Source of the DNA: an uncultured bacterium
GTDB taxonomy: Bacteria > Krumholzibacteriota > Krumholzibacteriia > LZORAL124-64-63
NCBI GenBank assembly: GCA_963732385.1
Contig: CAVSZB010000008.1
Coordinates: 352,001 to 416,000, forward strand
Direction: 5' to 3'
Length of the DNA stretch: 64,000 bases
Part shown: one piece after another, positions 1 through 64,000 of the stretch
Layout: every line of letters begins with the position of its first letter
Numbering within the stretch: position 1 is the first letter of the stretch
The notes under the pieces: generated by a model
Seen by the model: only the letters and a program-made list of their open reading frames with translations
The model's database searches: none
What the model was told of the DNA's origin: nothing
Program-made: the position numbers and the translations under genes

Positions 1-2
1 AC

Positions 3-1172
3 GCGCAGTCCGGGGGGCAGGTCGGCGACGTTGGCGCGGTGAAGCTGCTGCCGTCCGGACCGGAGCTCGAGGTGCTCACGACGATTGGCGGCGAGGAGGG
101 CCCGGCCATGGTGGTGGCGGGGCCGGCGGCCGGAATCCTGGCCGCGTTGCGCGCCGCGGTCGGCGTGCGGCTCACGGTCGACGGCGCCTCGCGCGGCCCG
201 ACGATGCGGCACCACACCGCGACCCACCTGCTGCACGCCGCGCTGCGGCAGGTGCTGGGCGACCACGTCGAGCAGGCCGGCAGCGAGGTCGCGCCGGACA
301 AGCTGCGCTTCGACTATCGGCACGACGCCGCGCTGTCGCGCGAGGAGATCGCGTGCGTGGAGGCGATCGTCAATGCCCAGGTGCTCGCCAACGCGCCCGT
401 CGTGGCTCACGCCGGCGTGCCGCTCGCCCAGGCCAGGGCGCGCGGCGCGATGGCGTTGTTCGGCGAGAAGTACGGCGAGACGGTGCGCATGGTCGAGGTG
501 CCCGGCTTCTCGCTCGAGCTGTGCGGCGGCACACACGTGTCGCGCACCGGCGACATCGGGCCGTTCCGGATCGTGGCCGAGACCAGCAGCGCCGCCGGCG
601 TCCGCCGCATCGAGGCGGTTGCCGGCGATCGCGCGCTCGCTTTGGCGCGGCAGGAGCGGGAGCAGCTCGCCGCCGTGGCCGGCCTGCTCCGCCGCGACGG
701 CGGCGCCGCGGCCGACCAGGTGCGCGCCCTCATCGCAGAGCGCGACGCCCTGCGCCGCGAGCTGCAGGACCTGCAGCGGCAGTCGGCCCGCGACGGCCTC
801 GGCGACGCGCTCGCCGCTCCCACCGACGTGAACGGCCTGCGCGTGGTCGCCGCGCGCGTCGATGCCGACGGCCGCGACGCCCTGCTCGCCCTCGGCGACC
901 ATGTCCGCGACAGGCTCGGCACGCTGGGCGTCGTCGTGCTCGGCGCGGAGTGGGAGGGCAAGGCGACCCTGCTCGTCTCGCTCACCCCCGACCTCGTCGC
1001 CGCCAAGCGTCTGCACGCCGGCGACATCGTCAAGGCGATCGCCGCCCAGGTCGGCGGCCGCGGCGGCGGCAAACCGAACACGGCGCAGGCCGGGCTGCCC
1101 GACGCGGCGAGCGTCGAGCCGGCGCTGGCGACAGCCGTGGAGGTAGTGCGGGGAAGCGACTCGGGAGCCTGA
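3..1172 (+). CDS. alaS: Alanyl-tRNA synthetase, C-terminal part (5'-truncated by window edge)
   Basis: Frame is open from base 3 (AQSGGQVGDVG); editing motifs HHTATHLLH and ELCGGTHV; ALFGEKYG; C-terminal DHHA1 motif GGRGGGKP. Confidence 0.96.
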   Translation, partial: AQSGGQVGDVGAVKLLPSGPELEVLTTIGGEEGPAMVVAGPAAGILAALRAAVGVRLTVDGASRGPTMRHHTATHLLHAALRQVLGDHVEQAGSEVAPDKLRFDYRHDAALSREEIACVEAIVNAQVLANAPVVAHAGVPLAQARARGAMALFGEKYGETVRMVEVPGFSLELCGGTHVSRTGDIGPFRIVAETSSAAGVRRIEAVAGDRALALARQEREQLAAVAGLLRRDGGAAADQVRALIAERDALRRELQDLQRQSARDGLGDALAAPTDVNGLRVVAARVDADGRDALLALGDHVRDRLGTLGVVVLGAEWEGKATLLVSLTPDLVAAKRLHAGDIVKAIAAQVGGRGGGKPNTAQAGLPDAASVEPALATAVEVVRGSDSGA

Positions 1173-1191
1173 TCGTCCGTCGCGTCCCGGC

Positions 1192-2547
1192 TCAGGCCGC
1201 CGGAACCGGCGCGGCGGCCGCGCACGGCAGCCACAGCGTGCAGACGGTGCCGCGGCCCGGCAGGTCGCGCAGTTCGAGTTCGCCGCCGAGATTGCGCGCG
1301 AGATCGCGCGCCAGCGGCAATCCGAGGCCGATCCCCCCGGTGGCGCGCGTGAATGAGCCGTCGAGCTGTTGGAACGGCTCGAAGGCCTGTGCCAGGCGCT
1401 CGGGGGCGATGCCGGGGCCGTTGTCTTCGACTTCCAGGCGCACGACGGTGGCGCCGTCGCGCCGGTCGCGCAGCGCCCGCAGCGTGATGCGGCTGCCCTC
1501 CGGACTGAACTTCGCGGCGTTGCCCACCAGCTCGTCGAGGATGCGGCGCAGGTGGCCGGGATCGCACAGCGCCGGGGGCAGGGTCGGATCGAGTCGCAGG
1601 ACGAACTCGAGCAGGTCTCGCGCCAGCCCGGGACGGCGCTCCTCGTGGTAGTCGCCGAGCAGGGGAGCCAGGTCCGTAGGCGTCGTCGTGACGGAGACCA
1701 GGTCGTCGCGCAGCTCGCGGAAGGTGAGCAGGTTCTCGATCATGCTGCGCAGCCGTCCCGCCTGCGCGATCAGTTCGGCCAGGAACTCCTGCGACTGTGC
1801 GGGCCCCAGCGTGCCGGACCGCAGCAGGTCGGCGTACGACAGGATGACGGTCAGCGGCGTCTTCAGCTCGTGGTGCAGGTTGTCGAGGAACTGCTGCTTG
1901 AGCTCGTCGAGTTCCTGCAGCCGGGCCCGCGCCTGGCGCAGCTCGCGGTTCTGCTCCAGGGTGCTGGCGTGCAGCTGCGTGTTGTCGAGCGCGACCCCGA
2001 GGTGGTGCAACGACGCCTGCAGGATGCGCAACTGGCCCGGCGAATACGGTCCGCCGGCCACGTGGCGGCCGAGCGCGAGGGCGCCGATCGGCCGGCCGCT
2101 CGAGAAGAGCAGGCCGAACAGCCCCAGCCTGGCCCCCTCGGCCAGGGCGTGGGCCGCCGGATCGAGCAGCGCTCCCAGCTCCTCGACGAAGAACGGCTCC
2201 GGGTGATCGTCGCCCGCGGCCACGATCCGCCCGACGCACAGCTCGCCCAGCGCCTCCGCCACCCGCGTGGGGATGCCGAGGCTGCGCAACAGCACCGGGC
2301 GCCCGCTCTTGCGCGAGACCACCCAGAGCGCCGCCGAGGCGGTGCCGAGGTTGCCCATGAACTTGAGCAGACCCAGTTCGGCCACGCGGTAGAGGTCGCC
2401 GGTGGCGTGGATCTCCTGGCTGAGCTCCAGCAGGGCCTGCAGGCTCAGCTCCTCGAGCGTACGCGGAGCCTTCCGGTCGCCGGCGGGGACGTCGACGCGC
2501 GGCGGCGACGCTGCCGGGTCGTGGAGCGAGGGCGATAGCGTGTTCAT
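1192..2547 (-). CDS. Cytoplasmic GAF-domain sensor histidine kinase
   Basis: N-terminal GAF-like region and coiled coil; H-box HHELKTPL, N-box ELVGNAAKF, G1 DNGPGI, G2 GGIGLGL; no TM or REC domain. Confidence 0.9.
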   Translation of the reverse strand: MNTLSPSLHDPAASPPRVDVPAGDRKAPRTLEELSLQALLELSQEIHATGDLYRVAELGLLKFMGNLGTASAALWVVSRKSGRPVLLRSLGIPTRVAEALGELCVGRIVAAGDDHPEPFFVEELGALLDPAAHALAEGARLGLFGLLFSSGRPIGALALGRHVAGGPYSPGQLRILQASLHHLGVALDNTQLHASTLEQNRELRQARARLQELDELKQQFLDNLHHELKTPLTVILSYADLLRSGTLGPAQSQEFLAELIAQAGRLRSMIENLLTFRELRDDLVSVTTTPTDLAPLLGDYHEERRPGLARDLLEFVLRLDPTLPPALCDPGHLRRILDELVGNAAKFSPEGSRITLRALRDRRDGATVVRLEVEDNGPGIAPERLAQAFEPFQQLDGSFTRATGGIGLGLPLARDLARNLGGELELRDLPGRGTVCTLWLPCAAAAPVPAA

Positions 2548-2548
2548 G

Positions 2549-2902
2549 TCACCGTTCCGTTCCGGCCAGGGCCCCCTCGAGCGACGGCGAAATCTCCAGG
2601 AACTGGTCCAGGTTGAGCAGCTCGAGCACCTGCGTCACCCCGCTGCGGGGCGCCGCCAGGACCAGCTTGCCGCCCGCCGAGCGGAACTCCTCCGTCAGGA
2701 GGAGAAACGTGCCGAGGCCGCTCGAGGCGACGAACGTGACGCCGTCGAGATCGATCACCAGGCGCGAGCAGCCGCCCTCGATCAGCTCGGCGCAGCGCTC
2801 CCGCAACTGCTGGGCGCCAGGGGCTTCGATGCGGCCGCGCAGCCGCAGCACCGGCAGGTCGTCCCGGCCGTTGCCGAGCGTGATCTCCAACTGGTCAGAC
2901 AT
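2549..2902 (-). CDS. STAS-domain anti-sigma factor antagonist (RsbV/SpoIIAA-like)
   Basis: 117 aa; LRGRIE, IDLDGVTFVASSGLG (phosphoacceptor Ser motif), GGKLVL, VLELLNLD. Confidence 0.93.
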   Translation of the reverse strand: MSDQLEITLGNGRDDLPVLRLRGRIEAPGAQQLRERCAELIEGGCSRLVIDLDGVTFVASSGLGTFLLLTEEFRSAGGKLVLAAPRSGVTQVLELLNLDQFLEISPSLEGALAGTER

Positions 2903-4973
2903 GAGGTGTCTCCTCCTCCGCCGGTACGGTGTCCGGCTCGAATCGCAGCAGCGTCAGGTTGCCCGACGGAGTGCCGGGCAGGTAGCTGACCTTCCGCATG
3001 GCCGCGTGGACGATGCGCAGCCCCAGACCCCGGCCCTGCAGGCGCACCCGCGGGTCGTTCAGGTCGGGGAAGCGCCAGTCGGCCGGGTCGTAGGCGCGAC
3101 CCCGGTCGGTGAGCAGGAACCAGCCGCCGGAGCGGTCCGGCGCCGGGCGCCAGGCGATCGTGATCTCGCCCTCCGCGTCGCCGCCGTGGCCGTGCTCGAC
3201 GATGTTGGCCGCGAGCTCGTACAGGCACAGTTCGGCGATCTCGCGCGGGGCCGATCCCAGTGCGCGCAGGCAGGGGCAGGCGTCGAGCCAGCCGCGGATC
3301 GCCGGCAGCGCGCCGCGTCTGACCGGCAGTCGGAGGCGATGGGCGTCGCGGAAGTCCGCCGCGATCTGCTGCCAGGCGGGATCCGCCGCGGCGGCCGGTC
3401 CGTCGCGTCGCGTGGTCGCCGGTCCGGCCGCGACCGTGGCCGGCGCGCGCCCCACGACCACCAGCGTCAGGTCGTCGCCCAGCGGCGCGCCGCCGGTCCA
3501 GGCGGCGTGGGCCCGCTGCAGCGCCGCCAGGAGCCGCTCCGGGCCGCCCGGTCCGGCCTGCGCGGCGATCGTGCCGAGCCGCGGCAGGCCGAATTCCTCG
3601 CCGCTGGCGTTATTCGCCTCGGTCAGGCCGTCGGTGTACTGCAGGAGCAGGTCGCCCGGCCCGAGCACGGTGTCGTCATCGCAAACGGTGCGCGCCAACG
3701 CGCCGTCGCGCCGCACCGCGCCGATCGGGATGCCCTTCGTGCGGAACCACTCGAGGCCGCCGTCGCGCGCCCGCCAGACCAGCAGGGGGTTGTGCCCGGC
3801 CGAGGCGAAGCGGAGAGCGCCGCTTGCCGGGTCGAGCAGGCCATAGAACAGCGTGACGAAGACACCGGGGCGCAGCGAGTCGACCAGGCGCTCCTCGAGC
3901 GCGACGATGGCCGCGGCGGGGGAGTCGGTCTCCTCGCGCAGCGAGCGCAGCAGGACCGCCAGCATGGAGGTCACGAGGCAGCCGCCCAGCCCCTTGCCGG
4001 CGACGTCGGCGATGACGATGCCGACCTGTCCGTCGGCGCGCCGGAACACGTCCCAGTAGTCGCCCCCCACCTCCGAGGCGGCGCGGTAGGCGCCGTGCAC
4101 GGCGAAGGGGGGCGCCGCGAGCGGCGCGCGGGGCATCAGCGACTCCTGGATGCTGCGCGCGAGGTCCATCTCGTGCGACAGCCGCTCCTTCTCGATCAAC
4201 TGCTCCTGCGAGGCCTTCAACTGCGTCGCCATGCCGTTGACCGCCTCGGCGAGGCGGCCGATCTCGGTGCGGTCGCGCAGGCGCAGCGGCGTGTCGAGGT
4301 CGCCCCGTCCGATGCGGGCCAGCCCCTCGCGCAGCAGCCCGAGCGGGCGCAGCAGCAGCGACATCAGGCCGAAGGCCGCCGCGCTGCCGGCGACCAGCAG
4401 CCCGGCGGCCAGCGAGACCAGGGTGCGCCGCGAGCGGGTGACCTGCCGGTCGAGGTACGCGCGCTTCAGCGCCACGACCGCGGTTCCGAGCGGCTGCCCG
4501 TCCCGCAGGGTGACCGGCACGGCCGCGATGATGCGGTGCGCGTCGCCGAGCAGGCGCTCGCCGTCGCGCAACGGCTGTCGCGACGCCACCGGCCGGAGGC
4601 CGGCGAGGCCGGTGTAGGCTTCGCCGAGCCGTCGCGCATCGACATCCGCCTGGATGCGGCCGTTGCGGTCGAGCACGACCACCGATTCGAGGTCGTCGCG
4701 GCGGGCGGTCATTTCGGTGACGAGCGGGCAGAGCGTCAGCTCCGGGAACTCCGCGAGCAGAGCGTCGGTGCCGGCCAGCGCGAGGTTGCGCGCCTCGAGC
4801 AGCAGCCGCGCCTCCACCTCGGCGGTCAGGCTCTCCCGGGCGTTGTGCTCGGCAACCCCGCCGACGGTCAGGATCGTGACCACGACCAGGCCGACGGCGG
4901 CCAGGCCGATCACCAGGCGCATGCTCACCGCGCGCGCCGCCCGGTCCCCGCCCCGTCCGTTGCCACTGTTCAT
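2895..4973 (-). CDS. Membrane sensor PP2C (SpoIIE/RsbU-like) phosphatase with HAMP and C-terminal RsbW-like HATPase domain
   Basis: Two TM helices flank an extracytoplasmic domain; HAMP (GDLDTPL..TEIGRLAEAVNGM); PP2C motifs VGGDYWD, IADVAGKG, YTDGLTEA, DDLT; C-terminal ELAANIVEHG...DRGRAYDP...GRGLGL. Start chosen at ATG 4973 (AGGGA upstream); 4991 is an alternative. Confidence 0.9.
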   Translation of the reverse strand: MNSGNGRGGDRAARAVSMRLVIGLAAVGLVVVTILTVGGVAEHNARESLTAEVEARLLLEARNLALAGTDALLAEFPELTLCPLVTEMTARRDDLESVVVLDRNGRIQADVDARRLGEAYTGLAGLRPVASRQPLRDGERLLGDAHRIIAAVPVTLRDGQPLGTAVVALKRAYLDRQVTRSRRTLVSLAAGLLVAGSAAAFGLMSLLLRPLGLLREGLARIGRGDLDTPLRLRDRTEIGRLAEAVNGMATQLKASQEQLIEKERLSHEMDLARSIQESLMPRAPLAAPPFAVHGAYRAASEVGGDYWDVFRRADGQVGIVIADVAGKGLGGCLVTSMLAVLLRSLREETDSPAAAIVALEERLVDSLRPGVFVTLFYGLLDPASGALRFASAGHNPLLVWRARDGGLEWFRTKGIPIGAVRRDGALARTVCDDDTVLGPGDLLLQYTDGLTEANNASGEEFGLPRLGTIAAQAGPGGPERLLAALQRAHAAWTGGAPLGDDLTLVVVGRAPATVAAGPATTRRDGPAAAADPAWQQIAADFRDAHRLRLPVRRGALPAIRGWLDACPCLRALGSAPREIAELCLYELAANIVEHGHGGDAEGEITIAWRPAPDRSGGWFLLTDRGRAYDPADWRFPDLNDPRVRLQGRGLGLRIVHAAMRKVSYLPGTPSGNLTLLRFEPDTVPAEEETPHV

Positions 4974-5008
4974 GTTCCGGTCCCTACGCATGCGCCCGCC
5001 CGTTTCCA

Positions 5009-6958
5009 CTAGGAGCCGCCGAGGACCCGGCGAATCCCGGCCTGTTGTTCGTGTGCCCGTTCCAGGTAGCCCTTCGCGCGGCGGTCGTCCGGATCGATGT
5101 GCAGTACCCGCTGCCAGTGCGTCGCCGCCTCGTCGAGCCGGCCGGCGGCGAAAGCCTCCATGCCGAGCGTGAGATATTCGCGCTTGAGCGCCTCGGCCGC
5201 GCGCGCGTACGCGGGGTCGGCGCTCCAGACAAGTTCCCAGTAGGCCACGGCCTCGCGGGGTCGCCCGGCGTCGAGCGCCGCCAGGCCGCGCCGGTAGAGG
5301 TCGTCGACTTCGCGGCGGCGCTGCGCGCTGAGCGGGGCCGGCGCCGGGGGCGCTGCCGGCCGGGGCGCCGGGGCGACCGTCGCCGGGGCCGTCCTGTCGG
5401 CCGCCGGTCGCGGCGTCTCGGCGGCGCGCCGCGTTGCGGCGAGCGTCGCGGCGGTGCGGGCGGCGATCGCCGTTTCCGTGCGTCGCAGCATGTCCGTGGC
5501 CTCGCGGTCGTCGGGGGCGGCCGCGACGACCCGCGCGAACCGTTCGCGCGCCGCCAGCAGGCTGTCGGCGGCAAAGGCGTCGAGCGCGCGCGAGAACAGT
5601 CCGCGCAGTTCGAGCGAGCGGGCGGCCAGGCGATCCCCCTCGGCGCGACAGCGGGCCAGCTCGCCGGCCAGCCTGGCGTCGCCGGGGACCAGCTCGGCCG
5701 CGCGGCCAAGCGCCAGGGCGGCGGCGGCGTGGTCGCCCGTCTTCATCAGGCGGTCGGCCTGGGCGCGCAGCGCCGCGACTTCGGTGGAAGCGAGGCGCGG
5801 ATCGTCCGGCTCGAGCACGCGCAGCAGGCCGAGGATCTCCCGCGCCTCGTCGGGACGGCCGGCGGCGAGCGCCCCTTGCGCCCGGGCGGCGAGCGAATCG
5901 GCGCGCGCCCGGCGCCGGGCGTCGAACGCGGCGGCCAGCCGCGCCTGGAGCGCCGCCTCCCGCGCTTCCAGGGTCGCCTCGCGGCTCTCGGCCACGGTCG
6001 GCCCGAACATCAGCGAGATCCCGATCCGGTGGATCGGCTCGAGCGGCGTGTCGGCGAAGACGTAGTCGACGGTCAGGCCGTTCCACCGGACGGCGGCGCC
6101 GGCGGTGAGAGATCCGTGGTCCAGACCGGCCCGCAGGGCCAGCAGGGCGAGAGGCTGCAGTTCGCAGCCGGCCTGCAGGCGCGCGTCCATGTCGCGTGTC
6201 TGTTCGACGTCGGCCGTCAGCACCAGGCGCCCCTCGCTGCCGAGCCTGCGGGCGAGCGCGGCGCCGAGCCGCGCCCCGAACGGGTCGCGCACGGTCTCCT
6301 GGTCGAGGCGGAGCGCCGGCTCGGCGAGGTTGCGCAGCGCCAGGCCGACGGTCAGGTCGGTCGCCGGTCCTACTCCGCGCCAGGCGGGGACCGGGCGGAT
6401 CAGCAGCCCGACATCGAGGCCGATGCCGGCGTCGCTGTAGCCGGCCAGACTCTGCCGGCGCAACTTGACGGCGGCGCCCAAGCCGGTGGCCGCGCCGAGG
6501 CGGCGCCCGTACGCCAGCCCCAGTTCGGTTTCGGAGTCCTCGATCTCGTCGCCGAGCCGCACGTTGCGTTCGTCGCGCGGGTCGATGCCGCCGGCGCCGA
6601 AGCGGCGGAAGGTGACGGCGGCGGCGCCCCAGCGCCAGCTCGGGACCACCAGGCCGGCGAACTGCTCGCCGAAGCCGAGGCCGACCAGGTCGGTGTGCGA
6701 CGCCTGCAGTTCCCTCCGTGCGACCCAGCCGAGGCCGCCGGGGTTCCAGAGCGACCCGCTGGCGTCGTCGGCCAGGGCGGCATAGGCGCTGCCGAGTGCG
6801 AGGGCGCGGTTGCCGGCGCCGGTGGCGAAGAGCGAGCGCCCGCCGGCGTCGTCACCGGCGCGCGCGCTGCCGACCGGAGCGCCGAAGATCGCCGCGGTCA
6901 CGAGCGCGGGCAGCAGGCAGGCCGGCAGCCGCGCCGATGTCGCCCTCCGCCGGCTCAT
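5009..6958 (-). CDS. PorV/PorQ-family outer-membrane beta-barrel fused to a C-terminal TPR region
   Basis: Signal peptide; family N-terminal motif GAGNRALALGSAYAALADDASGSLWNPGGL; amphipathic beta-strands; then helical TPR-like repeats (LYRRGLAALDAG..AVAYWELV; AATHWQRVLHIDPDD). ATG overlaps the upstream stop (ATGA). Confidence 0.82.
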   Translation of the reverse strand: MSRRRATSARLPACLLPALVTAAIFGAPVGSARAGDDAGGRSLFATGAGNRALALGSAYAALADDASGSLWNPGGLGWVARRELQASHTDLVGLGFGEQFAGLVVPSWRWGAAAVTFRRFGAGGIDPRDERNVRLGDEIEDSETELGLAYGRRLGAATGLGAAVKLRRQSLAGYSDAGIGLDVGLLIRPVPAWRGVGPATDLTVGLALRNLAEPALRLDQETVRDPFGARLGAALARRLGSEGRLVLTADVEQTRDMDARLQAGCELQPLALLALRAGLDHGSLTAGAAVRWNGLTVDYVFADTPLEPIHRIGISLMFGPTVAESREATLEAREAALQARLAAAFDARRRARADSLAARAQGALAAGRPDEAREILGLLRVLEPDDPRLASTEVAALRAQADRLMKTGDHAAAALALGRAAELVPGDARLAGELARCRAEGDRLAARSLELRGLFSRALDAFAADSLLAARERFARVVAAAPDDREATDMLRRTETAIAARTAATLAATRRAAETPRPAADRTAPATVAPAPRPAAPPAPAPLSAQRRREVDDLYRRGLAALDAGRPREAVAYWELVWSADPAYARAAEALKREYLTLGMEAFAAGRLDEAATHWQRVLHIDPDDRRAKGYLERAHEQQAGIRRVLGGS

Positions 6959-9900
6959 CGTAATACCGCCACCTTCCGCAGCAGCCGCTCCTCGCGGCCG
7001 TCGCCGAACTTCACGCGCAGTTCCGCCACGTAGACGCCGCTCTGCACCGCCACGCCCCGGCCGTTGCGCCCGTCCCAGCAGTCGTCCTGGTGCAGGCCGG
7101 CGGCGCGGTCGGCGTCGGCCACCGGCGTCGCCACCGGCTCGCCGCGCGGCGTGAAGATGCGCAGGGTGACCCGGGCGGCCGACGGCAGGTCGTACACGAA
7201 GGTCGTCGCCTCGCGGCCGGCGGCGAACGGGTTGGGGAAGTTGGCGTAACTGTCGGCCAGACCGGCCGCGGCGAAGGTGCCGGCTTCGGTCCAGAACGGG
7301 AACTGCCGGCCCGCCGGCGCCTCCACGCGCACGGCGAGCAGCGCGCCGTCGGGCTGCAGCACCGCCACGTCGTCGCGATCGAGGCCGAGCCGGAGGCCGC
7401 CGGCCGGGGGCGGTGCGCGGAAGCGGGCGCGCAGCTCCAGCCCCAGCGTCGCGCCCGGCGCGATCTCGATCGGCTGCGGCGGGACCAGCAGGGCCAGCGC
7501 CGCGTCGGCCGCGACGGTGTCGGCGACGGCCCAGACTTCGTCGCCGGCCAGCGCGATCACCGCGCGCAGCGCCGCTCCGGCCGGCAGCGCCGCGAGATCG
7601 GGCGCGGCCGCGCGCAGCGCCACCGCTGTCACCACGATGCTGCCCGATCCGGCGGTGGCGGGGTTCGTCAGCGTCAGCCGGCCGACCGCGCACTCGGCGC
7701 CGTCGGTCGGCAGGACCGGAGGCAGCGCCGGGGCGAAGTCCGCCACGAGCAGGTCGGCGGGCGGCTGCAATACCGTCAGCCCGGACGAGAGCGGCAGTTC
7801 CGCTCCCGGCGCGGCTGCCAGCGCGACCGCGGCGCCGAGGTTGGCGTCGCGGGCGTCGAGCCCCTCCGCTTCGACCAGCAGTTCGAACGCTCCGGCCGGC
7901 GCCCCCGCTGCGAAGTCGACCACGACGTCGAGTCCCACCAGTTCGCCGGCGAAAAGCCGCAGTCCGCCCAGCGGCACGCTGACGGCGTCGCCCCGCGGGC
8001 TCTCCTGCGTCGCCAGCACAGCCCCATCGCGTCGCACGACGACCCGGTCCAGGTAGCGGGCGGGGTCGAGGCGCGCGCGGGTCTGATCGCGGCAGACCAG
8101 GCGCACGGTGTCGCAGACGATGGCTGCGGTGCCGATCGCGCCCGGGTGGCGCAGGGCGAGCGCCAGCGCCGTCACGCCGCGGGCCCCGACGGTCAGAGCG
8201 GACGGCAGGCGGGGCGAGCCGGCGGCCTGCAGTTGCGTGGCCGCCGCCTCCACCCGCAGGATCGGGCCGGCGAGCGGGTCGGTGGCGAAGGTCACCGCAA
8301 CGGCGGCGCCGGTCCCCTCGTCGCGCGCCCGGCAGCGGGCGGGGGAGGCGAGACGCAGGCTCAGCGCGCCGACCGGCGCGGCGGCGGCCAGGTCGGCCGT
8401 CACGATCAGGTCGACCGGCGCCTCGGCCGGCACCGCCAGGTTGGGCACGATGACGAGCGACAGCACGGTGTCGGCGCCCGGCGCGACCGGCCGGACGGCG
8501 AGCGCGATCCCGTCGCGGCGCAGGGCGAGAGCGCTCAGCCAGGCGCCCGGATCGGGCACCGCGGCGCCCAGCGTGTCGCAGAGGGTGAAGGCGAGCGTGT
8601 CGACGAGGACGTCGCTCGTAAGATCGGGCAGGCCCGGGTTCGCCAGCCGCAGCGCCAGCAGCGCCACGCCGGTCTGCCCGGGGCCGGCCAGCGGCTCGGG
8701 CAGCGGCAGCGCGGCGAGTTCCAGGCCGCTCGCGTCGGCGGTCACCTCGCCCAGGCCCGACAGGACCGGGTAGCTTCCCTCCGCCAGCACGATCGCCACG
8801 GCGGCGCCAGCGACGTCGTCGAAGGCGGTCAGGCCGCCGGTGTCGGTCAGCGCGAGGCGGAACCGGGGCACGGTGGTCGTGGCGGCGATGTCGAGCCGGA
8901 TGCCGAGCGTGACCGGCTCGTTCACGGTGATCAGCACCGGACTCGTCAACGCCAGATCCAGCGCGGCGCCGGAGTCGGCGAGCCGGGTCAGGTCGATGTA
9001 GGTATGCGTCCCCTCGTTCACGACCACTCGCGACAGCAGTGCGGCCGGCACGATGCCGGCGCCCGATTCGTCTTCGAGCCGCAGGCGCAGGCGGTCGAGT
9101 CGGACCGCCGCGCCATCGACCATGCCCGGGTTGATGAGCGTCAGGCTGAGCGGCACGACGCCGGTCTGCCCGCGGCTCACCTTGAACGGGCGGTTGGGCA
9201 CCGGGAAGAGCTCCAGGTCGTCGGCCGGCTGGAACACGCGGTGCGGGTTGGTCGTGGCGGTGAGGGAGCGGCGCGGCAGGCCGTCGCCGGCGCTCGTGCC
9301 CTGGGCCAGGGCCGAGAGGGTCAGCGTCCCGACCGCCGTGGCCCGACAGGTCCAGGCCAGCGTGTCGACGTCGCCCGACGCGAGATCGCGCGGGACGGGC
9401 AGGCTCCCCTCGAGCGTGAGCTGGCCGGCGCCGTCGATCGCCAGGCCGGTGACCGCGATGCCGGTCACGGTCTCGGCGCCGACGTTGCGCACGATCAGGC
9501 GCGCGGCGACGAGCTGGCCAAGCGTGCTGGCCGGAGCGCCTACCTCGAGCGTGGCGAGCAGGGGGGCCGTGCTGAGCAGGAGCTGCGACGGCGCCGCGAC
9601 CGCGGCGTCACGGGGTCCGTCGTTGCCCGAGCTGACGGTCACGCCGTCGCGCGGCACCGCCAGCCGCACCGTGGCGGAATCGGTCGGCGCGGACGACGCG
9701 GTCACGACCGCGAACAGCCGCAGGCCGCCGGCGGGAATCGGCTCGGTGAGCAGCGGGCTGCGCCAGGCGCCGTCGAGGAAGATCAGCGGCGTCAGTTCGA
9801 CGTCGTCGCCGCCGAAGCGTCCGTCGCCGCCATCGCGCAGGAGCCGGACCCCGGCCAGGTCGGTCGGCGTTGCGGTGCCGCGATTCTCGAGCGTCAGGCC

Positions 9901-12900
9901 CAGCAGTCCGTCGGGTGCATAGCCGTTGGCCGGCACGGTCAGGTCGAGCGCGACGAACGGCCCGTCGTCCGGTCCGAGCGTCAGCGCCGGCGCGGGCCCG
10001 GTCGCCAGCTGCGCCGCCACCATGCCGTCGACGACGGCCCGGCCTCCGATGTCGAGCGGCCAGGCGGCCGCCACCTCCACCGCCGGCGTCACTGCGACCG
10101 CGTCCGGACCGGTCACCACGATCCCGAGGGCGTCGCCGTCGGCGGCCGTCAGGCTGATGTCCGCGGTCACGAACAGGGTGACGCTTTCCCCCGCCGGAAC
10201 GTCCACCTCCAGGTCGGCGAACGACGCCGAGCCGTCGCTGAACCAGGTCTCTCCGGCCGGCGGGTCGGTGGCGGGATCGTCGAGCGCGCCGTCCCGGTCG
10301 CCGTCGAAGCGCAGCTGCAGGCGGGGGAGGGAGGCGTCGAACTGCGCGGCGGTGCCGCCGTTGGGGCCGGCGCTGGCGTTGGCCAGGGCCAGGCGGGTCA
10401 GTCGGTGCGTCACCGTGTCGGGGTTGACCACCGCGAACCGCAGCAGAGGCGCGTCCGCCGCGCCGGGCGGGACCGTCGTGTCTGCGAGCGGTTCCGCGAC
10501 CAGCAGGATGCGGTCGGTGCGCGTGAGGACGAGCGCGTCGGTGGCCGCCACGTTCCGGTCGAGCGGACCGTCGTTCGCGCTCTCCATGCCGATCCCCGAT
10601 TCGGGCGGGCCGGGGATCGCGAAGCGGACGGTGCGTCCCTCCGTGGCGTCCGGCGCGACATCGGCCGTCACGAACAGGCGCGTTCCGCCCGGCGGCACGT
10701 CGAGCGCCAGTGCGGTCAGCTCCCAGCGCTCTCCGGTGAAGGCGAACACGCCGAGCCGGGTGTCGGTCGCCGCAAGGAACCGGCCGTCGCCGTCATCGAC
10801 CCAGGCCTCGACGCGGCTCAGGTCGGTCGGCAGGGCGCTGCCGAGGTTCACCACGTCGAGGCGCCGCAGCCGGTCCGGCGCGTAGCCGTTGGCCGGGAGG
10901 GTGACGTCGAGCACCGGCGCGCGCGTCGCGCCCAGCGGCAGTGTCGCCGCGGTCGGCGGGTGGATGGCGATCTGCGCGGCGACGCAGCCATCGACGACCA
11001 GCGGCGCGGCGGTGAGCGGCCAGGCGCCGCTGGTGGCGATCGTCGGTGTGAACTGCAGGTCGGCGGACGCCGCCAGGCCGGCGGCGAGCCGGTCGCCGTC
11101 GCGCGTGGCCAGCGCCACCGTGCCGGCGATCACCAGGCGCAGCGTGTCGCCCGGCGCCAGCGCGAGCGCCAGATCTGCGAACCGGGCGCGACCGGCGCTG
11201 AACGACGCGCTGACCGGCAGGCCGGTGGCGCGTGCGAGGACCGGCGTCAGGATGCCGTCCGTCTCCACGGCGAGCCGCAACTCCCGCCACGCGCCGTCGA
11301 GCTCAGTCGTGGTGCCCGGCCCCTCGCCGAGGTTGACCACGGCGAGCGCGGTCAGTGTCTCGGGCAGCGCCGCGGCGTTGCGCAGCGTCAGGGTGAGCAG
11401 GTCGGCGACGGCCTCGTCCGCGTGCGCGATCCGCCCCGCGCGCGCCGCCGCGGTCGCCTGCACCGCGCCGGCGGCCACGGTGACGGCCGCCGCCGCGCTC
11501 TCCTGGCCCGGCGACGGATCCGGCTCGGTCACCGCGGTCACGCCGGCGGCGCTGGCAAGGGTCAGGCCGGCCGTGCCGGCGGCGACCCGCGTCGTCAGCG
11601 TGAGCGAATCGGTTGCGCCCGGCGCCAGCACCGGCAGGTTCCAGATGCCGGTCAGCGGCTGCCAGGCGCCCGCGCTCGCGAGCGCGTCGACCGGCGTCAG
11701 CCCGGCCGCCAGCGTGTCGGTGACGGTCACCGCGTGCGCCGTGTCGGGGCCGGCGTTGTGCAGCCGCACGACGAAGGGGCAGAGACCGCCGGCCAGCGGG
11801 ACCGGCTCCACCGCGCGCTGGCTCAGGCGCAGGTCCGCCCCAGGCACGCGCACCCGCACGCTGTCGGCGTTGTCGCCGGGTCGGGGGTCGGAAAGGGTGT
11901 TGACGGTGGCCGCCGTCGGCCAGACGGTCGCGTCCGCCGCGTCCGGGGCGACAGTCGTCGTGAACAACAGCGTGTCGGCGGTCCCGGGCGCCAGCCACGC
12001 CAGCGACCAGCTCTGCGTCGCCGCGGACCAGGTGCCGGCCGTGGCCGTGGCGGCTCCGGGCACGAGCGCGTCGGGGATCCCCAGCGCGACGGTGATCGAT
12101 CGCGCCGTGTCCGGTCCCGCGTTCGTGAGCACGGATCTCAGGGTCACCGCTGCGCCCGGGAGGGCCGTGGTGGGCGTGGCGGTCAGCGCGACCGCCAGGT
12201 CGGCGTTGGCGACGGCAAGCGTGGCGGTCGCCGCGTCATTGCCGGGGGCGGGGTCGGCCTCGACCGCGGCGACGATGTCGGCGCGCTGGAGCAGGACTTC
12301 GCCGACCGTCCCGGCAGCGACCGTCAGACGCAGCCTCAGCGTTTCGGCGGCCGCCGGCGCGAGCGTCGTCAGGGACCAGACGGCGGCGGCGGGGAGGTAG
12401 ACGCCCGCGCCGTCCGCGAATTCCAGCAGCGACAGACCGACCAGGGGAGCTACGGCGATCGTGACGGCGTGCGCGGAGTCGGGCCCGGCGTTGGCGAGGT
12501 GGAGCGCCAGCACGACCGTGTCGCCCTCGGCGGCCTGCGGCCGGTCGAAGGCGGCCGCGAGGGCGAGGTCCGCGGCGGCGCCGACCACCAGGTGCCGCGT
12601 GGCGCTGTTGTCGGAGAGGTCGGTGTCTGTCTGGTCGAGGGCCACGATCGCGGCGGTGGCGGTCAGCGTGTCGTGACCGGTGGCGATCCACGCGCCCCGG
12701 CGCAGCAGGGCGGTCGCGCCGGCCGGCAGCGCCCCGACCGTCCAGATCCCGGAGTCGTCGTCGAAAGCACCGACGGTCGGGGCCGCGGTCCCGACGGTCA
12801 GGCCGGCCGGCAGGGCGAACGCGATCGCCAATCCGCCGGCGTCGCTGGGGCCGTCGTTGCGCGCCGTGACGGTGAAGGTGACGCTGTCCCCGTAGACGGC

Positions 12901-14988
12901 GGCGGGCGGCGACACTTCGAGGCCGAGCGCCAGGTCGGCGCCGGTGACGATCAGGGCGGCGGCGGCCCGATCGTTGCCGGGGTACGGGTCGGGCAGGTCG
13001 CGCGCCATGATGGCGGCGCGGTTGATGAGCGTCGTGCCGGCCGTGCCGGCCAGGACGGTTGCCGTCACCTGCAGCGTCTCGGCCGCGCCCGCCGCGAGCG
13101 CGCCGACGTCCCACCGCCCCGTTTCCGGGTCCCACGGCGTGCCGCCGCTCGCCTCCCACACCGACAACTCGAGTCCGGCGGGCAGCGTGTCGGCCAGCGC
13201 GAGCCCGTCGACCGGCAGCATTCCCGTGTTCGCCACCCGCACGGTGAAGCGGACGCTGTCGCCCGGATCGGCCTGCGCCGGCTCGACCCACTTGCCGACC
13301 TCGAGATCGGTGCCGTTGACGGCCACCGTCGCCACGGCCCGGTCGTTCGTCGAGTCGGGATCGGCCGGCGAGGAGCCGACGCAAACGGCGTTGTTCACGA
13401 TCACCGAGCCGGCCGTGCCGGGGCCGACGACGGCCCGCACGTTCAGCCACGCCTCCGCGCCCGCCGGCAGCGCGCCGCACAGCCACGCGCCGGTGGCCGG
13501 CGTGTAGCCGCCCTGGCTCGCGGTCGCCGTCACGAAGGAGAGGCCGGCCGGCAGCAGGTCCGCGATTTCGCAGTCGTCCGCGGTGGAAGGGCCGCCGTTG
13601 AGCACCCGCACCGTGAACGTCACCGTGTCCGCTTCGGACGGCGAGGGGCTGTCCACCGTCTTGGACACGCTCAGATCGGCCCCCGCCACGGCCACGTCGG
13701 CGGCGGCGGTGTCGTTGGCCGCGTTGCCGTCGGGCTGCTCGAGCGCCAGCAGACGGGCCACGTTGTGCAGCGTGTCGCCGGCCGCCGCCACGAGCGGCGT
13801 GACCGCGAGGTTCAGCAGCGCCGAGCCCCAACTCGCCAGGCTGCCCACGTTCCACTGCCCGGAGAGCGGATCGAAGCTCCCCTGGGACGCCACCACGCCC
13901 GTCAGTTCCAGGCCGGGCGGAAGCAGGTCGCTCACGATGACGCCGGTTGCGGGCGCGGTGCCGAGGTTTTCCGCCTGCACCATGTAGGTCAGCCCGACCC
14001 CGGCCACCGCCTGAGTGACGCTGGCTGTCTTGCGGACGGCGATATCGACGCCGGTGTCGGGGGCGAGGGCGACGTAGTAGTAGTAGTCGAACGTATGGTT
14101 GACCTCGTCGCGGGGGCCCACCGTGAAGCCGTCCGGAAGCAACGCCACGATGCCCCCGGCGACCGGAGCGCCCGGCGGGACCGGAATAGAGAGCGGATCA
14201 TTCGTCAGGCTGGCCCAGCGCTGCAGCGGCGCCCAGCCGCTCCAGCCCTTCACCATGACCCACACCGGCGGGCACGGGAGGCCCCCGATCGTCTGCGAGG
14301 CGCCGCCGTTGCCCCAGTAGCCGCCCTGGGCCAGGTTGGGCGAGGCGGCGTTCCAGGCGATCCAGTGATAGGTTTCGCCGGCGGCGTTGACGTCCTCGTC
14401 GCTGCCGACCTGGAAGCCGTTGGCAAGCAGGTTCTCGATCCGGTCGCCTGCGGTCCCTGAGTCGTTGAAGGGGAGGCTGGCGTTGCCGGTCAGGTAGGCC
14501 ATCCGCTGCCAGGCGCGATGCGCCGCCGCCGGCAGGATCACCACGTAGCCGGGCGTGAAGCCGAGGCCGGTGATCTCCCGGTTGTCGTGCCCGTCGCCGG
14601 AGTAGGAGCCTGCGGCCACGTTGCCCGGCTCCGCCTGCACGGCGAGCCACTCGTACCGCACCCCGGCGGCGTTGACGTCGGGGGCATTGCCGACGTCGAA
14701 GCCGTCCTCCGCGAAGCTCCGGATCAGATTGGCCTGAAGGGCGACCGCGTCGCCCAGATTCTTCGCGGTGTTGACCTGCATCGTGGCGGTCCGGGCGACC
14801 GTGGGGTAGAGCGGTTCGTGCGAGCGGACCAGCACGAAGGACGGCTGGAACCCGACGCCCGACACGGTGAGGCTGCCCCCGCCGTTGCCCACGTACGACC
14901 CGGTGGCCGTCTGGGCAGGCGCGAGCGCCGCCGACAGCAACAGCAGACAGGCGAAGCCCGCCGCCGCGCACCGCCTCCAGGGCGTCAT
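6955..14988 (-). CDS. Giant (~2,680 aa) secreted DUF11/Ig-repeat surface protein with C-terminal FlgD-Ig (T9SS-like) sorting domain
   Basis: Signal peptide MTPWRRCAAAGFACLLLLSAALAPAQ; 3 N-terminal G-x-Y-x-G-N/D-G repeats; 7 DUF11-like domains (DIAVRK/DLSVSK/DLEVGK...N.GP..A...D.LPAGL...W.VG.L); further Ig-like units; C-terminus NFPNPF...WDGRNGRG..VQSGVY...KVAVLR. Confidence 0.88.
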   Translation of the reverse strand: MTPWRRCAAAGFACLLLLSAALAPAQTATGSYVGNGGGSLTVSGVGFQPSFVLVRSHEPLYPTVARTATMQVNTAKNLGDAVALQANLIRSFAEDGFDVGNAPDVNAAGVRYEWLAVQAEPGNVAAGSYSGDGHDNREITGLGFTPGYVVILPAAAHRAWQRMAYLTGNASLPFNDSGTAGDRIENLLANGFQVGSDEDVNAAGETYHWIAWNAASPNLAQGGYWGNGGASQTIGGLPCPPVWVMVKGWSGWAPLQRWASLTNDPLSIPVPPGAPVAGGIVALLPDGFTVGPRDEVNHTFDYYYYVALAPDTGVDIAVRKTASVTQAVAGVGLTYMVQAENLGTAPATGVIVSDLLPPGLELTGVVASQGSFDPLSGQWNVGSLASWGSALLNLAVTPLVAAAGDTLHNVARLLALEQPDGNAANDTAAADVAVAGADLSVSKTVDSPSPSEADTVTFTVRVLNGGPSTADDCEIADLLPAGLSFVTATASQGGYTPATGAWLCGALPAGAEAWLNVRAVVGPGTAGSVIVNNAVCVGSSPADPDSTNDRAVATVAVNGTDLEVGKWVEPAQADPGDSVRFTVRVANTGMLPVDGLALADTLPAGLELSVWEASGGTPWDPETGRWDVGALAAGAAETLQVTATVLAGTAGTTLINRAAIMARDLPDPYPGNDRAAAALIVTGADLALGLEVSPPAAVYGDSVTFTVTARNDGPSDAGGLAIAFALPAGLTVGTAAPTVGAFDDDSGIWTVGALPAGATALLRRGAWIATGHDTLTATAAIVALDQTDTDLSDNSATRHLVVGAAADLALAAAFDRPQAAEGDTVVLALHLANAGPDSAHAVTIAVAPLVGLSLLEFADGAGVYLPAAAVWSLTTLAPAAAETLRLRLTVAAGTVGEVLLQRADIVAAVEADPAPGNDAATATLAVANADLAVALTATPTTALPGAAVTLRSVLTNAGPDTARSITVALGIPDALVPGAATATAGTWSAATQSWSLAWLAPGTADTLLFTTTVAPDAADATVWPTAATVNTLSDPRPGDNADSVRVRVPGADLRLSQRAVEPVPLAGGLCPFVVRLHNAGPDTAHAVTVTDTLAAGLTPVDALASAGAWQPLTGIWNLPVLAPGATDSLTLTTRVAAGTAGLTLASAAGVTAVTEPDPSPGQESAAAAVTVAAGAVQATAAARAGRIAHADEAVADLLTLTLRNAAALPETLTALAVVNLGEGPGTTTELDGAWRELRLAVETDGILTPVLARATGLPVSASFSAGRARFADLALALAPGDTLRLVIAGTVALATRDGDRLAAGLAASADLQFTPTIATSGAWPLTAAPLVVDGCVAAQIAIHPPTAATLPLGATRAPVLDVTLPANGYAPDRLRRLDVVNLGSALPTDLSRVEAWVDDGDGRFLAATDTRLGVFAFTGERWELTALALDVPPGGTRLFVTADVAPDATEGRTVRFAIPGPPESGIGMESANDGPLDRNVAATDALVLTRTDRILLVAEPLADTTVPPGAADAPLLRFAVVNPDTVTHRLTRLALANASAGPNGGTAAQFDASLPRLQLRFDGDRDGALDDPATDPPAGETWFSDGSASFADLEVDVPAGESVTLFVTADISLTAADGDALGIVVTGPDAVAVTPAVEVAAAWPLDIGGRAVVDGMVAAQLATGPAPALTLGPDDGPFVALDLTVPANGYAPDGLLGLTLENRGTATPTDLAGVRLLRDGGDGRFGGDDVELTPLIFLDGAWRSPLLTEPIPAGGLRLFAVVTASSAPTDSATVRLAVPRDGVTVSSGNDGPRDAAVAAPSQLLLSTAPLLATLEVGAPASTLGQLVAARLIVRNVGAETVTGIAVTGLAIDGAGQLTLEGSLPVPRDLASGDVDTLAWTCRATAVGTLTLSALAQGTSAGDGLPRRSLTATTNPHRVFQPADDLELFPVPNRPFKVSRGQTGVVPLSLTLINPGMVDGAAVRLDRLRLRLEDESGAGIVPAALLSRVVVNEGTHTYIDLTRLADSGAALDLALTSPVLITVNEPVTLGIRLDIAATTTVPRFRLALTDTGGLTAFDDVAGAAVAIVLAEGSYPVLSGLGEVTADASGLELAALPLPEPLAGPGQTGVALLALRLANPGLPDLTSDVLVDTLAFTLCDTLGAAVPDPGAWLSALALRRDGIALAVRPVAPGADTVLSLVIVPNLAVPAEAPVDLIVTADLAAAAPVGALSLRLASPARCRARDEGTGAAVAVTFATDPLAGPILRVEAAATQLQAAGSPRLPSALTVGARGVTALALALRHPGAIGTAAIVCDTVRLVCRDQTRARLDPARYLDRVVVRRDGAVLATQESPRGDAVSVPLGGLRLFAGELVGLDVVVDFAAGAPAGAFELLVEAEGLDARDANLGAAVALAAAPGAELPLSSGLTVLQPPADLLVADFAPALPPVLPTDGAECAVGRLTLTNPATAGSGSIVVTAVALRAAAPDLAALPAGAALRAVIALAGDEVWAVADTVAADAALALLVPPQPIEIAPGATLGLELRARFRAPPPAGGLRLGLDRDDVAVLQPDGALLAVRVEAPAGRQFPFWTEAGTFAAAGLADSYANFPNPFAAGREATTFVYDLPSAARVTLRIFTPRGEPVATPVADADRAAGLHQDDCWDGRNGRGVAVQSGVYVAELRVKFGDGREERLLRKVAVLR

Positions 14989-15351
14989 GGTCGTGCGCCG
15001 ATCAAGAATGATTCCCCCGCTGGCCACTGCCTGGGCCATTGCCGTTGCCGGACCCGGGACCGGGATGCCGATCGTTTCTGATCGGCAGCCTGCGCGGGTG
15101 GGTTGAGACTGGAATGCGAAGCCAGGAAGCCGTTTCCGGCCCCCGCCGGCCGACAGGCCCGCGCCCTGATTCCCTCACGAGCGCGCATTTTCGGCGGCGT
15201 CCGGTCGCAAGAATCCGGCTGCATCCCGGCGCAATCGTATCTATCATGTCAGGAAGCGCCCGGGGGGGGCGGCGCGGTTCGCCGGACTCCTTAAATGCCG
15301 GGGATCGTCATCGCCGGGACTGTGTCACTGCCCAGAATCCGGAGTTTCGCC

Positions 15352-16683
15352 ATGAACCAACGCCAGTTGCCTACGCTGATCGCCTGGGGATTGCTCACCT
15401 GCCTGGCGGCGACCGCGGCCGCGCAGGTGGTCTATGCGCCGACGCCCGGCAACGATCGCCGGCCGGGGTTCGCGCTCGACGGCGTTCATCTCGAAGGCGG
15501 CATCGTGCGGCCTTTGCGCGCCGAGGATGAGCCGATCATCGGGGGCGCCGTGCACCTGGGGACGGTGCTGGCGAGGTGGCTCGACCTGACGGTGGGCGCG
15601 CGTCGCTGGAGCAGCGACCTCGATGTGGACCGGTACGACCTGGCCGGAACCGGCAGGCTCAGGGATTTCCAGATCTACACCGGTCTCGAGTACGGGATGC
15701 CGGGCACGCTGCTGGGGGTGCGTCCTTACGCCGGTGCCGGTGTCGCGGCGCATTTCCTGGGCGCTGACATCCCTGAGAACCTTCCGCTCGAAGACTCACT
15801 CGACGGCTTCCGGTCGGGCGCCTGGACCGGCTTCGGAGTGATGACGGCCCAGGACGGCTTCGGTTTGCGCGTGCAGGCGCGCCGTGACTTCGTCGACAAC
15901 GCGTCCGCGTGGAGCTACACGATGGGGCTCGGCTGGTGGCCGCACCGGCACGCCACCAACGGCTACCGGCTGCGGGCTCCGCGCGCCGCTTACGTGGCGG
16001 TGGCGCCGACGGCCGTCGCCGCGCCGGCCGCGGAGGCGCCGGCGCCGTCCGCGCCCGTACCTGTGCCCGCTCCTTCGACCGGCGCCCTGGAGCAGTTGGC
16101 CGCGACCACGCGCACTCTGCAGGCGCGCGTCGACAGCCTCGAGCGGGCGTTGCGGGCGCGGCCGGTCGCGCCGGCTCCCGCCCCGGCGCCGCAGGCAGCG
16201 CCGGCGTTCGTTTCGCCGTTGCCACCGGCCGCGGCCCCCGATCCGCGCGCGGCCTTCGCGCGGGAGCTCGCGCGCGTGGCGGAAGGCTCGGGCGCGCCCG
16301 CAGCGCTGCGCCGCGAGACCGACCAGTTCGTGCTCTCGCTCGGCGGGTCGCTTACCTTCGCCACCGGCAGCGAGACGTTGGGCCTCGCGACCAGGGAGAC
16401 GTTGCGGCGGGTGGCCGCCCTCCTGCTGCAGAATCCGCAGGGGCGCGCGGTCATCGAGGGACACACCGACAGCATCGGCGACGCGGAACGCAACCGGCAA
16501 CTCAGCCTCGCGCGCGCCACGGCCGTGTCCGAAGAATTGCGGCGCCTCGGGGTGCCCGCGTCACGCCTGGAGGTCGAGGGCTACGGGGAGTCGCGGCCGG
16601 TCGGCGACAATGGCACGAAAGAGGGACGCACGCTCAACCGGCGCGTCGATCTGCGGTTTCGGGTGGAGGAGTCCCCGCGATGA
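15352..16683 (+). CDS. OmpA-family protein (N-terminal beta-barrel, Pro/Ala linker, peptidoglycan-binding OmpA C-terminal domain)
   Basis: GGAG RBS; signal peptide; barrel strands (RPYAGAGV); IEGHTDSIGDAERNRQLSLARA and NRRVD motifs. Confidence 0.87.
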   Translation: MNQRQLPTLIAWGLLTCLAATAAAQVVYAPTPGNDRRPGFALDGVHLEGGIVRPLRAEDEPIIGGAVHLGTVLARWLDLTVGARRWSSDLDVDRYDLAGTGRLRDFQIYTGLEYGMPGTLLGVRPYAGAGVAAHFLGADIPENLPLEDSLDGFRSGAWTGFGVMTAQDGFGLRVQARRDFVDNASAWSYTMGLGWWPHRHATNGYRLRAPRAAYVAVAPTAVAAPAAEAPAPSAPVPVPAPSTGALEQLAATTRTLQARVDSLERALRARPVAPAPAPAPQAAPAFVSPLPPAAAPDPRAAFARELARVAEGSGAPAALRRETDQFVLSLGGSLTFATGSETLGLATRETLRRVAALLLQNPQGRAVIEGHTDSIGDAERNRQLSLARATAVSEELRRLGVPASRLEVEGYGESRPVGDNGTKEGRTLNRRVDLRFRVEESPR

Positions 16684-16718
16684 GGGGCGACCGCAACGCA
16701 TCCCGCCAGGAGGGGACC

Positions 16719-18975
16719 ATGCAGAGGACATTGTGCAGGTATGTCGCCACCGTGGCTATCGCGCTGGCGTTCGTGGCGGGCGCGGGCGCCGTCACCGCAG
16801 GGGAGGAGGCGGGCACCGGCCTGGTGCGGGTCGATCAGGCCTACAGCCTCGACATCGGCCGCCCGCTCTTCTCGGTGTACTCCGGCTACTTCAGCCGCGA
16901 CTTCACCGGCGGCAGCGACCGGTTCTTCACCCTCACGCCCGGCGTGACCCTTGGCCTGGGCGCCGGCTTCGAGGGGGGGGCATCGCTCGCCCTGGAAGGG
17001 CTGTCCAGCCGGCTGGACAGCGAGTCCTTCGACCGCCGCTTCGATGTGCGCCGGCGCGATCTCTCCACGCGTTTGCGCTGGACGGCCCCGCTCGGCACAA
17101 CGCGCCTGCGCTCCGGCGTGGAGGGGCTGCTTGACCTGCCGCTTGGCGACCAGATCCGCGCGGGGGGCACCGAGGACCCCAGCCAGCCGCTCGACGCGGG
17201 GTTGATGGGCCTGCTCTCGACGAACGTCGGCTGGTTCAGTTTCCCGATCCGGATCCACGCCAACGCCGGCTACTGGTGGAGCCGGGATGACGGCGCGTTC
17301 TACGACCGCAGCCATCCGGTCGCGCTGCCGATCAGCGGCGCCGGGGTGACCGGCAACAATCTGGCCCTGGCCGGGCTGGCCATCGAAACCGGCCTGCGCC
17401 GTGTCTCGCTGTTCGCCGAGCTGGTCACCGAGCAGTTCGTCGAGGCCCGCAGCGCGGTGCACGGCAAGGAGAATCTCTGGCTGCTGACGCCGGGGTTGCG
17501 CACCAAGCTGACCCCCTCGATCGAGTTCACGGCCGCCATCTCCTTCAACCTGTCGGCCGACGATCCGGCCACGGCGTTCAATCCCGATGACGTGTACCCC
17601 GACTACGAACTGCGCGCGGGGCTGACGCTGGGCGACATCCTCGCCCGCGAGCGCTCCGAGGCGCGGCAGCTGCCGCGGGCGGTTGCCGTGGCGTACGAGG
17701 CGCCGCGGTGCGAACAGCCCGCGCCGGCCGTCCCCGTGATCGAGACGGCCGCGCGCCCCGCGCCGCCGCCCGGCCCGCCCGTGGTCGCGACCCCTGAGCG
17801 GCTGAGCGCGATCGAAGACCGCCTCGACCGGATCGAACTGCAGAATCGGCTCGAGTCGATCGAGAGCCGGCTGTACCGGCTCGAGACGCCGGTAGCGCCC
17901 GCGCCGGCTCCCGCCATCGTCGCTCCGGCCGCCCCGGCCGGGGCTGCGGCGGTGATTCCGGCACCTGCGCTCGAGCCGACGCCGGTTGCTGCGCCGCTCC
18001 TGGCCCCGATCGTCCAGGCCGTGGCAGCGCCGGACACGCTCGCGCCGGCCCGGCCCGATACCCTGCCCACGACCACGGCCCCGGTCGCCGCCGCAGCGGC
18101 CCCTGCCGGCACCGGGCTGGCCGCTCCCGCCATGCCTCCGGTTCCCGCGCTGGCAAGCAGTGGCGCGGTTCCTTTGCCGGCCGCGACCGGCCCCTCCCTG
18201 CGCGAGCAGGAACTGGCGGGCGGCGAAGGCCCTCCAGGCGCCGGTCGATGCGATGCCCCCGGTGCCGGCCCCGGCCCCGGCCGCGGCGCCGGCCGCCGAA
18301 GCGAACGAGGCGCTGGCCCGGCAGATCGATGAATTGCGGCTCCGGATGGATGCCCTGGCCGCGCTCGATGCGAGCCGTGGGTCGGATCGGCTGGCCGTGA
18401 TCCAGCCCGGTGGCGCCACGCCGACGGAGATCCGCCTGCCGGTCGTCGTGCCGTCCACAGTGCCTGCGCCCGCGCCCACGCGGTCCGCTCCGGCCTCCTC
18501 GCCGCCGCCGCCGACTACGCCGACTCCGGCGCCGACGCTGGCATTGACGCCGGCTCCGGTCGCCGTGGCCTCGGACGCCGGGGTCATGGCTCAGCCGCGG
18601 CCGGAGTCGCCTCCGCCACCGCCGTTTCGGCTCGCGGTGGGGGGAAGCCTGACGCTGCCGGGGTGGTCGCAGACCGGCGACAACCTCGGCGCCGGTTCCG
18701 CCGTTCGCGCCGAGCTCGACGCTCTCGCGGCCGGCCTCGTCGCGCATCGCGATGTGCGGCTCGTCCTGCTTGTGCACGGCTCCGGAACCGACCGTGAGGC
18801 GGCGCTCGCGCGCACCGAGAGCGAGTCACACGATCTGCGCTCCTACCTGGTCAGCGCCGGTGCCGACTCGGCCCAGGTACAGCCGCTCGGGATGGGATTG
18901 ACGGAGCCCCTGGTCCCGGTCGACGCCCCCGACGCGGGGCGCAACGCCAGGGTCGAGGTCTCCAGGGTCCGCTGA
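16719..18975 (+). CDS. Putative outer-membrane barrel protein with long Pro/Ala linker and degenerate OmpA-like C-terminus; +1 frameshift near 18218
   Basis: AGGAGG RBS; signal peptide MQRTLCRY...; beta-strand-rich N-half. LREQELA continues as AAKALQAP in the +1 frame; ends GMGLTEPLV...RNARVEV (OmpA-like). Confidence 0.68.
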
Positions 18976-19150
18976 CTCGCGGCCGCGCCGTACATTCTTC
19001 ACGATTTCGCGCAGCAGGCGGGTGCGGTGCCCGAAGGGGCCGCCGTAGGCGTCGGTGCGCCGGGGTGTGAACTTTTCGGCGCGTCCGGAGGGTCGTGCGA
19101 TTTCGATGGGAGCCGGGATCCCCCTCACCGCTTCGGGAGGCTGACGCCCC

Positions 19151-21544
19151 TTGTCCGATCCCGTGTCGTCGCGCGTGACGCCGAATTCCGTGGCCGACCG
19201 GCCGCGGCCGTGGCGGCGGCTCGTGCGTCGCCTGCCGCTGACGTTCACGCTGGTCGTCGGCATCCTGGTCGTCAACGGGCTCGGTGGCTGGCTCGCCCGG
19301 CCGCTGCCGCGGCTGGAGCTCGAGCGCTGGGGGCTCGGCTTCGCGGACATCGTGGCCGGACACCTCGGACGTCTGCTGACCACGCCGTTCCTGGTGCTGC
19401 GGCCGGCGATGGCGGTCTCGACGGTCGCGATCATCCTGCTCTTCGTCGGCACCTGCGAACTGCTCCTGCGCACGCGGCGGGCGGCCGTGGTCTTCGCGGC
19501 CGGCCATGTGACCGCCTATCTGGGCGCGTACGGGCTGCTCGCGCTGCTGGCGCGGCTCGGTGTCGGCGAGGCGGCGGCGCTGCTGGTCCAGCGCGATGTC
19601 GGCGCCTCCAACGGGGCGTTCGCGGCGGCCGGCGCGGCGCTGGTGTGGCTGCCGGCGGGGGTGCGGCGCCCGGTGGTCTCGCTGCTCGTGCTCTATCTCG
19701 TCGGCGCGTTGCTGCTCTCGCACCGGATCTGGGATCTGAGCCATGCGCTCGCCTTCGCGACCGGCCTGGGCCTGGGCGTCTGGCTGCTGCGACGCGAGGG
19801 ACGCGCGTTCGACGGGCTGATCGTCCGCCCGGTGATCACGCGACGCCAGCGGCCGCAGATCCTGGCGGCGCTGGTGGCGACGATGGGGATCGTCGACGTG
19901 CTGGCGTCGTTCCTGTTGCCGCATCACGCGGGGTTCGCGCGGCTGGTCGACTGGCTGCCGCTGGGCGGTCCGCACCTGCCGCGGCATCTGCTGGTGCTGG
20001 GCGGGTTGTCGCTGACGATCGTCGCCGGCGGCCTGGGACGCGCCCAGCGCACCGCCTGGTGGATCGCGTTCGTGGCCCTGCTGCTCTCCTTCCTGCTGCA
20101 CCTGCAGCTGGAGGTCAGCGCCGTAGGCGCGTTGCTGGCCGTCGGTCTGATCGTGATGCTGGTCGCGTGGAAGGATGATCTGCGCGCGCCGACGTGCCGG
20201 CCGGCGCTGCGCGATGCGGGACGCTGGCTGCGCAATCTCGCGCTCGGTCTGCCGGCGGCCGGCGTCGCCGGAGTGTTCGTGCTGCGGTCGCAGTTCGCGC
20301 CGCTGCCGGCCTGGCGGCTCGTGGCGGGCGACCTGGCGCGGCGACTGCTGTTCCAGCCGCCGCAGCGCCTGGTCGCGCACGAGCATCCGGCGGCGTGGTT
20401 GCTGGCGGCCCTGCCGCTGGTCTGGTGGGGCGGCCTGCTCGTCTGCCTCGTCCAGCTGCTGCGCGGCGTGCGCCCGCGGGCCGCCTCCCCGGACGAACGG
20501 GAACGGGCGCGCGGCATCATGCTGGCGCACGGCGGCACCGGCACGGCGTTCATGACCCTCTGGCCCGGCAACGCGCTGTTCTTCGCGCCGGGCGACGAAG
20601 CCTACGTCGCCTATCGCGTCCATGCCCAGGTGGCGGTCGCGCTTGGCGATCCGGTCGGTCCCGCGGCGGCGGCGGCCGGCGCCGTGGCCGCCTTCGACGC
20701 GCACTGCGCCGCCATGGGCTGGACGCCGGTGTTCTTCGCCGTCGGCGACCGGCTGCCGGGCGTCTACGCCGCCGCCGGCCTGCAGCGGCTGAGAATCGGC
20801 GAGGAGGCGGTGCTGCCGCTGGCCGGGCTCGAGTTCAAGGGGCGCGACTGGCAGAACATGCGCACGGCGCTGAACCGGGCGCAGCGGGAGGGGTTGGCGT
20901 TCCACCTCTACGAGGGGGGGACGGTGCCGGCGGCGATCGAAGCGCAGCTGTTCGCCATCAGCGCCGAGTGGCAGCAGGGCAAGGGACTGCCGCCGCTCGG
21001 CTTCACGCTCGGCACGACCGAAGACGTGCGCGACCCGGCCGTCGACGTCGCCGTGGCGGTCGCCGCGGACGGCCGCGTGCAGGCGTTCGCCGACTGGCTG
21101 CCGGTGCCGGCGACCGGTGGCTGGGTCATCGACCTGATGCGTCGCCGCGCCGACGCGATGAGCGGCATCATGGAGTACCTGATCGGGATGTCGCTGCTGG
21201 CGTTCCAGCAACGCGGCGACAGCTTCGCCAGCCTGGCGACCGCGCCGCTGGCCGATCTGGACCGCGAGGCGGAGGCGTCGCTGCCGGGGGTCGTGATGAA
21301 GGCGCTGTTCGAGAACTTCGAGACCTTCTACGACTTCCGTTCGCTGTTCGATTTCAAGGATCGTTTCAAGCCGCGCTGGGAGCCGGTCTATCTCGCCTAC
21401 CGCGATTCCGCCACGCTGCCGGCCGCCGCCATGGCGGTGTTGCGCGCCCACCTGCCGGAACTCGATGCGACCGGCGTGGCCCGCCTGCTCGGCGGATCGC
21501 TGGCCGACCGCCTGCCGCTGCTGCGGACCGCGCAGTCGGACTGA
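19151..21544 (+). CDS. Aminoacyl-phosphatidylglycerol synthase-like (MprF/DUF2156) protein with N-terminal rhomboid-like membrane domain
   Basis: Many TM helices, RDVGASNG and DLSHALAFATG; C-terminal ALGDPVG, RIGEEAVL, DLMRR, SLATAPLA, FYDFRSLFDFKDRFKPRWEPVYL typical of LPG-synthase C-terminal domains. Confidence 0.85.
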   Translation: MSDPVSSRVTPNSVADRPRPWRRLVRRLPLTFTLVVGILVVNGLGGWLARPLPRLELERWGLGFADIVAGHLGRLLTTPFLVLRPAMAVSTVAIILLFVGTCELLLRTRRAAVVFAAGHVTAYLGAYGLLALLARLGVGEAAALLVQRDVGASNGAFAAAGAALVWLPAGVRRPVVSLLVLYLVGALLLSHRIWDLSHALAFATGLGLGVWLLRREGRAFDGLIVRPVITRRQRPQILAALVATMGIVDVLASFLLPHHAGFARLVDWLPLGGPHLPRHLLVLGGLSLTIVAGGLGRAQRTAWWIAFVALLLSFLLHLQLEVSAVGALLAVGLIVMLVAWKDDLRAPTCRPALRDAGRWLRNLALGLPAAGVAGVFVLRSQFAPLPAWRLVAGDLARRLLFQPPQRLVAHEHPAAWLLAALPLVWWGGLLVCLVQLLRGVRPRAASPDERERARGIMLAHGGTGTAFMTLWPGNALFFAPGDEAYVAYRVHAQVAVALGDPVGPAAAAAGAVAAFDAHCAAMGWTPVFFAVGDRLPGVYAAAGLQRLRIGEEAVLPLAGLEFKGRDWQNMRTALNRAQREGLAFHLYEGGTVPAAIEAQLFAISAEWQQGKGLPPLGFTLGTTEDVRDPAVDVAVAVAADGRVQAFADWLPVPATGGWVIDLMRRRADAMSGIMEYLIGMSLLAFQQRGDSFASLATAPLADLDREAEASLPGVVMKALFENFETFYDFRSLFDFKDRFKPRWEPVYLAYRDSATLPAAAMAVLRAHLPELDATGVARLLGGSLADRLPLLRTAQSD

Positions 21545-21574
21545 ACGGCGTGTCGGCACCGGTCCGCGCGCCGG

Positions 21575-22072
21575 TCAGACCAGCGTGATTCCCTCCAGTT
21601 CGAGCAGCCGCGCCTTGATCGACAGGCCGCCGGCGTAGCCGGTCAGCGAGCCGTCAGCGCCGACGATGCGGTGGCACGGGATGACGATCGGCAGCGGGTT
21701 GGCGCCGTTGGCGGCGCCGACCGCGCGCACGGCGCGGGGGCGGCCGATGCGGCGGGCGATCTCGCCGTAGGAGGCGGTGGCGCCCCAGGGCACCCCGAGC
21801 AGCGCCTCCCAGACCGCGCGGCGAAACGGCGTGCCGTGCGGGGCGAGCGGCAGGTCGAAGACCCGCAGACGGCTGGCGAAGTAGGCGGCCAGTTGCTTCG
21901 CCGCCTCGCGCAGGACCGGGTCGTCGGGGCGTCCGGCGGCGGCGCGGCCGCGGGCGTGGAAATCGATCGCGGTGAGCGCGGCCCCGTCGCCCGTCAGGCG
22001 CAGGGGGCCGAGCGGGCTGGGCACCACGCAGGCGGGCAGGTCGACGGGGCGGGGATCGCTCGCGCTGGACAC
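21575..22072 (-). CDS. ogt: Methylated-DNA--protein-cysteine methyltransferase
   Basis: [37 protein letters not shown] active-site motif; GAGGAGG upstream of GTG. Confidence 0.95.
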
Positions 22073-22162
22073 GGTTGCCTCCTCGTCGCGGCCGTCGGCG
22101 GCCGCCGGTCTGATCTCCTGTGTGCAGCCGGCTGCACACGATTCCTTAAGTGCGACGACTCC

Positions 22163-23614
22163 TCAGCCGGCCGACTGCCAGAGGTGCAGGGTGGCGTAGG
22201 CGCGCCAGGGGCGCCAGGCCTCGGCGCGGGCCTGCGCGGCGGCGGCGGTGGCCGGCCGGTCGTCGCCAGCGGCGAGGGCGCGGCGGACGCCGAGGTCGCC
22301 GGCGGGGAAGGCGTCGGGGTCGCCGAGGGCGCGCAGCGCCACATACTGCGCGGTCCATGGGCCGATGCCGGGCAGCGACTCGAGGCGGGCGCGCAGGTCG
22401 TCCGGGTCGGCGGCGTCGTCGAGATCGAGACGGCCGTCGCGCACCTCGGTCGCCAGCCGGACCAGCGTGGCCGCCCGGGCGCCGGTGAGGCCGAGGCGGG
22501 TCAGGTCGGCCTGCGCGAGCGCGGCGGGCGTGGGGAAGAGGCGGGTCGGGCCGCCGGTCGGGGCGTTGGGCAGCGGCTCGCCGAGCGTGGCGGCCAGCCT
22601 TCCGGCCAGCGTGCGGGCGGCGGCCACGCTCACCTGCTGGCCGAGCACGGCGCGCACCGCCAGCTCGAAGCGGTTCCAGGCGCCCGGCACGCGCAGCCCG
22701 GGACGGGCGCGCACGCGCGGGGCGAGCAGCGGGTCGCGGCGCAGGTCGCGGTCGATGGCGGCGGGGTCGGCGTCGAGGTCGCAGAGGCGGCGCGTCCGCA
22801 GGACGAGGTCGGCCAGCGCCGGGGCCAGCGCCACCGGCGCGCGCAGTTCGAGGTGCGCCGCGCGAGCGGCCGGCCGGATCGCGATCACGCCGGCCGCAGC
22901 CCCGGCCCGCACGGCGCGGCGGTAGGTCGTAGCATCGACGCTCTCCACGCCGGGGATGGCCCGCTCGCGCAGGAAGGCGAGCAGCGCGGCCCAGGCCAGC
23001 GGCGGGCGGTACGGCAGGCACAGCGTCAACACGCCCGTCTCAGCGGCGCCGGACGATCGGCGCAGCGCGGACGGCGGCGCGCCGAATGTGGCGCGCAGGG
23101 CCGCGTTGAAGCGGCGCACACTGCCGTATCCGGAAGCCAGCGCGATCCTGGTGAGCGGCAGGTCGGTCTGATCGACGAGCAGACGCGCGAAGTGCGCGCG
23201 GCGGGTCTGCGCAACGGCCAGCGGCGAGGCGCCGAGGTGGTCGGCGAACAGACGGCGCAGGTGGCGGTCGCCGATGCCGAGGCGCGCCGCCAGCGTGGCG
23301 ACGTCCGCGCCGCGGCCGTCGAGCGCTCCGGCGTCGATCAGCCGCAGGGCCCGGCGCACGGTCACCGGGGCGCCGATCCAGGCGGGGCTGCCGGGCGCGG
23401 TTTCCGGGCGGCAACGGCGGCAGGGGCGGAAGCCGGCCTCCTCGGCGGCGGCGGCGCAGGAATAGAAGCTGACGTTGCCACGCCCGGGCGTCCGCGCCGG
23501 ACAGACCGGGCGGCAGTAGATGCCGGTCGTCGTGACGGCGGTGAAGAACCGGCCGTCGAAGCGGGCGTCGCGGCTGGCGACGGCGCGGTAGCAGATGTCG
23601 GGGTCGAGCGTCAT
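22163..23614 (-). CDS. alkA: Ada (Zn-binding/AraC HTH)-AlkA DNA-3-methyladenine glycosylase fusion
   Basis: RDARFDGRFFTAVTTTGIYCRPVCPA and GFRPCRRCRP (Ada N-terminus); AraC HTH; AlkA HhH LPGIGPWTA...DAFPAGDLG, WRPWRAYA. Confidence 0.93.
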   Translation of the reverse strand: MTLDPDICYRAVASRDARFDGRFFTAVTTTGIYCRPVCPARTPGRGNVSFYSCAAAAEEAGFRPCRRCRPETAPGSPAWIGAPVTVRRALRLIDAGALDGRGADVATLAARLGIGDRHLRRLFADHLGASPLAVAQTRRAHFARLLVDQTDLPLTRIALASGYGSVRRFNAALRATFGAPPSALRRSSGAAETGVLTLCLPYRPPLAWAALLAFLRERAIPGVESVDATTYRRAVRAGAAAGVIAIRPAARAAHLELRAPVALAPALADLVLRTRRLCDLDADPAAIDRDLRRDPLLAPRVRARPGLRVPGAWNRFELAVRAVLGQQVSVAAARTLAGRLAATLGEPLPNAPTGGPTRLFPTPAALAQADLTRLGLTGARAATLVRLATEVRDGRLDLDDAADPDDLRARLESLPGIGPWTAQYVALRALGDPDAFPAGDLGVRRALAAGDDRPATAAAAQARAEAWRPWRAYATLHLWQSAG

Positions 23615-23620
23615 GCGCGT

Positions 23621-23626
23621 ATCATA
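23621..23626 (-). promoter_or_regulatory. Putative -10 box (TATGAT) 6 nt upstream of the ada-alkA ATG, probably leaderless
   Basis: Minus strand reads TATGAT-ACGCGC-ATG with no Shine-Dalgarno. Confidence 0.5.
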
Positions 23627-23674
23627 CGCGAGACGCGCCCGGGCGGCTGGCCGTTTTCGGCTGTGGCGGCGGGG

Positions 23675-23908
23675 TCAGGCGAGCGGCAGCGGCTTGCAGA
23701 GCAGGTGGCGGTCGTTGGCGGCGCGGCCGCACTTGCGGCAGACATGCGTGGCGCCGAGCACCGCCTCCGCCATGATCGTGGCGTCTGCGAAGGTCTCGAC
23801 GTCCCATTTGCAGACCGGGTGGCGCGTCGCCGCCCCGGCCGGCGCGTCCGCAGCGGCCTTTCGGCCCGCCTTCCGCGCCTTGTCCCGCTTGTCCTTCTTC
23901 TTGCCCAT
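23675..23908 (-). CDS. Small basic Cys-rich hypothetical protein
   Basis: GGAGG RBS; Lys-rich N-terminus; VCKW...HVCRKCGRAA...LLCKP, a possible metal-binding motif. Confidence 0.7.
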   Translation of the reverse strand: MGKKKDKRDKARKAGRKAAADAPAGAATRHPVCKWDVETFADATIMAEAVLGATHVCRKCGRAANDRHLLCKPLPLA

Positions 23909-23965
23909 CGTCGCCTCCAGCTGCCCGGGTCCCGGTTCGGCGCCGGGGTCGGTGGGTCAGATGTT

Positions 23966-23981
23966 AGCAACGATTGTTCCG
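23966..23981 (-). promoter_or_regulatory. Candidate sigma-54 (-24/-12) promoter
   Basis: Minus strand CGGAACAATCGTTGCT = GG-N10-GC, ~60 nt upstream of the small Cys-rich gene. Confidence 0.35.
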
Positions 23982-24005
23982 GACCGCCGCCCGGACCGGT
24001 ATCGG

Positions 24006-24578
24006 CTACTTCCGCTTGAGCACCGCGCGCCAGCCGCCGGCAGCCGACGCCAAGGGGCGGTTCAGCTTGAGGACGCCGCCCAGCATTTCGGTCGTGTAGA
24101 ACGCGTCGGGGGCGGTCTGCTTGACGATCCGCAGGATCCGCGCGAGCTCCCGCCGGCGGCAGACGATGTAGACCATCGTGACCGGCCCGTGCAGCCCCTC
24201 GCCGGGGAAGACCGTCACGCCGAACCCCTCGGCGCGGACGAGCGCCGGCAGGGTGTCGACGCCGTGGGGGCAGATCACCCGCAGCGCGACATCGCCGAAG
24301 GCGATTTTCCGCTCCAGCATGATGCCGGCGATGTTGCCGGTGGCGAAGCCGAGCGCGTAGAACAGCCCCAGGATCGGCCGCGCCGCGACCTTGTCGAGGA
24401 CCGCCGCGATCACGACGAGCCACATCGACACTTCGACGAAGCCGAGGAAGAACGAAACCCAGGTGCGGCCCTGCACGATGGCCAGCGTGCGCAGAGTGCC
24501 CAGCGACACATCGCCCACGCGCGCCACGAAGATCAGCGCGCCCAGCGCCAGGGTGGGTCCGTCAAGTCCGCTGGTCAT
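24006..24578 (-). CDS. UPF0316/DUF2179-family membrane protein
   Basis: IFVARVGDVSLGTLR, GFVEVSMW, YALGFATGNIAG, GFGVTVFPGEG, PDAFYT. Confidence 0.85.
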   Translation of the reverse strand: MTSGLDGPTLALGALIFVARVGDVSLGTLRTLAIVQGRTWVSFFLGFVEVSMWLVVIAAVLDKVAARPILGLFYALGFATGNIAGIMLERKIAFGDVALRVICPHGVDTLPALVRAEGFGVTVFPGEGLHGPVTMVYIVCRRRELARILRIVKQTAPDAFYTTEMLGGVLKLNRPLASAAGGWRAVLKRK

Positions 24579-24587
24579 CCGTCCGTC

Positions 24588-25850
24588 CTACGCCCGGTCG
24601 AAGTCGCGGCCCATGTTCGCGATCAGCGCCGTGGCGAACTCGCTCGTCTTCACTTCGCGGGCCCCCTGCATCAGCCGCGCAAAGTCGTAGGTGACGACCT
24701 TGTCCCTGACCGTTCGCTGGAAGGCGTCGATGATCAGCTTGCCGGCCTCGTCCCAGCCCATGTACTCGAGCATCATCACGCCGGAGAACAGCAGGCTGCC
24801 GGGGTTGACCTTGTCCTGGTCCGCGTACTTGGGGGCGGTGCCGTGCGTGGCTTCGAACAGCGCGGTGCCGTCGCCGATATTGGCGCCCGGAGCGATGCCG
24901 ATGCCGCCCACCTGGGCCGCCGTCGCATCGCTCATGTAGTCGCCGTTGAGATTGGGCATCGCGAGCACCGAGAACTCGCTCGGCCGCAGCAGCATCAGCT
25001 GGAAGGCGATGTCGGCGATGCGGTCCTTGATGACGATCTTACCGGCCGGCTGCTTGCCGCCGTAGACGGAGTACAGTTCGTCCTCGGTTATCGTCACGTC
25101 GCCGAACTCCTGCTTCGCCAGCTCGTAGCCCCAGGCGCGGAACGCCCCCTCGGTGTACTTCTGGATGTTGCCCTTGTGCACGAGCGTCACGCTTGGCAGG
25201 CCGCGCTCGACCGCATAGCGGATCGCCTTGCGCACCAGCCGCTTCGTGCCGAACTCGCTGATCGGCTTGATGCCGATGCCGGCGTCGTCGCGGATGGTGA
25301 CGTTGAATTCCTGCTTGAAGAAGGCGCGAATCTTCGCGGCCTGCGCGCTGTCCCAGGCGAACTCGATGCCGGCGTACACGTCTTCGGTGTTCTCGCGGAA
25401 GATGCAGATGTCCACCTGGGTGGGGTCGAGCATCGGGCTGGGCACCCCGGCGTAGTGGCGGACCGGCCGGATGCAGGCGTAGAGATCGAGCAGGATGCGC
25501 AAAGAGACGTTCAGACTGCGGAAGCCGCCGCCGACCGGCGTCGTGAGCGGTCCCTTGATGGCGACGACATACTCGCGGATCGCCTCGACCGTCTCGTCCG
25601 GCAGCGGGTTGCCGGCGTACTTCGCCATCGCCGCTTCGCCGGCGTAGAGGTTCATCCAGGCGATGCGGCGCCGGCCGCGATACGCCTTCTCCACCGCCGC
25701 GTCCCAGATGCGCAGACAGGCGCGCGTGATGTCGGGGCCGATGCCGTCGCCCTCGATCACGCCGACGATCGGGTGGTCGGGCACGGTGAGGGTCCCGTTG
25801 CGGTAGGTGATCTTCTCGCCCGCGGGCACCACGATCTTGTCGAACGCCAT
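24588..25850 (-). CDS. icd: NADP-dependent isocitrate dehydrogenase (E. coli-type homodimer)
   Basis: [59 protein letters not shown] (NADP determinants K/Y/Y/R); AAGGAG upstream. Confidence 0.96.
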
Positions 25851-25985
25851 GGGACCGTCTCCTTGCTGATGGCGGGAACCGGCGGCGGCGGGTGCCGTCG
25901 CGGGCAGAATATTAACCGATCGCCGGGACAATGGAAAGCAGCGGGTGGGCCGGCGATCGCCGGCGCCGGGCGTGGCGGTCGCGCG

Positions 25986-27503
25986 TCAGTCGGCCGCGGG
26001 GCCAGGGCCGGGCGCCAGCGGCAGGCTGAAGCGGAAACAGGCCCCCTCGCCGGGACGACTTTCGACATCCAGCCGGCTGCCGTGTCCCTCGATGATGCGC
26101 GAGACGATGGCCAGGCCGAGACCCGAGCCGTGGGTCTGGCCGCCCCGGCTGGGGTCGGCGGTATAGAAGCGGTCGAAGATGTGCGGCAGATGTTCGGCGG
26201 CGATGCCGCGGCCCGTGTCGCTCACTTCGGTGAGCACGCCGTCCGCGGTGGCGCGCAGCGTCAACGTGACGGAGCCGCCCGCGCGATTGAACTTGATCCC
26301 GTTCTCGATCAGGTTCTGCAGCACCTGGCCGATGCGCAGCGGGTCGGCGCGCACCGGCGCCAGTTCCGCGGGCAGGTCGCACCGCAGCGCGACGCGCCGC
26401 TCGGCGGCGATGGTCTCGCTGCGCGCGATAACCTCGTGGCACAGTTCCGGAAGCGAGAAGTCCTCGACGCGGAACTCCGCCTGCCCGGCGTCGAGGCGCG
26501 ACAGCTCCAGCATCCGTCCGACCAGTCGTTCGAGGATATCCACGTTCGATCGGAGCACCGCCAGATAGCGGTTGCGCTGTTCGGTCGGGAGGGTGTCGCC
26601 GCGCAACTCGAGCGTCTCCACATAACCGCGCAGGCTGGCCAGCGGCGTGCGCAGGTCGTGCGAAAGGTTCCCCAGAAGCTGACGCTGGAACTCCTCCGAC
26701 ATGCGCAGTTGTCCGATCAGCGCGGCGAGGTGGTCGGCCATGGCGTTGAAATCGCGGCTCAGCCGTCCCAGCTCGTCAGCGGAGCGGTCCGGCACACGAC
26801 GCGTGTAGTCCCCCTCGCGGAAGGCCGCCAGCCCCGCGGAAAGCGCCGCGATGCGCCGGCTGATCCAGGCCATCAGGATCACGCCGCTGAGGGCGGAGAA
26901 CAGCAGGATCACCGCCGCCGCCTGCAGTGCGAGATGGCGTGTCGTGCGCTCGATTTCCCCCTCCTGGATGCTCACCGGGCGAAAACTGCCCACCAGATAG
27001 CCGGCGGGCCGGGCAGTGTCGGCATCGCCGGCGGAGCGTATTTTCGCCACGGCGAAGATCCGATTCTCGAAGGCGTCCACGTCATAAGGGTTGGGAAAGG
27101 ATTCGAAATCCCACTTCTTCAGGCACATCGAGTCGAGGAGCGCCGGGCTGACGCGCAAGAGCACGCGCGAGAGACTGTCGGGGCGCGACGAGGCGACGAT
27201 GGCGCCGTCGGCATCCAGCAGCGAGATCTCCGCCTGGTAGAGGCGCACCCGGTCGCCGTATCCCACCAGGATGCTGTCGAGGTCGGCGGGGATCGGCAGG
27301 TGGACAGGCAGCAGACGCGCCAGGCTGTCGAGTTCGGTCTTGCTGATCCTGTCGTACCAAGTGTCCTGGCCCGGCACCGAGTCGGCCTTGAAGACCGTGT
27401 TGTCGATCCAGAAGTAGTAGCCGACGGCGAACAGCGCCATCAGACCCAGGAACAGGGACGAGATACGGAAGTGCAGCGATCGCGTGAAACGGGGCAGGGG
27501 CAT
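25986..27503 (-). CDS. Membrane-bound HAMP sensor histidine kinase
   Basis: 2 TM, HAMP (DELGRLSRDFNAM), SHDLRTPL, NLIENGIKF, DTGRGI, GSGLGL. Confidence 0.93.
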   Translation of the reverse strand: MPLPRFTRSLHFRISSLFLGLMALFAVGYYFWIDNTVFKADSVPGQDTWYDRISKTELDSLARLLPVHLPIPADLDSILVGYGDRVRLYQAEISLLDADGAIVASSRPDSLSRVLLRVSPALLDSMCLKKWDFESFPNPYDVDAFENRIFAVAKIRSAGDADTARPAGYLVGSFRPVSIQEGEIERTTRHLALQAAAVILLFSALSGVILMAWISRRIAALSAGLAAFREGDYTRRVPDRSADELGRLSRDFNAMADHLAALIGQLRMSEEFQRQLLGNLSHDLRTPLASLRGYVETLELRGDTLPTEQRNRYLAVLRSNVDILERLVGRMLELSRLDAGQAEFRVEDFSLPELCHEVIARSETIAAERRVALRCDLPAELAPVRADPLRIGQVLQNLIENGIKFNRAGGSVTLTLRATADGVLTEVSDTGRGIAAEHLPHIFDRFYTADPSRGGQTHGSGLGLAIVSRIIEGHGSRLDVESRPGEGACFRFSLPLAPGPGPAAD

Positions 27504-27513
27504 GGTGCTCCGG

Positions 27514-28230
27514 TCAGAAATCCTCGCTGAAGCGATAGCCGATACCCCAGACCGTCAGGATCAGCTCCGGCCGGTTGGGGTCCGCCTCGATCTTGCCCCG
27601 CAGGCGGTTGATGTGGGAGTTGACCGTGTGCTCGTAGACGTCGGAGTCCTGGTTCCAGACCAGATCGAGCAGCTGGCGTCGCGAGAATGTGCGGCCGGGT
27701 CGCGCGGCCAGCGTGTGGAGCAGGTCGTACTCCTTGACCGTCAACTGCACCGGCTGGCCCTTCACCGTGACCTTGCGCATGCCGGGGTCGATGCGCAGGG
27801 GGCCCAGTTCGATCAACCTTTCCCGGTCGCCGCCGCCGGCCAGTTCAGCCGCGCGCTCGATGCGCCGCCGCAGCACCTTGATGCGCGCGGTCAGTTCGCG
27901 CACGCTGAACGGCTTGGTCATATAGTCATCGCAGCCCAGCTCGAGGCCGAGCACCTTGTCGGCCTCCTCGCCACGTGCCGTCAGCATGAGGACCGGGGTC
28001 AGGCCGTCGCGCTCGCGGATGTACCGCAGCACGTCGACCCCCGACAGTCCCGGCAGCATCCAGTCCAGGATGACCAGAGCCCACGGACCGTCCGCGAACG
28101 CGACCAGCGCGGTCGGCCCGTCGGTCGCCGCGGTCACCGTGTAGCCTTCGCTCTCGAGGTGCAGACGCACCAGTTCCACGAGATCGCGGTTGTCTTCGAT
28201 GATCAGGATCCTGCGCAGCGGCCCGTTCAC
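27514..28230 (-). CDS. OmpR/PhoB-family response regulator
   Basis: ILIIEDN, LDWMLPGLSG, DDYMTKPF; winged helix LTVKEYDLL...SHINRLRGKIE..TVWGIGYRF; GGAGGG RBS. Confidence 0.95.
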   Translation of the reverse strand: MNGPLRRILIIEDNRDLVELVRLHLESEGYTVTAATDGPTALVAFADGPWALVILDWMLPGLSGVDVLRYIRERDGLTPVLMLTARGEEADKVLGLELGCDDYMTKPFSVRELTARIKVLRRRIERAAELAGGGDRERLIELGPLRIDPGMRKVTVKGQPVQLTVKEYDLLHTLAARPGRTFSRRQLLDLVWNQDSDVYEHTVNSHINRLRGKIEADPNRPELILTVWGIGYRFSEDF

Positions 28231-28285
28231 GTGGTGTTCCCTCCGCGGTAAGGCGAGTGCGGCGCCGAGGCTGCGGAACCTCCCA

Positions 28286-28294
28286 ATTATATCA
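28286..28294 (-). promoter_or_regulatory. Extended -10 promoter (TGaTATAAT) for the RR-HK operon
   Basis: Minus strand TGATATAGGTGATATAAT ~56 nt upstream of the RR start. Confidence 0.55.
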
Positions 28295-28584
28295 CCTATA
28301 TCATCGTGCGCCGCGGTCGGAACTGCAAAGCCGCGCCACGGGCCGCCGCGACGCTCCGCGCTTCATGAACAGAAAAACCAACTTGCCGTGACGGAATCGT
28401 GAAGTATTGGCGCTTCAATCGATTCCGGTCCGGGCCCCCGGCCAAGGGAACGCGTGGTCGGCGTCCGCCGACGTTGTGGACGCCGCGCCCGGACACCACA
28501 AGCCTCCGGAACCGGACTGCGCTTTGGTTTCGGAGTTGGGGCTCGGGGTTGCCGGCGGGGGTGACCCCGAGCTTCTTGCTGTCC

Positions 28585-28600
28585 AGGCATGCCCCCTGCA
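28585..28600 (+). promoter_or_regulatory. Candidate sigma-54 promoter for the pilus operon
   Basis: AGGCATGCCCCCTGCA = GG-N10-GC, ~87 nt upstream of the ATPase ATG; imperfect match. Confidence 0.3.
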
Positions 28601-28686
28601 CCTGCCGCCTTGGGAGAAGCGCTGCTCGGCCCGGTCCGAAACGGACCCGGACGATAGCCCGGCGCGCCTCCCAGGGGGGGGATCGC

Positions 28687-30432
28687 ATGCCGATCGGTGG
28701 CTCGAAGCCCCTCGGGCAGAGACTGCTCGAGCGTGGCCTGATCACGGAAGCCCAACTGCAGCAGGCCCTTGCGCACCAGCGGCTCACCGGGAAGTACCTC
28801 CGCCAGGTGCTTCTCGACGAGCGACTCGTGGACGAGGACGCCTTCCTCAAGTTCTACGAGGAGGACCTCTCCATCCCAGTGGTGGATCTGGCCGACTATG
28901 CCATCGACCGGGAAATTCTTGCCCTCGTGCCAGCCGAGGTTTCCCGCCGTTGTCGCGCGCTGCCGCTGTTCCGGGTCGGCCAGACCCTCACGGTGGCGGT
29001 CGAGGATCCTTTCGACATGCTCGCCCTCGATGAACTGCGGTCGCTGACCGGCTGCGACATCGAAACGTGCGCCTGTCGTCGGCGCGACCTTGACGGCGCG
29101 CTCGCCTCCGCCCACGGCGGCGCCGCCGCGGAGGCCCAGGCGGAGGCGGCGGAAACGCTCGGTCGCGAGCAGGACATCACGGCCTTCGTGCAGGAGGTGC
29201 TCGAGGCAGCCTGCGCGCGCGGCTCCAGCGACATCCACTTCGAGGCCGACGAGACGACGCTGCGCGTGCGCGTGCGGATCGACGGCATCCTGCGCGAACT
29301 GGCGCGCAAACCGGTGGCCATGCACGGCCCCGCCGTCTCGCGCGTGAAGATCCTCTCCGATCTGGACATCGCCGAGAAACGCCTGCCGCAGGACGGCCGG
29401 TTCCAGACCGAACTGCAGGGCCGCCCCTTCGACGTGCGCGTTTCCACCTTCCCCACGATCCACGGCGAATCGGCCGTGCTGCGGCTGCTCGACAAGAAGG
29501 GCGGCCTGATTCCGCTCGATGAGATCGGCATGGCGCCGCGGGAGTACCTGTGGCTGCGGCAGGCCATCCGCAAACCGAACGGGATCCTGCTGGTTACCGG
29601 CCCCACCGGCAGCGGCAAGACCACCACGCTGTACTCCATTCTCAGCGCGATCGCGAACCCCGAGGTCAACATCGCCACGCTCGAGGATCCCGTGGAGTAC
29701 CAGCTGCCGCTGGTGCGTCAGTCGCAGGTGAACGAGGACATCGGCTTCACCTTCGCCTCCGGACTGCGCTCGCTCATGCGCCAGGATCCGGACGTGATCC
29801 TCGTCGGCGAAATTCGCGACCGCGAGTCGGCCGAAATCGCCATCCGCAGCTCCATGACCGGCCACCTCGTCATGTCCACCCTGCACACGAACGACGCCGT
29901 GGGTGCCGTGGCGCGGCTGATGGACATGGAAGTCGATCCGCTGCTGCTGGCCTCATCGCTGCTGGGAGTCATCGGTCAGCGGCTGGTGCGGCGGCTCTGT
30001 CCGCAGTGCCGGACCGCGCTGCCCGAACCGGAGACGAATCCGCACTTCGCCCGGCTGCAGAAAGCCTGGGACGAGATGCGGCGCGGCGCGCAGGGCGAAT
30101 CGCCGCACATCTGCCGGCCGCACGGCTGTCAGCACTGCAGCCAGAACGGGTACCGGGGGCGCGCCGCGATCTACGAGACGCTGGCGGTGAGCGACGAGAT
30201 CGAGGCGGCCATCGGTCGGCGCGCTCCGGCCGCGGAGATCCGCGCGCGCGCGCGCGCCAGCGGCATGACCGATCTCGCCGAAGATGGCTGGCGCAAGGTG
30301 TTGCGCGGCGTGACCTCCATCGAGGAGGTCGTGCGCGTGGCGCGGTTGTCCGAGGAGGACGCGGATGGCGGGATCGACGCGATGCCGGATCAGCTCGCGG
30401 TCGAGACCCTGGGACACAGCCTGATGAAGTGA
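28687..30432 (+). CDS. GspE/PilB/MshE-family secretion/pilus assembly ATPase
   Basis: MshEN-like N-terminus; SDIHFE, RLPQDGRF, Walker A GPTGSGKTTT, EDPVEY, RQDPDVILVGEIRD, TGHLVMSTLHTND, CxxC..CxxC. Confidence 0.95.
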   Translation: MPIGGSKPLGQRLLERGLITEAQLQQALAHQRLTGKYLRQVLLDERLVDEDAFLKFYEEDLSIPVVDLADYAIDREILALVPAEVSRRCRALPLFRVGQTLTVAVEDPFDMLALDELRSLTGCDIETCACRRRDLDGALASAHGGAAAEAQAEAAETLGREQDITAFVQEVLEAACARGSSDIHFEADETTLRVRVRIDGILRELARKPVAMHGPAVSRVKILSDLDIAEKRLPQDGRFQTELQGRPFDVRVSTFPTIHGESAVLRLLDKKGGLIPLDEIGMAPREYLWLRQAIRKPNGILLVTGPTGSGKTTTLYSILSAIANPEVNIATLEDPVEYQLPLVRQSQVNEDIGFTFASGLRSLMRQDPDVILVGEIRDRESAEIAIRSSMTGHLVMSTLHTNDAVGAVARLMDMEVDPLLLASSLLGVIGQRLVRRLCPQCRTALPEPETNPHFARLQKAWDEMRRGAQGESPHICRPHGCQHCSQNGYRGRAAIYETLAVSDEIEAAIGRRAPAAEIRARARASGMTDLAEDGWRKVLRGVTSIEEVVRVARLSEEDADGGIDAMPDQLAVETLGHSLMK

Positions 30433-30442
30433 GGCGCCCGTC

Positions 30443-31657
30443 GTGACGAACTACGCCTATCGCGCCCAGACCGTTGACGCCCGCGTCGTGCGGGGGTTCG
30501 TCGCCGCGCCGGATGCCGGAGCGGCGCTGGCGCAGATGGAGCGGATGCGCCTGCGTCCGATCGAACTGCGTCCCTACCGCGATCCGCCCTGGCGGCGGCT
30601 GGCGGTCCGCCTGCGCCGCGGCGCGCCGGCGGGCGAGAAGCTGCTGCTGTTGCGCCAGCTGCAGACGATGCTCGGCAGCGGAATTCCCCTCGTGCGCGCG
30701 CTGGCGGCGCTCGGCTCCCAGGTCGAAAACGCGCGCGTGCAGGAGATGGTGAACGCCGTCCGCGTCGACGTGGAGGGGGGCTCGACCCTGGCCGAGGCGT
30801 GCGCCCGTCAGCCGGGACTCTTCACGTCGCTGCAGGTGCAGATGGTGCGAGCGGCCGAACAGAGCGGTCTGCTGGAGGAGATGCTCGCCCGCATGGGCGA
30901 TCTGCACGAGAAGGAGATGGAGATCCAGCGCAACGTCCGGTCGGCGCTCTTCTACCCCGGGCTGGTCGTGGGCGAACTGGGACTGGCCATCGGCGTGATC
31001 CTCAAGTTCGTGTTTCCGCGCTTCGTCCAGATCTTCGCCGGCTTCAGCGCCGATCTCCCGGCGCCGACCGTGGCGCTGATCCGTCTCAGCAATGCTTTCG
31101 ATCGCTATGGCTGGCTGCTGCCGCCGCTGGCCGTGGCCATCTTCACGGGCTACCGCCTGGCGCGGCGGCGACCGCTGTTCGCTCTCGCGGCCGACCGGAT
31201 CAAGCTGCGCATCCCGCTGATGGGCCCGGTTTTCCAGAAGATCTACCTCAGCCGTTTCTCGCACCTGCTGGCCAACCTGACGGCCGCCGGCATCCCGCTC
31301 GTTGCCGCGCTGCGCCTGGGGGCCAACACGCTCGATAACACCTGGCTGCGCCGCGACGCGGTGGCCCTGCGCGAAGGGGTGGAGCAGGGCAAATCGATCG
31401 CCACGGCGATGGCGGACCTGGCCGCGTTTCCTCCCGTCTGCCGCGAAATGATCGCCGTTGGCGAGGAGAGCGGGCGGCTGGTGGAGACGCTGCGGCGCGT
31501 GAGCGAGTACTACGACAGGCAGGTCGACTTCGCGATCAAGAACCTGACCGTGGCCATCGAGCCGATCCTGCTGCTGGTGCTGGGCGTGGTCGTCCTCTTC
31601 GTCGCGCTGGCCGTGTTCCTGCCGATGTGGAATCTGATGGGAGCCATCAAGGGATGA
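30443..31657 (+). CDS. GspF/PilC/MshG-family inner-membrane platform protein
   Basis: RQLQTMLGSGIPL, VEGGSTLAEA, AEQSGLL, ALFYP, GEESGRL, IEPILL. Confidence 0.94.
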   Translation: MTNYAYRAQTVDARVVRGFVAAPDAGAALAQMERMRLRPIELRPYRDPPWRRLAVRLRRGAPAGEKLLLLRQLQTMLGSGIPLVRALAALGSQVENARVQEMVNAVRVDVEGGSTLAEACARQPGLFTSLQVQMVRAAEQSGLLEEMLARMGDLHEKEMEIQRNVRSALFYPGLVVGELGLAIGVILKFVFPRFVQIFAGFSADLPAPTVALIRLSNAFDRYGWLLPPLAVAIFTGYRLARRRPLFALAADRIKLRIPLMGPVFQKIYLSRFSHLLANLTAAGIPLVAALRLGANTLDNTWLRRDAVALREGVEQGKSIATAMADLAAFPPVCREMIAVGEESGRLVETLRRVSEYYDRQVDFAIKNLTVAIEPILLLVLGVVVLFVALAVFLPMWNLMGAIKG

Positions 31658-32139
31658 ATCGCCGCGGCTTCACCCTGATCGAACTGGCCATGGTGATCGC
31701 GATCTCGGCGATCCTCGCGGTCGTGTCCTATCCCACGCTGCGCGATCTGGGCAACTTCGGAGTGGCGGCGGCGGCGCGCGGTCTCGTCGCCGACATCCAC
31801 TTCGTCAAGAACCGGGCCATCACCACGCACACGGTCTGCGGCGTGGAGTTCAGCGCCTCCGGCGACACCTACACGCTCTTCACCGGCACGCCCGTCACGC
31901 CGTTGCAGCATCCGTTGCGTCCGGGGCAGGACTACCGCGTGAATCTCGGCGCGCAGGGCGTCGATCTGGTCGCCGCCAGTTTCGGTGGCGGAGCGCAGGT
32001 GCGCTTCGACGCTCTTGGCCAGCCGCTCGACGCATCCGATCAGCCGTTCCTGGCGCAGGGACGGGCGATCCTGGCCCGCGGCGCCGTGCGCGACACGGTG
32101 AGCGTCGACGCCTTCACCGGGGGGGTGCAGGGGCCGTGA
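31654..32139 (+). CDS. Minor pilin/pseudopilin (GspH/FimT/MshC-like)
   Basis: Prepilin cleavage site RRG|FTLIEL; ATGA overlap with the upstream gene. Confidence 0.85.
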   Translation: MNRRGFTLIELAMVIAISAILAVVSYPTLRDLGNFGVAAAARGLVADIHFVKNRAITTHTVCGVEFSASGDTYTLFTGTPVTPLQHPLRPGQDYRVNLGAQGVDLVAASFGGGAQVRFDALGQPLDASDQPFLAQGRAILARGAVRDTVSVDAFTGGVQGP

Positions 32140-32540
32140 GCGGATGGAGCGACCGGCGGGGCGCCTCGATGTTCGAACTGGTGATGGTGATCCTGCTGGT
32201 GGGGGTCGGGATCGTGCCGATCCTCGCCATGTTCCGCGAGGCGGCGCGTCAGGCGCCGGTGTCGGAGCTGCAGACGCGCGCCGCGCTGCTCGCGGCCGAG
32301 CGGATGGAGGAACTGGTGCGCGATCGCATGGATCCGGGGCGTGGCTACGACTGGATCGTCGCGGCGAACTATCCCGCCGATGTTGCCATCGCCGGTTTCC
32401 CCGGCTTCACGCGCACGACGACGATCGAGTCCGACACCACGATCAGCGGCGCCCCGATCCGCCGCGTGCGCGTCACGGTGGCCAAAGCTGGCGCGGCCGC
32501 GGTGGACCTGCGGACCTGGTTCGCGGAGGTGGCGCCGTGA
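32136..32540 (+). CDS. Minor pilin (PilV/GspI/MshD-like)
   Basis: RRG|ASMFEL plus hydrophobic helix; A..LAAERMEE; RVRVTV. Confidence 0.8.
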   Translation: MSGWSDRRGASMFELVMVILLVGVGIVPILAMFREAARQAPVSELQTRAALLAAERMEELVRDRMDPGRGYDWIVAANYPADVAIAGFPGFTRTTTIESDTTISGAPIRRVRVTVAKAGAAAVDLRTWFAEVAP

Positions 32541-33070
32541 TGCCTCGCTCCAGCCGGCCGGGACGCGCGGGCGTGACCCTCGTGGAGCTGGTCATCTCCA
32601 TCGTGCTGGTGACGATCGTGTCGGGCATGCTGGCGGTCACGCTGCGCGAGGGGTTCGCGGTGTACGCGGCGGCGCAGGGGCGCAAATCGGCCCTGCAGGA
32701 GGGGCGCGCCGTGCTGCTGCGCGCCGAGCGGGAGGTGCGTCAGATTCGCGACCGGGGGGCCCTGCTGGCCGCCGGGCCGAGCCTGGTGACGCTGCGCACC
32801 GTGGCCGACTCGACGGTGGGGTTGAGCTGGGCCGGCTCGCCGGGGGCGCCGCTGCTCTACGCGCGCAACGGACGGTCCTATGTATTTTGCTCCGGCGTTG
32901 ACTCGTTCGCGCTCGCCTACACGCAGGGCGACGGCAGTGCGGCGGCGCCTCTGGTGGCGCCCGACAGCACGGATGTCCGCTACCTGACCCTCTACCTGCG
33001 TTTGTCGCGCGGCGGCCAGAAGGTGGCGCTGCGCGAGGGGATCATGTTGCGCAACCTGCGGGGGAGCTGA
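32540..33070 (+). CDS. Minor pilin (PilW/GspJ/MshO-like)
   Basis: RAG|VTLVEL; R..REVRQ motif; TGATG overlap; GGAGG RBS. Confidence 0.8.
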   Translation: MPRSSRPGRAGVTLVELVISIVLVTIVSGMLAVTLREGFAVYAAAQGRKSALQEGRAVLLRAEREVRQIRDRGALLAAGPSLVTLRTVADSTVGLSWAGSPGAPLLYARNGRSYVFCSGVDSFALAYTQGDGSAAAPLVAPDSTDVRYLTLYLRLSRGGQKVALREGIMLRNLRGS

Positions 33071-33071
33071 C

Positions 33072-33443
33072 ATGCGGCGCGAGGGGAGTTCGGTCGTGGC
33101 GGCCGTGATGGTGCTGCTCGTGCTGTCGTCGCTCGGGCTGCTCCTGTCGGCCCAGGTTGCCGGCGACCAGCTCGTGGCGGCGAACCAGATCGAGGCGGCG
33201 CGCGCTTTCTATGCGGCCGAAGCGGGCCTCGAACTTGCAACCCGCTGCCTGGAAGACAGTCCCGCCTGGAGCGGCGTGCCGGCGCCGGGGCTGTCGGTGG
33301 GTCCGGCGCGGTTCACGGTAACGATTTCCGACAGTTCCGCGGCGGGGACCCCGCTGGCGAGTGGCCAGAAAAGGATCACCGCCAAGGGTGTTTCTGGCCA
33401 GGCGGAACGGCGTTTGACCCTGTTGGCGCAGTTCGGCGGTTGA
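33072..33443 (+). CDS. PilX/GspK/MshP-like minor pilin
   Basis: REG|SSVVAA (no Glu5, as in the K/X class); RAFYAAEAGLE motif. Confidence 0.8.
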   Translation: MRREGSSVVAAVMVLLVLSSLGLLLSAQVAGDQLVAANQIEAARAFYAAEAGLELATRCLEDSPAWSGVPAPGLSVGPARFTVTISDSSAAGTPLASGQKRITAKGVSGQAERRLTLLAQFGG

Positions 33444-33453
33444 GAGGGGGGGC

Positions 33454-35274
33454 ATGAAGGGGCAGCGGACAGTATCGGTGGGCCCGCGCACGCTGCGCGG
33501 TCGCAACGACCGCGTGACGGCGCTGCTCTGCGGGCACGACCGGCTGGGCGTGGCGGCGGTCCAGGCGACCCGCGGCCGTCCGCGGCTGGAAAGCCTGGAA
33601 CTGATCCCCCTGACCGCCGACCTGCTCGCAGCGCACGGCTCACCGCTCGGCTGCTGTCGCGCGTTGTTGCCGGAGCTCGTCGTTCGGCACGGCCTGCACG
33701 GGCAGCGCGCCGTGGTCGTGGTGGAATCGGCCCGTACGGCCGCCCGCTTCTGGGCCGCCCCGGACCTGCCGGAACGGGATCGTCTCGGCGCGCTCGGCTT
33801 CGAGGCGGAGAAATGGTGCCAGGCTCCCGCGGCCGGCCTGTGGCTCGGCTGTCTTGACGCGGCCCCCCCGACGGTCAGCGGGATTGAAGGCGCACATTCG
33901 GGCGTCGGCGCCTACGCGACGGAAGAGGGAGTGCTCGCGGTCGCCACGCCCCTGGATGGCGTGGCGCCGCTGTTGCGCGCGGTGGCGGAGGCGGGACTCG
34001 AACCGTGGGGCGTGACCGTGCCCCCGCTCGCGCTCGAGAGCCTGCTCATCGACGATTCCACCATCGACTCCGTCGCTACCTCGGCTGCCGTGCACATCGG
34101 TGCGCAGCGCAGCTGGCTGACGGTCTGCGCGCGCGGACGGCTGCTCATGGTGCGCGAGCTGGAGGTGGCGCGTGATGGTTTCGCCTCCGCGCTGGCGATA
34201 ATCCCGGTCGAGGGACGGGGCAGCGTGCGGTTGACCTCGGATGAGGCCGCCGACCTGCTGGCGAGCGTCGGCTGGGTAGTGGATGACGAGCCGTTCGGCA
34301 TGGCCAACGAGCAGATTCCCATGGAAGCCGTAAAATTCGCCCTGCGTCCGGTGCTGGAGCGTCTGGCCTCGTCGATCAGCCGCTCGCTCGACTTCTGCCG
34401 CGAGCAGTACTTCGTGGAGATCCCCGAGACGATCGCGTTGACCGGCGAGGGGGCGAACGTGCCGCATCTCGACACTTATCTCGGCGCGAACCTGCTCACC
34501 CGCTTCGTGTGCGGCGTCGCCTGGGAAGGGCGTCTCGACGTGGGCGGCGAAAGCGCCGAGTGCTGGTCGCGCGCGCCCGAGCTGGCTTGCGTGGTGGCCG
34601 GCGCCGCCCTGGGCGGCCTGCGCGGGCGGGTCCTGCCGGCACGGGCCGGGGCGCTCGGTCTGCCCCGCTGGTTCACGCTGCCGGTGCGGCGGATTCTGGC
34701 CGGCGCCGCCGTGGTCCTCGCGCTCGCCTGTCTGGTGACGGAAGGGCAGGCGATGCGCCTGCGGGCGCGGGCCGCGACGGACAGCGCCAGGGTGGCGGAA
34801 CTGGAGGCGCGTCTGGACGCCGCGCGGCGCGACTGGCGCGTTTCTGAGGCGGGCCGGGCGGAGCGGCAGCTGGTCGAGATCTTCGCGCGCGGCAACGTCC
34901 GCGCCGACGGTATCCTCAAGACCCTCAGCCGGGCCGTGGGATCGGAAGTGACGCTCACCGAACTGAGCCTGCCCAGCCTGAACGGCGGGCTGCTCGATCT
35001 CGTCGCCGCGCCCGCGGTGACCACGCCCGGCGGGGATCTGCCGCAGGAACGCGACATGTTGACGCTCAGCGGCGTGGTGCGCACGGATCGCGATCGCCTC
35101 GAGACCGTCCTGTCGCGGCTCATCGTCGCGCTCCAGAACGGACCGTATTTCCAGAACGTGACCTTCGTGCGGAGCGAGGAGGAGGAGCCGGGCACCGCCT
35201 CCTTCCAGCTGCGCTGCCGAATCCGCCAGGGTCTGCGTCCCGGGGCCGGGGAACGGGTGGTGGCGAATCGATGA
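33454..35274 (+). CDS. PilM-PilN-like fusion (alignment complex)
   Basis: Actin-like PilM features (VHIGAQRS, ISRSLDF, IALTGEGA..PHL), a TM helix, then a PilN-like region (VTLTELS, LTLSG, PYFQNV, FQLRC). Confidence 0.75.
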   Translation: MKGQRTVSVGPRTLRGRNDRVTALLCGHDRLGVAAVQATRGRPRLESLELIPLTADLLAAHGSPLGCCRALLPELVVRHGLHGQRAVVVVESARTAARFWAAPDLPERDRLGALGFEAEKWCQAPAAGLWLGCLDAAPPTVSGIEGAHSGVGAYATEEGVLAVATPLDGVAPLLRAVAEAGLEPWGVTVPPLALESLLIDDSTIDSVATSAAVHIGAQRSWLTVCARGRLLMVRELEVARDGFASALAIIPVEGRGSVRLTSDEAADLLASVGWVVDDEPFGMANEQIPMEAVKFALRPVLERLASSISRSLDFCREQYFVEIPETIALTGEGANVPHLDTYLGANLLTRFVCGVAWEGRLDVGGESAECWSRAPELACVVAGAALGGLRGRVLPARAGALGLPRWFTLPVRRILAGAAVVLALACLVTEGQAMRLRARAATDSARVAELEARLDAARRDWRVSEAGRAERQLVEIFARGNVRADGILKTLSRAVGSEVTLTELSLPSLNGGLLDLVAAPAVTTPGGDLPQERDMLTLSGVVRTDRDRLETVLSRLIVALQNGPYFQNVTFVRSEEEEPGTASFQLRCRIRQGLRPGAGERVVANR

Positions 35275-35903
35275 TCGTGAACCTGCGGTGGCGTAATACG
35301 CGCGTTGAACTTCTGCTGCTGGCGGGCGGGTCCGTGACGCTGCTCCTGGCCGGTGCGCTGTTGCTCGCGCCGCGTGTCCGGACCACGGCGCGGCTCACCC
35401 GTGAGGTGGCGGTCGCGACGGAACGGACGCAGCGGCTGCAGCGCGAACTTGCCCCCTACCTGCCTTTGCTGGCCAGCGCGGCCCAGCCCGGCCCCGCGCG
35501 CGTCTTCGGCGCCGCGTCGGCGGAAACCGCCATTCCCGGCCTGCTGGATCGTCTCGCCGCGCTCGGGCGCGACTGTGCGCTCACCGTGACCGCGATGTCG
35601 CCCGAGACCTCCGCTCCTCAGCCCCTGCCGGCGTCGTCCGACGGCGCGACAATGGCGGGGGCGGAAGAGCCGCGCTGTTTTCGGGTGCTGACGGTGGATG
35701 TGGAGGCGGAGGCCGATTTCGCCGGTCTGGGGCGCTATCTGGAGGCGCTGTCCGGACTCGACATTCCGCTGGCCGTGCTGGCCCTGAAGATCGAACCGGC
35801 GGGTCGCGGCGGCCTGGAGCGGGTTGTGGCGCGGTTCACGCTCGGCACCTGGGTTCTCGAGGATCCGGCCGGCGGGGAAAAGAGGCGCGATGAAGCTGCG
35901 TAG
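35271..35903 (+). CDS. PilO/GspM-like protein
   Basis: Single TM, coiled coil, ferredoxin-like end (VDVEAEADFAGLGRYLEAL); operon position. Confidence 0.7.
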   Translation: MIVNLRWRNTRVELLLLAGGSVTLLLAGALLLAPRVRTTARLTREVAVATERTQRLQRELAPYLPLLASAAQPGPARVFGAASAETAIPGLLDRLAALGRDCALTVTAMSPETSAPQPLPASSDGATMAGAEEPRCFRVLTVDVEAEADFAGLGRYLEALSGLDIPLAVLALKIEPAGRGGLERVVARFTLGTWVLEDPAGGEKRRDEAA

Positions 35904-36423
35904 GCGCGAGGCGGTCTGGCTTTTGGTGCTGGGTGGACTGCTGCTGGTCGTGCGGGGGATGGATTCACGCACGGCGTCGCTGCGCCGGAGCGCAAGCGCT
36001 GACGTGAAGAGCGCTGCCGAGACCGCCGCGCCGCCAACGGCAACGGCCCTGCCTGCCGCGCCGGGCGGCGGCTACCCCGGCGCCCTGATCTCGACGGCGG
36101 ACCTCGCGACGATGGCCTGGGGCCCCAACCCGTTTCGCAGCAGCGACTCGAGACGCGTCGAGGCGGCCCTGACCGACCGCTCCGCAATGGAAAGGCCCGC
36201 CGCTTCCGCCACGCCTGCCGGGTCGCGGGTGCCGCGCTTCCAGGGCCTGGTGACGGTGAAGGGCCGGACGCTGGCCGCGCTCGACGGGAAGTTTTTCGCC
36301 CCGGGCGAGCGGATCGGCGGCTGGCTGGTACAGGAAATCAGTCCCGGCGGAGTGACCGTGCGCCAGGTGCGCACCGGGGAAGTGCGGCGGTTGAGCCGTG
36401 AACGGACGGCATTGGCGCCCTGA
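35890..36423 (+). CDS. PilP/GspC/MshK-like accessory protein
   Basis: N-terminal TM, WGPNPF, FQGLV...AALDG...GERIGGW.V.EI....V.V; lies directly before the secretin. Confidence 0.65.
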   Translation: MKLRRREAVWLLVLGGLLLVVRGMDSRTASLRRSASADVKSAAETAAPPTATALPAAPGGGYPGALISTADLATMAWGPNPFRSSDSRRVEAALTDRSAMERPAASATPAGSRVPRFQGLVTVKGRTLAALDGKFFAPGERIGGWLVQEISPGGVTVRQVRTGEVRRLSRERTALAP

Positions 36424-36448
36424 CGCGCGGAGCCATGAGGGGGATGGG

Positions 36449-37885
36449 ATGAGAACGAGACTTTGCCTGCTGCTGGCGATGGCGTGCACGATGGCTTTCG
36501 CCGTGGCGGTCTCCGCTCGCGATGCGGACCCGGACGATCTGTCGCCGACGGCGATGCCGGCCGCTGCCCCGGCCGCTGGCCTGAAGGTCGCCATGGCGGC
36601 AGCGCAGCCGGCGGCGCCGGACGCCGTCGCGGCGTCCCTGTCCGCGCGCCCGTCCACGTTGAGCCTGGCGCTTGATGACATGCCCCTGCGTGCGGTTCTG
36701 CAGGGCCTGGCGGAGCAGGCGGGGCGCAGCCTCGTCATCGGACCCGAGGTGCAGGGCGAGGTCTCCGCCACGCTCAGCAACGTCACCTTCGAGGAGGCTC
36801 TGCGCGCGATCCTCGCCACCACGCCGTATGGCTACAGCCTGCGGGACGACGTGTGGTCGATCGGCACGCTGGCGATCGAGACCCGGGTCTTCAGCCTGAC
36901 GTACGTCGGGGGCGACGCGGTCAAGGAGGCGCTCACGCCGTTCCTTTCCGAGAAGGGACGGGTCGAGGCTTTGACCGCTCTCAACAACGGCGACATCGCG
37001 GGGACGCCGTCGAAGTCGAAGCTCGTGGTCACCGATATCCCGGATCGACTCGACCGCATCGAAGCGGTCATCCGCAGCCTCGATGTGCGGCCGCGGCAGG
37101 TGCGCATCGAGGCGCGCATGGTCGAGACCACCGTCGGGCACGACGCGTCCCTCGGCATCAAATGGAGCCTCGACGTCTCGGCGCGCGGCGGCGCGGCGCC
37201 CACCACGTTCCCGTTCCGCCACGACGGGGCGCCCGTCTCCGACTACGCAGCGACCGGCGACTCCGAGAGCGGTGGCACCGACCTTGGCGGTCGTCAGTTC
37301 CTGCCCGGCGAGTTCTTCCCCGCGCCCCAGCGCACGGATTTCGTGTTCGGCATCATGGACGCCAGCCAGCTCGGCGTGGCGGTACAGGCGCTGGAGAACG
37401 ACGTCAACGCGAACGTCCTGGCCACGCCGACGATCACCACCACCGATGGTCGGAAGGCGCAGGTGCTGGTCGGCCAGCAGATTCCGGTGCCGATCTACGA
37501 ACGGCAGCAGGAGACCGGCGTGCTCGAGATCACCGGCTACCAGCAGCAGGAGGTCGGCATCTCGCTGGATGTGACGCCCCACGTCGGACGCGACGGCGAG
37601 ATACTCATGGAGGTCACCCCCTCTACCAGCGACATCGTGGAGTTCATCGGCGAGTTCAAGGACCGTCCGATCACCAAGACACGGGTGGCGCGGACCCAGG
37701 TGGTCGTGCGCGAGGGGCAGACCCTGGCGATCGCCGGCCTGCTGTCGGAATCGGAATTCACGACGCATTCCAAGGTGCCTTTGCTGGGCGATATCCCGCT
37801 GCTCGGTCACCTCTTCCGTCACAGCGGGACCGAGAAGCGCAAAGTCGAGCTGCTGATCTTCATCACTCCGACCCTGCTGGACTGA
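36449..37885 (+). CDS. Secretin (PilQ/GspD/MshL family)
   Basis: Signal peptide; STN/N domains; QVRIEARMVE, ANVLATPTITT, VGISLDVTPHV, KVPLLGDIPLLGHLF, ELLIFITP. Confidence 0.94.
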   Translation: MRTRLCLLLAMACTMAFAVAVSARDADPDDLSPTAMPAAAPAAGLKVAMAAAQPAAPDAVAASLSARPSTLSLALDDMPLRAVLQGLAEQAGRSLVIGPEVQGEVSATLSNVTFEEALRAILATTPYGYSLRDDVWSIGTLAIETRVFSLTYVGGDAVKEALTPFLSEKGRVEALTALNNGDIAGTPSKSKLVVTDIPDRLDRIEAVIRSLDVRPRQVRIEARMVETTVGHDASLGIKWSLDVSARGGAAPTTFPFRHDGAPVSDYAATGDSESGGTDLGGRQFLPGEFFPAPQRTDFVFGIMDASQLGVAVQALENDVNANVLATPTITTTDGRKAQVLVGQQIPVPIYERQQETGVLEITGYQQQEVGISLDVTPHVGRDGEILMEVTPSTSDIVEFIGEFKDRPITKTRVARTQVVVREGQTLAIAGLLSESEFTTHSKVPLLGDIPLLGHLFRHSGTEKRKVELLIFITPTLLD

Positions 37886-37980
37886 AAATGCCGGCTCAAG
37901 CGGACGGATTGCAGGACGATAGTTGGACCGGACAGTTCACCAGGACTACGCGGCAGGCCGCGCGAATCCGCGGGAAGGTA

Positions 37981-38364
37981 ATGATGGCCCGGAAAATTCT
38001 CGTCGTCGACGACCAGGAAAACATCGCGCGCATCGTGCGCATGATGCTCGAGAACAAGGGCTACGCGACCATCTGGGCGGCCGATGGCGCCGAGGCGCTG
38101 CGTCTGGCGAAGACCGAGGAGCCGGACCTTATCCTGCTCGATGTCATGCTGCCGAAGATCGATGGTTTCAAGGTTTGCCGTCTTCTGAAGTTCGACAAGA
38201 AGTACAGCCATATCCCGATTGTTCTTCTCACCGCCAAATCGTCTCCCGGTGACAAGCAGACAGGCCGTGAGGTGGGGGCGGATTACTACCTGGAAAAGCC
38301 GTTCCAGCCGGTGCAGCTGATTCAGGTCATCGAGCAATTGCTCTCGTTGGAGGGAGTACAATGA
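37981..38364 (+). CDS. Single-domain response regulator (REC only)
   Basis: ILVVDD, DLILLDVMLPKIDG, LLTA, GADYYLEKPF; no output domain. Confidence 0.9.
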   Translation: MMARKILVVDDQENIARIVRMMLENKGYATIWAADGAEALRLAKTEEPDLILLDVMLPKIDGFKVCRLLKFDKKYSHIPIVLLTAKSSPGDKQTGREVGADYYLEKPFQPVQLIQVIEQLLSLEGVQ

Positions 38365-38738
38365 AGCGCATCGATCGTCAGGGTTTCACGCTCATCGAAC
38401 TGGTCATCGTGATCGTGATTCTCGGGATCCTGGCCACGGTTGCCATTCCGAAGTACGTGGACATGCAGACCGAAGCCCGGGAAGCGGCCGTACGAGGGGC
38501 GCTGGGCAACATTCGCGCGGCGCTGGCCATCGAGTACGCGCGCGCGGCGGTGACCACCGGCACGGCGGCGTTCCCGGCGACGCTGACAGGGGCGCTGTTC
38601 GCCGTCGGCACGGTTCCGCAGGATCCGGTGACGAATCTCCAGAAGGTCGTCACCACGTACGACGGCACGGGCGGGTGGGTCTACACCGCCGCCTCCGGTT
38701 CCGTCACCTGCAATGTGGCCGGCTACTCGACCTACTGA
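38361..38738 (+). CDS. Probable major pilin/pseudopilin (MshA/GspG-like)
   Basis: RQG|FTLIELVIVIVILGILATVAIPKY; VPQDP and GGWVY motifs; GGAG RBS. Confidence 0.88.
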   Translation: MKRIDRQGFTLIELVIVIVILGILATVAIPKYVDMQTEAREAAVRGALGNIRAALAIEYARAAVTTGTAAFPATLTGALFAVGTVPQDPVTNLQKVVTTYDGTGGWVYTAASGSVTCNVAGYSTY

Positions 38739-38758
38739 GCGCCCGGCCGGCACTGTGC

Positions 38759-38796
38759 GACGGCGGTGATCGCTCCCCCGAGCGGTCACCGCTGTC
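38759..38796 (+). terminator. Strong stem-loop after the major pilin (terminator or mRNA stabiliser; no U-tract)
   Basis: GACGGCGGTGATCGCTC-CCCC-GAGCGGTCACCGCTGTC, a 17-bp stem with two G-U pairs. Confidence 0.55.
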
Positions 38797-38850
38797 AGCC
38801 TGCCCGGCACCGGGAAACCCAGCTCCGCACGACAGGAGCGGTTCGCGGCC

Positions 38851-40611
38851 ATGCCCAGGGACTCCTCGATCGTGACCGGGACCGACCGCGGTCCGGTCGG
38901 GCGGTTGACGCCGCTTGTGGCCGGGCTTGGCGCGGCCGCGCTTTATGCCGCGACCGTGGCGCCCGACCTGACCGCTGGCGACAGCGGTGAACTGGCCACG
39001 GCCGCCGCGGTCTGGGGTCTGGCGCATCCACCCGCTTATCCCCTCTGGACCGGACTGGCCCATCTCTGGATCCGACTGTTCGCGCCCGCCGGCTTCACCC
39101 CCGTGGCGGCCACGAATCTGCTGAGCGTTGCGTTGACGGCGCTGGCGATCGGCCTCGCGGCGGCGACGCTGCGTCGGCTGGCCGGCGACGCGCTCGCGGC
39201 GCTGGCGGCCGCCGCGGCCCTCGCCGCGACCGGACCGGTCTGGGCCGGCGCCGTGGTGACGGAGGTCTACGCGCTCCTGTTGCTGCTGGTCGTGGCGCTG
39301 GCCGCGACGCTGCTCGCCGCGCCGGCGCGGGAGGCGGGACCGGGCCGCCTCTGTGCCGCCGGAGCGCTGGCGGGACTCGCCGTGACGGCGCACCATCTGG
39401 CCCTGCTGCCCTTGCTGGTGGCCGTGCCCTGGTTCGTGCGCGCGGCACGCACGCCACGCCGTGCCGCCTGGCTGGCGTTGGGCGGCGTGATCGGCCTGCT
39501 GCCGCTGCTGCTCGTGCCGCTGCGCGCGGCGGCCAGCCCCGACCTGCGCTGGGGATGGCACGATCCCTCCGATCTCGGGGGCTACTTCGGCCGCGCGATC
39601 TACGGCCGTCCCGCCGCCGCGTGGCAGGCGTGGCCGGTTCGGGTGTGGCGACTGGCCGGGTTGCTCGTTGCCGGTGCCGGCGCGGCCGGGCTCGCGCTGG
39701 CGGTCGCAGGGTGGTGGACGGAGGCGCGTCGCCGCGGCGGCCGTCGCGGTGCGGCGCTCGCCGCGGCGGCGCTGCCGACGCTCGCTCTCCCCGCGCTTGC
39801 GGCGCTTGCTCCGTTCTCACCCGATGCCGACGGCGCCTCGCGCGTGGCGCCGTTCCTGATCGTGACGGCCCCCGCGCTCGCCGCCGGCTGGGCGTTCGCG
39901 TTCGCGGCGTGGGGGCGGCTGGTCCGGACGCGCGGCCGGGCCGCAGCGGTGTGGGGCAGCCTGCTGTTCCCGCTGGTCCTCGCCTGGACGCAGCGACCGT
40001 ACCACGATCACCGGTGCGAAACCGCCGCCCGACTTTACGCCGAGGATCTCCTGCGGGGCGTGCCGACCGGCGGCACCCTGCTGGTGGACGGTGACAACGA
40101 GGCGTTCCCCCTCCTGTACCTGCGGGTGGTGGAGGGACGGCGGCCCGATGTGGTCGTGCGGCACCGCCAGGGGTGCGTTTTCGCGGCCGGTCCCGACCTG
40201 TATCGCCTGCCGCCGCGGGAGCGGGAGGCTGCCGCCTGTGCCGGCGACGCGGAGCTGGCGGCGCGGGCCGCGGCGGGGCAGGCGATCCTCTGTCTGGCTC
40301 CGGGGGTGGCGCCGTCGGCGGACACCGCGGCCCGCTTCGAGAGCCGGGGGTTGCTGCGCTGTCTGCTCCCGGAGGGGACGACGGCGTTCGGCGCGGAGGT
40401 GCCGCTCGCGCAGCATCCCGACGGCGCCGGCGCCCGCTTCCTCGACTACCCGACCCGGCGACTGCTGCTCCCTTACGGCGTCGCGGCCTGGGCGAGGGCC
40501 GTGACGGCAGGCGACGGCGGCGCGGAGGCCGCCGCCCGGCTCGCGCTGGCGTCGCTCGGGCATGACGCGCCCGATGTGCGCGCCTGGCTCGCCGCCAACC
40601 GCTCCCGCTGA
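38851..40611 (+). CDS. DUF2723/TMEM260-like GT-C membrane glycosyltransferase
   Basis: YAATVAP...GDSGELA...LAHPPAYPLW, AVVTEVYAL, HHLALL, GDNEAFPLLYLRVVEGRRPDV. Confidence 0.85.
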   Translation: MPRDSSIVTGTDRGPVGRLTPLVAGLGAAALYAATVAPDLTAGDSGELATAAAVWGLAHPPAYPLWTGLAHLWIRLFAPAGFTPVAATNLLSVALTALAIGLAAATLRRLAGDALAALAAAAALAATGPVWAGAVVTEVYALLLLLVVALAATLLAAPAREAGPGRLCAAGALAGLAVTAHHLALLPLLVAVPWFVRAARTPRRAAWLALGGVIGLLPLLLVPLRAAASPDLRWGWHDPSDLGGYFGRAIYGRPAAAWQAWPVRVWRLAGLLVAGAGAAGLALAVAGWWTEARRRGGRRGAALAAAALPTLALPALAALAPFSPDADGASRVAPFLIVTAPALAAGWAFAFAAWGRLVRTRGRAAAVWGSLLFPLVLAWTQRPYHDHRCETAARLYAEDLLRGVPTGGTLLVDGDNEAFPLLYLRVVEGRRPDVVVRHRQGCVFAAGPDLYRLPPREREAAACAGDAELAARAAAGQAILCLAPGVAPSADTAARFESRGLLRCLLPEGTTAFGAEVPLAQHPDGAGARFLDYPTRRLLLPYGVAAWARAVTAGDGGAEAAARLALASLGHDAPDVRAWLAANRSR

Positions 40612-40656
40612 CCGGGCCTCGCCGCCCGCCGTCGGCCCAAACGCCGCATCCGGGGC

Positions 40657-40685
40657 TTGCTTCAGGCTCTCGCTTTGCCTACCAT
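40657..40685 (+). promoter_or_regulatory. Sigma-70-like promoter for the ABC operon
   Basis: TTGCTT-17 nt-TACCAT. Confidence 0.45.
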
Positions 40686-40770
40686 CCTGCCTTACCCCCG
40701 ACCTCCCCCGCGCTCCGCCGGTCGTGCCGGCGCCGCGGTGATTTCCCTTACACCAGGGAGCACCCGATCC

Positions 40771-41745
40771 ATGGCGCAGAGCGCGTTGTCCCTGCCGCCG
40801 CATGGCGCGTCGATCCTGAGCGTGCACGGCGTGTCCAAGTCGTATGGCAGCGTGGAGGCGGTCAGGGATATCTCGCTGGAGATTCCCCGCGGCAGCATCT
40901 ACGGCTTCCTCGGCCCGAACGGGGCCGGCAAGTCCACGACGATCCGCATCACGATGGGGATCCTCCTGCCGGATCGCGGCGAGGTGAAGTTCGCCGGTCG
41001 CCCGCTCGACTGGGCTGGCCGGGACCGCATCGGTTACCTGCCCGAGGAACGCGGCCTCTACCGGAAGATGAAGTGCGCCGATCAACTCGCATTCTTCGCC
41101 GAGCTCAAGGGCATGCCACGTCGCGAGGCGCTGACGCGCGCCGCGCTCTGGATGGACCGCATGGGTCTGGGCGACTGGAAGGGCCGCAAGATCGACGAGT
41201 TGTCGAAGGGCATGCAGCAGAAGGTGCAGTTCGCGGCCACCTTCCTTTTCGATCCCGACCTGGTCATTCTCGACGAGCCGTTCGCCGGTCTCGATCCCCT
41301 CAATATCGAGTTGCTGCGCGAGATCATCCTGGAGCAGAAGGCGCAGGGGCGGACGATCATCTTCTCGACGCATATGCTCGCGGAGGCGGAGAAGATCTGC
41401 GACCAGGTCTGCCTGATCGAAGGCGGGGAGAAGATCCTCGACGGTACGCTCGACGAGGTGCGGGGGCAATTCGCGCAGAAGTCCATACGCGTGGCTTACG
41501 AGGGGGGCGGGGAGCCGCCGCCTGACCTGCCCGGCGTGGCTCTGCGGCTGTTCGAGGAGGGCGTCTGGCGGCTCCTGCTCGAACCGGGCGTCGATCCCCA
41601 GCCGCTGCTGGATCGGTTGCGGGCGGCCGGGCGAATCTCCCTTTTCACGGCGAACCGTCCCACCCTCGGCGAGATCTTCCTCGCCGCGGTGACCGGGCGG
41701 CGGGCGATGGCCGGATCCGCGACAGCCGGAGGTGGCGTGCGATGA
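40771..41745 (+). CDS. ABC transporter ATP-binding protein (NatA/YhaQ-like)
   Basis: GPNGAGKST, GYLPEERGLY, LSKGMQQK, ILDEPF, FSTH. Confidence 0.93.
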   Translation: MAQSALSLPPHGASILSVHGVSKSYGSVEAVRDISLEIPRGSIYGFLGPNGAGKSTTIRITMGILLPDRGEVKFAGRPLDWAGRDRIGYLPEERGLYRKMKCADQLAFFAELKGMPRREALTRAALWMDRMGLGDWKGRKIDELSKGMQQKVQFAATFLFDPDLVILDEPFAGLDPLNIELLREIILEQKAQGRTIIFSTHMLAEAEKICDQVCLIEGGEKILDGTLDEVRGQFAQKSIRVAYEGGGEPPPDLPGVALRLFEEGVWRLLLEPGVDPQPLLDRLRAAGRISLFTANRPTLGEIFLAAVTGRRAMAGSATAGGGVR

Positions 41746-43013
41746 GAATCTGGGCGGTCATCCGGCGCGAGTATCTGGAGCGGGTACGCACCAAGGGTTT
41801 CATTATCGGGACCGTGCTGGGCCCCCTGCTCATGTCGGCCGTTGTCGTCGTGCCGGCGCTCGTGGCCGGCTCCCGGATCGGCGAGCAGCGCACGGTGGGT
41901 GTCATCGATGCCTCGGGTTCGGTTCTCGAGCCGCTACGCGCCCGTCTCGCCGACAGAGGCAAGGAGAAGGGCCGTGATGCGAGCCGGTACACGCTCATGC
42001 CGGTCAGCCTCGACGGGCGCACGTTCGACATCGGCGTGGCGGAATTGAAGCGGATGGTGCAGGAGGAGTCGGTGCACAGCGGGCTGGTCATCGCCGCCGA
42101 TTTCCGCACCAGCCGGTCGGTCACGTTCTACGTCAAGTCGGTCGCCGCGATGGGCGTCAAGGACGACCTGCGCCCCGCCCTCAACGAGGTGCTGCGCGCG
42201 GGCCGCTTCCAGGAGAAGGGCATCCCCGAGGAGTTGCGGGACTACCTGGCGGCGGGAAGCGAGTGGACCACGCTGAACATCGGCGGCGAGGGGCAGGAAT
42301 CGCGCGCCGGAGACGAATCGGCCTTCGCGGTCGCGATCATCCTCATCATGATGATCTACATGATGGTGCTGATGTACGGCGCGCACACCCTGCAGGCGGT
42401 GATCGAGGAGAAGAGCAACCGTGTCGTGGAAGTGCTGTTGTCGAGTATGTCGCCCGGCAGCCTGATGCTCGGCAAGGTGCTGGGCATCGGCGCCGCCGGT
42501 CTGACGCAGACCGCCATCTGGACAGCCGCCTTCTTCGTGGTTTCCCAGCAGGGGGTGAGCATCGGCAGCTTCAAGCTCGACACTTCGTTCCTGACGCCGA
42601 TCATCTGGATCTCGTTCCTGATGTACTTCCTGCTCGGTTTTTTCCTCTATGCACTGCTGTATGCCGGCGTGGGCGCCATGTGCAACACCATCCAGGATTC
42701 GCAGCAGTTCAATTTCCCGCTGATGATGGGGCTTGTACTGCCGATGCTGCTGCTCTCGCTGGTGGTGGAGGCGCCCGACTCGCCGCTCTCGATCGGACTC
42801 AGCCTGTTTCCGCTCTTTGCCCCGGTGCTGATGTTCATGCGGGTCTGCCTGCAGACCCCGCCGGTCTGGCAGATCGGCCTCTCCTGGCTGCTGCTGCTGC
42901 TGTCGATCTGGCTTGCCGCCCGGGCGGCAGGCAAGCTGTTCCGCCTCGGCGTGCTTATGTATGGCGCCTCGCCCACCTGGGCGACGCTGGTGCGGGCCCT
43001 GCGCCAGCCCTGA
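41742..43013 (+). CDS. ABC-2 type permease (NatB/YhaP-like)
   Basis: REYLERVRTKGF, IEEKSNRVVEVLLSS, LMLGKVLG, multiple TM helices. Confidence 0.92.
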   Translation: MRIWAVIRREYLERVRTKGFIIGTVLGPLLMSAVVVVPALVAGSRIGEQRTVGVIDASGSVLEPLRARLADRGKEKGRDASRYTLMPVSLDGRTFDIGVAELKRMVQEESVHSGLVIAADFRTSRSVTFYVKSVAAMGVKDDLRPALNEVLRAGRFQEKGIPEELRDYLAAGSEWTTLNIGGEGQESRAGDESAFAVAIILIMMIYMMVLMYGAHTLQAVIEEKSNRVVEVLLSSMSPGSLMLGKVLGIGAAGLTQTAIWTAAFFVVSQQGVSIGSFKLDTSFLTPIIWISFLMYFLLGFFLYALLYAGVGAMCNTIQDSQQFNFPLMMGLVLPMLLLSLVVEAPDSPLSIGLSLFPLFAPVLMFMRVCLQTPPVWQIGLSWLLLLLSIWLAARAAGKLFRLGVLMYGASPTWATLVRALRQP

Positions 43014-43031
43014 ACGGGCGCCAGACGCTCC

Positions 43032-43068
43032 ACAGGCGCCTCCGTCGCGGACGGGGGCGCCTGTTTTT
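43032..43068 (+). terminator. Rho-independent terminator
   Basis: ACAGGCGCCTCCGTC-GCG-GACGGGGGCGCCTGT followed by a T-run. Confidence 0.8.
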
Positions 43069-43083
43069 GTATTTATATTTTTA

Positions 43084-43092
43084 TGCTATAAT
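43084..43092 (+). promoter_or_regulatory. Extended -10 promoter TGcTATAAT in an AT-rich intergenic patch
   Basis: Perfect TGnTATAAT ~80 nt upstream of ATG 43172. Confidence 0.55.
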
Positions 43093-43171
43093 TATCGAAA
43101 TGGAAATGGCTGTACGCCGCCAGTCAATGCTTGCTATATGGAGACAAATGATATTGGGTATCTTGATGAAC

Positions 43172-43927
43172 ATGCGTCGTCCCGCCCCTCTTCGCAACCC
43201 ATGGCTCCTGGTCGCCCTGGCGGCGGCTTGTGCCCTGGCCACGGGGGCCCGGGCCGGCACACTTTCGGCGACCTCCGGCGCCGGGACGCTCGACAGCTGT
43301 TCTCCGGTCGTCGTGATCGAAGCCCCGGCCGGAGGTGAGGCCTTCACGGCGGCTGCCGTGGAGACCCTGCGCTGGCGCATCGTGGAGGATCTGTACGCCG
43401 CGGGCAGTCGTCCGGTGCGCGTCGAGTTGTGGGACGAGGCGGCCGTGGTCTGGGCCGACAGTGTGACGGCCCCGGTCGACGGCGCCGGCCAGCTGGCCTG
43501 GACCGTGCCTGATCTGCAGCTGCCGCGGGCGCGGCTGATCATCAGCGCGGTGGACGCTTTCGGTTTCGTCGGCGCTGACACCAGCGCCGTGTTCGCGGTG
43601 CACAACAGCCTGACTGACGTGCACGGCGCCAAGCCGCCCGCGCGCGACCTGCTCGCTCCGAACGTGCCCAACCCCTTCAATCCGCGCACAACGCTGCGGT
43701 TCGAATTGACCGCGGACGCGACGGTCGAACTGGCGGTCTTCGACGTGTCAGGTCGGCGAATCGCCACGCTCGCCTCCGGACACCGGGCTGCCGGACGCCA
43801 TGAGGCCGTGTGGCAGGGACGCGATGATGATGGTCGGTCGGTGCCGAGCGGCGTCTATCTCGCGCGTCTGCGCGTGGACGGTTCCCAGCGCGGTAACTAC
43901 GCCGTGCGCATGACCATGCTCAAATAG
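43172..43927 (+). CDS. Small secreted protein: one Ig-like domain plus FlgD-Ig (T9SS-like) C-terminal domain
   Basis: Signal peptide ending ARA|G; PVVVIEAPAGGE Ig domain; NVPNPFNPRT...VFDVSGRRIATL...WQGRDDDGRSVPSGVY...RMTMLK. Confidence 0.82.
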   Translation: MRRPAPLRNPWLLVALAAACALATGARAGTLSATSGAGTLDSCSPVVVIEAPAGGEAFTAAAVETLRWRIVEDLYAAGSRPVRVELWDEAAVVWADSVTAPVDGAGQLAWTVPDLQLPRARLIISAVDAFGFVGADTSAVFAVHNSLTDVHGAKPPARDLLAPNVPNPFNPRTTLRFELTADATVELAVFDVSGRRIATLASGHRAAGRHEAVWQGRDDDGRSVPSGVYLARLRVDGSQRGNYAVRMTMLK

Positions 43928-45997
43928 ATGGAGCGTCGCATGCCGTTCGATCCTCGCGTCCTCCGCCGTCGTGTCGCCTGCGTCCTGGCCGGTGTCGTCC
44001 TGGCCGGCGGCCTCGCCGGCGCCGACCGCCCCGGGCCGGACAGCGCCGCTGCCCTGCGCACTCTCGCGGCCGGCCTGGCGGCACGCCAGGAGGCATTCCG
44101 GACGCCGCTCTACCGCGAATTGCTCGCCGCCACCGACGGCCCCCAGGGGCGCCTCAACGCGGATCCGTCCCTGCGCCTGATGGGCGTGGATGAACGCGGG
44201 CGGCCCCGTTTCTACCAGACCCACAATCTGAACGCCGCGCGCACGCTCCAGGTGGACCGGCTCTGGCCGGGCGGCGCGAGCGGTCTCGCCCTTACCGGCG
44301 CCAACACCCCGGGGCAGCTGGCCCTCTGGGACGGGGGCGGGGTGCTGGTCGGGCATCAGGAGTTCGGCGGGCGGGTCGTGCAGATGGACAGTCCGTCGGT
44401 CACGAACTTCCACTCCACGCACGTGGCCGGCACGCTCGTGGCGGCGGGGGTCAATCCACTGGCGCGCGGCATGTCGCCCGGCGCTTCACTGCAGGCGTGG
44501 GAGTGGACTGACGACGAGGCGGAAATGGCCGCCGCCGCCGCCGTCGGCCTGCTGGTTTCCAATCACAGCTACGGCTTCGTGGCCGGCTGGTACCGCGACC
44601 CCAGCGGCGCCTACTACTGGTACGGCGACGTGACGGTCGATCCCGACGAGGACCCCGGTTTCGGTTTCTACGGTGACGACGCCCAGGCGTGGGACCAGAT
44701 CGCGGTGGCGGCCCCGCATTATCTCATGGTGATGTCGGCGGGCAATGACCGTGACGACACCGGTCCCGCGGCCGGGGTCACCTATTCCTACTGGAACCCC
44801 GCCACCGGCAGTTGGGCCCAATCCACGGTGCCGCGGGCAGCCGACGGCGGCGCCACCGGTTTCGACACGCTGCCGTATCGCGCGGTCTGCAAGAACGGGC
44901 TGACCATCGGGGCGGTTGCCGATATTCCCGCCGGCTATGTCGTTCCCACCGATGTGATCATGACCGCGTTCAGCGGCTGGGGCCCGAGCGACGACGGGCG
45001 CATCAAGCCCGATCTGGTGGCCAACGGTGTCGGCCTCACCAGCGCTGTCAACACCTCGAACTCGTCCTACGGCAACTACAGTGGTACGTCGATGGCCTCG
45101 CCCAACGCAGCCGGCGCGCTGCACCTGCTCGCCCGGCTATGGCAGGAGAGGCACGCGGGCGCCCCGGCGCGCGCCGCCACGCTCAAGGCGATCGCGATCC
45201 ACACGGCCGACGAGGCCGGCCCGGCCGCCGGCCCCGACTACATGTTCGGCTGGGGCCTGCTGAACGTACGAGCGGCGGCCGAACTGATCGTCGACACGAC
45301 CGCCGACTCGCTGCGGGTCCTGCAACGGGTGCTGGCCGACGGCGCTTGCGACACGCTGCTGCTGCAGACCGCCGGAGCCGGGCCGCTCGTGGCCACGCTT
45401 TCCTGGACCGACCCCGCCGCCACGCCGCCGGCCTGGTCGCTCGATCCCCCCGCCCCGCTGCTCCGACACGACCTCGACCTGCGACTCGAACCGGTAGCGG
45501 GCGGCGCACCGACCCTGCCGTACGTCCTCGATCCCGCCCACCCCGCGGTGCCTGCCGTTCAGGGCGACAACGTCCGCGACAATGTCGAACAGCTCCGTCT
45601 CTCCGCTCCGCCGGTCGACATCTGGCGCATCATCGTTTCTCACAAGGGGCACCTCGACGCGCCGCAGGCGTGGTCGCTCGTGCTGTCGGGCTTCGCGCCC
45701 ATACCGGAGCCGAGTGTCGACAACGTGAGCTTCGCCCAGCGACGCGACGGCAGCGGCCTCGTCGACATCACCTACGATCTGACGGCCCCCGCGGGCTCTG
45801 CCGTGACCGTCACCCTCGCGGCCTCCGCTGATGGTGGCGCCACCTGGGACCTCGACGTGTCGGCCGCGCAGGGGGACGTCGGAGTGGGGGTGGCTCCAGG
45901 TGCCGGAAGGCGGATCGTGTGGAACTTCGCCGCGGCGAACCCGGGGCGTTTCGGCACGGACTTCCGCGTGCGAATCTCGGCCGTCATCGTACCCTGA
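43928..45997 (+). CDS. S8 (subtilisin-like) serine peptidase with a C-terminal Ig-like domain
   Basis: Triad motifs LALWDGG, HSTHVAGT, SGTSMASP; SAGND; DGRIKPDLVANG; signal peptide; alternative start 43940. Confidence 0.92.
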   Translation: MERRMPFDPRVLRRRVACVLAGVVLAGGLAGADRPGPDSAAALRTLAAGLAARQEAFRTPLYRELLAATDGPQGRLNADPSLRLMGVDERGRPRFYQTHNLNAARTLQVDRLWPGGASGLALTGANTPGQLALWDGGGVLVGHQEFGGRVVQMDSPSVTNFHSTHVAGTLVAAGVNPLARGMSPGASLQAWEWTDDEAEMAAAAAVGLLVSNHSYGFVAGWYRDPSGAYYWYGDVTVDPDEDPGFGFYGDDAQAWDQIAVAAPHYLMVMSAGNDRDDTGPAAGVTYSYWNPATGSWAQSTVPRAADGGATGFDTLPYRAVCKNGLTIGAVADIPAGYVVPTDVIMTAFSGWGPSDDGRIKPDLVANGVGLTSAVNTSNSSYGNYSGTSMASPNAAGALHLLARLWQERHAGAPARAATLKAIAIHTADEAGPAAGPDYMFGWGLLNVRAAAELIVDTTADSLRVLQRVLADGACDTLLLQTAGAGPLVATLSWTDPAATPPAWSLDPPAPLLRHDLDLRLEPVAGGAPTLPYVLDPAHPAVPAVQGDNVRDNVEQLRLSAPPVDIWRIIVSHKGHLDAPQAWSLVLSGFAPIPEPSVDNVSFAQRRDGSGLVDITYDLTAPAGSAVTVTLAASADGGATWDLDVSAAQGDVGVGVAPGAGRRIVWNFAAANPGRFGTDFRVRISAVIVP

Positions 45998-46169
45998 CGA
46001 CGCGGCGCTCCGCCGTTTTCCGCCGGCCGCGGTCATTGCCGCGCGTACTCTCCTTGACTTGGTCCTCGCGCCTCATAACGTTGCCGGCGCGCCCCCACGG
46101 CCATCCGACCATGACCTCTCACCCGCGGCCGTGACGACCCCGGGGACGCGTCCAGTGCAAGGAGACATC

Positions 46170-47713
46170 ATGGCGGTCAGGCGACGTTTCGAGGATCTCG
46201 ACGCGCGGCGCGCGGAGCTCCAGTCCGGCGGTGGGGCGGAGAAGATCGGGCGCCAGCACGAGCAGGGGAAACTGACGGCGCGCGAGCGTCTGGGTGTGCT
46301 GTTCGACGAGGACACTTTCGTCGAGTTCGGTCTCTGGGTGAAGCACCGTTGTCCCGATCTGGCCGGCCGGGAATTCCCCGCCGATGGCGTGGTGACCGGC
46401 AAGGGCGAGGTCATGGGGCGGCCCGTGTTCGCCTTCTCGCAGGACTTCACCGTGGGCGGCGGCGCGGTCGGCGAGCAGCACGCGGCGAAGATCGTCGAGA
46501 TGCTCGCCACGGCGCTCAAGTGCGGCGTGCCCGTGGTCGGCTTCAACGACGGTGGCGGGGCGCGGATCCAGGAGGGCGTCAACGCACTCTCCGCCTACGG
46601 GAAGATCTTCTACCACAACATGCTCATCTCGGGCGTGGTGCCGCAGATCTCGGTGGTCGCCGGGCCGTGCGCCGGCGGTGCCGCCTACTCGCCGGCCCTG
46701 ACCGACTTCATCATCATGGTCGAGCGCACGGCGCACATGTTCATCGCCGGGCCCGAGGTGATCCGCGCCGCCACGGGCGAGGTCATCAGCGAGGAGGATC
46801 TCGGCGGCGCGCGCGCGCATGCGGCCATCGCCGGCAACATTCACTTCACGGCGGCGGACGAAGAGGAGGCGGTGGCGATCGTGAAGGCGCTGCTGGGCTA
46901 CCTGCCGCAGAACAACATGGAGACGCCGCCCTCGCGCCCGTTCGACGGCACCGTGGTGGACGACGAGGCCCTGGACTGGATCATTCCCGAGGATCCTCGC
47001 GCGCGCCTACGATGTGAAGGAGGTCATCACCCGCCTGGTGGACGACGGCGTGTTCCTCGAGGTTCAGAAGGACTTCGCGGCGAACCTGGTGGTCGGTTTC
47101 GCCCACCTCGGCGGGCTCGCCGTCGGCATCGTCGCCAATCAGCCGCAGGTGATGGCCGGCGTGCTCGACATCAACGCCGCCGACAAGGGGGCGCGGTTCA
47201 TCCGCACCTGCAACATCTACAACATCCCGCTGATCACGCTCGTGGACGTGCCGGGGTTCCTGCCCGGCGTCGCGCAGGAGCACGGCGGCATCATCCGCCA
47301 CGGCGCGAAGATGCTCTTCTCCTATTCGGCGGCGACGGTGCCGAAGCTGACCGTCATCCTGCGCAAGGCCTACGGCGGCGCCTTCCTGGCCATGTGCTCC
47401 AAGGACGTGGGCGCGGAGAGCGTGCTGGCCTGGCCGACCGCCGAGATCGCGGTCATGGGGCCGGAGGGGGCGGCGCGGGTGCTCTATCGCAAGGAGATCA
47501 GGGAGGCGGCGGATCCCGCCGCGCTGCTCCAGGAGAAGATCGCCGAGTACCGTGCAGCAGCACGCCAATCCGTTCCACGCGGCGGAGGCGCTGCACATCG
47601 ACGACATCATCCGCCCCTCGTGGACCCGGCGCCTGCTGATCGAGCGCCTGGGTCTGCTGCGCACCAAGCGCGACCTGCGTCCGCAGAAGAAGCACGGGAA
47701 CATACCGCTATGA
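46170..47713 (+). CDS. mmdA: Acyl-CoA carboxyltransferase / methylmalonyl-CoA decarboxylase alpha subunit (+1 frameshifts near 47005 and 47553)
   Basis: [60 protein letters not shown]; restored C-terminus [17 protein letters not shown]. Confidence 0.85.
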
Positions 47714-48026
47714 TGGCTCAACAATCGATCCTGGCTCGTCGCTCTGTCAGCCTTCGCGCTCGTTATTCGCGGCGTTGGGCCTGCTGGCGCTGCTGCTGTT
47801 CGCCCTGCGCGCGCTGGCCGTGCGCACGGCGCGCAGCGCGACTGCGGTGCCGGACGCCGAGTTCGATCCGGAAATTCTCGCGGTTCTGGCCGCCGCCGCC
47901 TACGCGGTGCTCGGCGCGCCGGTCCGCATCCACCGCGTCCACGTCCACGGCGAACCGGCCGGCCAGGCCTGGGAGCGCGCGGGACGCATGGACATCATGG
48001 TCTCCCACCGGGTGGGTCCGAAATGA
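47710..48026 (+). CDS. Decarboxylase membrane anchor subunit (OadG/MmdD-like; two apparent +1 frameshifts near 47731 and 47765)
   Basis: Restored N-terminal [12 protein letters not shown] and AWERAGR motifs; lies between alpha and the biotin carrier. Confidence 0.7.
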
Positions 48027-48466
48027 AGAAACTGCGCCTGACGATGAACGGGAAGATCTACGAGGTGACGGTGGAAGTGCTCGAGGACGACGAGCAGTAT
48101 GTCACCGGCGCCAACCTGCCCTCGTCCCTGCCGACGGCGCCGGGCCGCTCGCGCGGGCGGAAGACCGAGCAGGCAGCCGAGCCGGCGCCGACCGGCTCGG
48201 TCGCCAGGCGCCGCGCGCCCGCCGGTGCGCCAGCCGGCATCGATCCCAACAACATCCTGGCGCCGATCGCCGGCACCGTGCAGAAGGTGTTCGTGCAGAC
48301 GGGTGCCACGGTCGAGGAGAAGACCCCGGTCATCATGCTCGACGCCATGAAGATGGACACCTACATCTACGCTCCGCGCAGCGGACTCGTGGCGGAGGTC
48401 TGCGTGGCGCCCGGCGACACCGTGCAGGTCGGCACGGTGCTGATCCGTTACCGGACGGAGGGCTGA
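48023..48466 (+). CDS. mmdC: Biotin carboxyl carrier subunit of the decarboxylase
   Basis: [17 protein letters not shown], Pro/Ala linker, APIAGTV, LDAMKM biotinylation site, GDTVQVG. Confidence 0.88.
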
Positions 48467-48467
48467 C

Positions 48468-49588
48468 GTGGAAGTCCTCTGGACCTCGACCGGGCTGGCG
48501 CACATCACCTGGCGCGAACTGGTGATGCTGGGCGTGGCCTGCGTGCTGCTCTGGCTCGCCATCCAGGCGTAGGTTCGAGCCGCTGTTGCTGGTGCCGATC
48601 GGCTTCGGCGCGCTGATGGCCAACCTGCCGCTTGCCGGACTGATGAGCCCCGGCGGTCCCGGCGAGCCGGGCGGCCTCTTCCACTACCTGTTCGCCGGGG
48701 TCAGGCTGGAGATCTTCCCGCCGCTCATCTTCCTCGGACTCGGGGCGCTGACCGACTTCGGCCCTTTGCTGTCGAATCCGAAGACGTTCTTCCTCGGGGC
48801 CGCGGCGCAGCTCGGTGTGTTCGGCACCTTCCTGGCGGCCCATGCGCATGGGCTTCACGCCGCAGGAGGCCGCTTCGATCGGCATCATCGGCGGCGCCGA
48901 CGGGCCGACCTCCATCTACCTGACGATGAAGCTGGCGCCGCACCTGCTCGGGGCGATCGCCGTCTCGGCGTATTCGTACATGGCGCTGGTGCCGCTCATC
49001 CAGCCGCCGATCATGCGGCTGCTGACGACGAAGCGGGAACGCGCGATCCGCATGGAGAGCAATTTCGAAGTGCCGCGCTGGATCCGGATCATCTTCCCGA
49101 TCGGCGTTACGATCGTCGGTGCGCTGATCGTGCCGGCGGCGACAAGTCTCATCGGTCTGCTCATGTTCGGCAATCTGCTGCGCGAGTGCGGCGTGACCGA
49201 GCGGTTGACCCGCTCCGCGCAGAACGAGCTGATCAACCTGATCACGATCGTCCTCGGGCTATGCGTGGGCGTGACGATGGATGGCGAGAGCTTCCTGCGG
49301 ACCGAGACCCTGAAGATCCTCGTGCTCGGTTGCGTGGCGTTTTCGCTGTCCACGGCGGGCGGGGTCCTGCTTGGCAAGCTGATGGCGCGCCTGCCGGGCA
49401 GCCCGGTCAATCCGCTCATCGGCGCTGCGGGGGTGTCGGCGGTGCCGATGGCGGCCCGGGTGGCGCACAACGTGGCGCAGGAGACCGATCCCAACAACTA
49501 CCTGCTCATGCACGCGATGGGGCCTAACGTGGCCGGGGTGATCGGCTCGGCAGTGGCGGCGGGAGGGCTGCTCGCGCTCCTGAAGTAG
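48468..49588 (+). CDS. mmdB: Na+-translocating decarboxylase beta subunit (OadB/MmdB; +1 frameshifts at ~48564 and ~48841)
   Basis: [79 protein letters not shown]. Confidence 0.88.
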
Positions 49589-49592
49589 CCCG

Positions 49593-50075
49593 CTACGGGG
49601 CGAAGGAGATATCGTCCGGCAGCTCGTTCACGTCGTCTTCGCGGTGCGGGAAGTGCAGGCGCAGGCGTTCGCCGATCATCGCCACGCCGGTGGCGAGGCC
49701 GTCGGCCGGACGATCGTCGGCGAAGGCCGGCAGCATCGCCTCGACGACCTCGTGCCAGAAGACTTCGCCGACCTGCGCGTGCAGGCCTTCGTCGCCCACC
49801 ACGGCGAGGGTGCGCCGCCGCAGCGCCAGATAGATGAGCACGCCGTCGTGTGCCGCCGTGCGGTGCATGCCCAGCCGCGCGAACATGTCGCGAGCGCGTC
49901 GGTAGGCATCGCCCGCGGCGGGGCCGCGCCGCGGCAGATCGCGCTCCACGTGAACCCTGATCTCCCCGCTGGTGCGCGACTCCGCAGCCTGGATAGCGGC
50001 GCGGATGCGCTCCTGCTCCTCCGGCGTAAAATAGCTTTTTGGCACATCGCTGCGCCGGCCGTCCGCCTCCGTCAT
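49593..50075 (-). CDS. TPM-domain protein (short)
   Basis: AI..AE.RTSGEIRVHVE, GVLIYLA, GDEGLH, HFP..DD.NELPD. Confidence 0.9.
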   Translation of the reverse strand: MTEADGRRSDVPKSYFTPEEQERIRAAIQAAESRTSGEIRVHVERDLPRRGPAAGDAYRRARDMFARLGMHRTAAHDGVLIYLALRRRTLAVVGDEGLHAQVGEVFWHEVVEAMLPAFADDRPADGLATGVAMIGERLRLHFPHREDDVNELPDDISFAP

Positions 50076-50077
50076 GG

Positions 50078-50860
50078 TCACCAACCTCCGCTCGCGCCGC
50101 CGCCGCCGGACATGCCTCCGCCGCCGGAGAACCCGCCGAACCCGCCGCCGCCGCCTCCGCTCCAGCCACCGCCGCCCCCGCCGCGGGTGGAGTCGAGCAG
50201 GGCGGAAGCGATGATGAGCGGTCCTAGTCCGCCGCCGCCGCGGTTGCGGGCGATCCGCGTCAGGATGAAGAAGAAGAGCAGGAACGGGATCACGCCGTAG
50301 CCGCGGCCGCGCTTGCCGCCCGCGGCGCGGTTTGGCGTGGCGCCGCGGGCGAGCGGGTCGCCGGGCGCCACCGCGCCGGCGACCTGCCGGATCACGAACG
50401 CGAAACGCGCGGCAGCCGGGTCACGCGGCATTTCCATCATGCGGCGCAGGATCCGGCTCGCCACCACGTCGGGCAGGGAGTCCTCGAGACCGTAGCCGAC
50501 CTCGATGCGGCTCTGCCCCTCGCGCGGAAAGACCGCGAACAGCACGCCGCGATCGCGTCCCTTGCGGCCGATGCCCCAGGATTCGTAGAGGCGGGTGACC
50601 GTGGTTTCGATGTCGCCCTCGAGTTCCGGCAGAACTGTCACCACGAACTGGATTCCCGTGCGCTGCTCGAACCCGGCGAGCGCGTCGGCGAGACGGGTGG
50701 CGTCCGTGCCCGCCACGAGGCCCGTGCGGTCGTCGAAATGCCGCGCGGGCGGCGCCGGCAGGTCGGCCGCGGTCGCCGGCAGTGCGCCGACCGCCAGCAG
50801 CAGCAGGAGCGCTCCCGCCGCCGCCGGCTTCCCCGTCCGTATGCTCCGTCGCCGGATCAT
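50078..50860 (-). CDS. TPM-domain (YgcG-like) membrane protein with Gly-rich tail
   Basis: WGIGRKGRDRGVL, RIEVGYGLE..LPD; tail GGFGGFSGGGGMSGGGGASGGW. Confidence 0.9.
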   Translation of the reverse strand: MIRRRSIRTGKPAAAGALLLLLAVGALPATAADLPAPPARHFDDRTGLVAGTDATRLADALAGFEQRTGIQFVVTVLPELEGDIETTVTRLYESWGIGRKGRDRGVLFAVFPREGQSRIEVGYGLEDSLPDVVASRILRRMMEMPRDPAAARFAFVIRQVAGAVAPGDPLARGATPNRAAGGKRGRGYGVIPFLLFFFILTRIARNRGGGGLGPLIIASALLDSTRGGGGGGWSGGGGGGFGGFSGGGGMSGGGGASGGW

Positions 50861-50898
50861 GCCACGCTCCCCTTGCCGCCCCACGCGGCGGTCGCAGT

Positions 50899-51495
50899 TC
50901 AGAACTGCACCTTGGGCGCTGTTTCGGCCCCGGCAGCGGCCTCGAAGTACCCCTTCTTCGTGAACTTGAACATTCCTGCCAGGATGTTGGTCGGGAAGCG
51001 GCGGATGCTCGTGTTATAGTTCTGCGCCATCTCGTTGAAGCGGCGTCTCTCCTGCGCGATCCGGTTCTCGGTGCCCTCGAGTTGCGCCTGCAGGTCGAGG
51101 AAGTTCTGGTTCGCCTTCAGATCCGGGTACTGCTCCACCACGACCATCAGACGGGCCATCGCGGAACCGAGATTCTGCTGCGCGGCCTGGAATTTCGCCA
51201 TCAACTGCGGATCGTTCAGGGTCTCGGGAGTGAGTTGGGCCTGGACCTGGGTCGCCTCTGCGCGCGCCTTGATCACGGCTTCGAATGTCTCGCGCTCGTG
51301 CGCGGCGTAGCCCTTCACGGTCTCGACGAGATTGGGGATCAGGTCCGACCGGCGCTGGTAGACGTTCTCCACGTTGCCCCACTGGCCGCTGACCTGCTCC
51401 TGCAGCGAGACCAGGCGGTTGTACTGCCCCGTGAAGCCCATCACGACGAAAGCGATGACAGCCAGAACCACGATCAGGGGAATCAGCTTCCTCAT
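50899..51495 (-). CDS. lemA: LemA family protein
   Basis: YN.LV, QRRSDLIPNLVETVKGYAAHE, YPDLKANQNF, LEGTENRI; GGAGG RBS. Confidence 0.95.
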   Translation of the reverse strand: MRKLIPLIVVLAVIAFVVMGFTGQYNRLVSLQEQVSGQWGNVENVYQRRSDLIPNLVETVKGYAAHERETFEAVIKARAEATQVQAQLTPETLNDPQLMAKFQAAQQNLGSAMARLMVVVEQYPDLKANQNFLDLQAQLEGTENRIAQERRRFNEMAQNYNTSIRRFPTNILAGMFKFTKKGYFEAAAGAETAPKVQF

Positions 51496-51584
51496 AATCA
51501 ATCTGCCTCCTGTGGGTGGATCGCTGCGACCAGGCGGCTCTACACGCGTCCGGCACATCCTATTCGCAGAACGGGGGCGCCGCC

Positions 51585-53888
51585 TCAGGGTATTACTTCG
51601 AGGGAGAAGATGTCACCCGGCTCGATGGCGTCGACAACGTGCATGCCGCGCACGACCCGGCCGACCGCCGTGTAGCGGCCGGTCAGGTGCGGTTGCGGGG
51701 AATGGCAGACGAAGAACTGGCTGCCGCCCGTGTCGAGGCCGGAGTCGGCGATTCCGACCGTGCCGCGGTCGAACTGGGTCCGGTTGCGCTCGGAGCGCAG
51801 CGTGAATCCCGGCCCGCCCCAGCCGTCGCCGCGGGGGTCGCCTCCCTGGATGACGAAATCGGGCACGACGCGGTGGAACACCTGGTCGCGATAGAATCCC
51901 GCGCGCGTCAGTTGGACCAGCGCGGCGGCGGTGTTCGGGGCGCGGCGGCCGTCGAGCGCGATGATGAAGTCGCCGCGCCCGGTGACGCAGCGGAGGCGAG
52001 GAGCCTTGAACGGCGCGGCGAGTGGCGGCTGGCCCGCCGCGCGCAACGGGGTCGGCGCGGTGGCGCGCAGGCTCGCCTCGCCGGGGATCCGGGCGGGCGG
52101 CAGCAACCCGCTCGCCACGGCGGCGGCGCGCGCCTGCAGGCGCACGCGGGGGTCGGGAAGATCGAATCCCGCTTCGAGAGTCCGGACCACCAGCGGGCGC
52201 AGCGAGTCGGGCAGCGCCGGGGCGCCCGCAACGGTGCGCGCCGGCGCGGAGGCGGCGTCTCCGCCCGCGGCGGGTTGCAGGGCGCCGGCCCGGGCGGCCG
52301 CCTCGAGTCCGGCGTAGGCGCCGAGGCAAATGTCGTCGGCGCCCTCGCGGTCGCTGCGCAAAGTCGCCAGCAACCTGCACATGGCGTCGATCGCAGCGGG
52401 CGATGGAATCCGGCCCAGCTGCTCGGCGGCTGTCGCGGCGACGGCGAAATCGGCGTCGCCGAGGGCGGATCGCAAAACGGCGAGCGCTTCGTGGCGCAGC
52501 GCAGACGCCGCGACCGGAGGCAGCAACGTCGTCTGGCGCTGCCAGAGGGCGCCGATCGCCTCCAGAGCCGATTCGCGCACGATCAGCGGTCGGCCGGGCG
52601 CGGTGGCCGCGGCCAGGGCAGCGAGGGCGCCGGCATCGCCGCCCCGCCCGAGTCCCTGCGCGGCTGCCGCGACCACCTGTGGCGGGCTGGTCCCGTAGCC
52701 GGTCAGTACAGCGGTCAGTTCGCCCGTGGCCGCCGCGCCACGGAGTGCGCCCCGCGCCAGCAGGGCCGCCGCCCGGATCGGTGCGTCGGCATCACCGGTG
52801 CGCGCCAGCGCGGCGCGGGCCAGACGCAGGCGCCACACCGGCAGCAGACTCTCCCGGGTCGCGGCAGCGATCGGCAATTCCATCCGCTCGACCAGGGCCG
52901 CCATCGCCTCGAGCGCGGTGCGGGCGACCTGCGGGTCGTGGTCGCGGCTGCCGTCGGTCAGCTGGGAGGCCAGTCGTACGAAGTTCGGTTCGAGCGCGTC
53001 GGAGGCAGCTGCCGCGGCCAGCGCGTGGCCGCAACGTCCCAGCGCCCGCAGTTGCGCCACGCGCACGCGCGTGCGCGTGGCCGCCGGCAGGGTCAGCTCC
53101 TCCTCGCCGCTGTCGAGGATGGCTGCCAGCGCCGCCGGTGTCCCCTGGGCGCCGAGCGCGCGCAGCCCGTGCACGCGCACCTGCGGATCCCGGGCGCGCG
53201 CGTGACGCGCCACGGCCGCGGCCAGCCCCGAATCGGGTGCGGCCTTCTCGGCGCAGCGCAGGACGCGCCACAGCACGGGGAGTTCGCGGCGCGACAGCCC
53301 TTCCCGCAGCGCGAAACGCAGCGTGTCGGGCGCGAGCTCGGCGGCCCGCTCGCGCAGGCCGTCCCAGGCCGCGGCGGCCTCGTCGACGTTGGCCCGCAGC
53401 GCCGGACCGAGCAGCGGCAGGCCGCCGCCCGGGAGGCGGCCCAGCGCCTCGACGGTGGCCAGGCGCAGCGCGCGGTTGCGCGTGGCAAGGAGCCGGGTCA
53501 ACGGACCGACGCCCTGCGGACTGCCGGTGAAGCCGAGCGCCGCGGCTGCCTCGACGCGCACCGTGGCGCTGCGATCATCGAGGGCCCTGACCAGGCCGGT
53601 CACCGCGTCGTCCTGTCCGATGAGGCCGGCGGCCCGGGTCGAGGCCAGACGCACGTGCGCGTCGGGCGACACCAGGCAGCGGGCCAGCGAGTCGGCGTCG
53701 GCCAGCCGGCGGTCCTCCCAGCGGGCGATCGCCTGCAGGGCGGGGGCGCGGTCGGGGGGCGCGGAACAGCCCGTCGAAACGACGGCCGCCAGGCCGGAAA
53801 CCGTCAGCGCTACCGCGCGCCACCCGGCGCCGCAGGCCGGCGCACGACGCGGTGGACAGGGTGGTGCGGGCGGGATGGGCAGGGGCAT
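51585..53888 (-). CDS. HEAT-repeat lipoprotein with C-terminal cyclophilin-type peptidyl-prolyl isomerase
   Basis: Lipobox-like STGC; HEAT repeats (VRVEAAAALG); FHRVVPDFVIQGGDPRGDGWGGPG, DTGGSQFF, PHLTGRYT. Confidence 0.88.
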   Translation of the reverse strand: MPLPIPPAPPCPPRRAPACGAGWRAVALTVSGLAAVVSTGCSAPPDRAPALQAIARWEDRRLADADSLARCLVSPDAHVRLASTRAAGLIGQDDAVTGLVRALDDRSATVRVEAAAALGFTGSPQGVGPLTRLLATRNRALRLATVEALGRLPGGGLPLLGPALRANVDEAAAAWDGLRERAAELAPDTLRFALREGLSRRELPVLWRVLRCAEKAAPDSGLAAAVARHARARDPQVRVHGLRALGAQGTPAALAAILDSGEEELTLPAATRTRVRVAQLRALGRCGHALAAAAASDALEPNFVRLASQLTDGSRDHDPQVARTALEAMAALVERMELPIAAATRESLLPVWRLRLARAALARTGDADAPIRAAALLARGALRGAAATGELTAVLTGYGTSPPQVVAAAAQGLGRGGDAGALAALAAATAPGRPLIVRESALEAIGALWQRQTTLLPPVAASALRHEALAVLRSALGDADFAVAATAAEQLGRIPSPAAIDAMCRLLATLRSDREGADDICLGAYAGLEAAARAGALQPAAGGDAASAPARTVAGAPALPDSLRPLVVRTLEAGFDLPDPRVRLQARAAAVASGLLPPARIPGEASLRATAPTPLRAAGQPPLAAPFKAPRLRCVTGRGDFIIALDGRRAPNTAAALVQLTRAGFYRDQVFHRVVPDFVIQGGDPRGDGWGGPGFTLRSERNRTQFDRGTVGIADSGLDTGGSQFFVCHSPQPHLTGRYTAVGRVVRGMHVVDAIEPGDIFSLEVIP

Positions 53889-53969
53889 GACTTTCCTCCG
53901 TGGACAGCGGGCGTCGGCGGCGCGACGTTACCACCGGTCGCGGCGACTGTCCATGTCGGGGAGGCCGCT

Positions 53970-53998
53970 TTGACCGCCCGGAGCCGGTTTGTTACCAT
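53970..53998 (+). promoter_or_regulatory. Sigma-70-like promoter for the asd operon
   Basis: TTGACC-17 nt-TACCAT with a TG extension. Confidence 0.6.
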
Positions 53999-54038
53999 GC
54001 CTGCGCGTCGGACGATCCGGCGCGGACAGGGGAGGGGC

Positions 54039-55103
54039 ATGCGCACCGCGATTCTCGGCGCGACCGGTCTGGTCGGACGCGTCATGCTGCGACTGCTGGA
54101 GGCGCGGGCGTGGGTCGATGACCCGCCGCTGCTGCTGGCCAGCGCACGGTCGGCCGGAGCGGAACTGCCTTTCCGCGGCGGGCGCCTCGTCGTGCGCAAC
54201 GCGGCTGCGGCCGACCTGGAGGGGATCCGCCTGGCGCTGTTCTCCGCCGGCGGCGCCGTGAGCCGGGAGTACGCGCCCCGCTTCGCGGCCGTCGGCGCCT
54301 GGGTCGTGGACAACTCCTCGGCGTACCGGATGGACGCGGCCGTGCCGCTCGTGGTGCCGGAGGTCAACCCGGGGCTGGTGCCCCGTCTGGACCTTGACGC
54401 GCCGGAACGGGGCGGCATCATCGCCAACCCCAACTGCTCCACCATCCAGGTCGCCGTGCCGCTGGCGGCGTTGCATGCGGCGGGTGGCCTGCGCGAGGTG
54501 CAGGTGACGACCCTGCAGGCGGTCTCGGGCGCAGGCCGGCTGGCGGTGGAAGAGCTCGCGCGACAGCTGCCGGGACAGCTGACGCGGGCCGCGCGCCTGA
54601 CGGCCGGCGATCTGTTCGATGACGCGGACCCGGGCGCCGGCGCAGTGCTGCCGCGCCGGATCGCCGGGAACGTGGTGCCGCGGATCGGGGCCGCGCTGCC
54701 CGACGGCTCGTTCGAGGAGGAGGCCAAGGTCGTGCGGGAACTGCGCAGGATCCTCGACCTGCCGGCACTGGCCGTCAGCTGCACCGCCACGCGCGTGCCG
54801 GTGTGGAACGGCCACAGCGCCGCGGTGCGCGTCGTGCTGGCGCGCCCGCTGACGCTCGAGGCGGCGCGCCGCGCGATGGTCGCCGCCGGTGGCGTCGAGG
54901 TCGACCCCTCGCCGCACGGCTACACGACGCCGGCGGAAGCGAGCGGCGACGGGGCGATCCGGGTCGGACGGCTGCGCCACGATCCCGATCGCGCCGAGGC
55001 GCTGCTGTTCTGGGTCGTGGCCGACAATCTGCTCAAGGGGGCGGCGCTCAACGCCGTCCAGATCGCGGACCTGCTCGCGGGCGCGCCGGCGCCGGCGCGG
55101 TGA
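54039..55103 (+). CDS. asd: Aspartate-semialdehyde dehydrogenase
   Basis: GATGLVG, FSAGG, VDNSSAYRM, VVPEVN, IIANPNCST, QAVSGAG, TRVPV..GHS, DNLLKGAALNAVQIA. Confidence 0.95.
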   Translation: MRTAILGATGLVGRVMLRLLEARAWVDDPPLLLASARSAGAELPFRGGRLVVRNAAAADLEGIRLALFSAGGAVSREYAPRFAAVGAWVVDNSSAYRMDAAVPLVVPEVNPGLVPRLDLDAPERGGIIANPNCSTIQVAVPLAALHAAGGLREVQVTTLQAVSGAGRLAVEELARQLPGQLTRAARLTAGDLFDDADPGAGAVLPRRIAGNVVPRIGAALPDGSFEEEAKVVRELRRILDLPALAVSCTATRVPVWNGHSAAVRVVLARPLTLEAARRAMVAAGGVEVDPSPHGYTTPAEASGDGAIRVGRLRHDPDRAEALLFWVVADNLLKGAALNAVQIADLLAGAPAPAR

Positions 55104-55873
55104 TTCCGGCCGTGGTCGCGGCGCCGGACCGGACCTGGTGGCTGGCCAGGCTCCACCCCGCCACGCGTCTGGCCGCTCTCCCGCTCGCGGTGATCACCTG
55201 CCTGGCGGCGCCGGCCTGGCTGCTGCCGCTGTTGCTGCCGCTGGTCGTCGTCGCGCTGCGGCGCGGCGGCCTGCCGTGGGGCGCGCAGTGGCGGGCTCTG
55301 GTTCCCTGGTGGCCGGTCGCCGGGCTCGTGATTGCGATCCACGTCTTCACCACCGTGTCGGCGGCGCCGCCGGGCCACCCCTCGTGGACCGGAGCGGGGC
55401 GCGGCGTGGCCGCCGTGGCGCGCGTGATCGCGTCGCTGCTCTGCCTGCGGCTCTTCGCGCGTGTCCTGGCCCTGGGCGATCTGGTGGCGGCGCTGGCGTG
55501 GTGGGGCCTCGGCCGTTTCGGCGATCGGGGCGTCGTCACGCGGCTGGGGGTCGTGCTCGCGGTGGCCGCGGGCGCCGCTCCGGCGGTGGTGACCGAAGGA
55601 CGAAGGGTCACGGCCGCCCTGCGTCTGCGCCAGGGTCGACCGGCGACGGGCGGTCCCGCGCGGCGGTGGTGGCGGCGCGCGGTGGAGACGACCCGCCTGC
55701 CGCTGCCGCTGATCGAGGGGCTGTTCAGGCGGGCCGAGGCGCTTACGCTGTCGCTGCGCGGACGGTTGCCGCACCCGGCTCAGCTCGGGCCGCCTCCCTG
55801 GCGCCAGCTCGCCGTGCTGGCGGTCTGGCTGGGCGCGCTGGTGGCGCTGGCGTTCTGGCGGGGGAGGCTGTAG
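55100..55873 (+). CDS. Divergent EcfT/CbiQ-like ECF transporter transmembrane component
   Basis: WLARLHPATRL, TM helices, A.RLR and LF.RAEAL..SLRGR Arg motifs; GTGA overlap with asd. Confidence 0.65.
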   Translation: MIPAVVAAPDRTWWLARLHPATRLAALPLAVITCLAAPAWLLPLLLPLVVVALRRGGLPWGAQWRALVPWWPVAGLVIAIHVFTTVSAAPPGHPSWTGAGRGVAAVARVIASLLCLRLFARVLALGDLVAALAWWGLGRFGDRGVVTRLGVVLAVAAGAAPAVVTEGRRVTAALRLRQGRPATGGPARRWWRRAVETTRLPLPLIEGLFRRAEALTLSLRGRLPHPAQLGPPPWRQLAVLAVWLGALVALAFWRGRL

Positions 55874-56748
55874 TGGACGGTGAGGTTTCCGGCGGATTTC
55901 CGCGGTCTGACGCCGGCGAGCCTCCGGGCGGGTGCCGCGTGCGTCTCGACCTGGCCTACGATGGCGCCGGGTTCCACGGCTGGCAGGTCCAGCCGGGACT
56001 GCGCACGGTGCAGGGGGAACTTGCCGTCATGCTCGCGCGGTTGCTGCGGCGCGAAATCGTGCCGGTCGGGGCCGGCCGCACCGACGCCGGCGTCCACGCC
56101 CGGGGGCAGGTCTGCAGCTTCCCGGTCCGCGACGACCGCGAATTCGCGCGCCTGCGGGAGCATCTGGCCCGCATCGCGCCGCCCGACCTGCAACTGCTCA
56201 CCGTGCGCGCGGTCTCGCCCCTGTTCAGCGCCCGCTTCAGCGCCACGGCGCGTCGCTACAGCTATCACCTGCTGCTGCGCCCCGACATTTTTCGCGCGCG
56301 CTTCGCGGTCTTCGTGCCGGGCCGGCTCGACCGCGCCGCGATGGACGCCGCCGCGGCGCATTTTTCGGGAACCCGCGACTTCACCAGTTTTTGCAAACGG
56401 CAGTCGCTGCGTCCGGAGGGGGAAAACATCTGCACCGTGGATCGCTGCGGCTTTGAATGGACGGAGGATTCCGCTATCCTTCAGGTGCGAGCGGACCACT
56501 TCCTGCACAATATGGTGCGCGCCATCACCGGCACGCTGGTCGAGGTGGGTCTGGGGCGGCGCCGTCCGGACGACGTGCCGCTGATCCTGGCCGCCCGTGA
56601 CCGCGCCCGCGCGGGTCGGACGATGCCGGCGCACGGCCTGTTCCTGGACGAAGTGAGTTACCCGGCGGCTTTGCTCGACCCCCATCACGCAAGCACGACC
56701 GCGTCGGACGGGGCTGATCGCCCGCCGGCGCGGGAGGAGGGATCATGA
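55873..56748 (+). CDS. truA: tRNA pseudouridine(38-40) synthase
   Basis: [58 protein letters not shown]. Confidence 0.95.
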
Positions 56749-57398
56749 AATTCTTCATCGACACGGCGAATCTGGACGCGATCCGCGAGGCGAAGGCGAT
56801 GGGGGTGCTCGACGGCGTCACCACGAATCCCAGTCTCATGGCCGCGGAAGGACGTCGCGACACCGATGCTCTGCTCAGGGAGATCTGTGAACTGGTGCAG
56901 GGGCCGGTCAGCGGCGAGGTCGTGGCCACGGACGCCGCCGGCATGATTGCCGAGGGACGGCGGCTGGCGAAGCTGAGCAAGCATCTCGTCGTGAAGGTCC
57001 CGATCACGGTCGATGGCCTGCGTGCGGTGAGCGCTTTGGCCGCTGACGGCATCGCGGTCAACGCCACGCTCTGCTTTTCCGCCTCGCAGGCGTTGCTGGT
57101 GGCGAAGGCGGGCGCCGCGTATGTGTCGCCGTTCGTCGGGCGTCTCGATGATGTCAGCGAGGACGGCCTGGCGCTGATCGAGGATATCGTCACGATCTAC
57201 GCCAACTACGACTTCGCCACCGAGGTGATCGTGGCGAGCATCCGCCATCCGCGGCACGTGGTCGAAGCGGCGTTGCTCGGCGCGCACGTGGCGACCATCC
57301 CGCCGAAGGTGATCCGCCAGCTGTTGTCCCATCCGCTGACCGACCGCGGACTCGACACCTTCCTGGCCGACTGGCGCAAGCTTCAGGGAGAGAAATGA
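56745..57398 (+). CDS. tal: Transaldolase / fructose-6-phosphate aldolase (small TalC/Fsa type)
   Basis: [50 protein letters not shown]. Confidence 0.92.
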
Positions 57399-58648
57399 TG
57401 AACGGACGGAGGGTGCCGGTCTGGACCGGGATCGTCATCGGCCTGCTCTTCGGCCTGCTCGTGGGGGCGGGCTGGCTGTTCGTGCGGGAGCGCACCTTCC
57501 AGCCGACGGTCGTCCCGGCGCAGGATCGGGTGTCGTCTCCGGCGAACGACAGCACCGGCGGGGGGGGCGCGACGCCGGCGCCACCGGTCGTGGCGTCGAC
57601 GCCCCGCGAGGATCTCGGGTCCGACCGCCGCAACGCTGTCGTGCGCGCCACCGAGGGGGTGGCGCCGGCGGTGGTCAGCATCAACGTGATCGCGTACCAG
57701 ACGTACCGGCAGAGCACGGCGCCTCCCGGCTACGAATTCTGGGATCGCTTCTATCCGGGCCTGTTCCCGAGCCAGGTCGTGCGGCGGCCGGTCCAGGCGC
57801 TCGGTTCGGGGTTCATCGTCTCGTCCGACGGCTACGTGATCACCAATAACCACGTGGTGGAAGGGGCGGACGAGCTGGTCGCCACGCTCTCGGACGGTCG
57901 CCAGTTCAAGGCCCGGGTGCTCGAGACGGTGCCCAACTACGATCTCGCGCTCGTGAAGATCGAGGGCGAGAACCTGCCGGTGGCGCGGCTGGCCGCATCC
58001 CGGCGCCTGTACATCGGCGAGTGGGCGATCGCGATCGGTTCGCCGTTCGGCTATCTGCTGGCCGACACCCAGCCCACCGTCACGGTCGGCGTGATCAGTG
58101 CGCTCAACCGCGACATCAAGCGCACCGAGGGCGAACAGCGCAACTTCCTCGGCATGATCCAGACCGACGCCGCGATCAACCCCGGCAACAGCGGCGGTCC
58201 GCTCGTCAACGCCGCCGGCGAAGTCGTCGGCATCAACACGTTCATCTTCTCGCGCAGTGGCGGGAGCGAAGGGATCGGCTTCGCCATTCCGATCGAACGG
58301 GCCAACTGGCTGATCCGCGAGGTGCGCGAGTACGGTCGTTTCCGCCAGCCGTGGTACGGGTTGGGGGTGCAGAAGCTCTCCCCGAACCTCATGCGCTCGC
58401 TCAATCTGCAGGATCCGGTCGGTTTCCTCGTGCAGAACGTGGAGGCCGGCTCGCCGGCGGAGCGGGCGGGGCTGCGGCCGGGCGACATCCTCCGGGCGAT
58501 CAACGGCGTGTCGCTCAAGGATCTCGACACGGTCGGACGCCTGATCTACGAGGCGCGGGTCGGCGATCGTCTCGCCTACCGCGCGGAACGCGACGGGCAG
58601 CGCCTGGACGGGACCATCACCCTCGAGGAGACGCGGCGCGGGCGCTGA
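57395..58648 (+). CDS. HtrA/DegP-like trypsin serine protease with one PDZ domain
   Basis: N-terminal [50 protein letters not shown]. Confidence 0.93.
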
Positions 58649-58678
58649 ACGGCGGCTGCCGCGGCCAGAGCCGGCCGG

Positions 58679-58707
58679 TTGTCGGCGGGGCGGAAATGCG
58701 GTAGAAT
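58679..58707 (+). promoter_or_regulatory. Sigma-70-like promoter for the tandem proteases
   Basis: TTGTCG-17 nt-TAGAAT. Confidence 0.5.
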
Positions 58708-58771
58708 GAAGGCGGGCTTTCTTCGCCCTGCACCCGCTATTCGAGCATCAGCCGCCGAGGAAGGTCCATAG

Positions 58772-61288
58772 ATGCCCCTGCCGCCTGGTTTCGCGAGCCG
58801 TCCGGCGGGAGTATCCGGCGGTGTGCTTCTGGCTCTGCTGGCCCTGTCGGTGATCTCTGCCGCGGCGCCGGCGTTGGCCGCGCCGGCGTCGATCGACGCT
58901 TTGCCGGCCGCCCTGACCCACACCCTGCGCCCGCTTTCGGGGGTGCCGCGGCATGAGGCGCCGACGCCCGATCTGCCGGCCCTCGCGGCCGACGACGCGC
59001 GGCGCGAGCGCGACGGGCTGCCGCCCCGGTTCGCAGTGCCGTCGGCGACGGCGCTCACGCCCGACAACGCCGGCGTCTGGGAGCCGCTCGATGCCCAGCA
59101 TCAGTTGTGGCGTCTGCGGATCGCCGCCCCCGGCGCCGTATCTCTGAACCTCGGTTTCACGCAGTTCCGTCTCCCCCGGGGGGGGCGTCTCTGCCTCTAC
59201 CCGGCGTCCGATCCCGCCGGTGCCGTGATTTTTACCGACGCCGACAACGAAGAGCACGGCCAGCTCTGGACGCCGGTCGTTGCGGGCGACGATCTCGTGG
59301 TGGAATTGACGCTTCACGCCACCACGCTCGCCGACTACAGGCTCGAAATCGGTTCCGTGAACGTCGGCTATCGCGACTTCGGTCGGATCGCGCCGGACAA
59401 ATCCGGCACCTGCAACATCGACGTGGTCTGCCCCGAGGGCGATCCGTGGCGGGACGAGATCCAGTCGGTGGGGGTCATCTCTACCGGCGGCTCCACCTTC
59501 TGCACCGGCTTCATGGTCAACAACACGGCGCAGGACGCGAAGCCGTACTTCATGACCGCGAACCACTGCGGCGTCACCGCGCTCAACGCGCCGTCGCTGG
59601 TCGTGTACTGGAACTTCCAGAGCCCGACCTGCGGCCTGCAGGGGGGCGGTTCGCTGGCCAGTTTCCAGACCGGCTCGTTCTTCCGCGCCACCTACGCCAC
59701 CTCCGACTTCACGCTCGTCGAGCTGGACGACGCGCCCGCGCCGGCGTGGAACGTCACCTTCGCCGGCTGGGACCGGACGGCGGTCAATCCGACGCGGGGC
59801 ACCGCCATCCACCATCCGAACACCGACGAGAAGAGCATCAGTTTCGAGAACGACCCGCTGCAGACGACCACCTACCTCAGCACCGTCAGCCCCGGCGATG
59901 GCTCGCACCTGCGCGTGGTGGACTGGGATCTGGGCACGACGGAACCGGGTTCCTCCGGCTCCCCGCTCTTCGACCAGAACCACCACGTCGTCGGACAACT
60001 CCATGGCGGCTTTGCCGCGTGCGGCAACAACGAGTCCGACTGGTACGGCTGCTTCGCCGTCTCCTGGGCCGGCGCGGGCGCCGACACAGCGCGCCTGAGC
60101 AACTGGCTCGACCCGCTCAGCACCGACCAGAAGACGCTCGGTCTGTATGCGCCTTACGCGGTCGGCCTGCGGGTCCTGCCGGGCGACGGTCTGGCTTCGG
60201 CGGGTCCGCTGGGGGGGCCGTTCACGCCCGACTCGCTGGTCTACACCCTGACCAATCCCGGCACTGCCGATCTTGTCTGGCGGGCGAGCCATGGCGCCGG
60301 CTGGGCCACCGTCAGCCCCGACAACGGAATCATCCCGGTCGCCGGCGCGGTGTCGGTGACCGTGGCGCTGAACGCCTTCGCCGAGTTGCTGCCCGCGGGG
60401 GTCTGGGCCGACACGGTCAGCTTCGTCAACGAAACCGACCACCTCGGAGACCAGCAGCGGTCGGTGTCGATCCAGGTCGGCAGTCCCACGCTGGTCTACG
60501 ACTGGCCGCTCGACACCAACCCCGGCTGGACGATGGAGGGGCAGTGGGCCTTCGGCGTTCCCCTGGGCGTGGCCGGCTCCTACGGTCCTCCCGACCCGAC
60601 GTCGGGTCACACCGGTACGAACGTGCTCGGTTACAATCTGGCCGGCACCTACGCCAGCGATCTGCCCGAGACGCACCTGACGAGCCCGGGGCTCGACTGC
60701 AGCGGGATGCGCTCGGTCATCCTGCGCTACTGGCGCTGGCTCGGGGTGGAGCAGCCGGCGTATGATCACGCCTCGTTGCGCGCGAGCGCCGACGGCGTGA
60801 ACTGGACGACCGTCTGGGAGAACGGCAGCCAGATCGCCGACAGCGGCTGGGTGCTGCAGGAGTTCGACATCTCTGCGGTGGCGGCGCGTCAGCCGGCCGT
60901 GCGGCTGCGGTGGACCATGGGCGCCACCGACAGCGATTGGGACTACTGCGGCTGGAACCTCGACGACATCTCGGTCTGGGGCTTCCCGCTCGATCCTGAC
61001 GATCCTCCGGCGCGCACGGCGCTCCTGGACAATATCCCCAACCCGTTCAACCTGCTGACCGAGGTGGTTTTCGATCTGGCCCGGTCCGGCCCGGTCCGCC
61101 TGACGGTGCACGATGTGCGCGGGCGGCTCGTGCGCGTGCTGCGGGACGGCTCGCTGGAGGCCGGTCGCCATACGGAACGTTGGGACGGTCGCGACGCCGC
61201 CGGTCGCGAGGTCGCCAGCGGAACCTATCTGCTGCGGCTCGAGACCGCCGACACCCGGGATGAGCGCAAGCTGGCGCGCGTGCGCTGA
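58772..61288 (+). CDS. Secreted lysyl-endopeptidase-like (Achromobacter protease I type) S1 protease with Ig/beta-sandwich domains and FlgD-Ig CTD, copy 1
   Basis: Signal peptide and propeptide; SGTCNIDVVC; triad TANHC / SDFTL / TEPGSSGSPL; GQLHGG..C...SDWYG; CTD NIPNPFN...WDGRD..G.EVASGTY. Confidence 0.9.
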   Translation: MPLPPGFASRPAGVSGGVLLALLALSVISAAAPALAAPASIDALPAALTHTLRPLSGVPRHEAPTPDLPALAADDARRERDGLPPRFAVPSATALTPDNAGVWEPLDAQHQLWRLRIAAPGAVSLNLGFTQFRLPRGGRLCLYPASDPAGAVIFTDADNEEHGQLWTPVVAGDDLVVELTLHATTLADYRLEIGSVNVGYRDFGRIAPDKSGTCNIDVVCPEGDPWRDEIQSVGVISTGGSTFCTGFMVNNTAQDAKPYFMTANHCGVTALNAPSLVVYWNFQSPTCGLQGGGSLASFQTGSFFRATYATSDFTLVELDDAPAPAWNVTFAGWDRTAVNPTRGTAIHHPNTDEKSISFENDPLQTTTYLSTVSPGDGSHLRVVDWDLGTTEPGSSGSPLFDQNHHVVGQLHGGFAACGNNESDWYGCFAVSWAGAGADTARLSNWLDPLSTDQKTLGLYAPYAVGLRVLPGDGLASAGPLGGPFTPDSLVYTLTNPGTADLVWRASHGAGWATVSPDNGIIPVAGAVSVTVALNAFAELLPAGVWADTVSFVNETDHLGDQQRSVSIQVGSPTLVYDWPLDTNPGWTMEGQWAFGVPLGVAGSYGPPDPTSGHTGTNVLGYNLAGTYASDLPETHLTSPGLDCSGMRSVILRYWRWLGVEQPAYDHASLRASADGVNWTTVWENGSQIADSGWVLQEFDISAVAARQPAVRLRWTMGATDSDWDYCGWNLDDISVWGFPLDPDDPPARTALLDNIPNPFNLLTEVVFDLARSGPVRLTVHDVRGRLVRVLRDGSLEAGRHTERWDGRDAAGREVASGTYLLRLETADTRDERKLARVR

Positions 61289-63870
61289 GTGGTCATGCCG
61301 TTGGTCACAAAGGAAGGTTCATCATGGCCCTGCTGATTCGCCTCGTCCGCCGCCCGATGGGTGCATCGGGCGGTGTGCTTCTGGCTCTGCTGGCCCTGTC
61401 GGTGATCTCTGCCGCGGCGCCGGCGTTGGCCGCGCCGGCGTCGATCGACGCTTTGCCGGCCGCCCTGACCCACACCCTGCGCCCGCTTTCGGGGGTGCCG
61501 CGGCATGAGGCGCCGACGCCCGATCTGCCGGCCCTCGCGGCCGACGACGCGCGGCGCGAGCGCGACGGGCTGCCGCCCCGGTTCGCAGTGCCGTCGGCGA
61601 CGGCGCTCACGCCCGACAACGCCGGCGTCTGGGAGCCGCTCGATGCCCAGCATCAGTTGTGGCGTCTGCGGATCGCCGCCCCCGGCGCCGTATCTCTGAA
61701 CCTCGGTTTCACGCAGTTCCGTCTCCCCCGGGGGGGGCGTCTCTGCCTCTACCCGGCGTCCGATCCCGCCGGTGCCGTGATTTTTACCGACGCCGACAAC
61801 GAAGAGCACGGCCAGCTCTGGACGCCGGTCGTTGCGGGCGACGATCTCGTGGTGGAATTGACGCTTCACGCCACCACGCTCGCCGACTACAGGCTCGAAA
61901 TCGGTTCCGTGAACGTCGGCTATCGCGACTTCGGTCGGATCGCGCCGGACAAATCCGGCACCTGCAACATCGACGTGGTCTGCCCCGAGGGCGATCCGTG
62001 GCGGGACGAGATCCAGTCGGTGGGGGTCATCTCTACCGGCGGCTCCACCTTCTGCACCGGCTTCATGGTCAACAACACGGCGCAGGACGCGAAGCCGTAC
62101 TTCATGACCGCGAACCACTGCGGCGTCACCGCGCTCAACGCGCCGTCGCTGGTCGTGTACTGGAACTTCCAGAGCCCGACCTGCGGCCTGCAGGGGGGCG
62201 GTTCGCTGGCCAGTTTCCAGACCGGCTCGTTCTTCCGCGCCACCTACGCCACCTCCGACTTCACGCTCGTCGAGCTGGACGACGCGCCCGCGCCGGCGTG
62301 GAACGTCACCTTCGCCGGCTGGGACCGGACGGCGGTCAATCCGACGCGGGGCACCGCCATCCACCATCCGAACACCGACGAGAAGAGCATCAGTTTCGAG
62401 AACGACCCGCTGCAGACGACCACCTACCTCAGCACCGTCAGCCCCGGCGATGGCTCGCACCTGCGCGTGGTGGACTGGGATCTGGGCACGACGGAACCGG
62501 GTTCCTCCGGCTCCCCGCTCTTCGACCAGAACCACCACATCGTCGGACAACTCCATGGCGGCTATGCCGCGTGCGGGAACAACGAGTCCGACTGGTACGG
62601 TCGCTTCTCCGTCTCCTGGGCCGGTGGGGGCGCCAGCGCATCGCGCCTGAGCAACTGGCTCGACCCGCTCAGCACCGGCCAGACGACGCTCGGTCTGTAC
62701 GCGCCGTACAAGGCCAGCCTGCGGGTCCTGCCGGGCGACAGTCTGGCTTCGGCGGGTCCGCTGGGGGGGCCGTTCACGCCCGACTCGCTGGTCTACACCC
62801 TGACCAATCTCGGCACTGCCGATCTTGTCTGGCGGGCGAGCCATGGCGCCGGCTGGGCCACCGTCAGCCCCGACAACGGAATCATCCCGGTCGCCGGCGC
62901 GGTGTCGGTGACCGTGGCGCTGAACGCCTTCGCCGAGTTGCTGCCCGCGGGGGTCTGGGCCGACACGGTCAGCTTCGTCAACGAAACCGACCACCTCGGA
63001 GACCAGCAGCGGTCGGTGTCGATCCAGGTCGGCAGTCCCACGCTGGTCTACGACTGGCCGCTCGACACCAACCCCGGCTGGACGATGGAGGGGCAGTGGG
63101 CCTTCGGCGTTCCCCTGGGCGTGGCCGGCTCCTACGGTCCTCCCGACCCGACGTCGGGTCACACCGGTACGAACGTGCTCGGTTACAATCTGGCCGGCAC
63201 CTACGCCAGCGATCTGCCCGAGACGCACCTGACGAGCCCGGGGCTCGACTGCAGCGGGATGCGCTCGGTCATCCTGCGCTACTGGCGCTGGCTCGGGGTA
63301 GAGCAGCCGGCGTATGATCACGCCTCGTTGCGCGCGAGCGCCGACGGCGTGGACTGGACGACCGTCTGGGAGAACGGCAGCGAGATCGCCGACAGCGGCT
63401 GGGTGCTGCAGGAGTTCGACATCTCTGCGGTGGCGGCGCGTCAGCCGGCCGTGCGGCTGCGGTGGACCATGGGCACGACCGACTCCAGCTGGAACTACTG
63501 CGGCTGGAACCTCGACGACATCGCGGTCTGGGGCTTCCCGCTCGCTCCGGTCGACGTGCCCGACGGTCCGCCGCCGGCGCGCACGGCGCTCCTGGGCAAC
63601 ACCCCCAACCCGTTCAACCCGCTGACCGAGGTGGTTTTCGATCTGGCCCGGTCCGGCCCGGTCCGCCTGACGGTGCACGATGTGCGCGGGCGGCTCGTGC
63701 GCGTGCTGAGGAACGGCTCGCTGGAGGCCGGTCGCCATACGGAACGTTGGGACGGTTGCGACGCCGCCGGTCACGAGGTCGCCAGCGGAACCTATCTGCT
63801 GCGGCTCGAGACCGCCGACGCGCATACGGAACGCAAAATGGTGCTCGCGCGCTGAGCGGTCATTCAGTTG
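58817..63870 (+). repeat. Tandem ~2.55-kb near-identical duplication (offset 2552 bp)
   Basis: By eye, 58817-59985 matches 61369-62537 without visible differences; differences cluster at ~59986-60260 and ~60745-61290. Confidence 0.92.
61324..63855 (+). CDS. Secreted lysyl-endopeptidase-like S1 protease with FlgD-Ig CTD, copy 2
   Basis: Near-identical to copy 1; AAGGAAGG upstream; CTD NTPNPFNP...KMVLAR. Confidence 0.9.
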   Translation: MALLIRLVRRPMGASGGVLLALLALSVISAAAPALAAPASIDALPAALTHTLRPLSGVPRHEAPTPDLPALAADDARRERDGLPPRFAVPSATALTPDNAGVWEPLDAQHQLWRLRIAAPGAVSLNLGFTQFRLPRGGRLCLYPASDPAGAVIFTDADNEEHGQLWTPVVAGDDLVVELTLHATTLADYRLEIGSVNVGYRDFGRIAPDKSGTCNIDVVCPEGDPWRDEIQSVGVISTGGSTFCTGFMVNNTAQDAKPYFMTANHCGVTALNAPSLVVYWNFQSPTCGLQGGGSLASFQTGSFFRATYATSDFTLVELDDAPAPAWNVTFAGWDRTAVNPTRGTAIHHPNTDEKSISFENDPLQTTTYLSTVSPGDGSHLRVVDWDLGTTEPGSSGSPLFDQNHHIVGQLHGGYAACGNNESDWYGRFSVSWAGGGASASRLSNWLDPLSTGQTTLGLYAPYKASLRVLPGDSLASAGPLGGPFTPDSLVYTLTNLGTADLVWRASHGAGWATVSPDNGIIPVAGAVSVTVALNAFAELLPAGVWADTVSFVNETDHLGDQQRSVSIQVGSPTLVYDWPLDTNPGWTMEGQWAFGVPLGVAGSYGPPDPTSGHTGTNVLGYNLAGTYASDLPETHLTSPGLDCSGMRSVILRYWRWLGVEQPAYDHASLRASADGVDWTTVWENGSEIADSGWVLQEFDISAVAARQPAVRLRWTMGTTDSSWNYCGWNLDDIAVWGFPLAPVDVPDGPPPARTALLGNTPNPFNPLTEVVFDLARSGPVRLTVHDVRGRLVRVLRNGSLEAGRHTERWDGCDAAGHEVASGTYLLRLETADAHTERKMVLAR

Positions 63871-63888
63871 CCTGCGGCCCTCGCCCGG

Positions 63889-63999
63889 TCAGTCCAGGCG
63901 GCCGCTGATGAGCACGTGCCGGTCGCTGACCACCCGCACGCTGAAGTGCGACAGGCCGGAGGCCGCCAGCTGCTGGCGGATTTCGTGTGGTTCGAAAGC
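63889..63999 (-). CDS. C-terminus of a probable class I SAM-dependent methyltransferase (truncated by window edge)
   Basis: Minus frame reads AFEPHEIRQQLAASGLSHFSVRVVSDRHVLISGRLD*, resembling methyltransferase C-termini with the SDRH motif. Confidence 0.5.
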   Translation of the reverse strand, partial: AFEPHEIRQQLAASGLSHFSVRVVSDRHVLISGRLD

Positions 64000-64000
64000 G

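Follow-up and report, generated by a model that had tools for sequence, protein, structure and literature searches.

A conserved unit of surface protein, TPR-armed PorV-family barrel and Cache receptor, with a probable role in trans-envelope signalling in uncultured bacteria

Analysis of a locus from an uncultured member of the Krumholzibacteriota and of its relatives reveals a conserved unit of three genes, which encode a surface protein with a C-terminal sorting domain (CTD), a PorV-family outer-membrane barrel fused to a TPR arm, and a TM-sCache-HAMP receptor. This unit is real, widespread and apparently undescribed as a module, and it probably functions in trans-envelope signalling. The literature searched, outside the scope of which lay most subscription papers and supplements, yielded no published account of the combined layout. 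In bacteria with two membranes the means by which surface contact is reported to the cytoplasm are understood in only a few systems.

The locus and its proteins

The window, i.e. the whole stretch of 64,000 nucleotides that was analysed, contains on its minus strand all five open reading frames (ORFs) listed in the original prediction, packed and co-oriented. The features of the locus are:

6955..14988, minus strand: ORF of the giant secreted protein, 2677 aa, with a signal peptide, a DUF7483-like head, DUF11 repeats, a conserved all-beta Ig-like stalk and a C-terminal sorting domain
6958..7242, minus strand: FlgD-Ig-type CTD of the giant (aa 2583-2677), a locus-specific subtype ending in RKVAVLR
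5009..6958, minus strand: barrel-TPR ORF, 649 aa, with a PorV/FadL-fold outer-membrane barrel (aa ~34-318) and a helical TPR arm (aa 320-649), assigned from profiles and an AF2 model
5018..5326, minus strand: C-terminal TPR module following a disordered Pro/Ala linker, the best-conserved part of the arm and a candidate receptor-binding tip
2895..4991, minus strand: ORF of the inner-membrane receptor, 698 aa (692 aa from the ATG at 4973), with TM1 (aa 26-44), sCache_3 (47-188), TM2 (191-209), HAMP, SpoIIE/PP2C and an RsbW-type kinase (HATPase_c_2)
4725..4760, minus strand: motif LL..PELTL.P at the helical tip of the Cache domain (receptor aa 78-89), where conservation of the receptor's periplasmic domain peaks
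2549..2902, minus strand: ORF of the STAS protein, 117 aa
1192..2547, minus strand: ORF of the GAF-HisKA-HATPase kinase, 451 aa

The junctions likewise lie where they had been predicted: an ATGA overlap joins the giant and barrel genes (6955-6958), 8 nt are shared by the receptor and STAS genes (2895-2902), and a single nucleotide separates the latter from the kinase gene (2548). The predicted gap of about 35 nt near 4990, between barrel and receptor, holds for a receptor start at 4973 and becomes 17 nt if the start is at 4991. A scan of positions 900-15500 for sigma70-type promoters and terminators returned 0 of either, a result that says little because shuffled sequence, at 75% GC, gives only 0.2 and 2.5 respectively. 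The same gene order is repeated in more than 100 related loci, which is far beyond chance. The locus is flanked by alaS on one side and by a divergent gene for an OmpA-domain protein on the other; this OmpA-domain gene was rejected as a part of the system, its full-length orthologue being absent from 5 relatives.

The giant begins with a signal peptide (hydrophobic residues at aa ~7-25), and domain profile searches recovered the DUF7483-like N-terminus and seven stretches of DUF11 repeats (aa ~315-1190), with no catalytic or vWA domain. Its last 1148 residues were modelled by AF2 as tandem all-beta domains (pLDDT 89), for which a fold search gave only generic tandem-Ig matches with TM <0.2. 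The language-model clusters that best fit the C-terminal half of the giant occur most often in Ca. Krumholzibacteriota. At the C-terminus there is a weak match to FlgD_ig (E 0.005, under the cut-off); the segment aa 2580-2677 weakly matches both FlgD_ig and C-termini of T9SS proteins, and the model ends in a beta-sandwich. The genome contains 87 FlgD_ig matches, among which this CTD ranks second-weakest. It is 58-69% identical to the CTDs of close orthologous loci and at most 47% identical to any other CTD that this genome encodes, and this contrast fits a private pairing of cargo and barrel. Profile searches found no CHU_C or TIGR04131 match in the window giant, and one of its homologues gave a weak CHU_C match (E 1e-4).

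The genome encodes a SprA/Sov translocon (TIGR04189, 452 bits against a cut-off of 200) and, away from the locus, a PorU-like gene (416 bits, cut-off 420) followed by a separate, TPR-less PorV. The GldM profile matched nothing in the genome, but it likewise failed to match the positive control; the PorP/SprF profile (PF11751) also gave no match in the genome, with an uninformative control.

The barrel protein scores 81.3 bits with the PorV_fam profile NF033709 (cut-off 90), and its TPRs were matched too; the PorV equivalog NF033710 gave no match at E 0.01, and PF11751 none to this protein. An AF2 model of the mature protein, built with 48 sequences (pLDDT 90, pTM 0.61), shows 14 strands and then long helices with TPR pairs; the final TPR module comes after a linker that is disordered (pLDDT <50 at mature residues 482-501). 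Its best structural matches are 8gl6_F and 6h3i_F, chains of T9SS complexes that we take to be PorV, with the FadL family next. The window barrel is a PorV-family paralogue and not PorV itself; the PorU-linked PorV is another gene elsewhere in the genome. It is the only arm-bearing PorV-family protein of this genome, and the six TPR-less PorV-family barrels have a receptor gene downstream in 0/6 cases (34 neighbouring called genes scanned). A helical tail beyond the last strand of such barrels is expected in the periplasm, and the arm is predicted to lie there because it comes after strand 14. For the treponemal FadL-like proteins, too, the helical tail is assigned to the periplasm in the text available of the source (PMC8407342).

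In the receptor, the sCache_3_2 profile reaches 27.8 bits (cut-off 28.4), HAMP, SpoIIE and HATPase_c_2 were matched as well, and two hydrophobic helices bracket the Cache domain. The window protein has intact catalytic motifs, and among homologues the PP2C motifs are kept in 40-41 of 41 and the N-box of the RsbW-type kinase in 25/25. Compared with PDB sequences, the Cache profile matches DcuS best (E 1e-9), in which the Arg and His of 'RYSHP' (Arg-x-x-His) are presumably the residues of the pocket motif. The Arg column is I/V in 62/62 Cache homologues; the His (pocket-side GHxD) is kept in 52/62 and is Asp in the window copy. The helical tip is conserved more than the pocket, with L78 and L79 each kept in 57/62, P83 and E84 each in 58/62, L85 and P89 each in 56/62, and L87 in 61/62. 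This tip and the last TPR module of the arm show the highest conservation in the periplasm; in the arm, block conservation is 0.57-0.62 for the C-terminal TPR module as against 0.39-0.53 for the proximal part.

The STAS protein matches TIGR00377 above the cut-off. It is a stand-alone protein with the loop FVASSGLG, in which Ser60 is a candidate phosphorylation site at what we take to be the acceptor position of RsbV. In the kinase, HisKA and HATPase_c pass their cut-offs and GAF_2 is weak (E 0.005); it is cytoplasmic, with no TM helix, its H-box is intact in 10/12 homologues, and no response regulator adjoins it. The original prediction had read these proteins as an RsbU/RsbV/RsbW partner switch fed by an 'anti-sigma' sensor. 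The machinery of the switch stands, with an intact PP2C, an RsbW-type kinase and a STAS protein with the acceptor Ser. A cognate sigma factor of the SigB/F type for its end was not found: the locus contains no sigma gene, and the best match in the genome to SigB/F/G reaches 132 bits against a cut-off of 234, so that the anti-sigma reading was dropped, although a sigma factor of another kind may be the target.

Conservation of the unit and exchange of its outputs

The locus set comprised 88 barrel-TPR loci, from which 16 near-duplicate loci, that of the window itself and a fragment had been removed. A custom CTD profile detected a CTD gene directly upstream of the barrel in 74 of the 83 loci with enough sequence, and 7 of the other nine hold a protein with a divergent CTD at that place. 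Directly behind the barrel-TPR gene stands a receptor gene in 74 of the 76 non-redundant loci with at least 700 bp downstream, a count that takes in 6 convergent WOR-3-type loci; the two exceptions are L075, with the receptor upstream, and L124, with no receptor. Among 40 further loci from longer contigs, which partly overlap the first set, the receptor follows the arm in 40/40; all these linkage counts come from related, non-independent genomes, in which operon linkage alone could explain much of the co-occurrence. The dedicated pair of cargo and barrel with an inner-membrane receptor, as originally proposed, is thus strongly conserved, and with this outcome of the neighbourhood search in relatives the objection of a non-conserved arrangement falls away.

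Across 155 genomes of the window's phylum the arm was found in at least 92 and the Cache domain in at least 81 (both in 77, neither in 59, Cache only in 4, arm only in 15); these figures, taken from the best candidates per genome, are lower bounds, and at least one arm was missed (G063). The reverse test in the same phylum placed an arm directly upstream of 96 of 105 Cache matches. The other nine comprise two at contig edges, two that are adjacent after all, two degenerate accessory copies, one preceded only by a weak TPR-like remnant, and two intact orphans (L187, L190), in each of whose genomes there is another complete locus. Conversely, 24 of 120 arm loci gave no Cache match, and the 10 of these that were examined encode a divergent HATPase-HAMP-PP2C(-STAS) receptor. 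A second phylum, around an Eisenbacteria-titled record, has the Cache domain in 41/121 genomes, with the arm in 28/28 loci having enough upstream sequence. Linkage is looser in the phylum of a WOR-3-titled record, where the Cache domain occurs in 22/121 genomes and the arm lies within 1.5 kb in 12/25 loci; in wider stretches, 8/18 distant Cache loci had no barrel in the stretch.

The link of barrel and receptor also persists under rearrangement: the two genes are convergent in L067-L073, the receptor comes first in L075, and switch genes are interposed in L271 and L272. Its retention in convergent orientation cannot be accounted for by co-transcription. In a genome of the same genus a relic lies at the same alaS site, where one deletion (from about 14845 to 3388 in window positions) takes the giant, the barrel, the Cache domain and the PP2C, and a second removes the HisKA domain of the kinase. 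Covariation by MI-APC (87 paired rows, effective 72) gave a top inter-chain z of 7.0 as against 4.9-6.7 in eight re-paired controls, with clade markers dominating; between chains, the highest-scoring pairs connect F82 of the Cache domain with the C-terminal TPR module, whereas within chains they are clade markers, and the covariation was left out of the evidence. So was the correlation of TPR and Cache identities (r=0.88), which linkage alone leads one to expect. An apparent barrel-TPR-receptor fusion (P0027) was rejected as Rosetta-stone evidence, since it seems to be frameshifted at the junction and in the Cache segment.

Behind this core the outputs differ. The receptor carries PP2C in 51/66 loci and HD-GYP in 15/66, and the HD-GYP motifs are intact in 17/17 receptors of that type. 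On a quick LG+G4 tree of 62 barrel proteins, in which the joining of L045 and L046 is a warning of long-branch effects, the output changes three times, and at least two of these changes are forced by well-supported branches; L152 has both output types side by side on one contig. A class III nucleotide cyclase lies directly behind the barrel-TPR gene in 7 loci of the WOR-3 phylum, 6 of them with CTD cargo upstream, and at the contig edge of L255 a histidine kinase follows a TPR fragment. STAS comes directly after the receptor in 19/19 loci of the window's type versus 0/11 of the HD-GYP type, and the GAF kinase, present in 8/19 of the former, is an accessory part. Such output swapping behind a fixed arm and Cache core fits a signalling relay. 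Of the predicted system of five genes the first three are conserved, and the five-gene formulation was abandoned in view of an optional kinase and a replaceable switch; the partner-switching cascade in which the relay was predicted to end is one output among three or more.

The cargo varies at its distal end, where DUF11, LamG/cadherin, CBM96, Big/invasin or FG-GAP domains are found across loci in proteins of about 1000-3450 aa. One subtype (L046, L166-L168) has a secreted protein of about 165 aa in place of the giant, with no detectable CTD of the giant's kind. The 'giant adhesin' is therefore not essential to the system, and its adhesin role is putative, as is surface sensing.

Relations to described systems

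Several parts of this layout are known piecewise in the portions of the literature available to us, namely cognate cargo-barrel pairs, TPR-tailed FadL/PorV-like barrels and partner switches without a sigma factor. What the present analysis adds is the delimitation of a core of three genes, the exchange of its output for HD-GYP or cyclase enzymes, the reverse counts of how exclusively the Cache domain goes with the arm, exceptions included, and the loss of the genes as a block in the same-genus genome.

The closest parallel for the pairing is provided by type B CTDs with PorP/SprF barrels, where, in the texts cited here, the cargo gene likewise adjoins that of its own shuttle barrel and CTD and barrel pair specifically. 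In PG1035-PorP-PorE, according to the passages available, a surface cargo is anchored by its cognate barrel and a periplasmic partner (PMC9143113; PMC12618676), and PorE is described as containing a TPR domain (PMC12773672). The barrel of the locus is instead of the PorV family and its CTD is FlgD-Ig-like rather than of the TIGR04131/CHU_C type; unlike the PorP/SprF systems as presented in those texts, its TPRs are fused to the barrel and a transmembrane receptor is attached. With PorV itself the locus barrel shares the 14-strand fold, the top structural matches and the PorV_fam similarity, and it departs from PorV in falling under the family cut-off, in matching no PorV equivalog, in its 330-aa TPR arm and in having no PorU linkage.

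The architecture of barrel plus TPR is itself already in print: the available text on Treponema pallidum describes TP0548, TP0859 and TP0865 as FadL/PorV-like, 14-stranded barrels with a C-terminal TPR-containing helical extension, presumably periplasmic (PMC8407342; PMC13749626). Unlike the locus barrel, these proteins have short three-helix bundles and are read in those passages as nutrient transporters, and the same passages mention neither a cargo nor a receptor partner. If the locus arm does contact its receptor, the TPR tails of such published barrels, so far unexplained, may likewise serve to bind a partner.

On the signalling side, the PorA-PorXY-SigP pathway of Porphyromonas gingivalis resembles the locus, as far as the source passages go, in that a sensor of the inner membrane receives its input from a T9SS cargo (PMC12152298). 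There, by the same account, a free CTD acts as periplasmic ligand of PorY, with no barrel arm and with another sensor and output (PMC12152298). The switch proteins recall SiaABCD, SypE/SypA and BtrU/V/W, in which, going by the excerpts available, a PP2C and an RsbW-type kinase act on a STAS protein that may have a target other than a sigma factor, and which control aggregation, biofilm or secretion (10.1101/674879; PMC8256260); the second of these sources, in the part available, reviews non-canonical STAS outputs (PMC8256260). Those switches, as described in these excerpts, involve neither a barrel in the outer membrane nor a TPR arm or a cargo, and that of the locus is replaceable. The receptor reaches only 54 bits with the SiaA equivalog NF038263 (cut-off 700), and the locus has no GGDEF gene of the SiaD type.

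In FecA-FecR-FecI a periplasmic extension of an outer-membrane barrel contacts an inner-membrane transducer. The locus shares this logic and is non-homologous to it, with 14 rather than 22 strands, a C-terminal TPR arm, and a Cache-HAMP enzyme instead of an anti-sigma factor and ECF sigma; Pfam and NCBIfam searches found no plug, STN, FecR-like anti-sigma or ECF sigma match in the locus proteins. The locus thus belongs neither to PorV proper, nor to the type B PorP/SprF systems, SiaABCD, the SigB-type switches or TonB-dependent signalling.

A proposed relay across the envelope and its alternatives

We favour, as a moderately probable reading, an outside-in relay in which the cargo is held by its own barrel, the arm docks on the Cache tip, and the state of this assembly sets the phosphorylation of STAS, which has a non-sigma target. 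What speaks for it is that the fixed core of arm and Cache domain is combined with interchangeable cargo tips on one side and with intact, interchangeable enzymes on the other. The giant would be exported through the SprA translocon, and its own barrel would then retain it on the surface by way of the CTD, much as PorP/SprF retains cargo with a type B CTD; the conserved C-terminal TPR module would dock on the helical tip of the Cache domain. Load on the giant, or its binding to the barrel or release from it, would then shift the arm, and the signal would pass via TM2 and HAMP to the balance of phosphatase and kinase that may fix the phosphorylation state of STAS. The target of STAS in this lineage would probably be the GAF kinase, which is the weakest step of the proposal; in relatives the place of the switch behind the same receptor head is taken by a c-di-GMP phosphodiesterase of the HD-GYP type or by a class III cyclase. 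The signal is probably a generic one, such as attachment or occupancy, given that the cargo is free to change its distal domains while its stalk and CTD, the tip of the arm and that of the Cache domain stay conserved.

The best-surviving alternative, which we consider unlikely, is a co-regulated operon without contact, in which the Cache domain would sense a small molecule in the manner of DcuS/CitA, the output would control expression of the surface protein, and the arm would be a chaperone or wall anchor. The match to DcuS, the pocket-side His of most homologues, which leaves room for a small ligand, and the existence of orphan receptors are all in keeping with it, and SiaABCD, in the text available, ties such a switch to aggregation with no barrel involved (10.1101/674879). 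Yet the DcuS Arg is gone from every Cache homologue and the His from the window copy, conservation of the Cache domain favours the tip above the pocket, receptors accompany only TPR-bearing barrels, none of the six TPR-less ones of this genome having one, and the association survives the convergent orientation, where co-transcription is impossible.

Sensing of export status is more doubtful still. The Cache domain would here bind the CTD of the cargo, or cargo stalled on the arm, before export and so report secretion load. A T9SS CTD can indeed act in the periplasm as the ligand of a sensor kinase, since the CTD of PorA activates PorY in the passages available (PMC12152298); the CTD of the locus is a highly conserved, locus-specific subtype, and in one subtype a tiny secreted protein takes the place of the giant. 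That small-protein subtype, however, is the one with no detectable CTD of the giant's kind, and export sensing alone leaves unexplained why, wherever a receptor follows, the barrel always bears the long arm and its conserved distal module. Inside-out control, with a cytoplasmic state setting the Cache domain and the arm making the barrel hold or release its cargo as in LapD/LapG/LapA, draws on the same contiguity evidence as the outside-in relay and on the ability of a HAMP helix to carry signals in either direction, but is highly improbable given that the outputs are catalytically intact and that unrelated enzymes are interchangeable, whereas LapD has degenerate binding domains instead of intact enzymes.

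If the contact of arm and Cache domain postulated by the outside-in relay is true, the locus encodes a compact three-part relay unrelated to TonB signalling, with a signalling role for PorV-family barrels and a protein ligand for a Cache family. A broader proposition, which we judge evenly balanced, is that the unit represents a new class of TonB-independent trans-envelope signalling in several uncultured FCB-related phyla, in which a T9SS-type shuttle barrel has become the transducer, displaying an exchangeable surface protein and reaching towards the inner membrane with its TPR arm, the Cache domain reads a protein rather than a small molecule, and the outputs are plug-in modules; these would be the Ser/Thr partner switch, a c-di-GMP phosphodiesterase, a nucleotide cyclase and possibly a histidine kinase. 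The contact is testable with two small soluble domains and needs no culture, and the natural output swaps and multi-locus genomes offer ready reporters and specificity controls. The number of paralogous loci in such genomes is two to four.

Variant receptors and secreted partners

Several departures from the layout of the module in the window were recovered among the fetched loci (L-handles), which come mostly from related genomes (coordinates are locus-internal):

L044-L052, L165, L176-L181, L192-L195: second subtype, with a rearranged receptor
L175, 3111-4373, and L189, 4108-5343: accessory Cache(-HAMP) membrane proteins
L046, 11355-17323, and L166-L168: subtype with a small secreted protein
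L196 (genome and contig G001:C124), 4984-6932: relic of the operon in a same-genus genome

In the second subtype the receptor, of about 1450 residues, is arranged as HATPase, transmembrane segment, divergent Cache-HAMP, PP2C and HTH, with up to three STAS domains fused to it, and is often followed downstream by a ParA/MinD-like ATPase and a further STAS protein. The accessory Cache(-HAMP) proteins terminate in a degenerate RsbW-like domain, and might function as decoys or heterodimer partners. A different output is encoded at loci L258-L264 of the WOR-3 phylum, where CTD-bearing cargo and a barrel-TPR protein accompany a Cache-HAMP-class III cyclase.

In the small-secreted-protein subtype, the place of the giant, the 2677-residue secreted protein of the window, is taken by a secreted protein of ~165 residues. 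The barrel is strongly diverged; the receptor, RsbW and GAF kinase are present, and a search for STAS in these loci yielded no match. The relic displays an in-frame fusion of the giant's signal peptide to the RsbW-type kinase, along with an intact STAS protein and a histidine kinase devoid of HisKA.

PorV-family paralogues and long-armed barrels

Of the TPR-less PorV-family paralogues encoded in the window's own genome (L076-L081), several are situated directly 3' of a gene for a TonB-dependent receptor or for atypical-CTD proteins (an M6-like protease, and a protein with a PorZ-like C-terminus). This juxtaposition suggests that further private cargo-barrel pairs exist in this genome. Though SprA is present, a search of the same genome for the GldM motor gene returned no match, and the control search likewise matched nowhere. 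Ranking among the top matches of the profile search are barrel proteins whose TPR arms are very long (1160-1440 residues): P0001, P0097, P0103, P0107, P0122 and P0135.

Flanking genes and other clusters in the window

Three ORFs flank the module:

15295-16683 (+): divergently oriented gene for an OmpA-domain protein whose N-terminus is barrel-like
16680-18332 (+): secreted barrel-like, Pro/Ala-rich ORF
17986-18975 (+): second ORF, with a C-terminal stretch OmpA-C-like in appearance

As matches to the first in 5 relatives are confined to the OmpA domain, we place it outside the conserved module. The other two overlap in different frames, neither matching anything in Pfam or NCBIfam, and 16680-18975 probably represents a single gene broken by a frameshift.

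Elsewhere in the window, a type II secretion/type IV pilus-like cluster (28687-38735, +), comprising an ATPase, a platform protein, several prepilins and a secretin, adjoins a two-component pair, and two trypsin-like proteases with FlgD-Ig CTDs lie in tandem at 58772-63855 (+).

Follow-up and report, generated by a model that had tools for sequence, protein, structure and literature searches.

A secreted S8 protease lacking a sorting domain is predicted to be clipped to a sortable adaptor by donor-strand complementation in a Krumholzibacteriota genome

We analysed a stretch of 64,000 nucleotides (the window) from an uncultured bacterium of the Krumholzibacteriota, in which an S8 protease without a C-terminal sorting domain (CTD) is encoded directly downstream of a small CTD-bearing adaptor. 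Structure prediction indicates that the two proteins form a heterodimer by strand complementation, and we regard this pairing as very likely. A protein is identified as T9SS cargo by the CTD that it carries. In the full model, which we consider probable, the adaptor clips the tagless protease by a strand, carries it through the T9SS and tethers it to the cell surface. The features of the locus are as follows.

43032..43064, + strand: terminator-like hairpin and T tail, between the upstream ABC-permease gene and the pair
43172..43927, + strand: adaptor gene, 251 aa, no catalytic domain (sequence and domain searches)
43172..43255, + strand: adaptor signal peptide, ending in A-R-A (sequence)
43256..43297, + strand: putative donor strand of 14 aa, GTLSATSGAGTLDS, corresponding to strand G of the acceptor domain (model, profiles and covariation)
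43304..43612, + strand: complete Ig-like spacer domain of the adaptor, missing from minimal adaptors
43649..43924, + strand: FlgD_ig / T9SS type-A-like CTD of the adaptor (Pfam, NCBIfam)
43928..45997, + strand: S8 protease gene (689 aa) that encodes a signal peptide but no CTD
44402..45256, + strand: Peptidase_S8 catalytic domain, protease residues 159-443 (Pfam)
45707..45994, + strand: acceptor domain, an FN3-like sandwich with strands A-F and without G (AF2 and fold comparison)

An earlier sequence-only reading had described two abutting genes and an adaptor composed of a signal peptide, a 14-aa extension, one Ig-like domain and a CTD, with no catalytic domain. The coordinates and domain searches agree with this description: the adaptor stop codon TAG abuts the protease start codon ATG (43927/43928), and the CTD matched PF13860 above its cut-off (E 4e-11) and TIGR04183 at 22.4 bits against a cut-off of 23. 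The protease matched PF00082 (E 5e-25), shows the WDGG, HSTHV and GTSMAS catalytic motifs (Asp/His/Ser) and ends in ...RVRISAVIVP. No CTD match was found in it with Pfam or NCBIfam, whereas the same libraries place a CTD on both trypsin-like proteases of the window (58772-63855, tandem and near-identical), as had also been noted. The same adaptor lies directly upstream in 19 of 20 S8 orthologues, the 20th beginning at a contig end, and the terminal domain of the protease is 72% identical to that of a Ca. Krumholzibacteriia relative.

As read from the sequence, the pair is flanked by ABC transporter genes and a carboxyltransferase. The upstream hairpin has a 15-pair stem, and two such sites were found against a shuffle mean of 1.5, so that the terminator is weak by count alone. 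A search for sigma-70 promoters of the pair found none on the + strand. In two RNA runs of one study, contigs of relatives with about 90% identity cover both genes and none of those listed spans the junction, which gives no evidence on transcription of the pair. Downstream, the carboxyltransferase, biotin carrier and decarboxylase beta-like genes at 46170-49588 are apparently broken across frames, by frameshifts or sequencing errors. Positions 28399-38738 of the window contain a cluster like those for type IV pili or type II secretion, with a T2SSE ATPase and with PilM/PilN-like, secretin-like and pilin-like genes.

The last 96 residues of the protease form an FN3-like sandwich without strand G, and no Pfam or NCBIfam family matched this acceptor domain above cut-off. 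A profile of 50 rows matched 6,977 cluster representatives at E<=0.001, cis and trans forms taken together, and tandem-repeat giants account for most of the best 150 of these 6,977 matches. Among tandem-repeat relatives with at least three copies, 224 of 320 domains continue after a V.A.D turn into a cis strand (consensus QGSYVESSNFTVDT / xGxxxxSxxFxVDT). This strand is 14 residues long in full-length relatives, and the mature N-terminus of the adaptor matches it in register. No such motif occurred within 28 residues of the 119 distinct acceptor domains of the window's phylum, which stop or run into another domain, and a CTD-like match was found for one of the 119. The sequence-only reading had called the terminal domain incomplete, taking the adaptor's own Ig domain as the template. 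The incompleteness stands, since the strand of full-length relatives is absent; the template does not. Homology between the acceptor and the adaptor's Ig domain is not supported (hhalign probability 15%), so that this part of the earlier argument is analogy; the template for the missing strand is the full-length form of the acceptor's own family. Full-length copies of the acceptor domain also occur in tandem in a Patescibacteria stop-to-stop frame of 1983 aa (L011:3060-9011).

We compared AF2 models of the truncated domain and of a natural full-length repeat from the Patescibacteria frame. The truncated domain alone gave a pLDDT of 96.4 and six main strands, the last at residues 87-94; the full-length repeat gave 96.6 and an extra terminal strand reaching residue 110. 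On fibronectin (3t1w), the truncated model aligned with residues 1174-1253 (Z 6.5, rmsd 2.8, 80 aligned) and the full form with 1174-1270 (Z 8.8, rmsd 2.9, 95 aligned), and on gp130 the alignments covered 104-187 and 104-208, respectively. On the same FN3-type chains the truncated model thus ends 13-21 residues earlier, and chains at Z>=8 numbered 0 for the truncated model versus 56 for the full form. The full-length relative reached Z values of up to 9.4 (rmsd 2.6-2.7, 96-104 aligned), which corresponds to a seven-strand FN3/Ig-like sandwich; this is a common fold, and the match implies no function. Foldseek returned no match for the acceptor at E<=0.001, and its best match in the ESM Atlas (0.84) fell in unnamed clusters.

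In the adaptors, an A-x-A site lies 11 residues before the [LI]D motif, which is the register of the cis strand, and this site is conserved in relatives. A signal-peptidase pattern, which is loose and had no control, was found on 35 of 37 and 42 of 46 partners. We built a donor profile from 254 cis strands only and scored it on the N-termini of the upstream partners. The median score was 7.1 for the first loci (n=37) and 8.3 for held-out loci (n=46), compared with -1.9 for a control of 82 further CTD proteins from this genome, and 22 of 37 and 34 of 46 partners exceeded the 95th percentile of this control. With a strict strand profile that fixes Phe10, the strand of the window ranked 2nd of 85.

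The predicted complex of the adaptor and the acceptor scored 0.82/0.80/0.82 against 0.01 for the best control; of 157 solved pairs 116 reached the score mark, as did 2 of 215 mismatched ones, counts that are roughly applicable with the alignments used. The runs share at least 96% of contacts, with a partner pLDDT of at least 86. Adaptor residues 1-15 face acceptor strands A, B and F, and the donor strand is modelled between A and F and antiparallel to F (contacts 86-12, 89-6 and 90-5). Halves of a split domain can pass complex prediction by fold likeness; solved sequence relatives of the acceptor were limited to Asp-box motif matches. The earlier proposal that the extension completes the protease domain in trans is supported by this model, by the register of the cis strand and by covariation, and an inserted N-terminal strand scoring well above controls is what it had anticipated.

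The covariation concerns a knob-into-hole contact. Position 9 of the acceptor and position 10 of the strand exchange bulk in 68 of 77 pairs: an aromatic residue at 9 goes with a small residue at 10 in 33 of 33 pairs, and a non-aromatic residue at 9 with a large residue at 10 in 35 of 44. Ten pairs were dropped from this set, and related genomes inflate the counts. The two positions are the top APC-MI pair, and the same swap holds in cis domains (4 of 5 with aromatic 9 and 136 of 139 with non-aromatic 9). The pair of this window has Phe9 and Gly10. The rule for picking strands favours Ser7 and Asp/Asn13, so that conservation there is not evidence; the rule does not look at position 10.

The acceptor domain is present in 62 of 181 genomes of the window's phylum. 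The sequence-only reading raised the question of whether CTD-less carriers of the domain sit next to such adaptors, and they do: a CTD gene lies directly upstream of 39 of the 46 acceptor ORFs that made up the first set, and of 47 of the 76 from a held-out set (all strong new matches but one), although every count given here draws on genomes that are kin to one another, so that the cases are not independent. Acceptors without an adjacent CTD gene numbered 7 of 46 and 29 of 76, and 14 of these belong to the GHL15 group, the putative adaptors of which are unlinked. Of the 29 held-out cases, 12 lie in one array, 10 belong to the GHL15 group, 3 are second genes that follow a donor, 2 are at contig edges and 2 fall in none of these classes. 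In hand counts over the family, 43 of 51 genomes that have an acceptor also have a full-length Ig-type adaptor, versus 5 of 27 that have no acceptor, and of 11 genomes in which GHL15 acceptors are unlinked, 10 have an unlinked adaptor. Conversely, no acceptor was found within the 2.6-7.2 kb around each of 20 unlinked adaptors (0/20). Two genomes (G150 and G026, both 96% complete) have an adaptor and gave no acceptor with the profile or with P0017, and another (G186) has 7 acceptors with no neighbour scoring above 4.9. These orphans, together with an array served by one donor, indicate that pairing is not always local or one to one.

The acceptor sits at one end or the other of cargoes that have S8, S8 plus GDSL, GHL15, FGE-sulfatase, GH32-like or FG-GAP domains, among others. 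A link to diversity-generating retroelements was considered for the FGE cargoes and rejected, no RVT_1 being found in the genome. The adaptors take three forms: strand, Ig and CTD together; a minimal form of about 135 aa with strand and CTD only; and large CTD proteins with the strand at their start. The genome of the window holds three intact acceptor-adaptor pairs. In one locus (L010), inspection by eye located a strand-like motif in cis after an FGE-type domain, which suggests that an insertion into the F-G loop preceded fission. A full-length domain split at this loop is the likely origin of the module, which serves many cargoes.

Several loci depart from the simple pair. At L089/L090 (G062:C247:101400-124536), 13 acceptor genes on both strands lie behind one CTD protein of 1671 aa, which starts with a single donor strand, the only donor visible there. 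Minimal adaptors with two tandem strands occur at L138:4800-7132, where two acceptor genes follow, and at L128:2508-3032. At L119:5079-6389 and L120:4032-5309, close to unlinked GHL15 acceptors, a paralogue resembling GHL15 has a lipoprotein-type signal but no acceptor, which suggests two anchoring modes in this family, lipoprotein-type and acceptor. In the genome of the window, a paralogue of the minimal pair on contig C3 (G000:C7:161455-162780, L017) has its signal peptide and strand fused into acceptor strand B by an apparent deletion of about 500 bases at a 4-base microhomology, which removes the CTD and strand A and is either a natural lesion or an assembly error. Elsewhere on contig C7 (G000:C7:1337489-1339470, - strand), a small CTD protein (about 190 aa, with a short low-complexity N-terminal part) is encoded directly upstream of a CTD-less secreted protein of another family; this is possibly a second, unrelated adaptor-cargo pair.

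Beyond the phylum, 67 of 301 genomes of the Bacteroidales (the order of L009) match the acceptor profile. Several of the best matches adjoin genes that begin with donor-like strands, some in tandem, and a canonical Por_Secre_tail was found in 3 of 4 scanned donors. Many of the weaker matches have no visible donor; adjacent genes passed the donor script in 4 of 16 cases versus 0 of 14 others, with a script that misses donors visible by eye (L221, L222 and L227). Three Bacteroidales donors (L221:1875-6335, L222:2187-6593 and L223:7442-9712) are scaffoldin-like, their signal peptide being followed by three or four strand repeats in tandem. In the Verrucomicrobiota, one donor lies between two acceptors. 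The donor-strand reading is supported, and the system extends beyond the locus described here. The odds lean modestly towards a split-domain tag used across FCB and PVC bacteria, in which an acceptor of about 95 residues on CTD-less enzymes and binders and a 14-residue strand on sortable carriers would permit T9SS export and anchoring in trans, with knob-hole specificity and tandem-strand scaffolds, as an equivalent of cohesin-dockerin.

The export route was considered from the gene content of the genome, in which SprA and five PorV proteins scored over cut-off. A PorU-like sortase reached 416.8 of 420 bits (model positions 5-1077), and its gene adjoins a PorV. Besides acceptor proteins, 94 ORFs of the genome bear a CTD. 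GldN, the one motor component searched for, gave no match in the genome, and the control was also silent. The T9SS is described as moving folded proteins and needing a folded CTD (PMC9251779, in part), and PorU as removing the CTD and attaching anionic LPS (PMC5445135, in part). We infer the following sequence of events. Both proteins have signal peptides and would reach the periplasm by Sec; signal peptidase, acting at the conserved site, would free the 14-residue strand at the N-terminus of the adaptor. The strand is predicted to lie between A and F once inserted, running antiparallel to F and placing Leu12 in the core, and protease Phe9 would fill the space left by strand Gly10, as the model and covariation suggest. 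The folded heterodimer would then be recognised through the adaptor CTD and pass SprA/PorV, so that the protease would be exported piggy-back. By analogy with the T9SS of Bacteroidota, the PorU-like sortase would remove the CTD and anchor the adaptor, leaving the enzyme displayed non-covalently.

An alternative that we think unlikely retains the strand clip as an anchor or stabiliser only: the protease would cross separately, for instance by a type II-like route, or would stay periplasmic and meet the adaptor later. The T2SSE-family ATPase and PilM/PilN-like genes of the window would suit such a route, but the cluster may fit type IV pili equally well. Acceptors also occur in Verrucomicrobiota and other lineages where donor genes have no T9SS CTD match, and in some Bacteroidales donors the C-terminal tail is not a CTD (L224). 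However, both chains enter the same periplasm, the T9SS takes folded cargo (PMC9251779, in part), and a CTD is found on one of 119 acceptor proteins as against the 94 other ORFs of the genome. A still less probable alternative makes the adaptor a transient periplasmic chaperone, the strand of which is later exchanged for that of another surface scaffold, as in pilus donor-strand exchange. Arrays of many acceptors with one donor, tandem Bacteroidales strands and unlinked adaptors would allow promiscuous or exchanged pairing; on the other hand, a recycling chaperone would not need the sorting CTD that the adaptors carry, strand and pocket covary with the adjacent partner, and the cargoes lack a strand with which a chain could grow. 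We give least credence to the strand being a leftover of gene fission beside a stable six-stranded domain in a mere operon, or adding to the edge of a complete domain: AF2 does fold the truncated domain alone with high confidence and acceptors without visible donors exist, but the fixed 14-residue register after the signal-peptidase site, the adaptors of strand and CTD only, the compensatory swap, the modelled contacts with both A and F, and fold alignments that end before G unless the strand is present all argue against it.

Carriage by the adaptor is the reading that we prefer, and the pair is likely a new kind of cargo coupling. In the literature searched, which covered few subscription journals and no supplements, nothing was found that describes strand complementation as a means of clipping cargo without a CTD; co-secretion is mentioned in general terms in the accessible part of PMC10202321. 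If the model is true, CTD-less proteins (S8 proteases, GHL15 and FGE-sulfatase/Fib_succ_major-type domains) are exported by hitchhiking and missed by secretome predictions, and whether SprA passes heterodimers becomes directly testable. The acceptor profile, with its thousands of matched cluster representatives in cis and trans, would also describe a large domain family that has no Pfam entry. A 14-residue strand and a 95-residue catcher with natural specificity variants are a candidate tool for protein assembly.

The predicted arrangement resembles the chaperone-usher pilus, in which an N-terminal extension of one secreted protein completes the incomplete Ig-like fold of another (PMC13721041, in part). 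Chaperone-usher subunits carry both strand and groove; here, in contrast, the adaptor's Ig domain is complete in its last strand and does not match the acceptor, and the protease has no donor-like strand after its domain. Donor and acceptor thus reside on different kinds of protein, which would give a capped heterodimer and no polymer. The pair further differs in its FN3-like fold match, in the T9SS-type CTD on the donor and in having no chaperone or usher gene adjacent to it. It is not a pilus.

The ABM1/ABM2 motifs of gingipains form a split FN3-like domain. In the gingipain proteinase-adhesin complex, a protease is likewise held non-covalently on a T9SS-anchored piece by short motifs, but those pieces come from one precursor cut after export, whereas here the genes are separate (PMC10319874 and PMC5266723, both in part). 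Compared with T9SS type A cargo sorted by PorU (PMC5445135, in part), the adaptor has the expected signal peptide and CTD, and SprA, PorV and a PorU-like protein are encoded in the genome; unlike such cargo, the enzyme is without a CTD; another gene product bears the tag, and this CTD is of the FlgD_ig variant. Cohesin-dockerin systems, among them a CTD-anchored complex that has been inferred for Ca. Stygibacter (PMC8542988, in part), similarly use a portable module to clip varied enzymes, S8 included, to a non-catalytic CTD-anchored protein. They dock by two complete domains, whereas one split domain and a 14-residue strand would serve here, and Pfam gave no dockerin or cohesin match in the adaptor or the protease. 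In Tat and peroxisomal hitchhiker transport, a signal-less partner crosses the membrane bound to a signal-bearing one; as described in part of PMC9251779, those hitchhikers are subunits of fixed enzymes, whereas the adaptor would be a dedicated, reusable carrier at the outer membrane.
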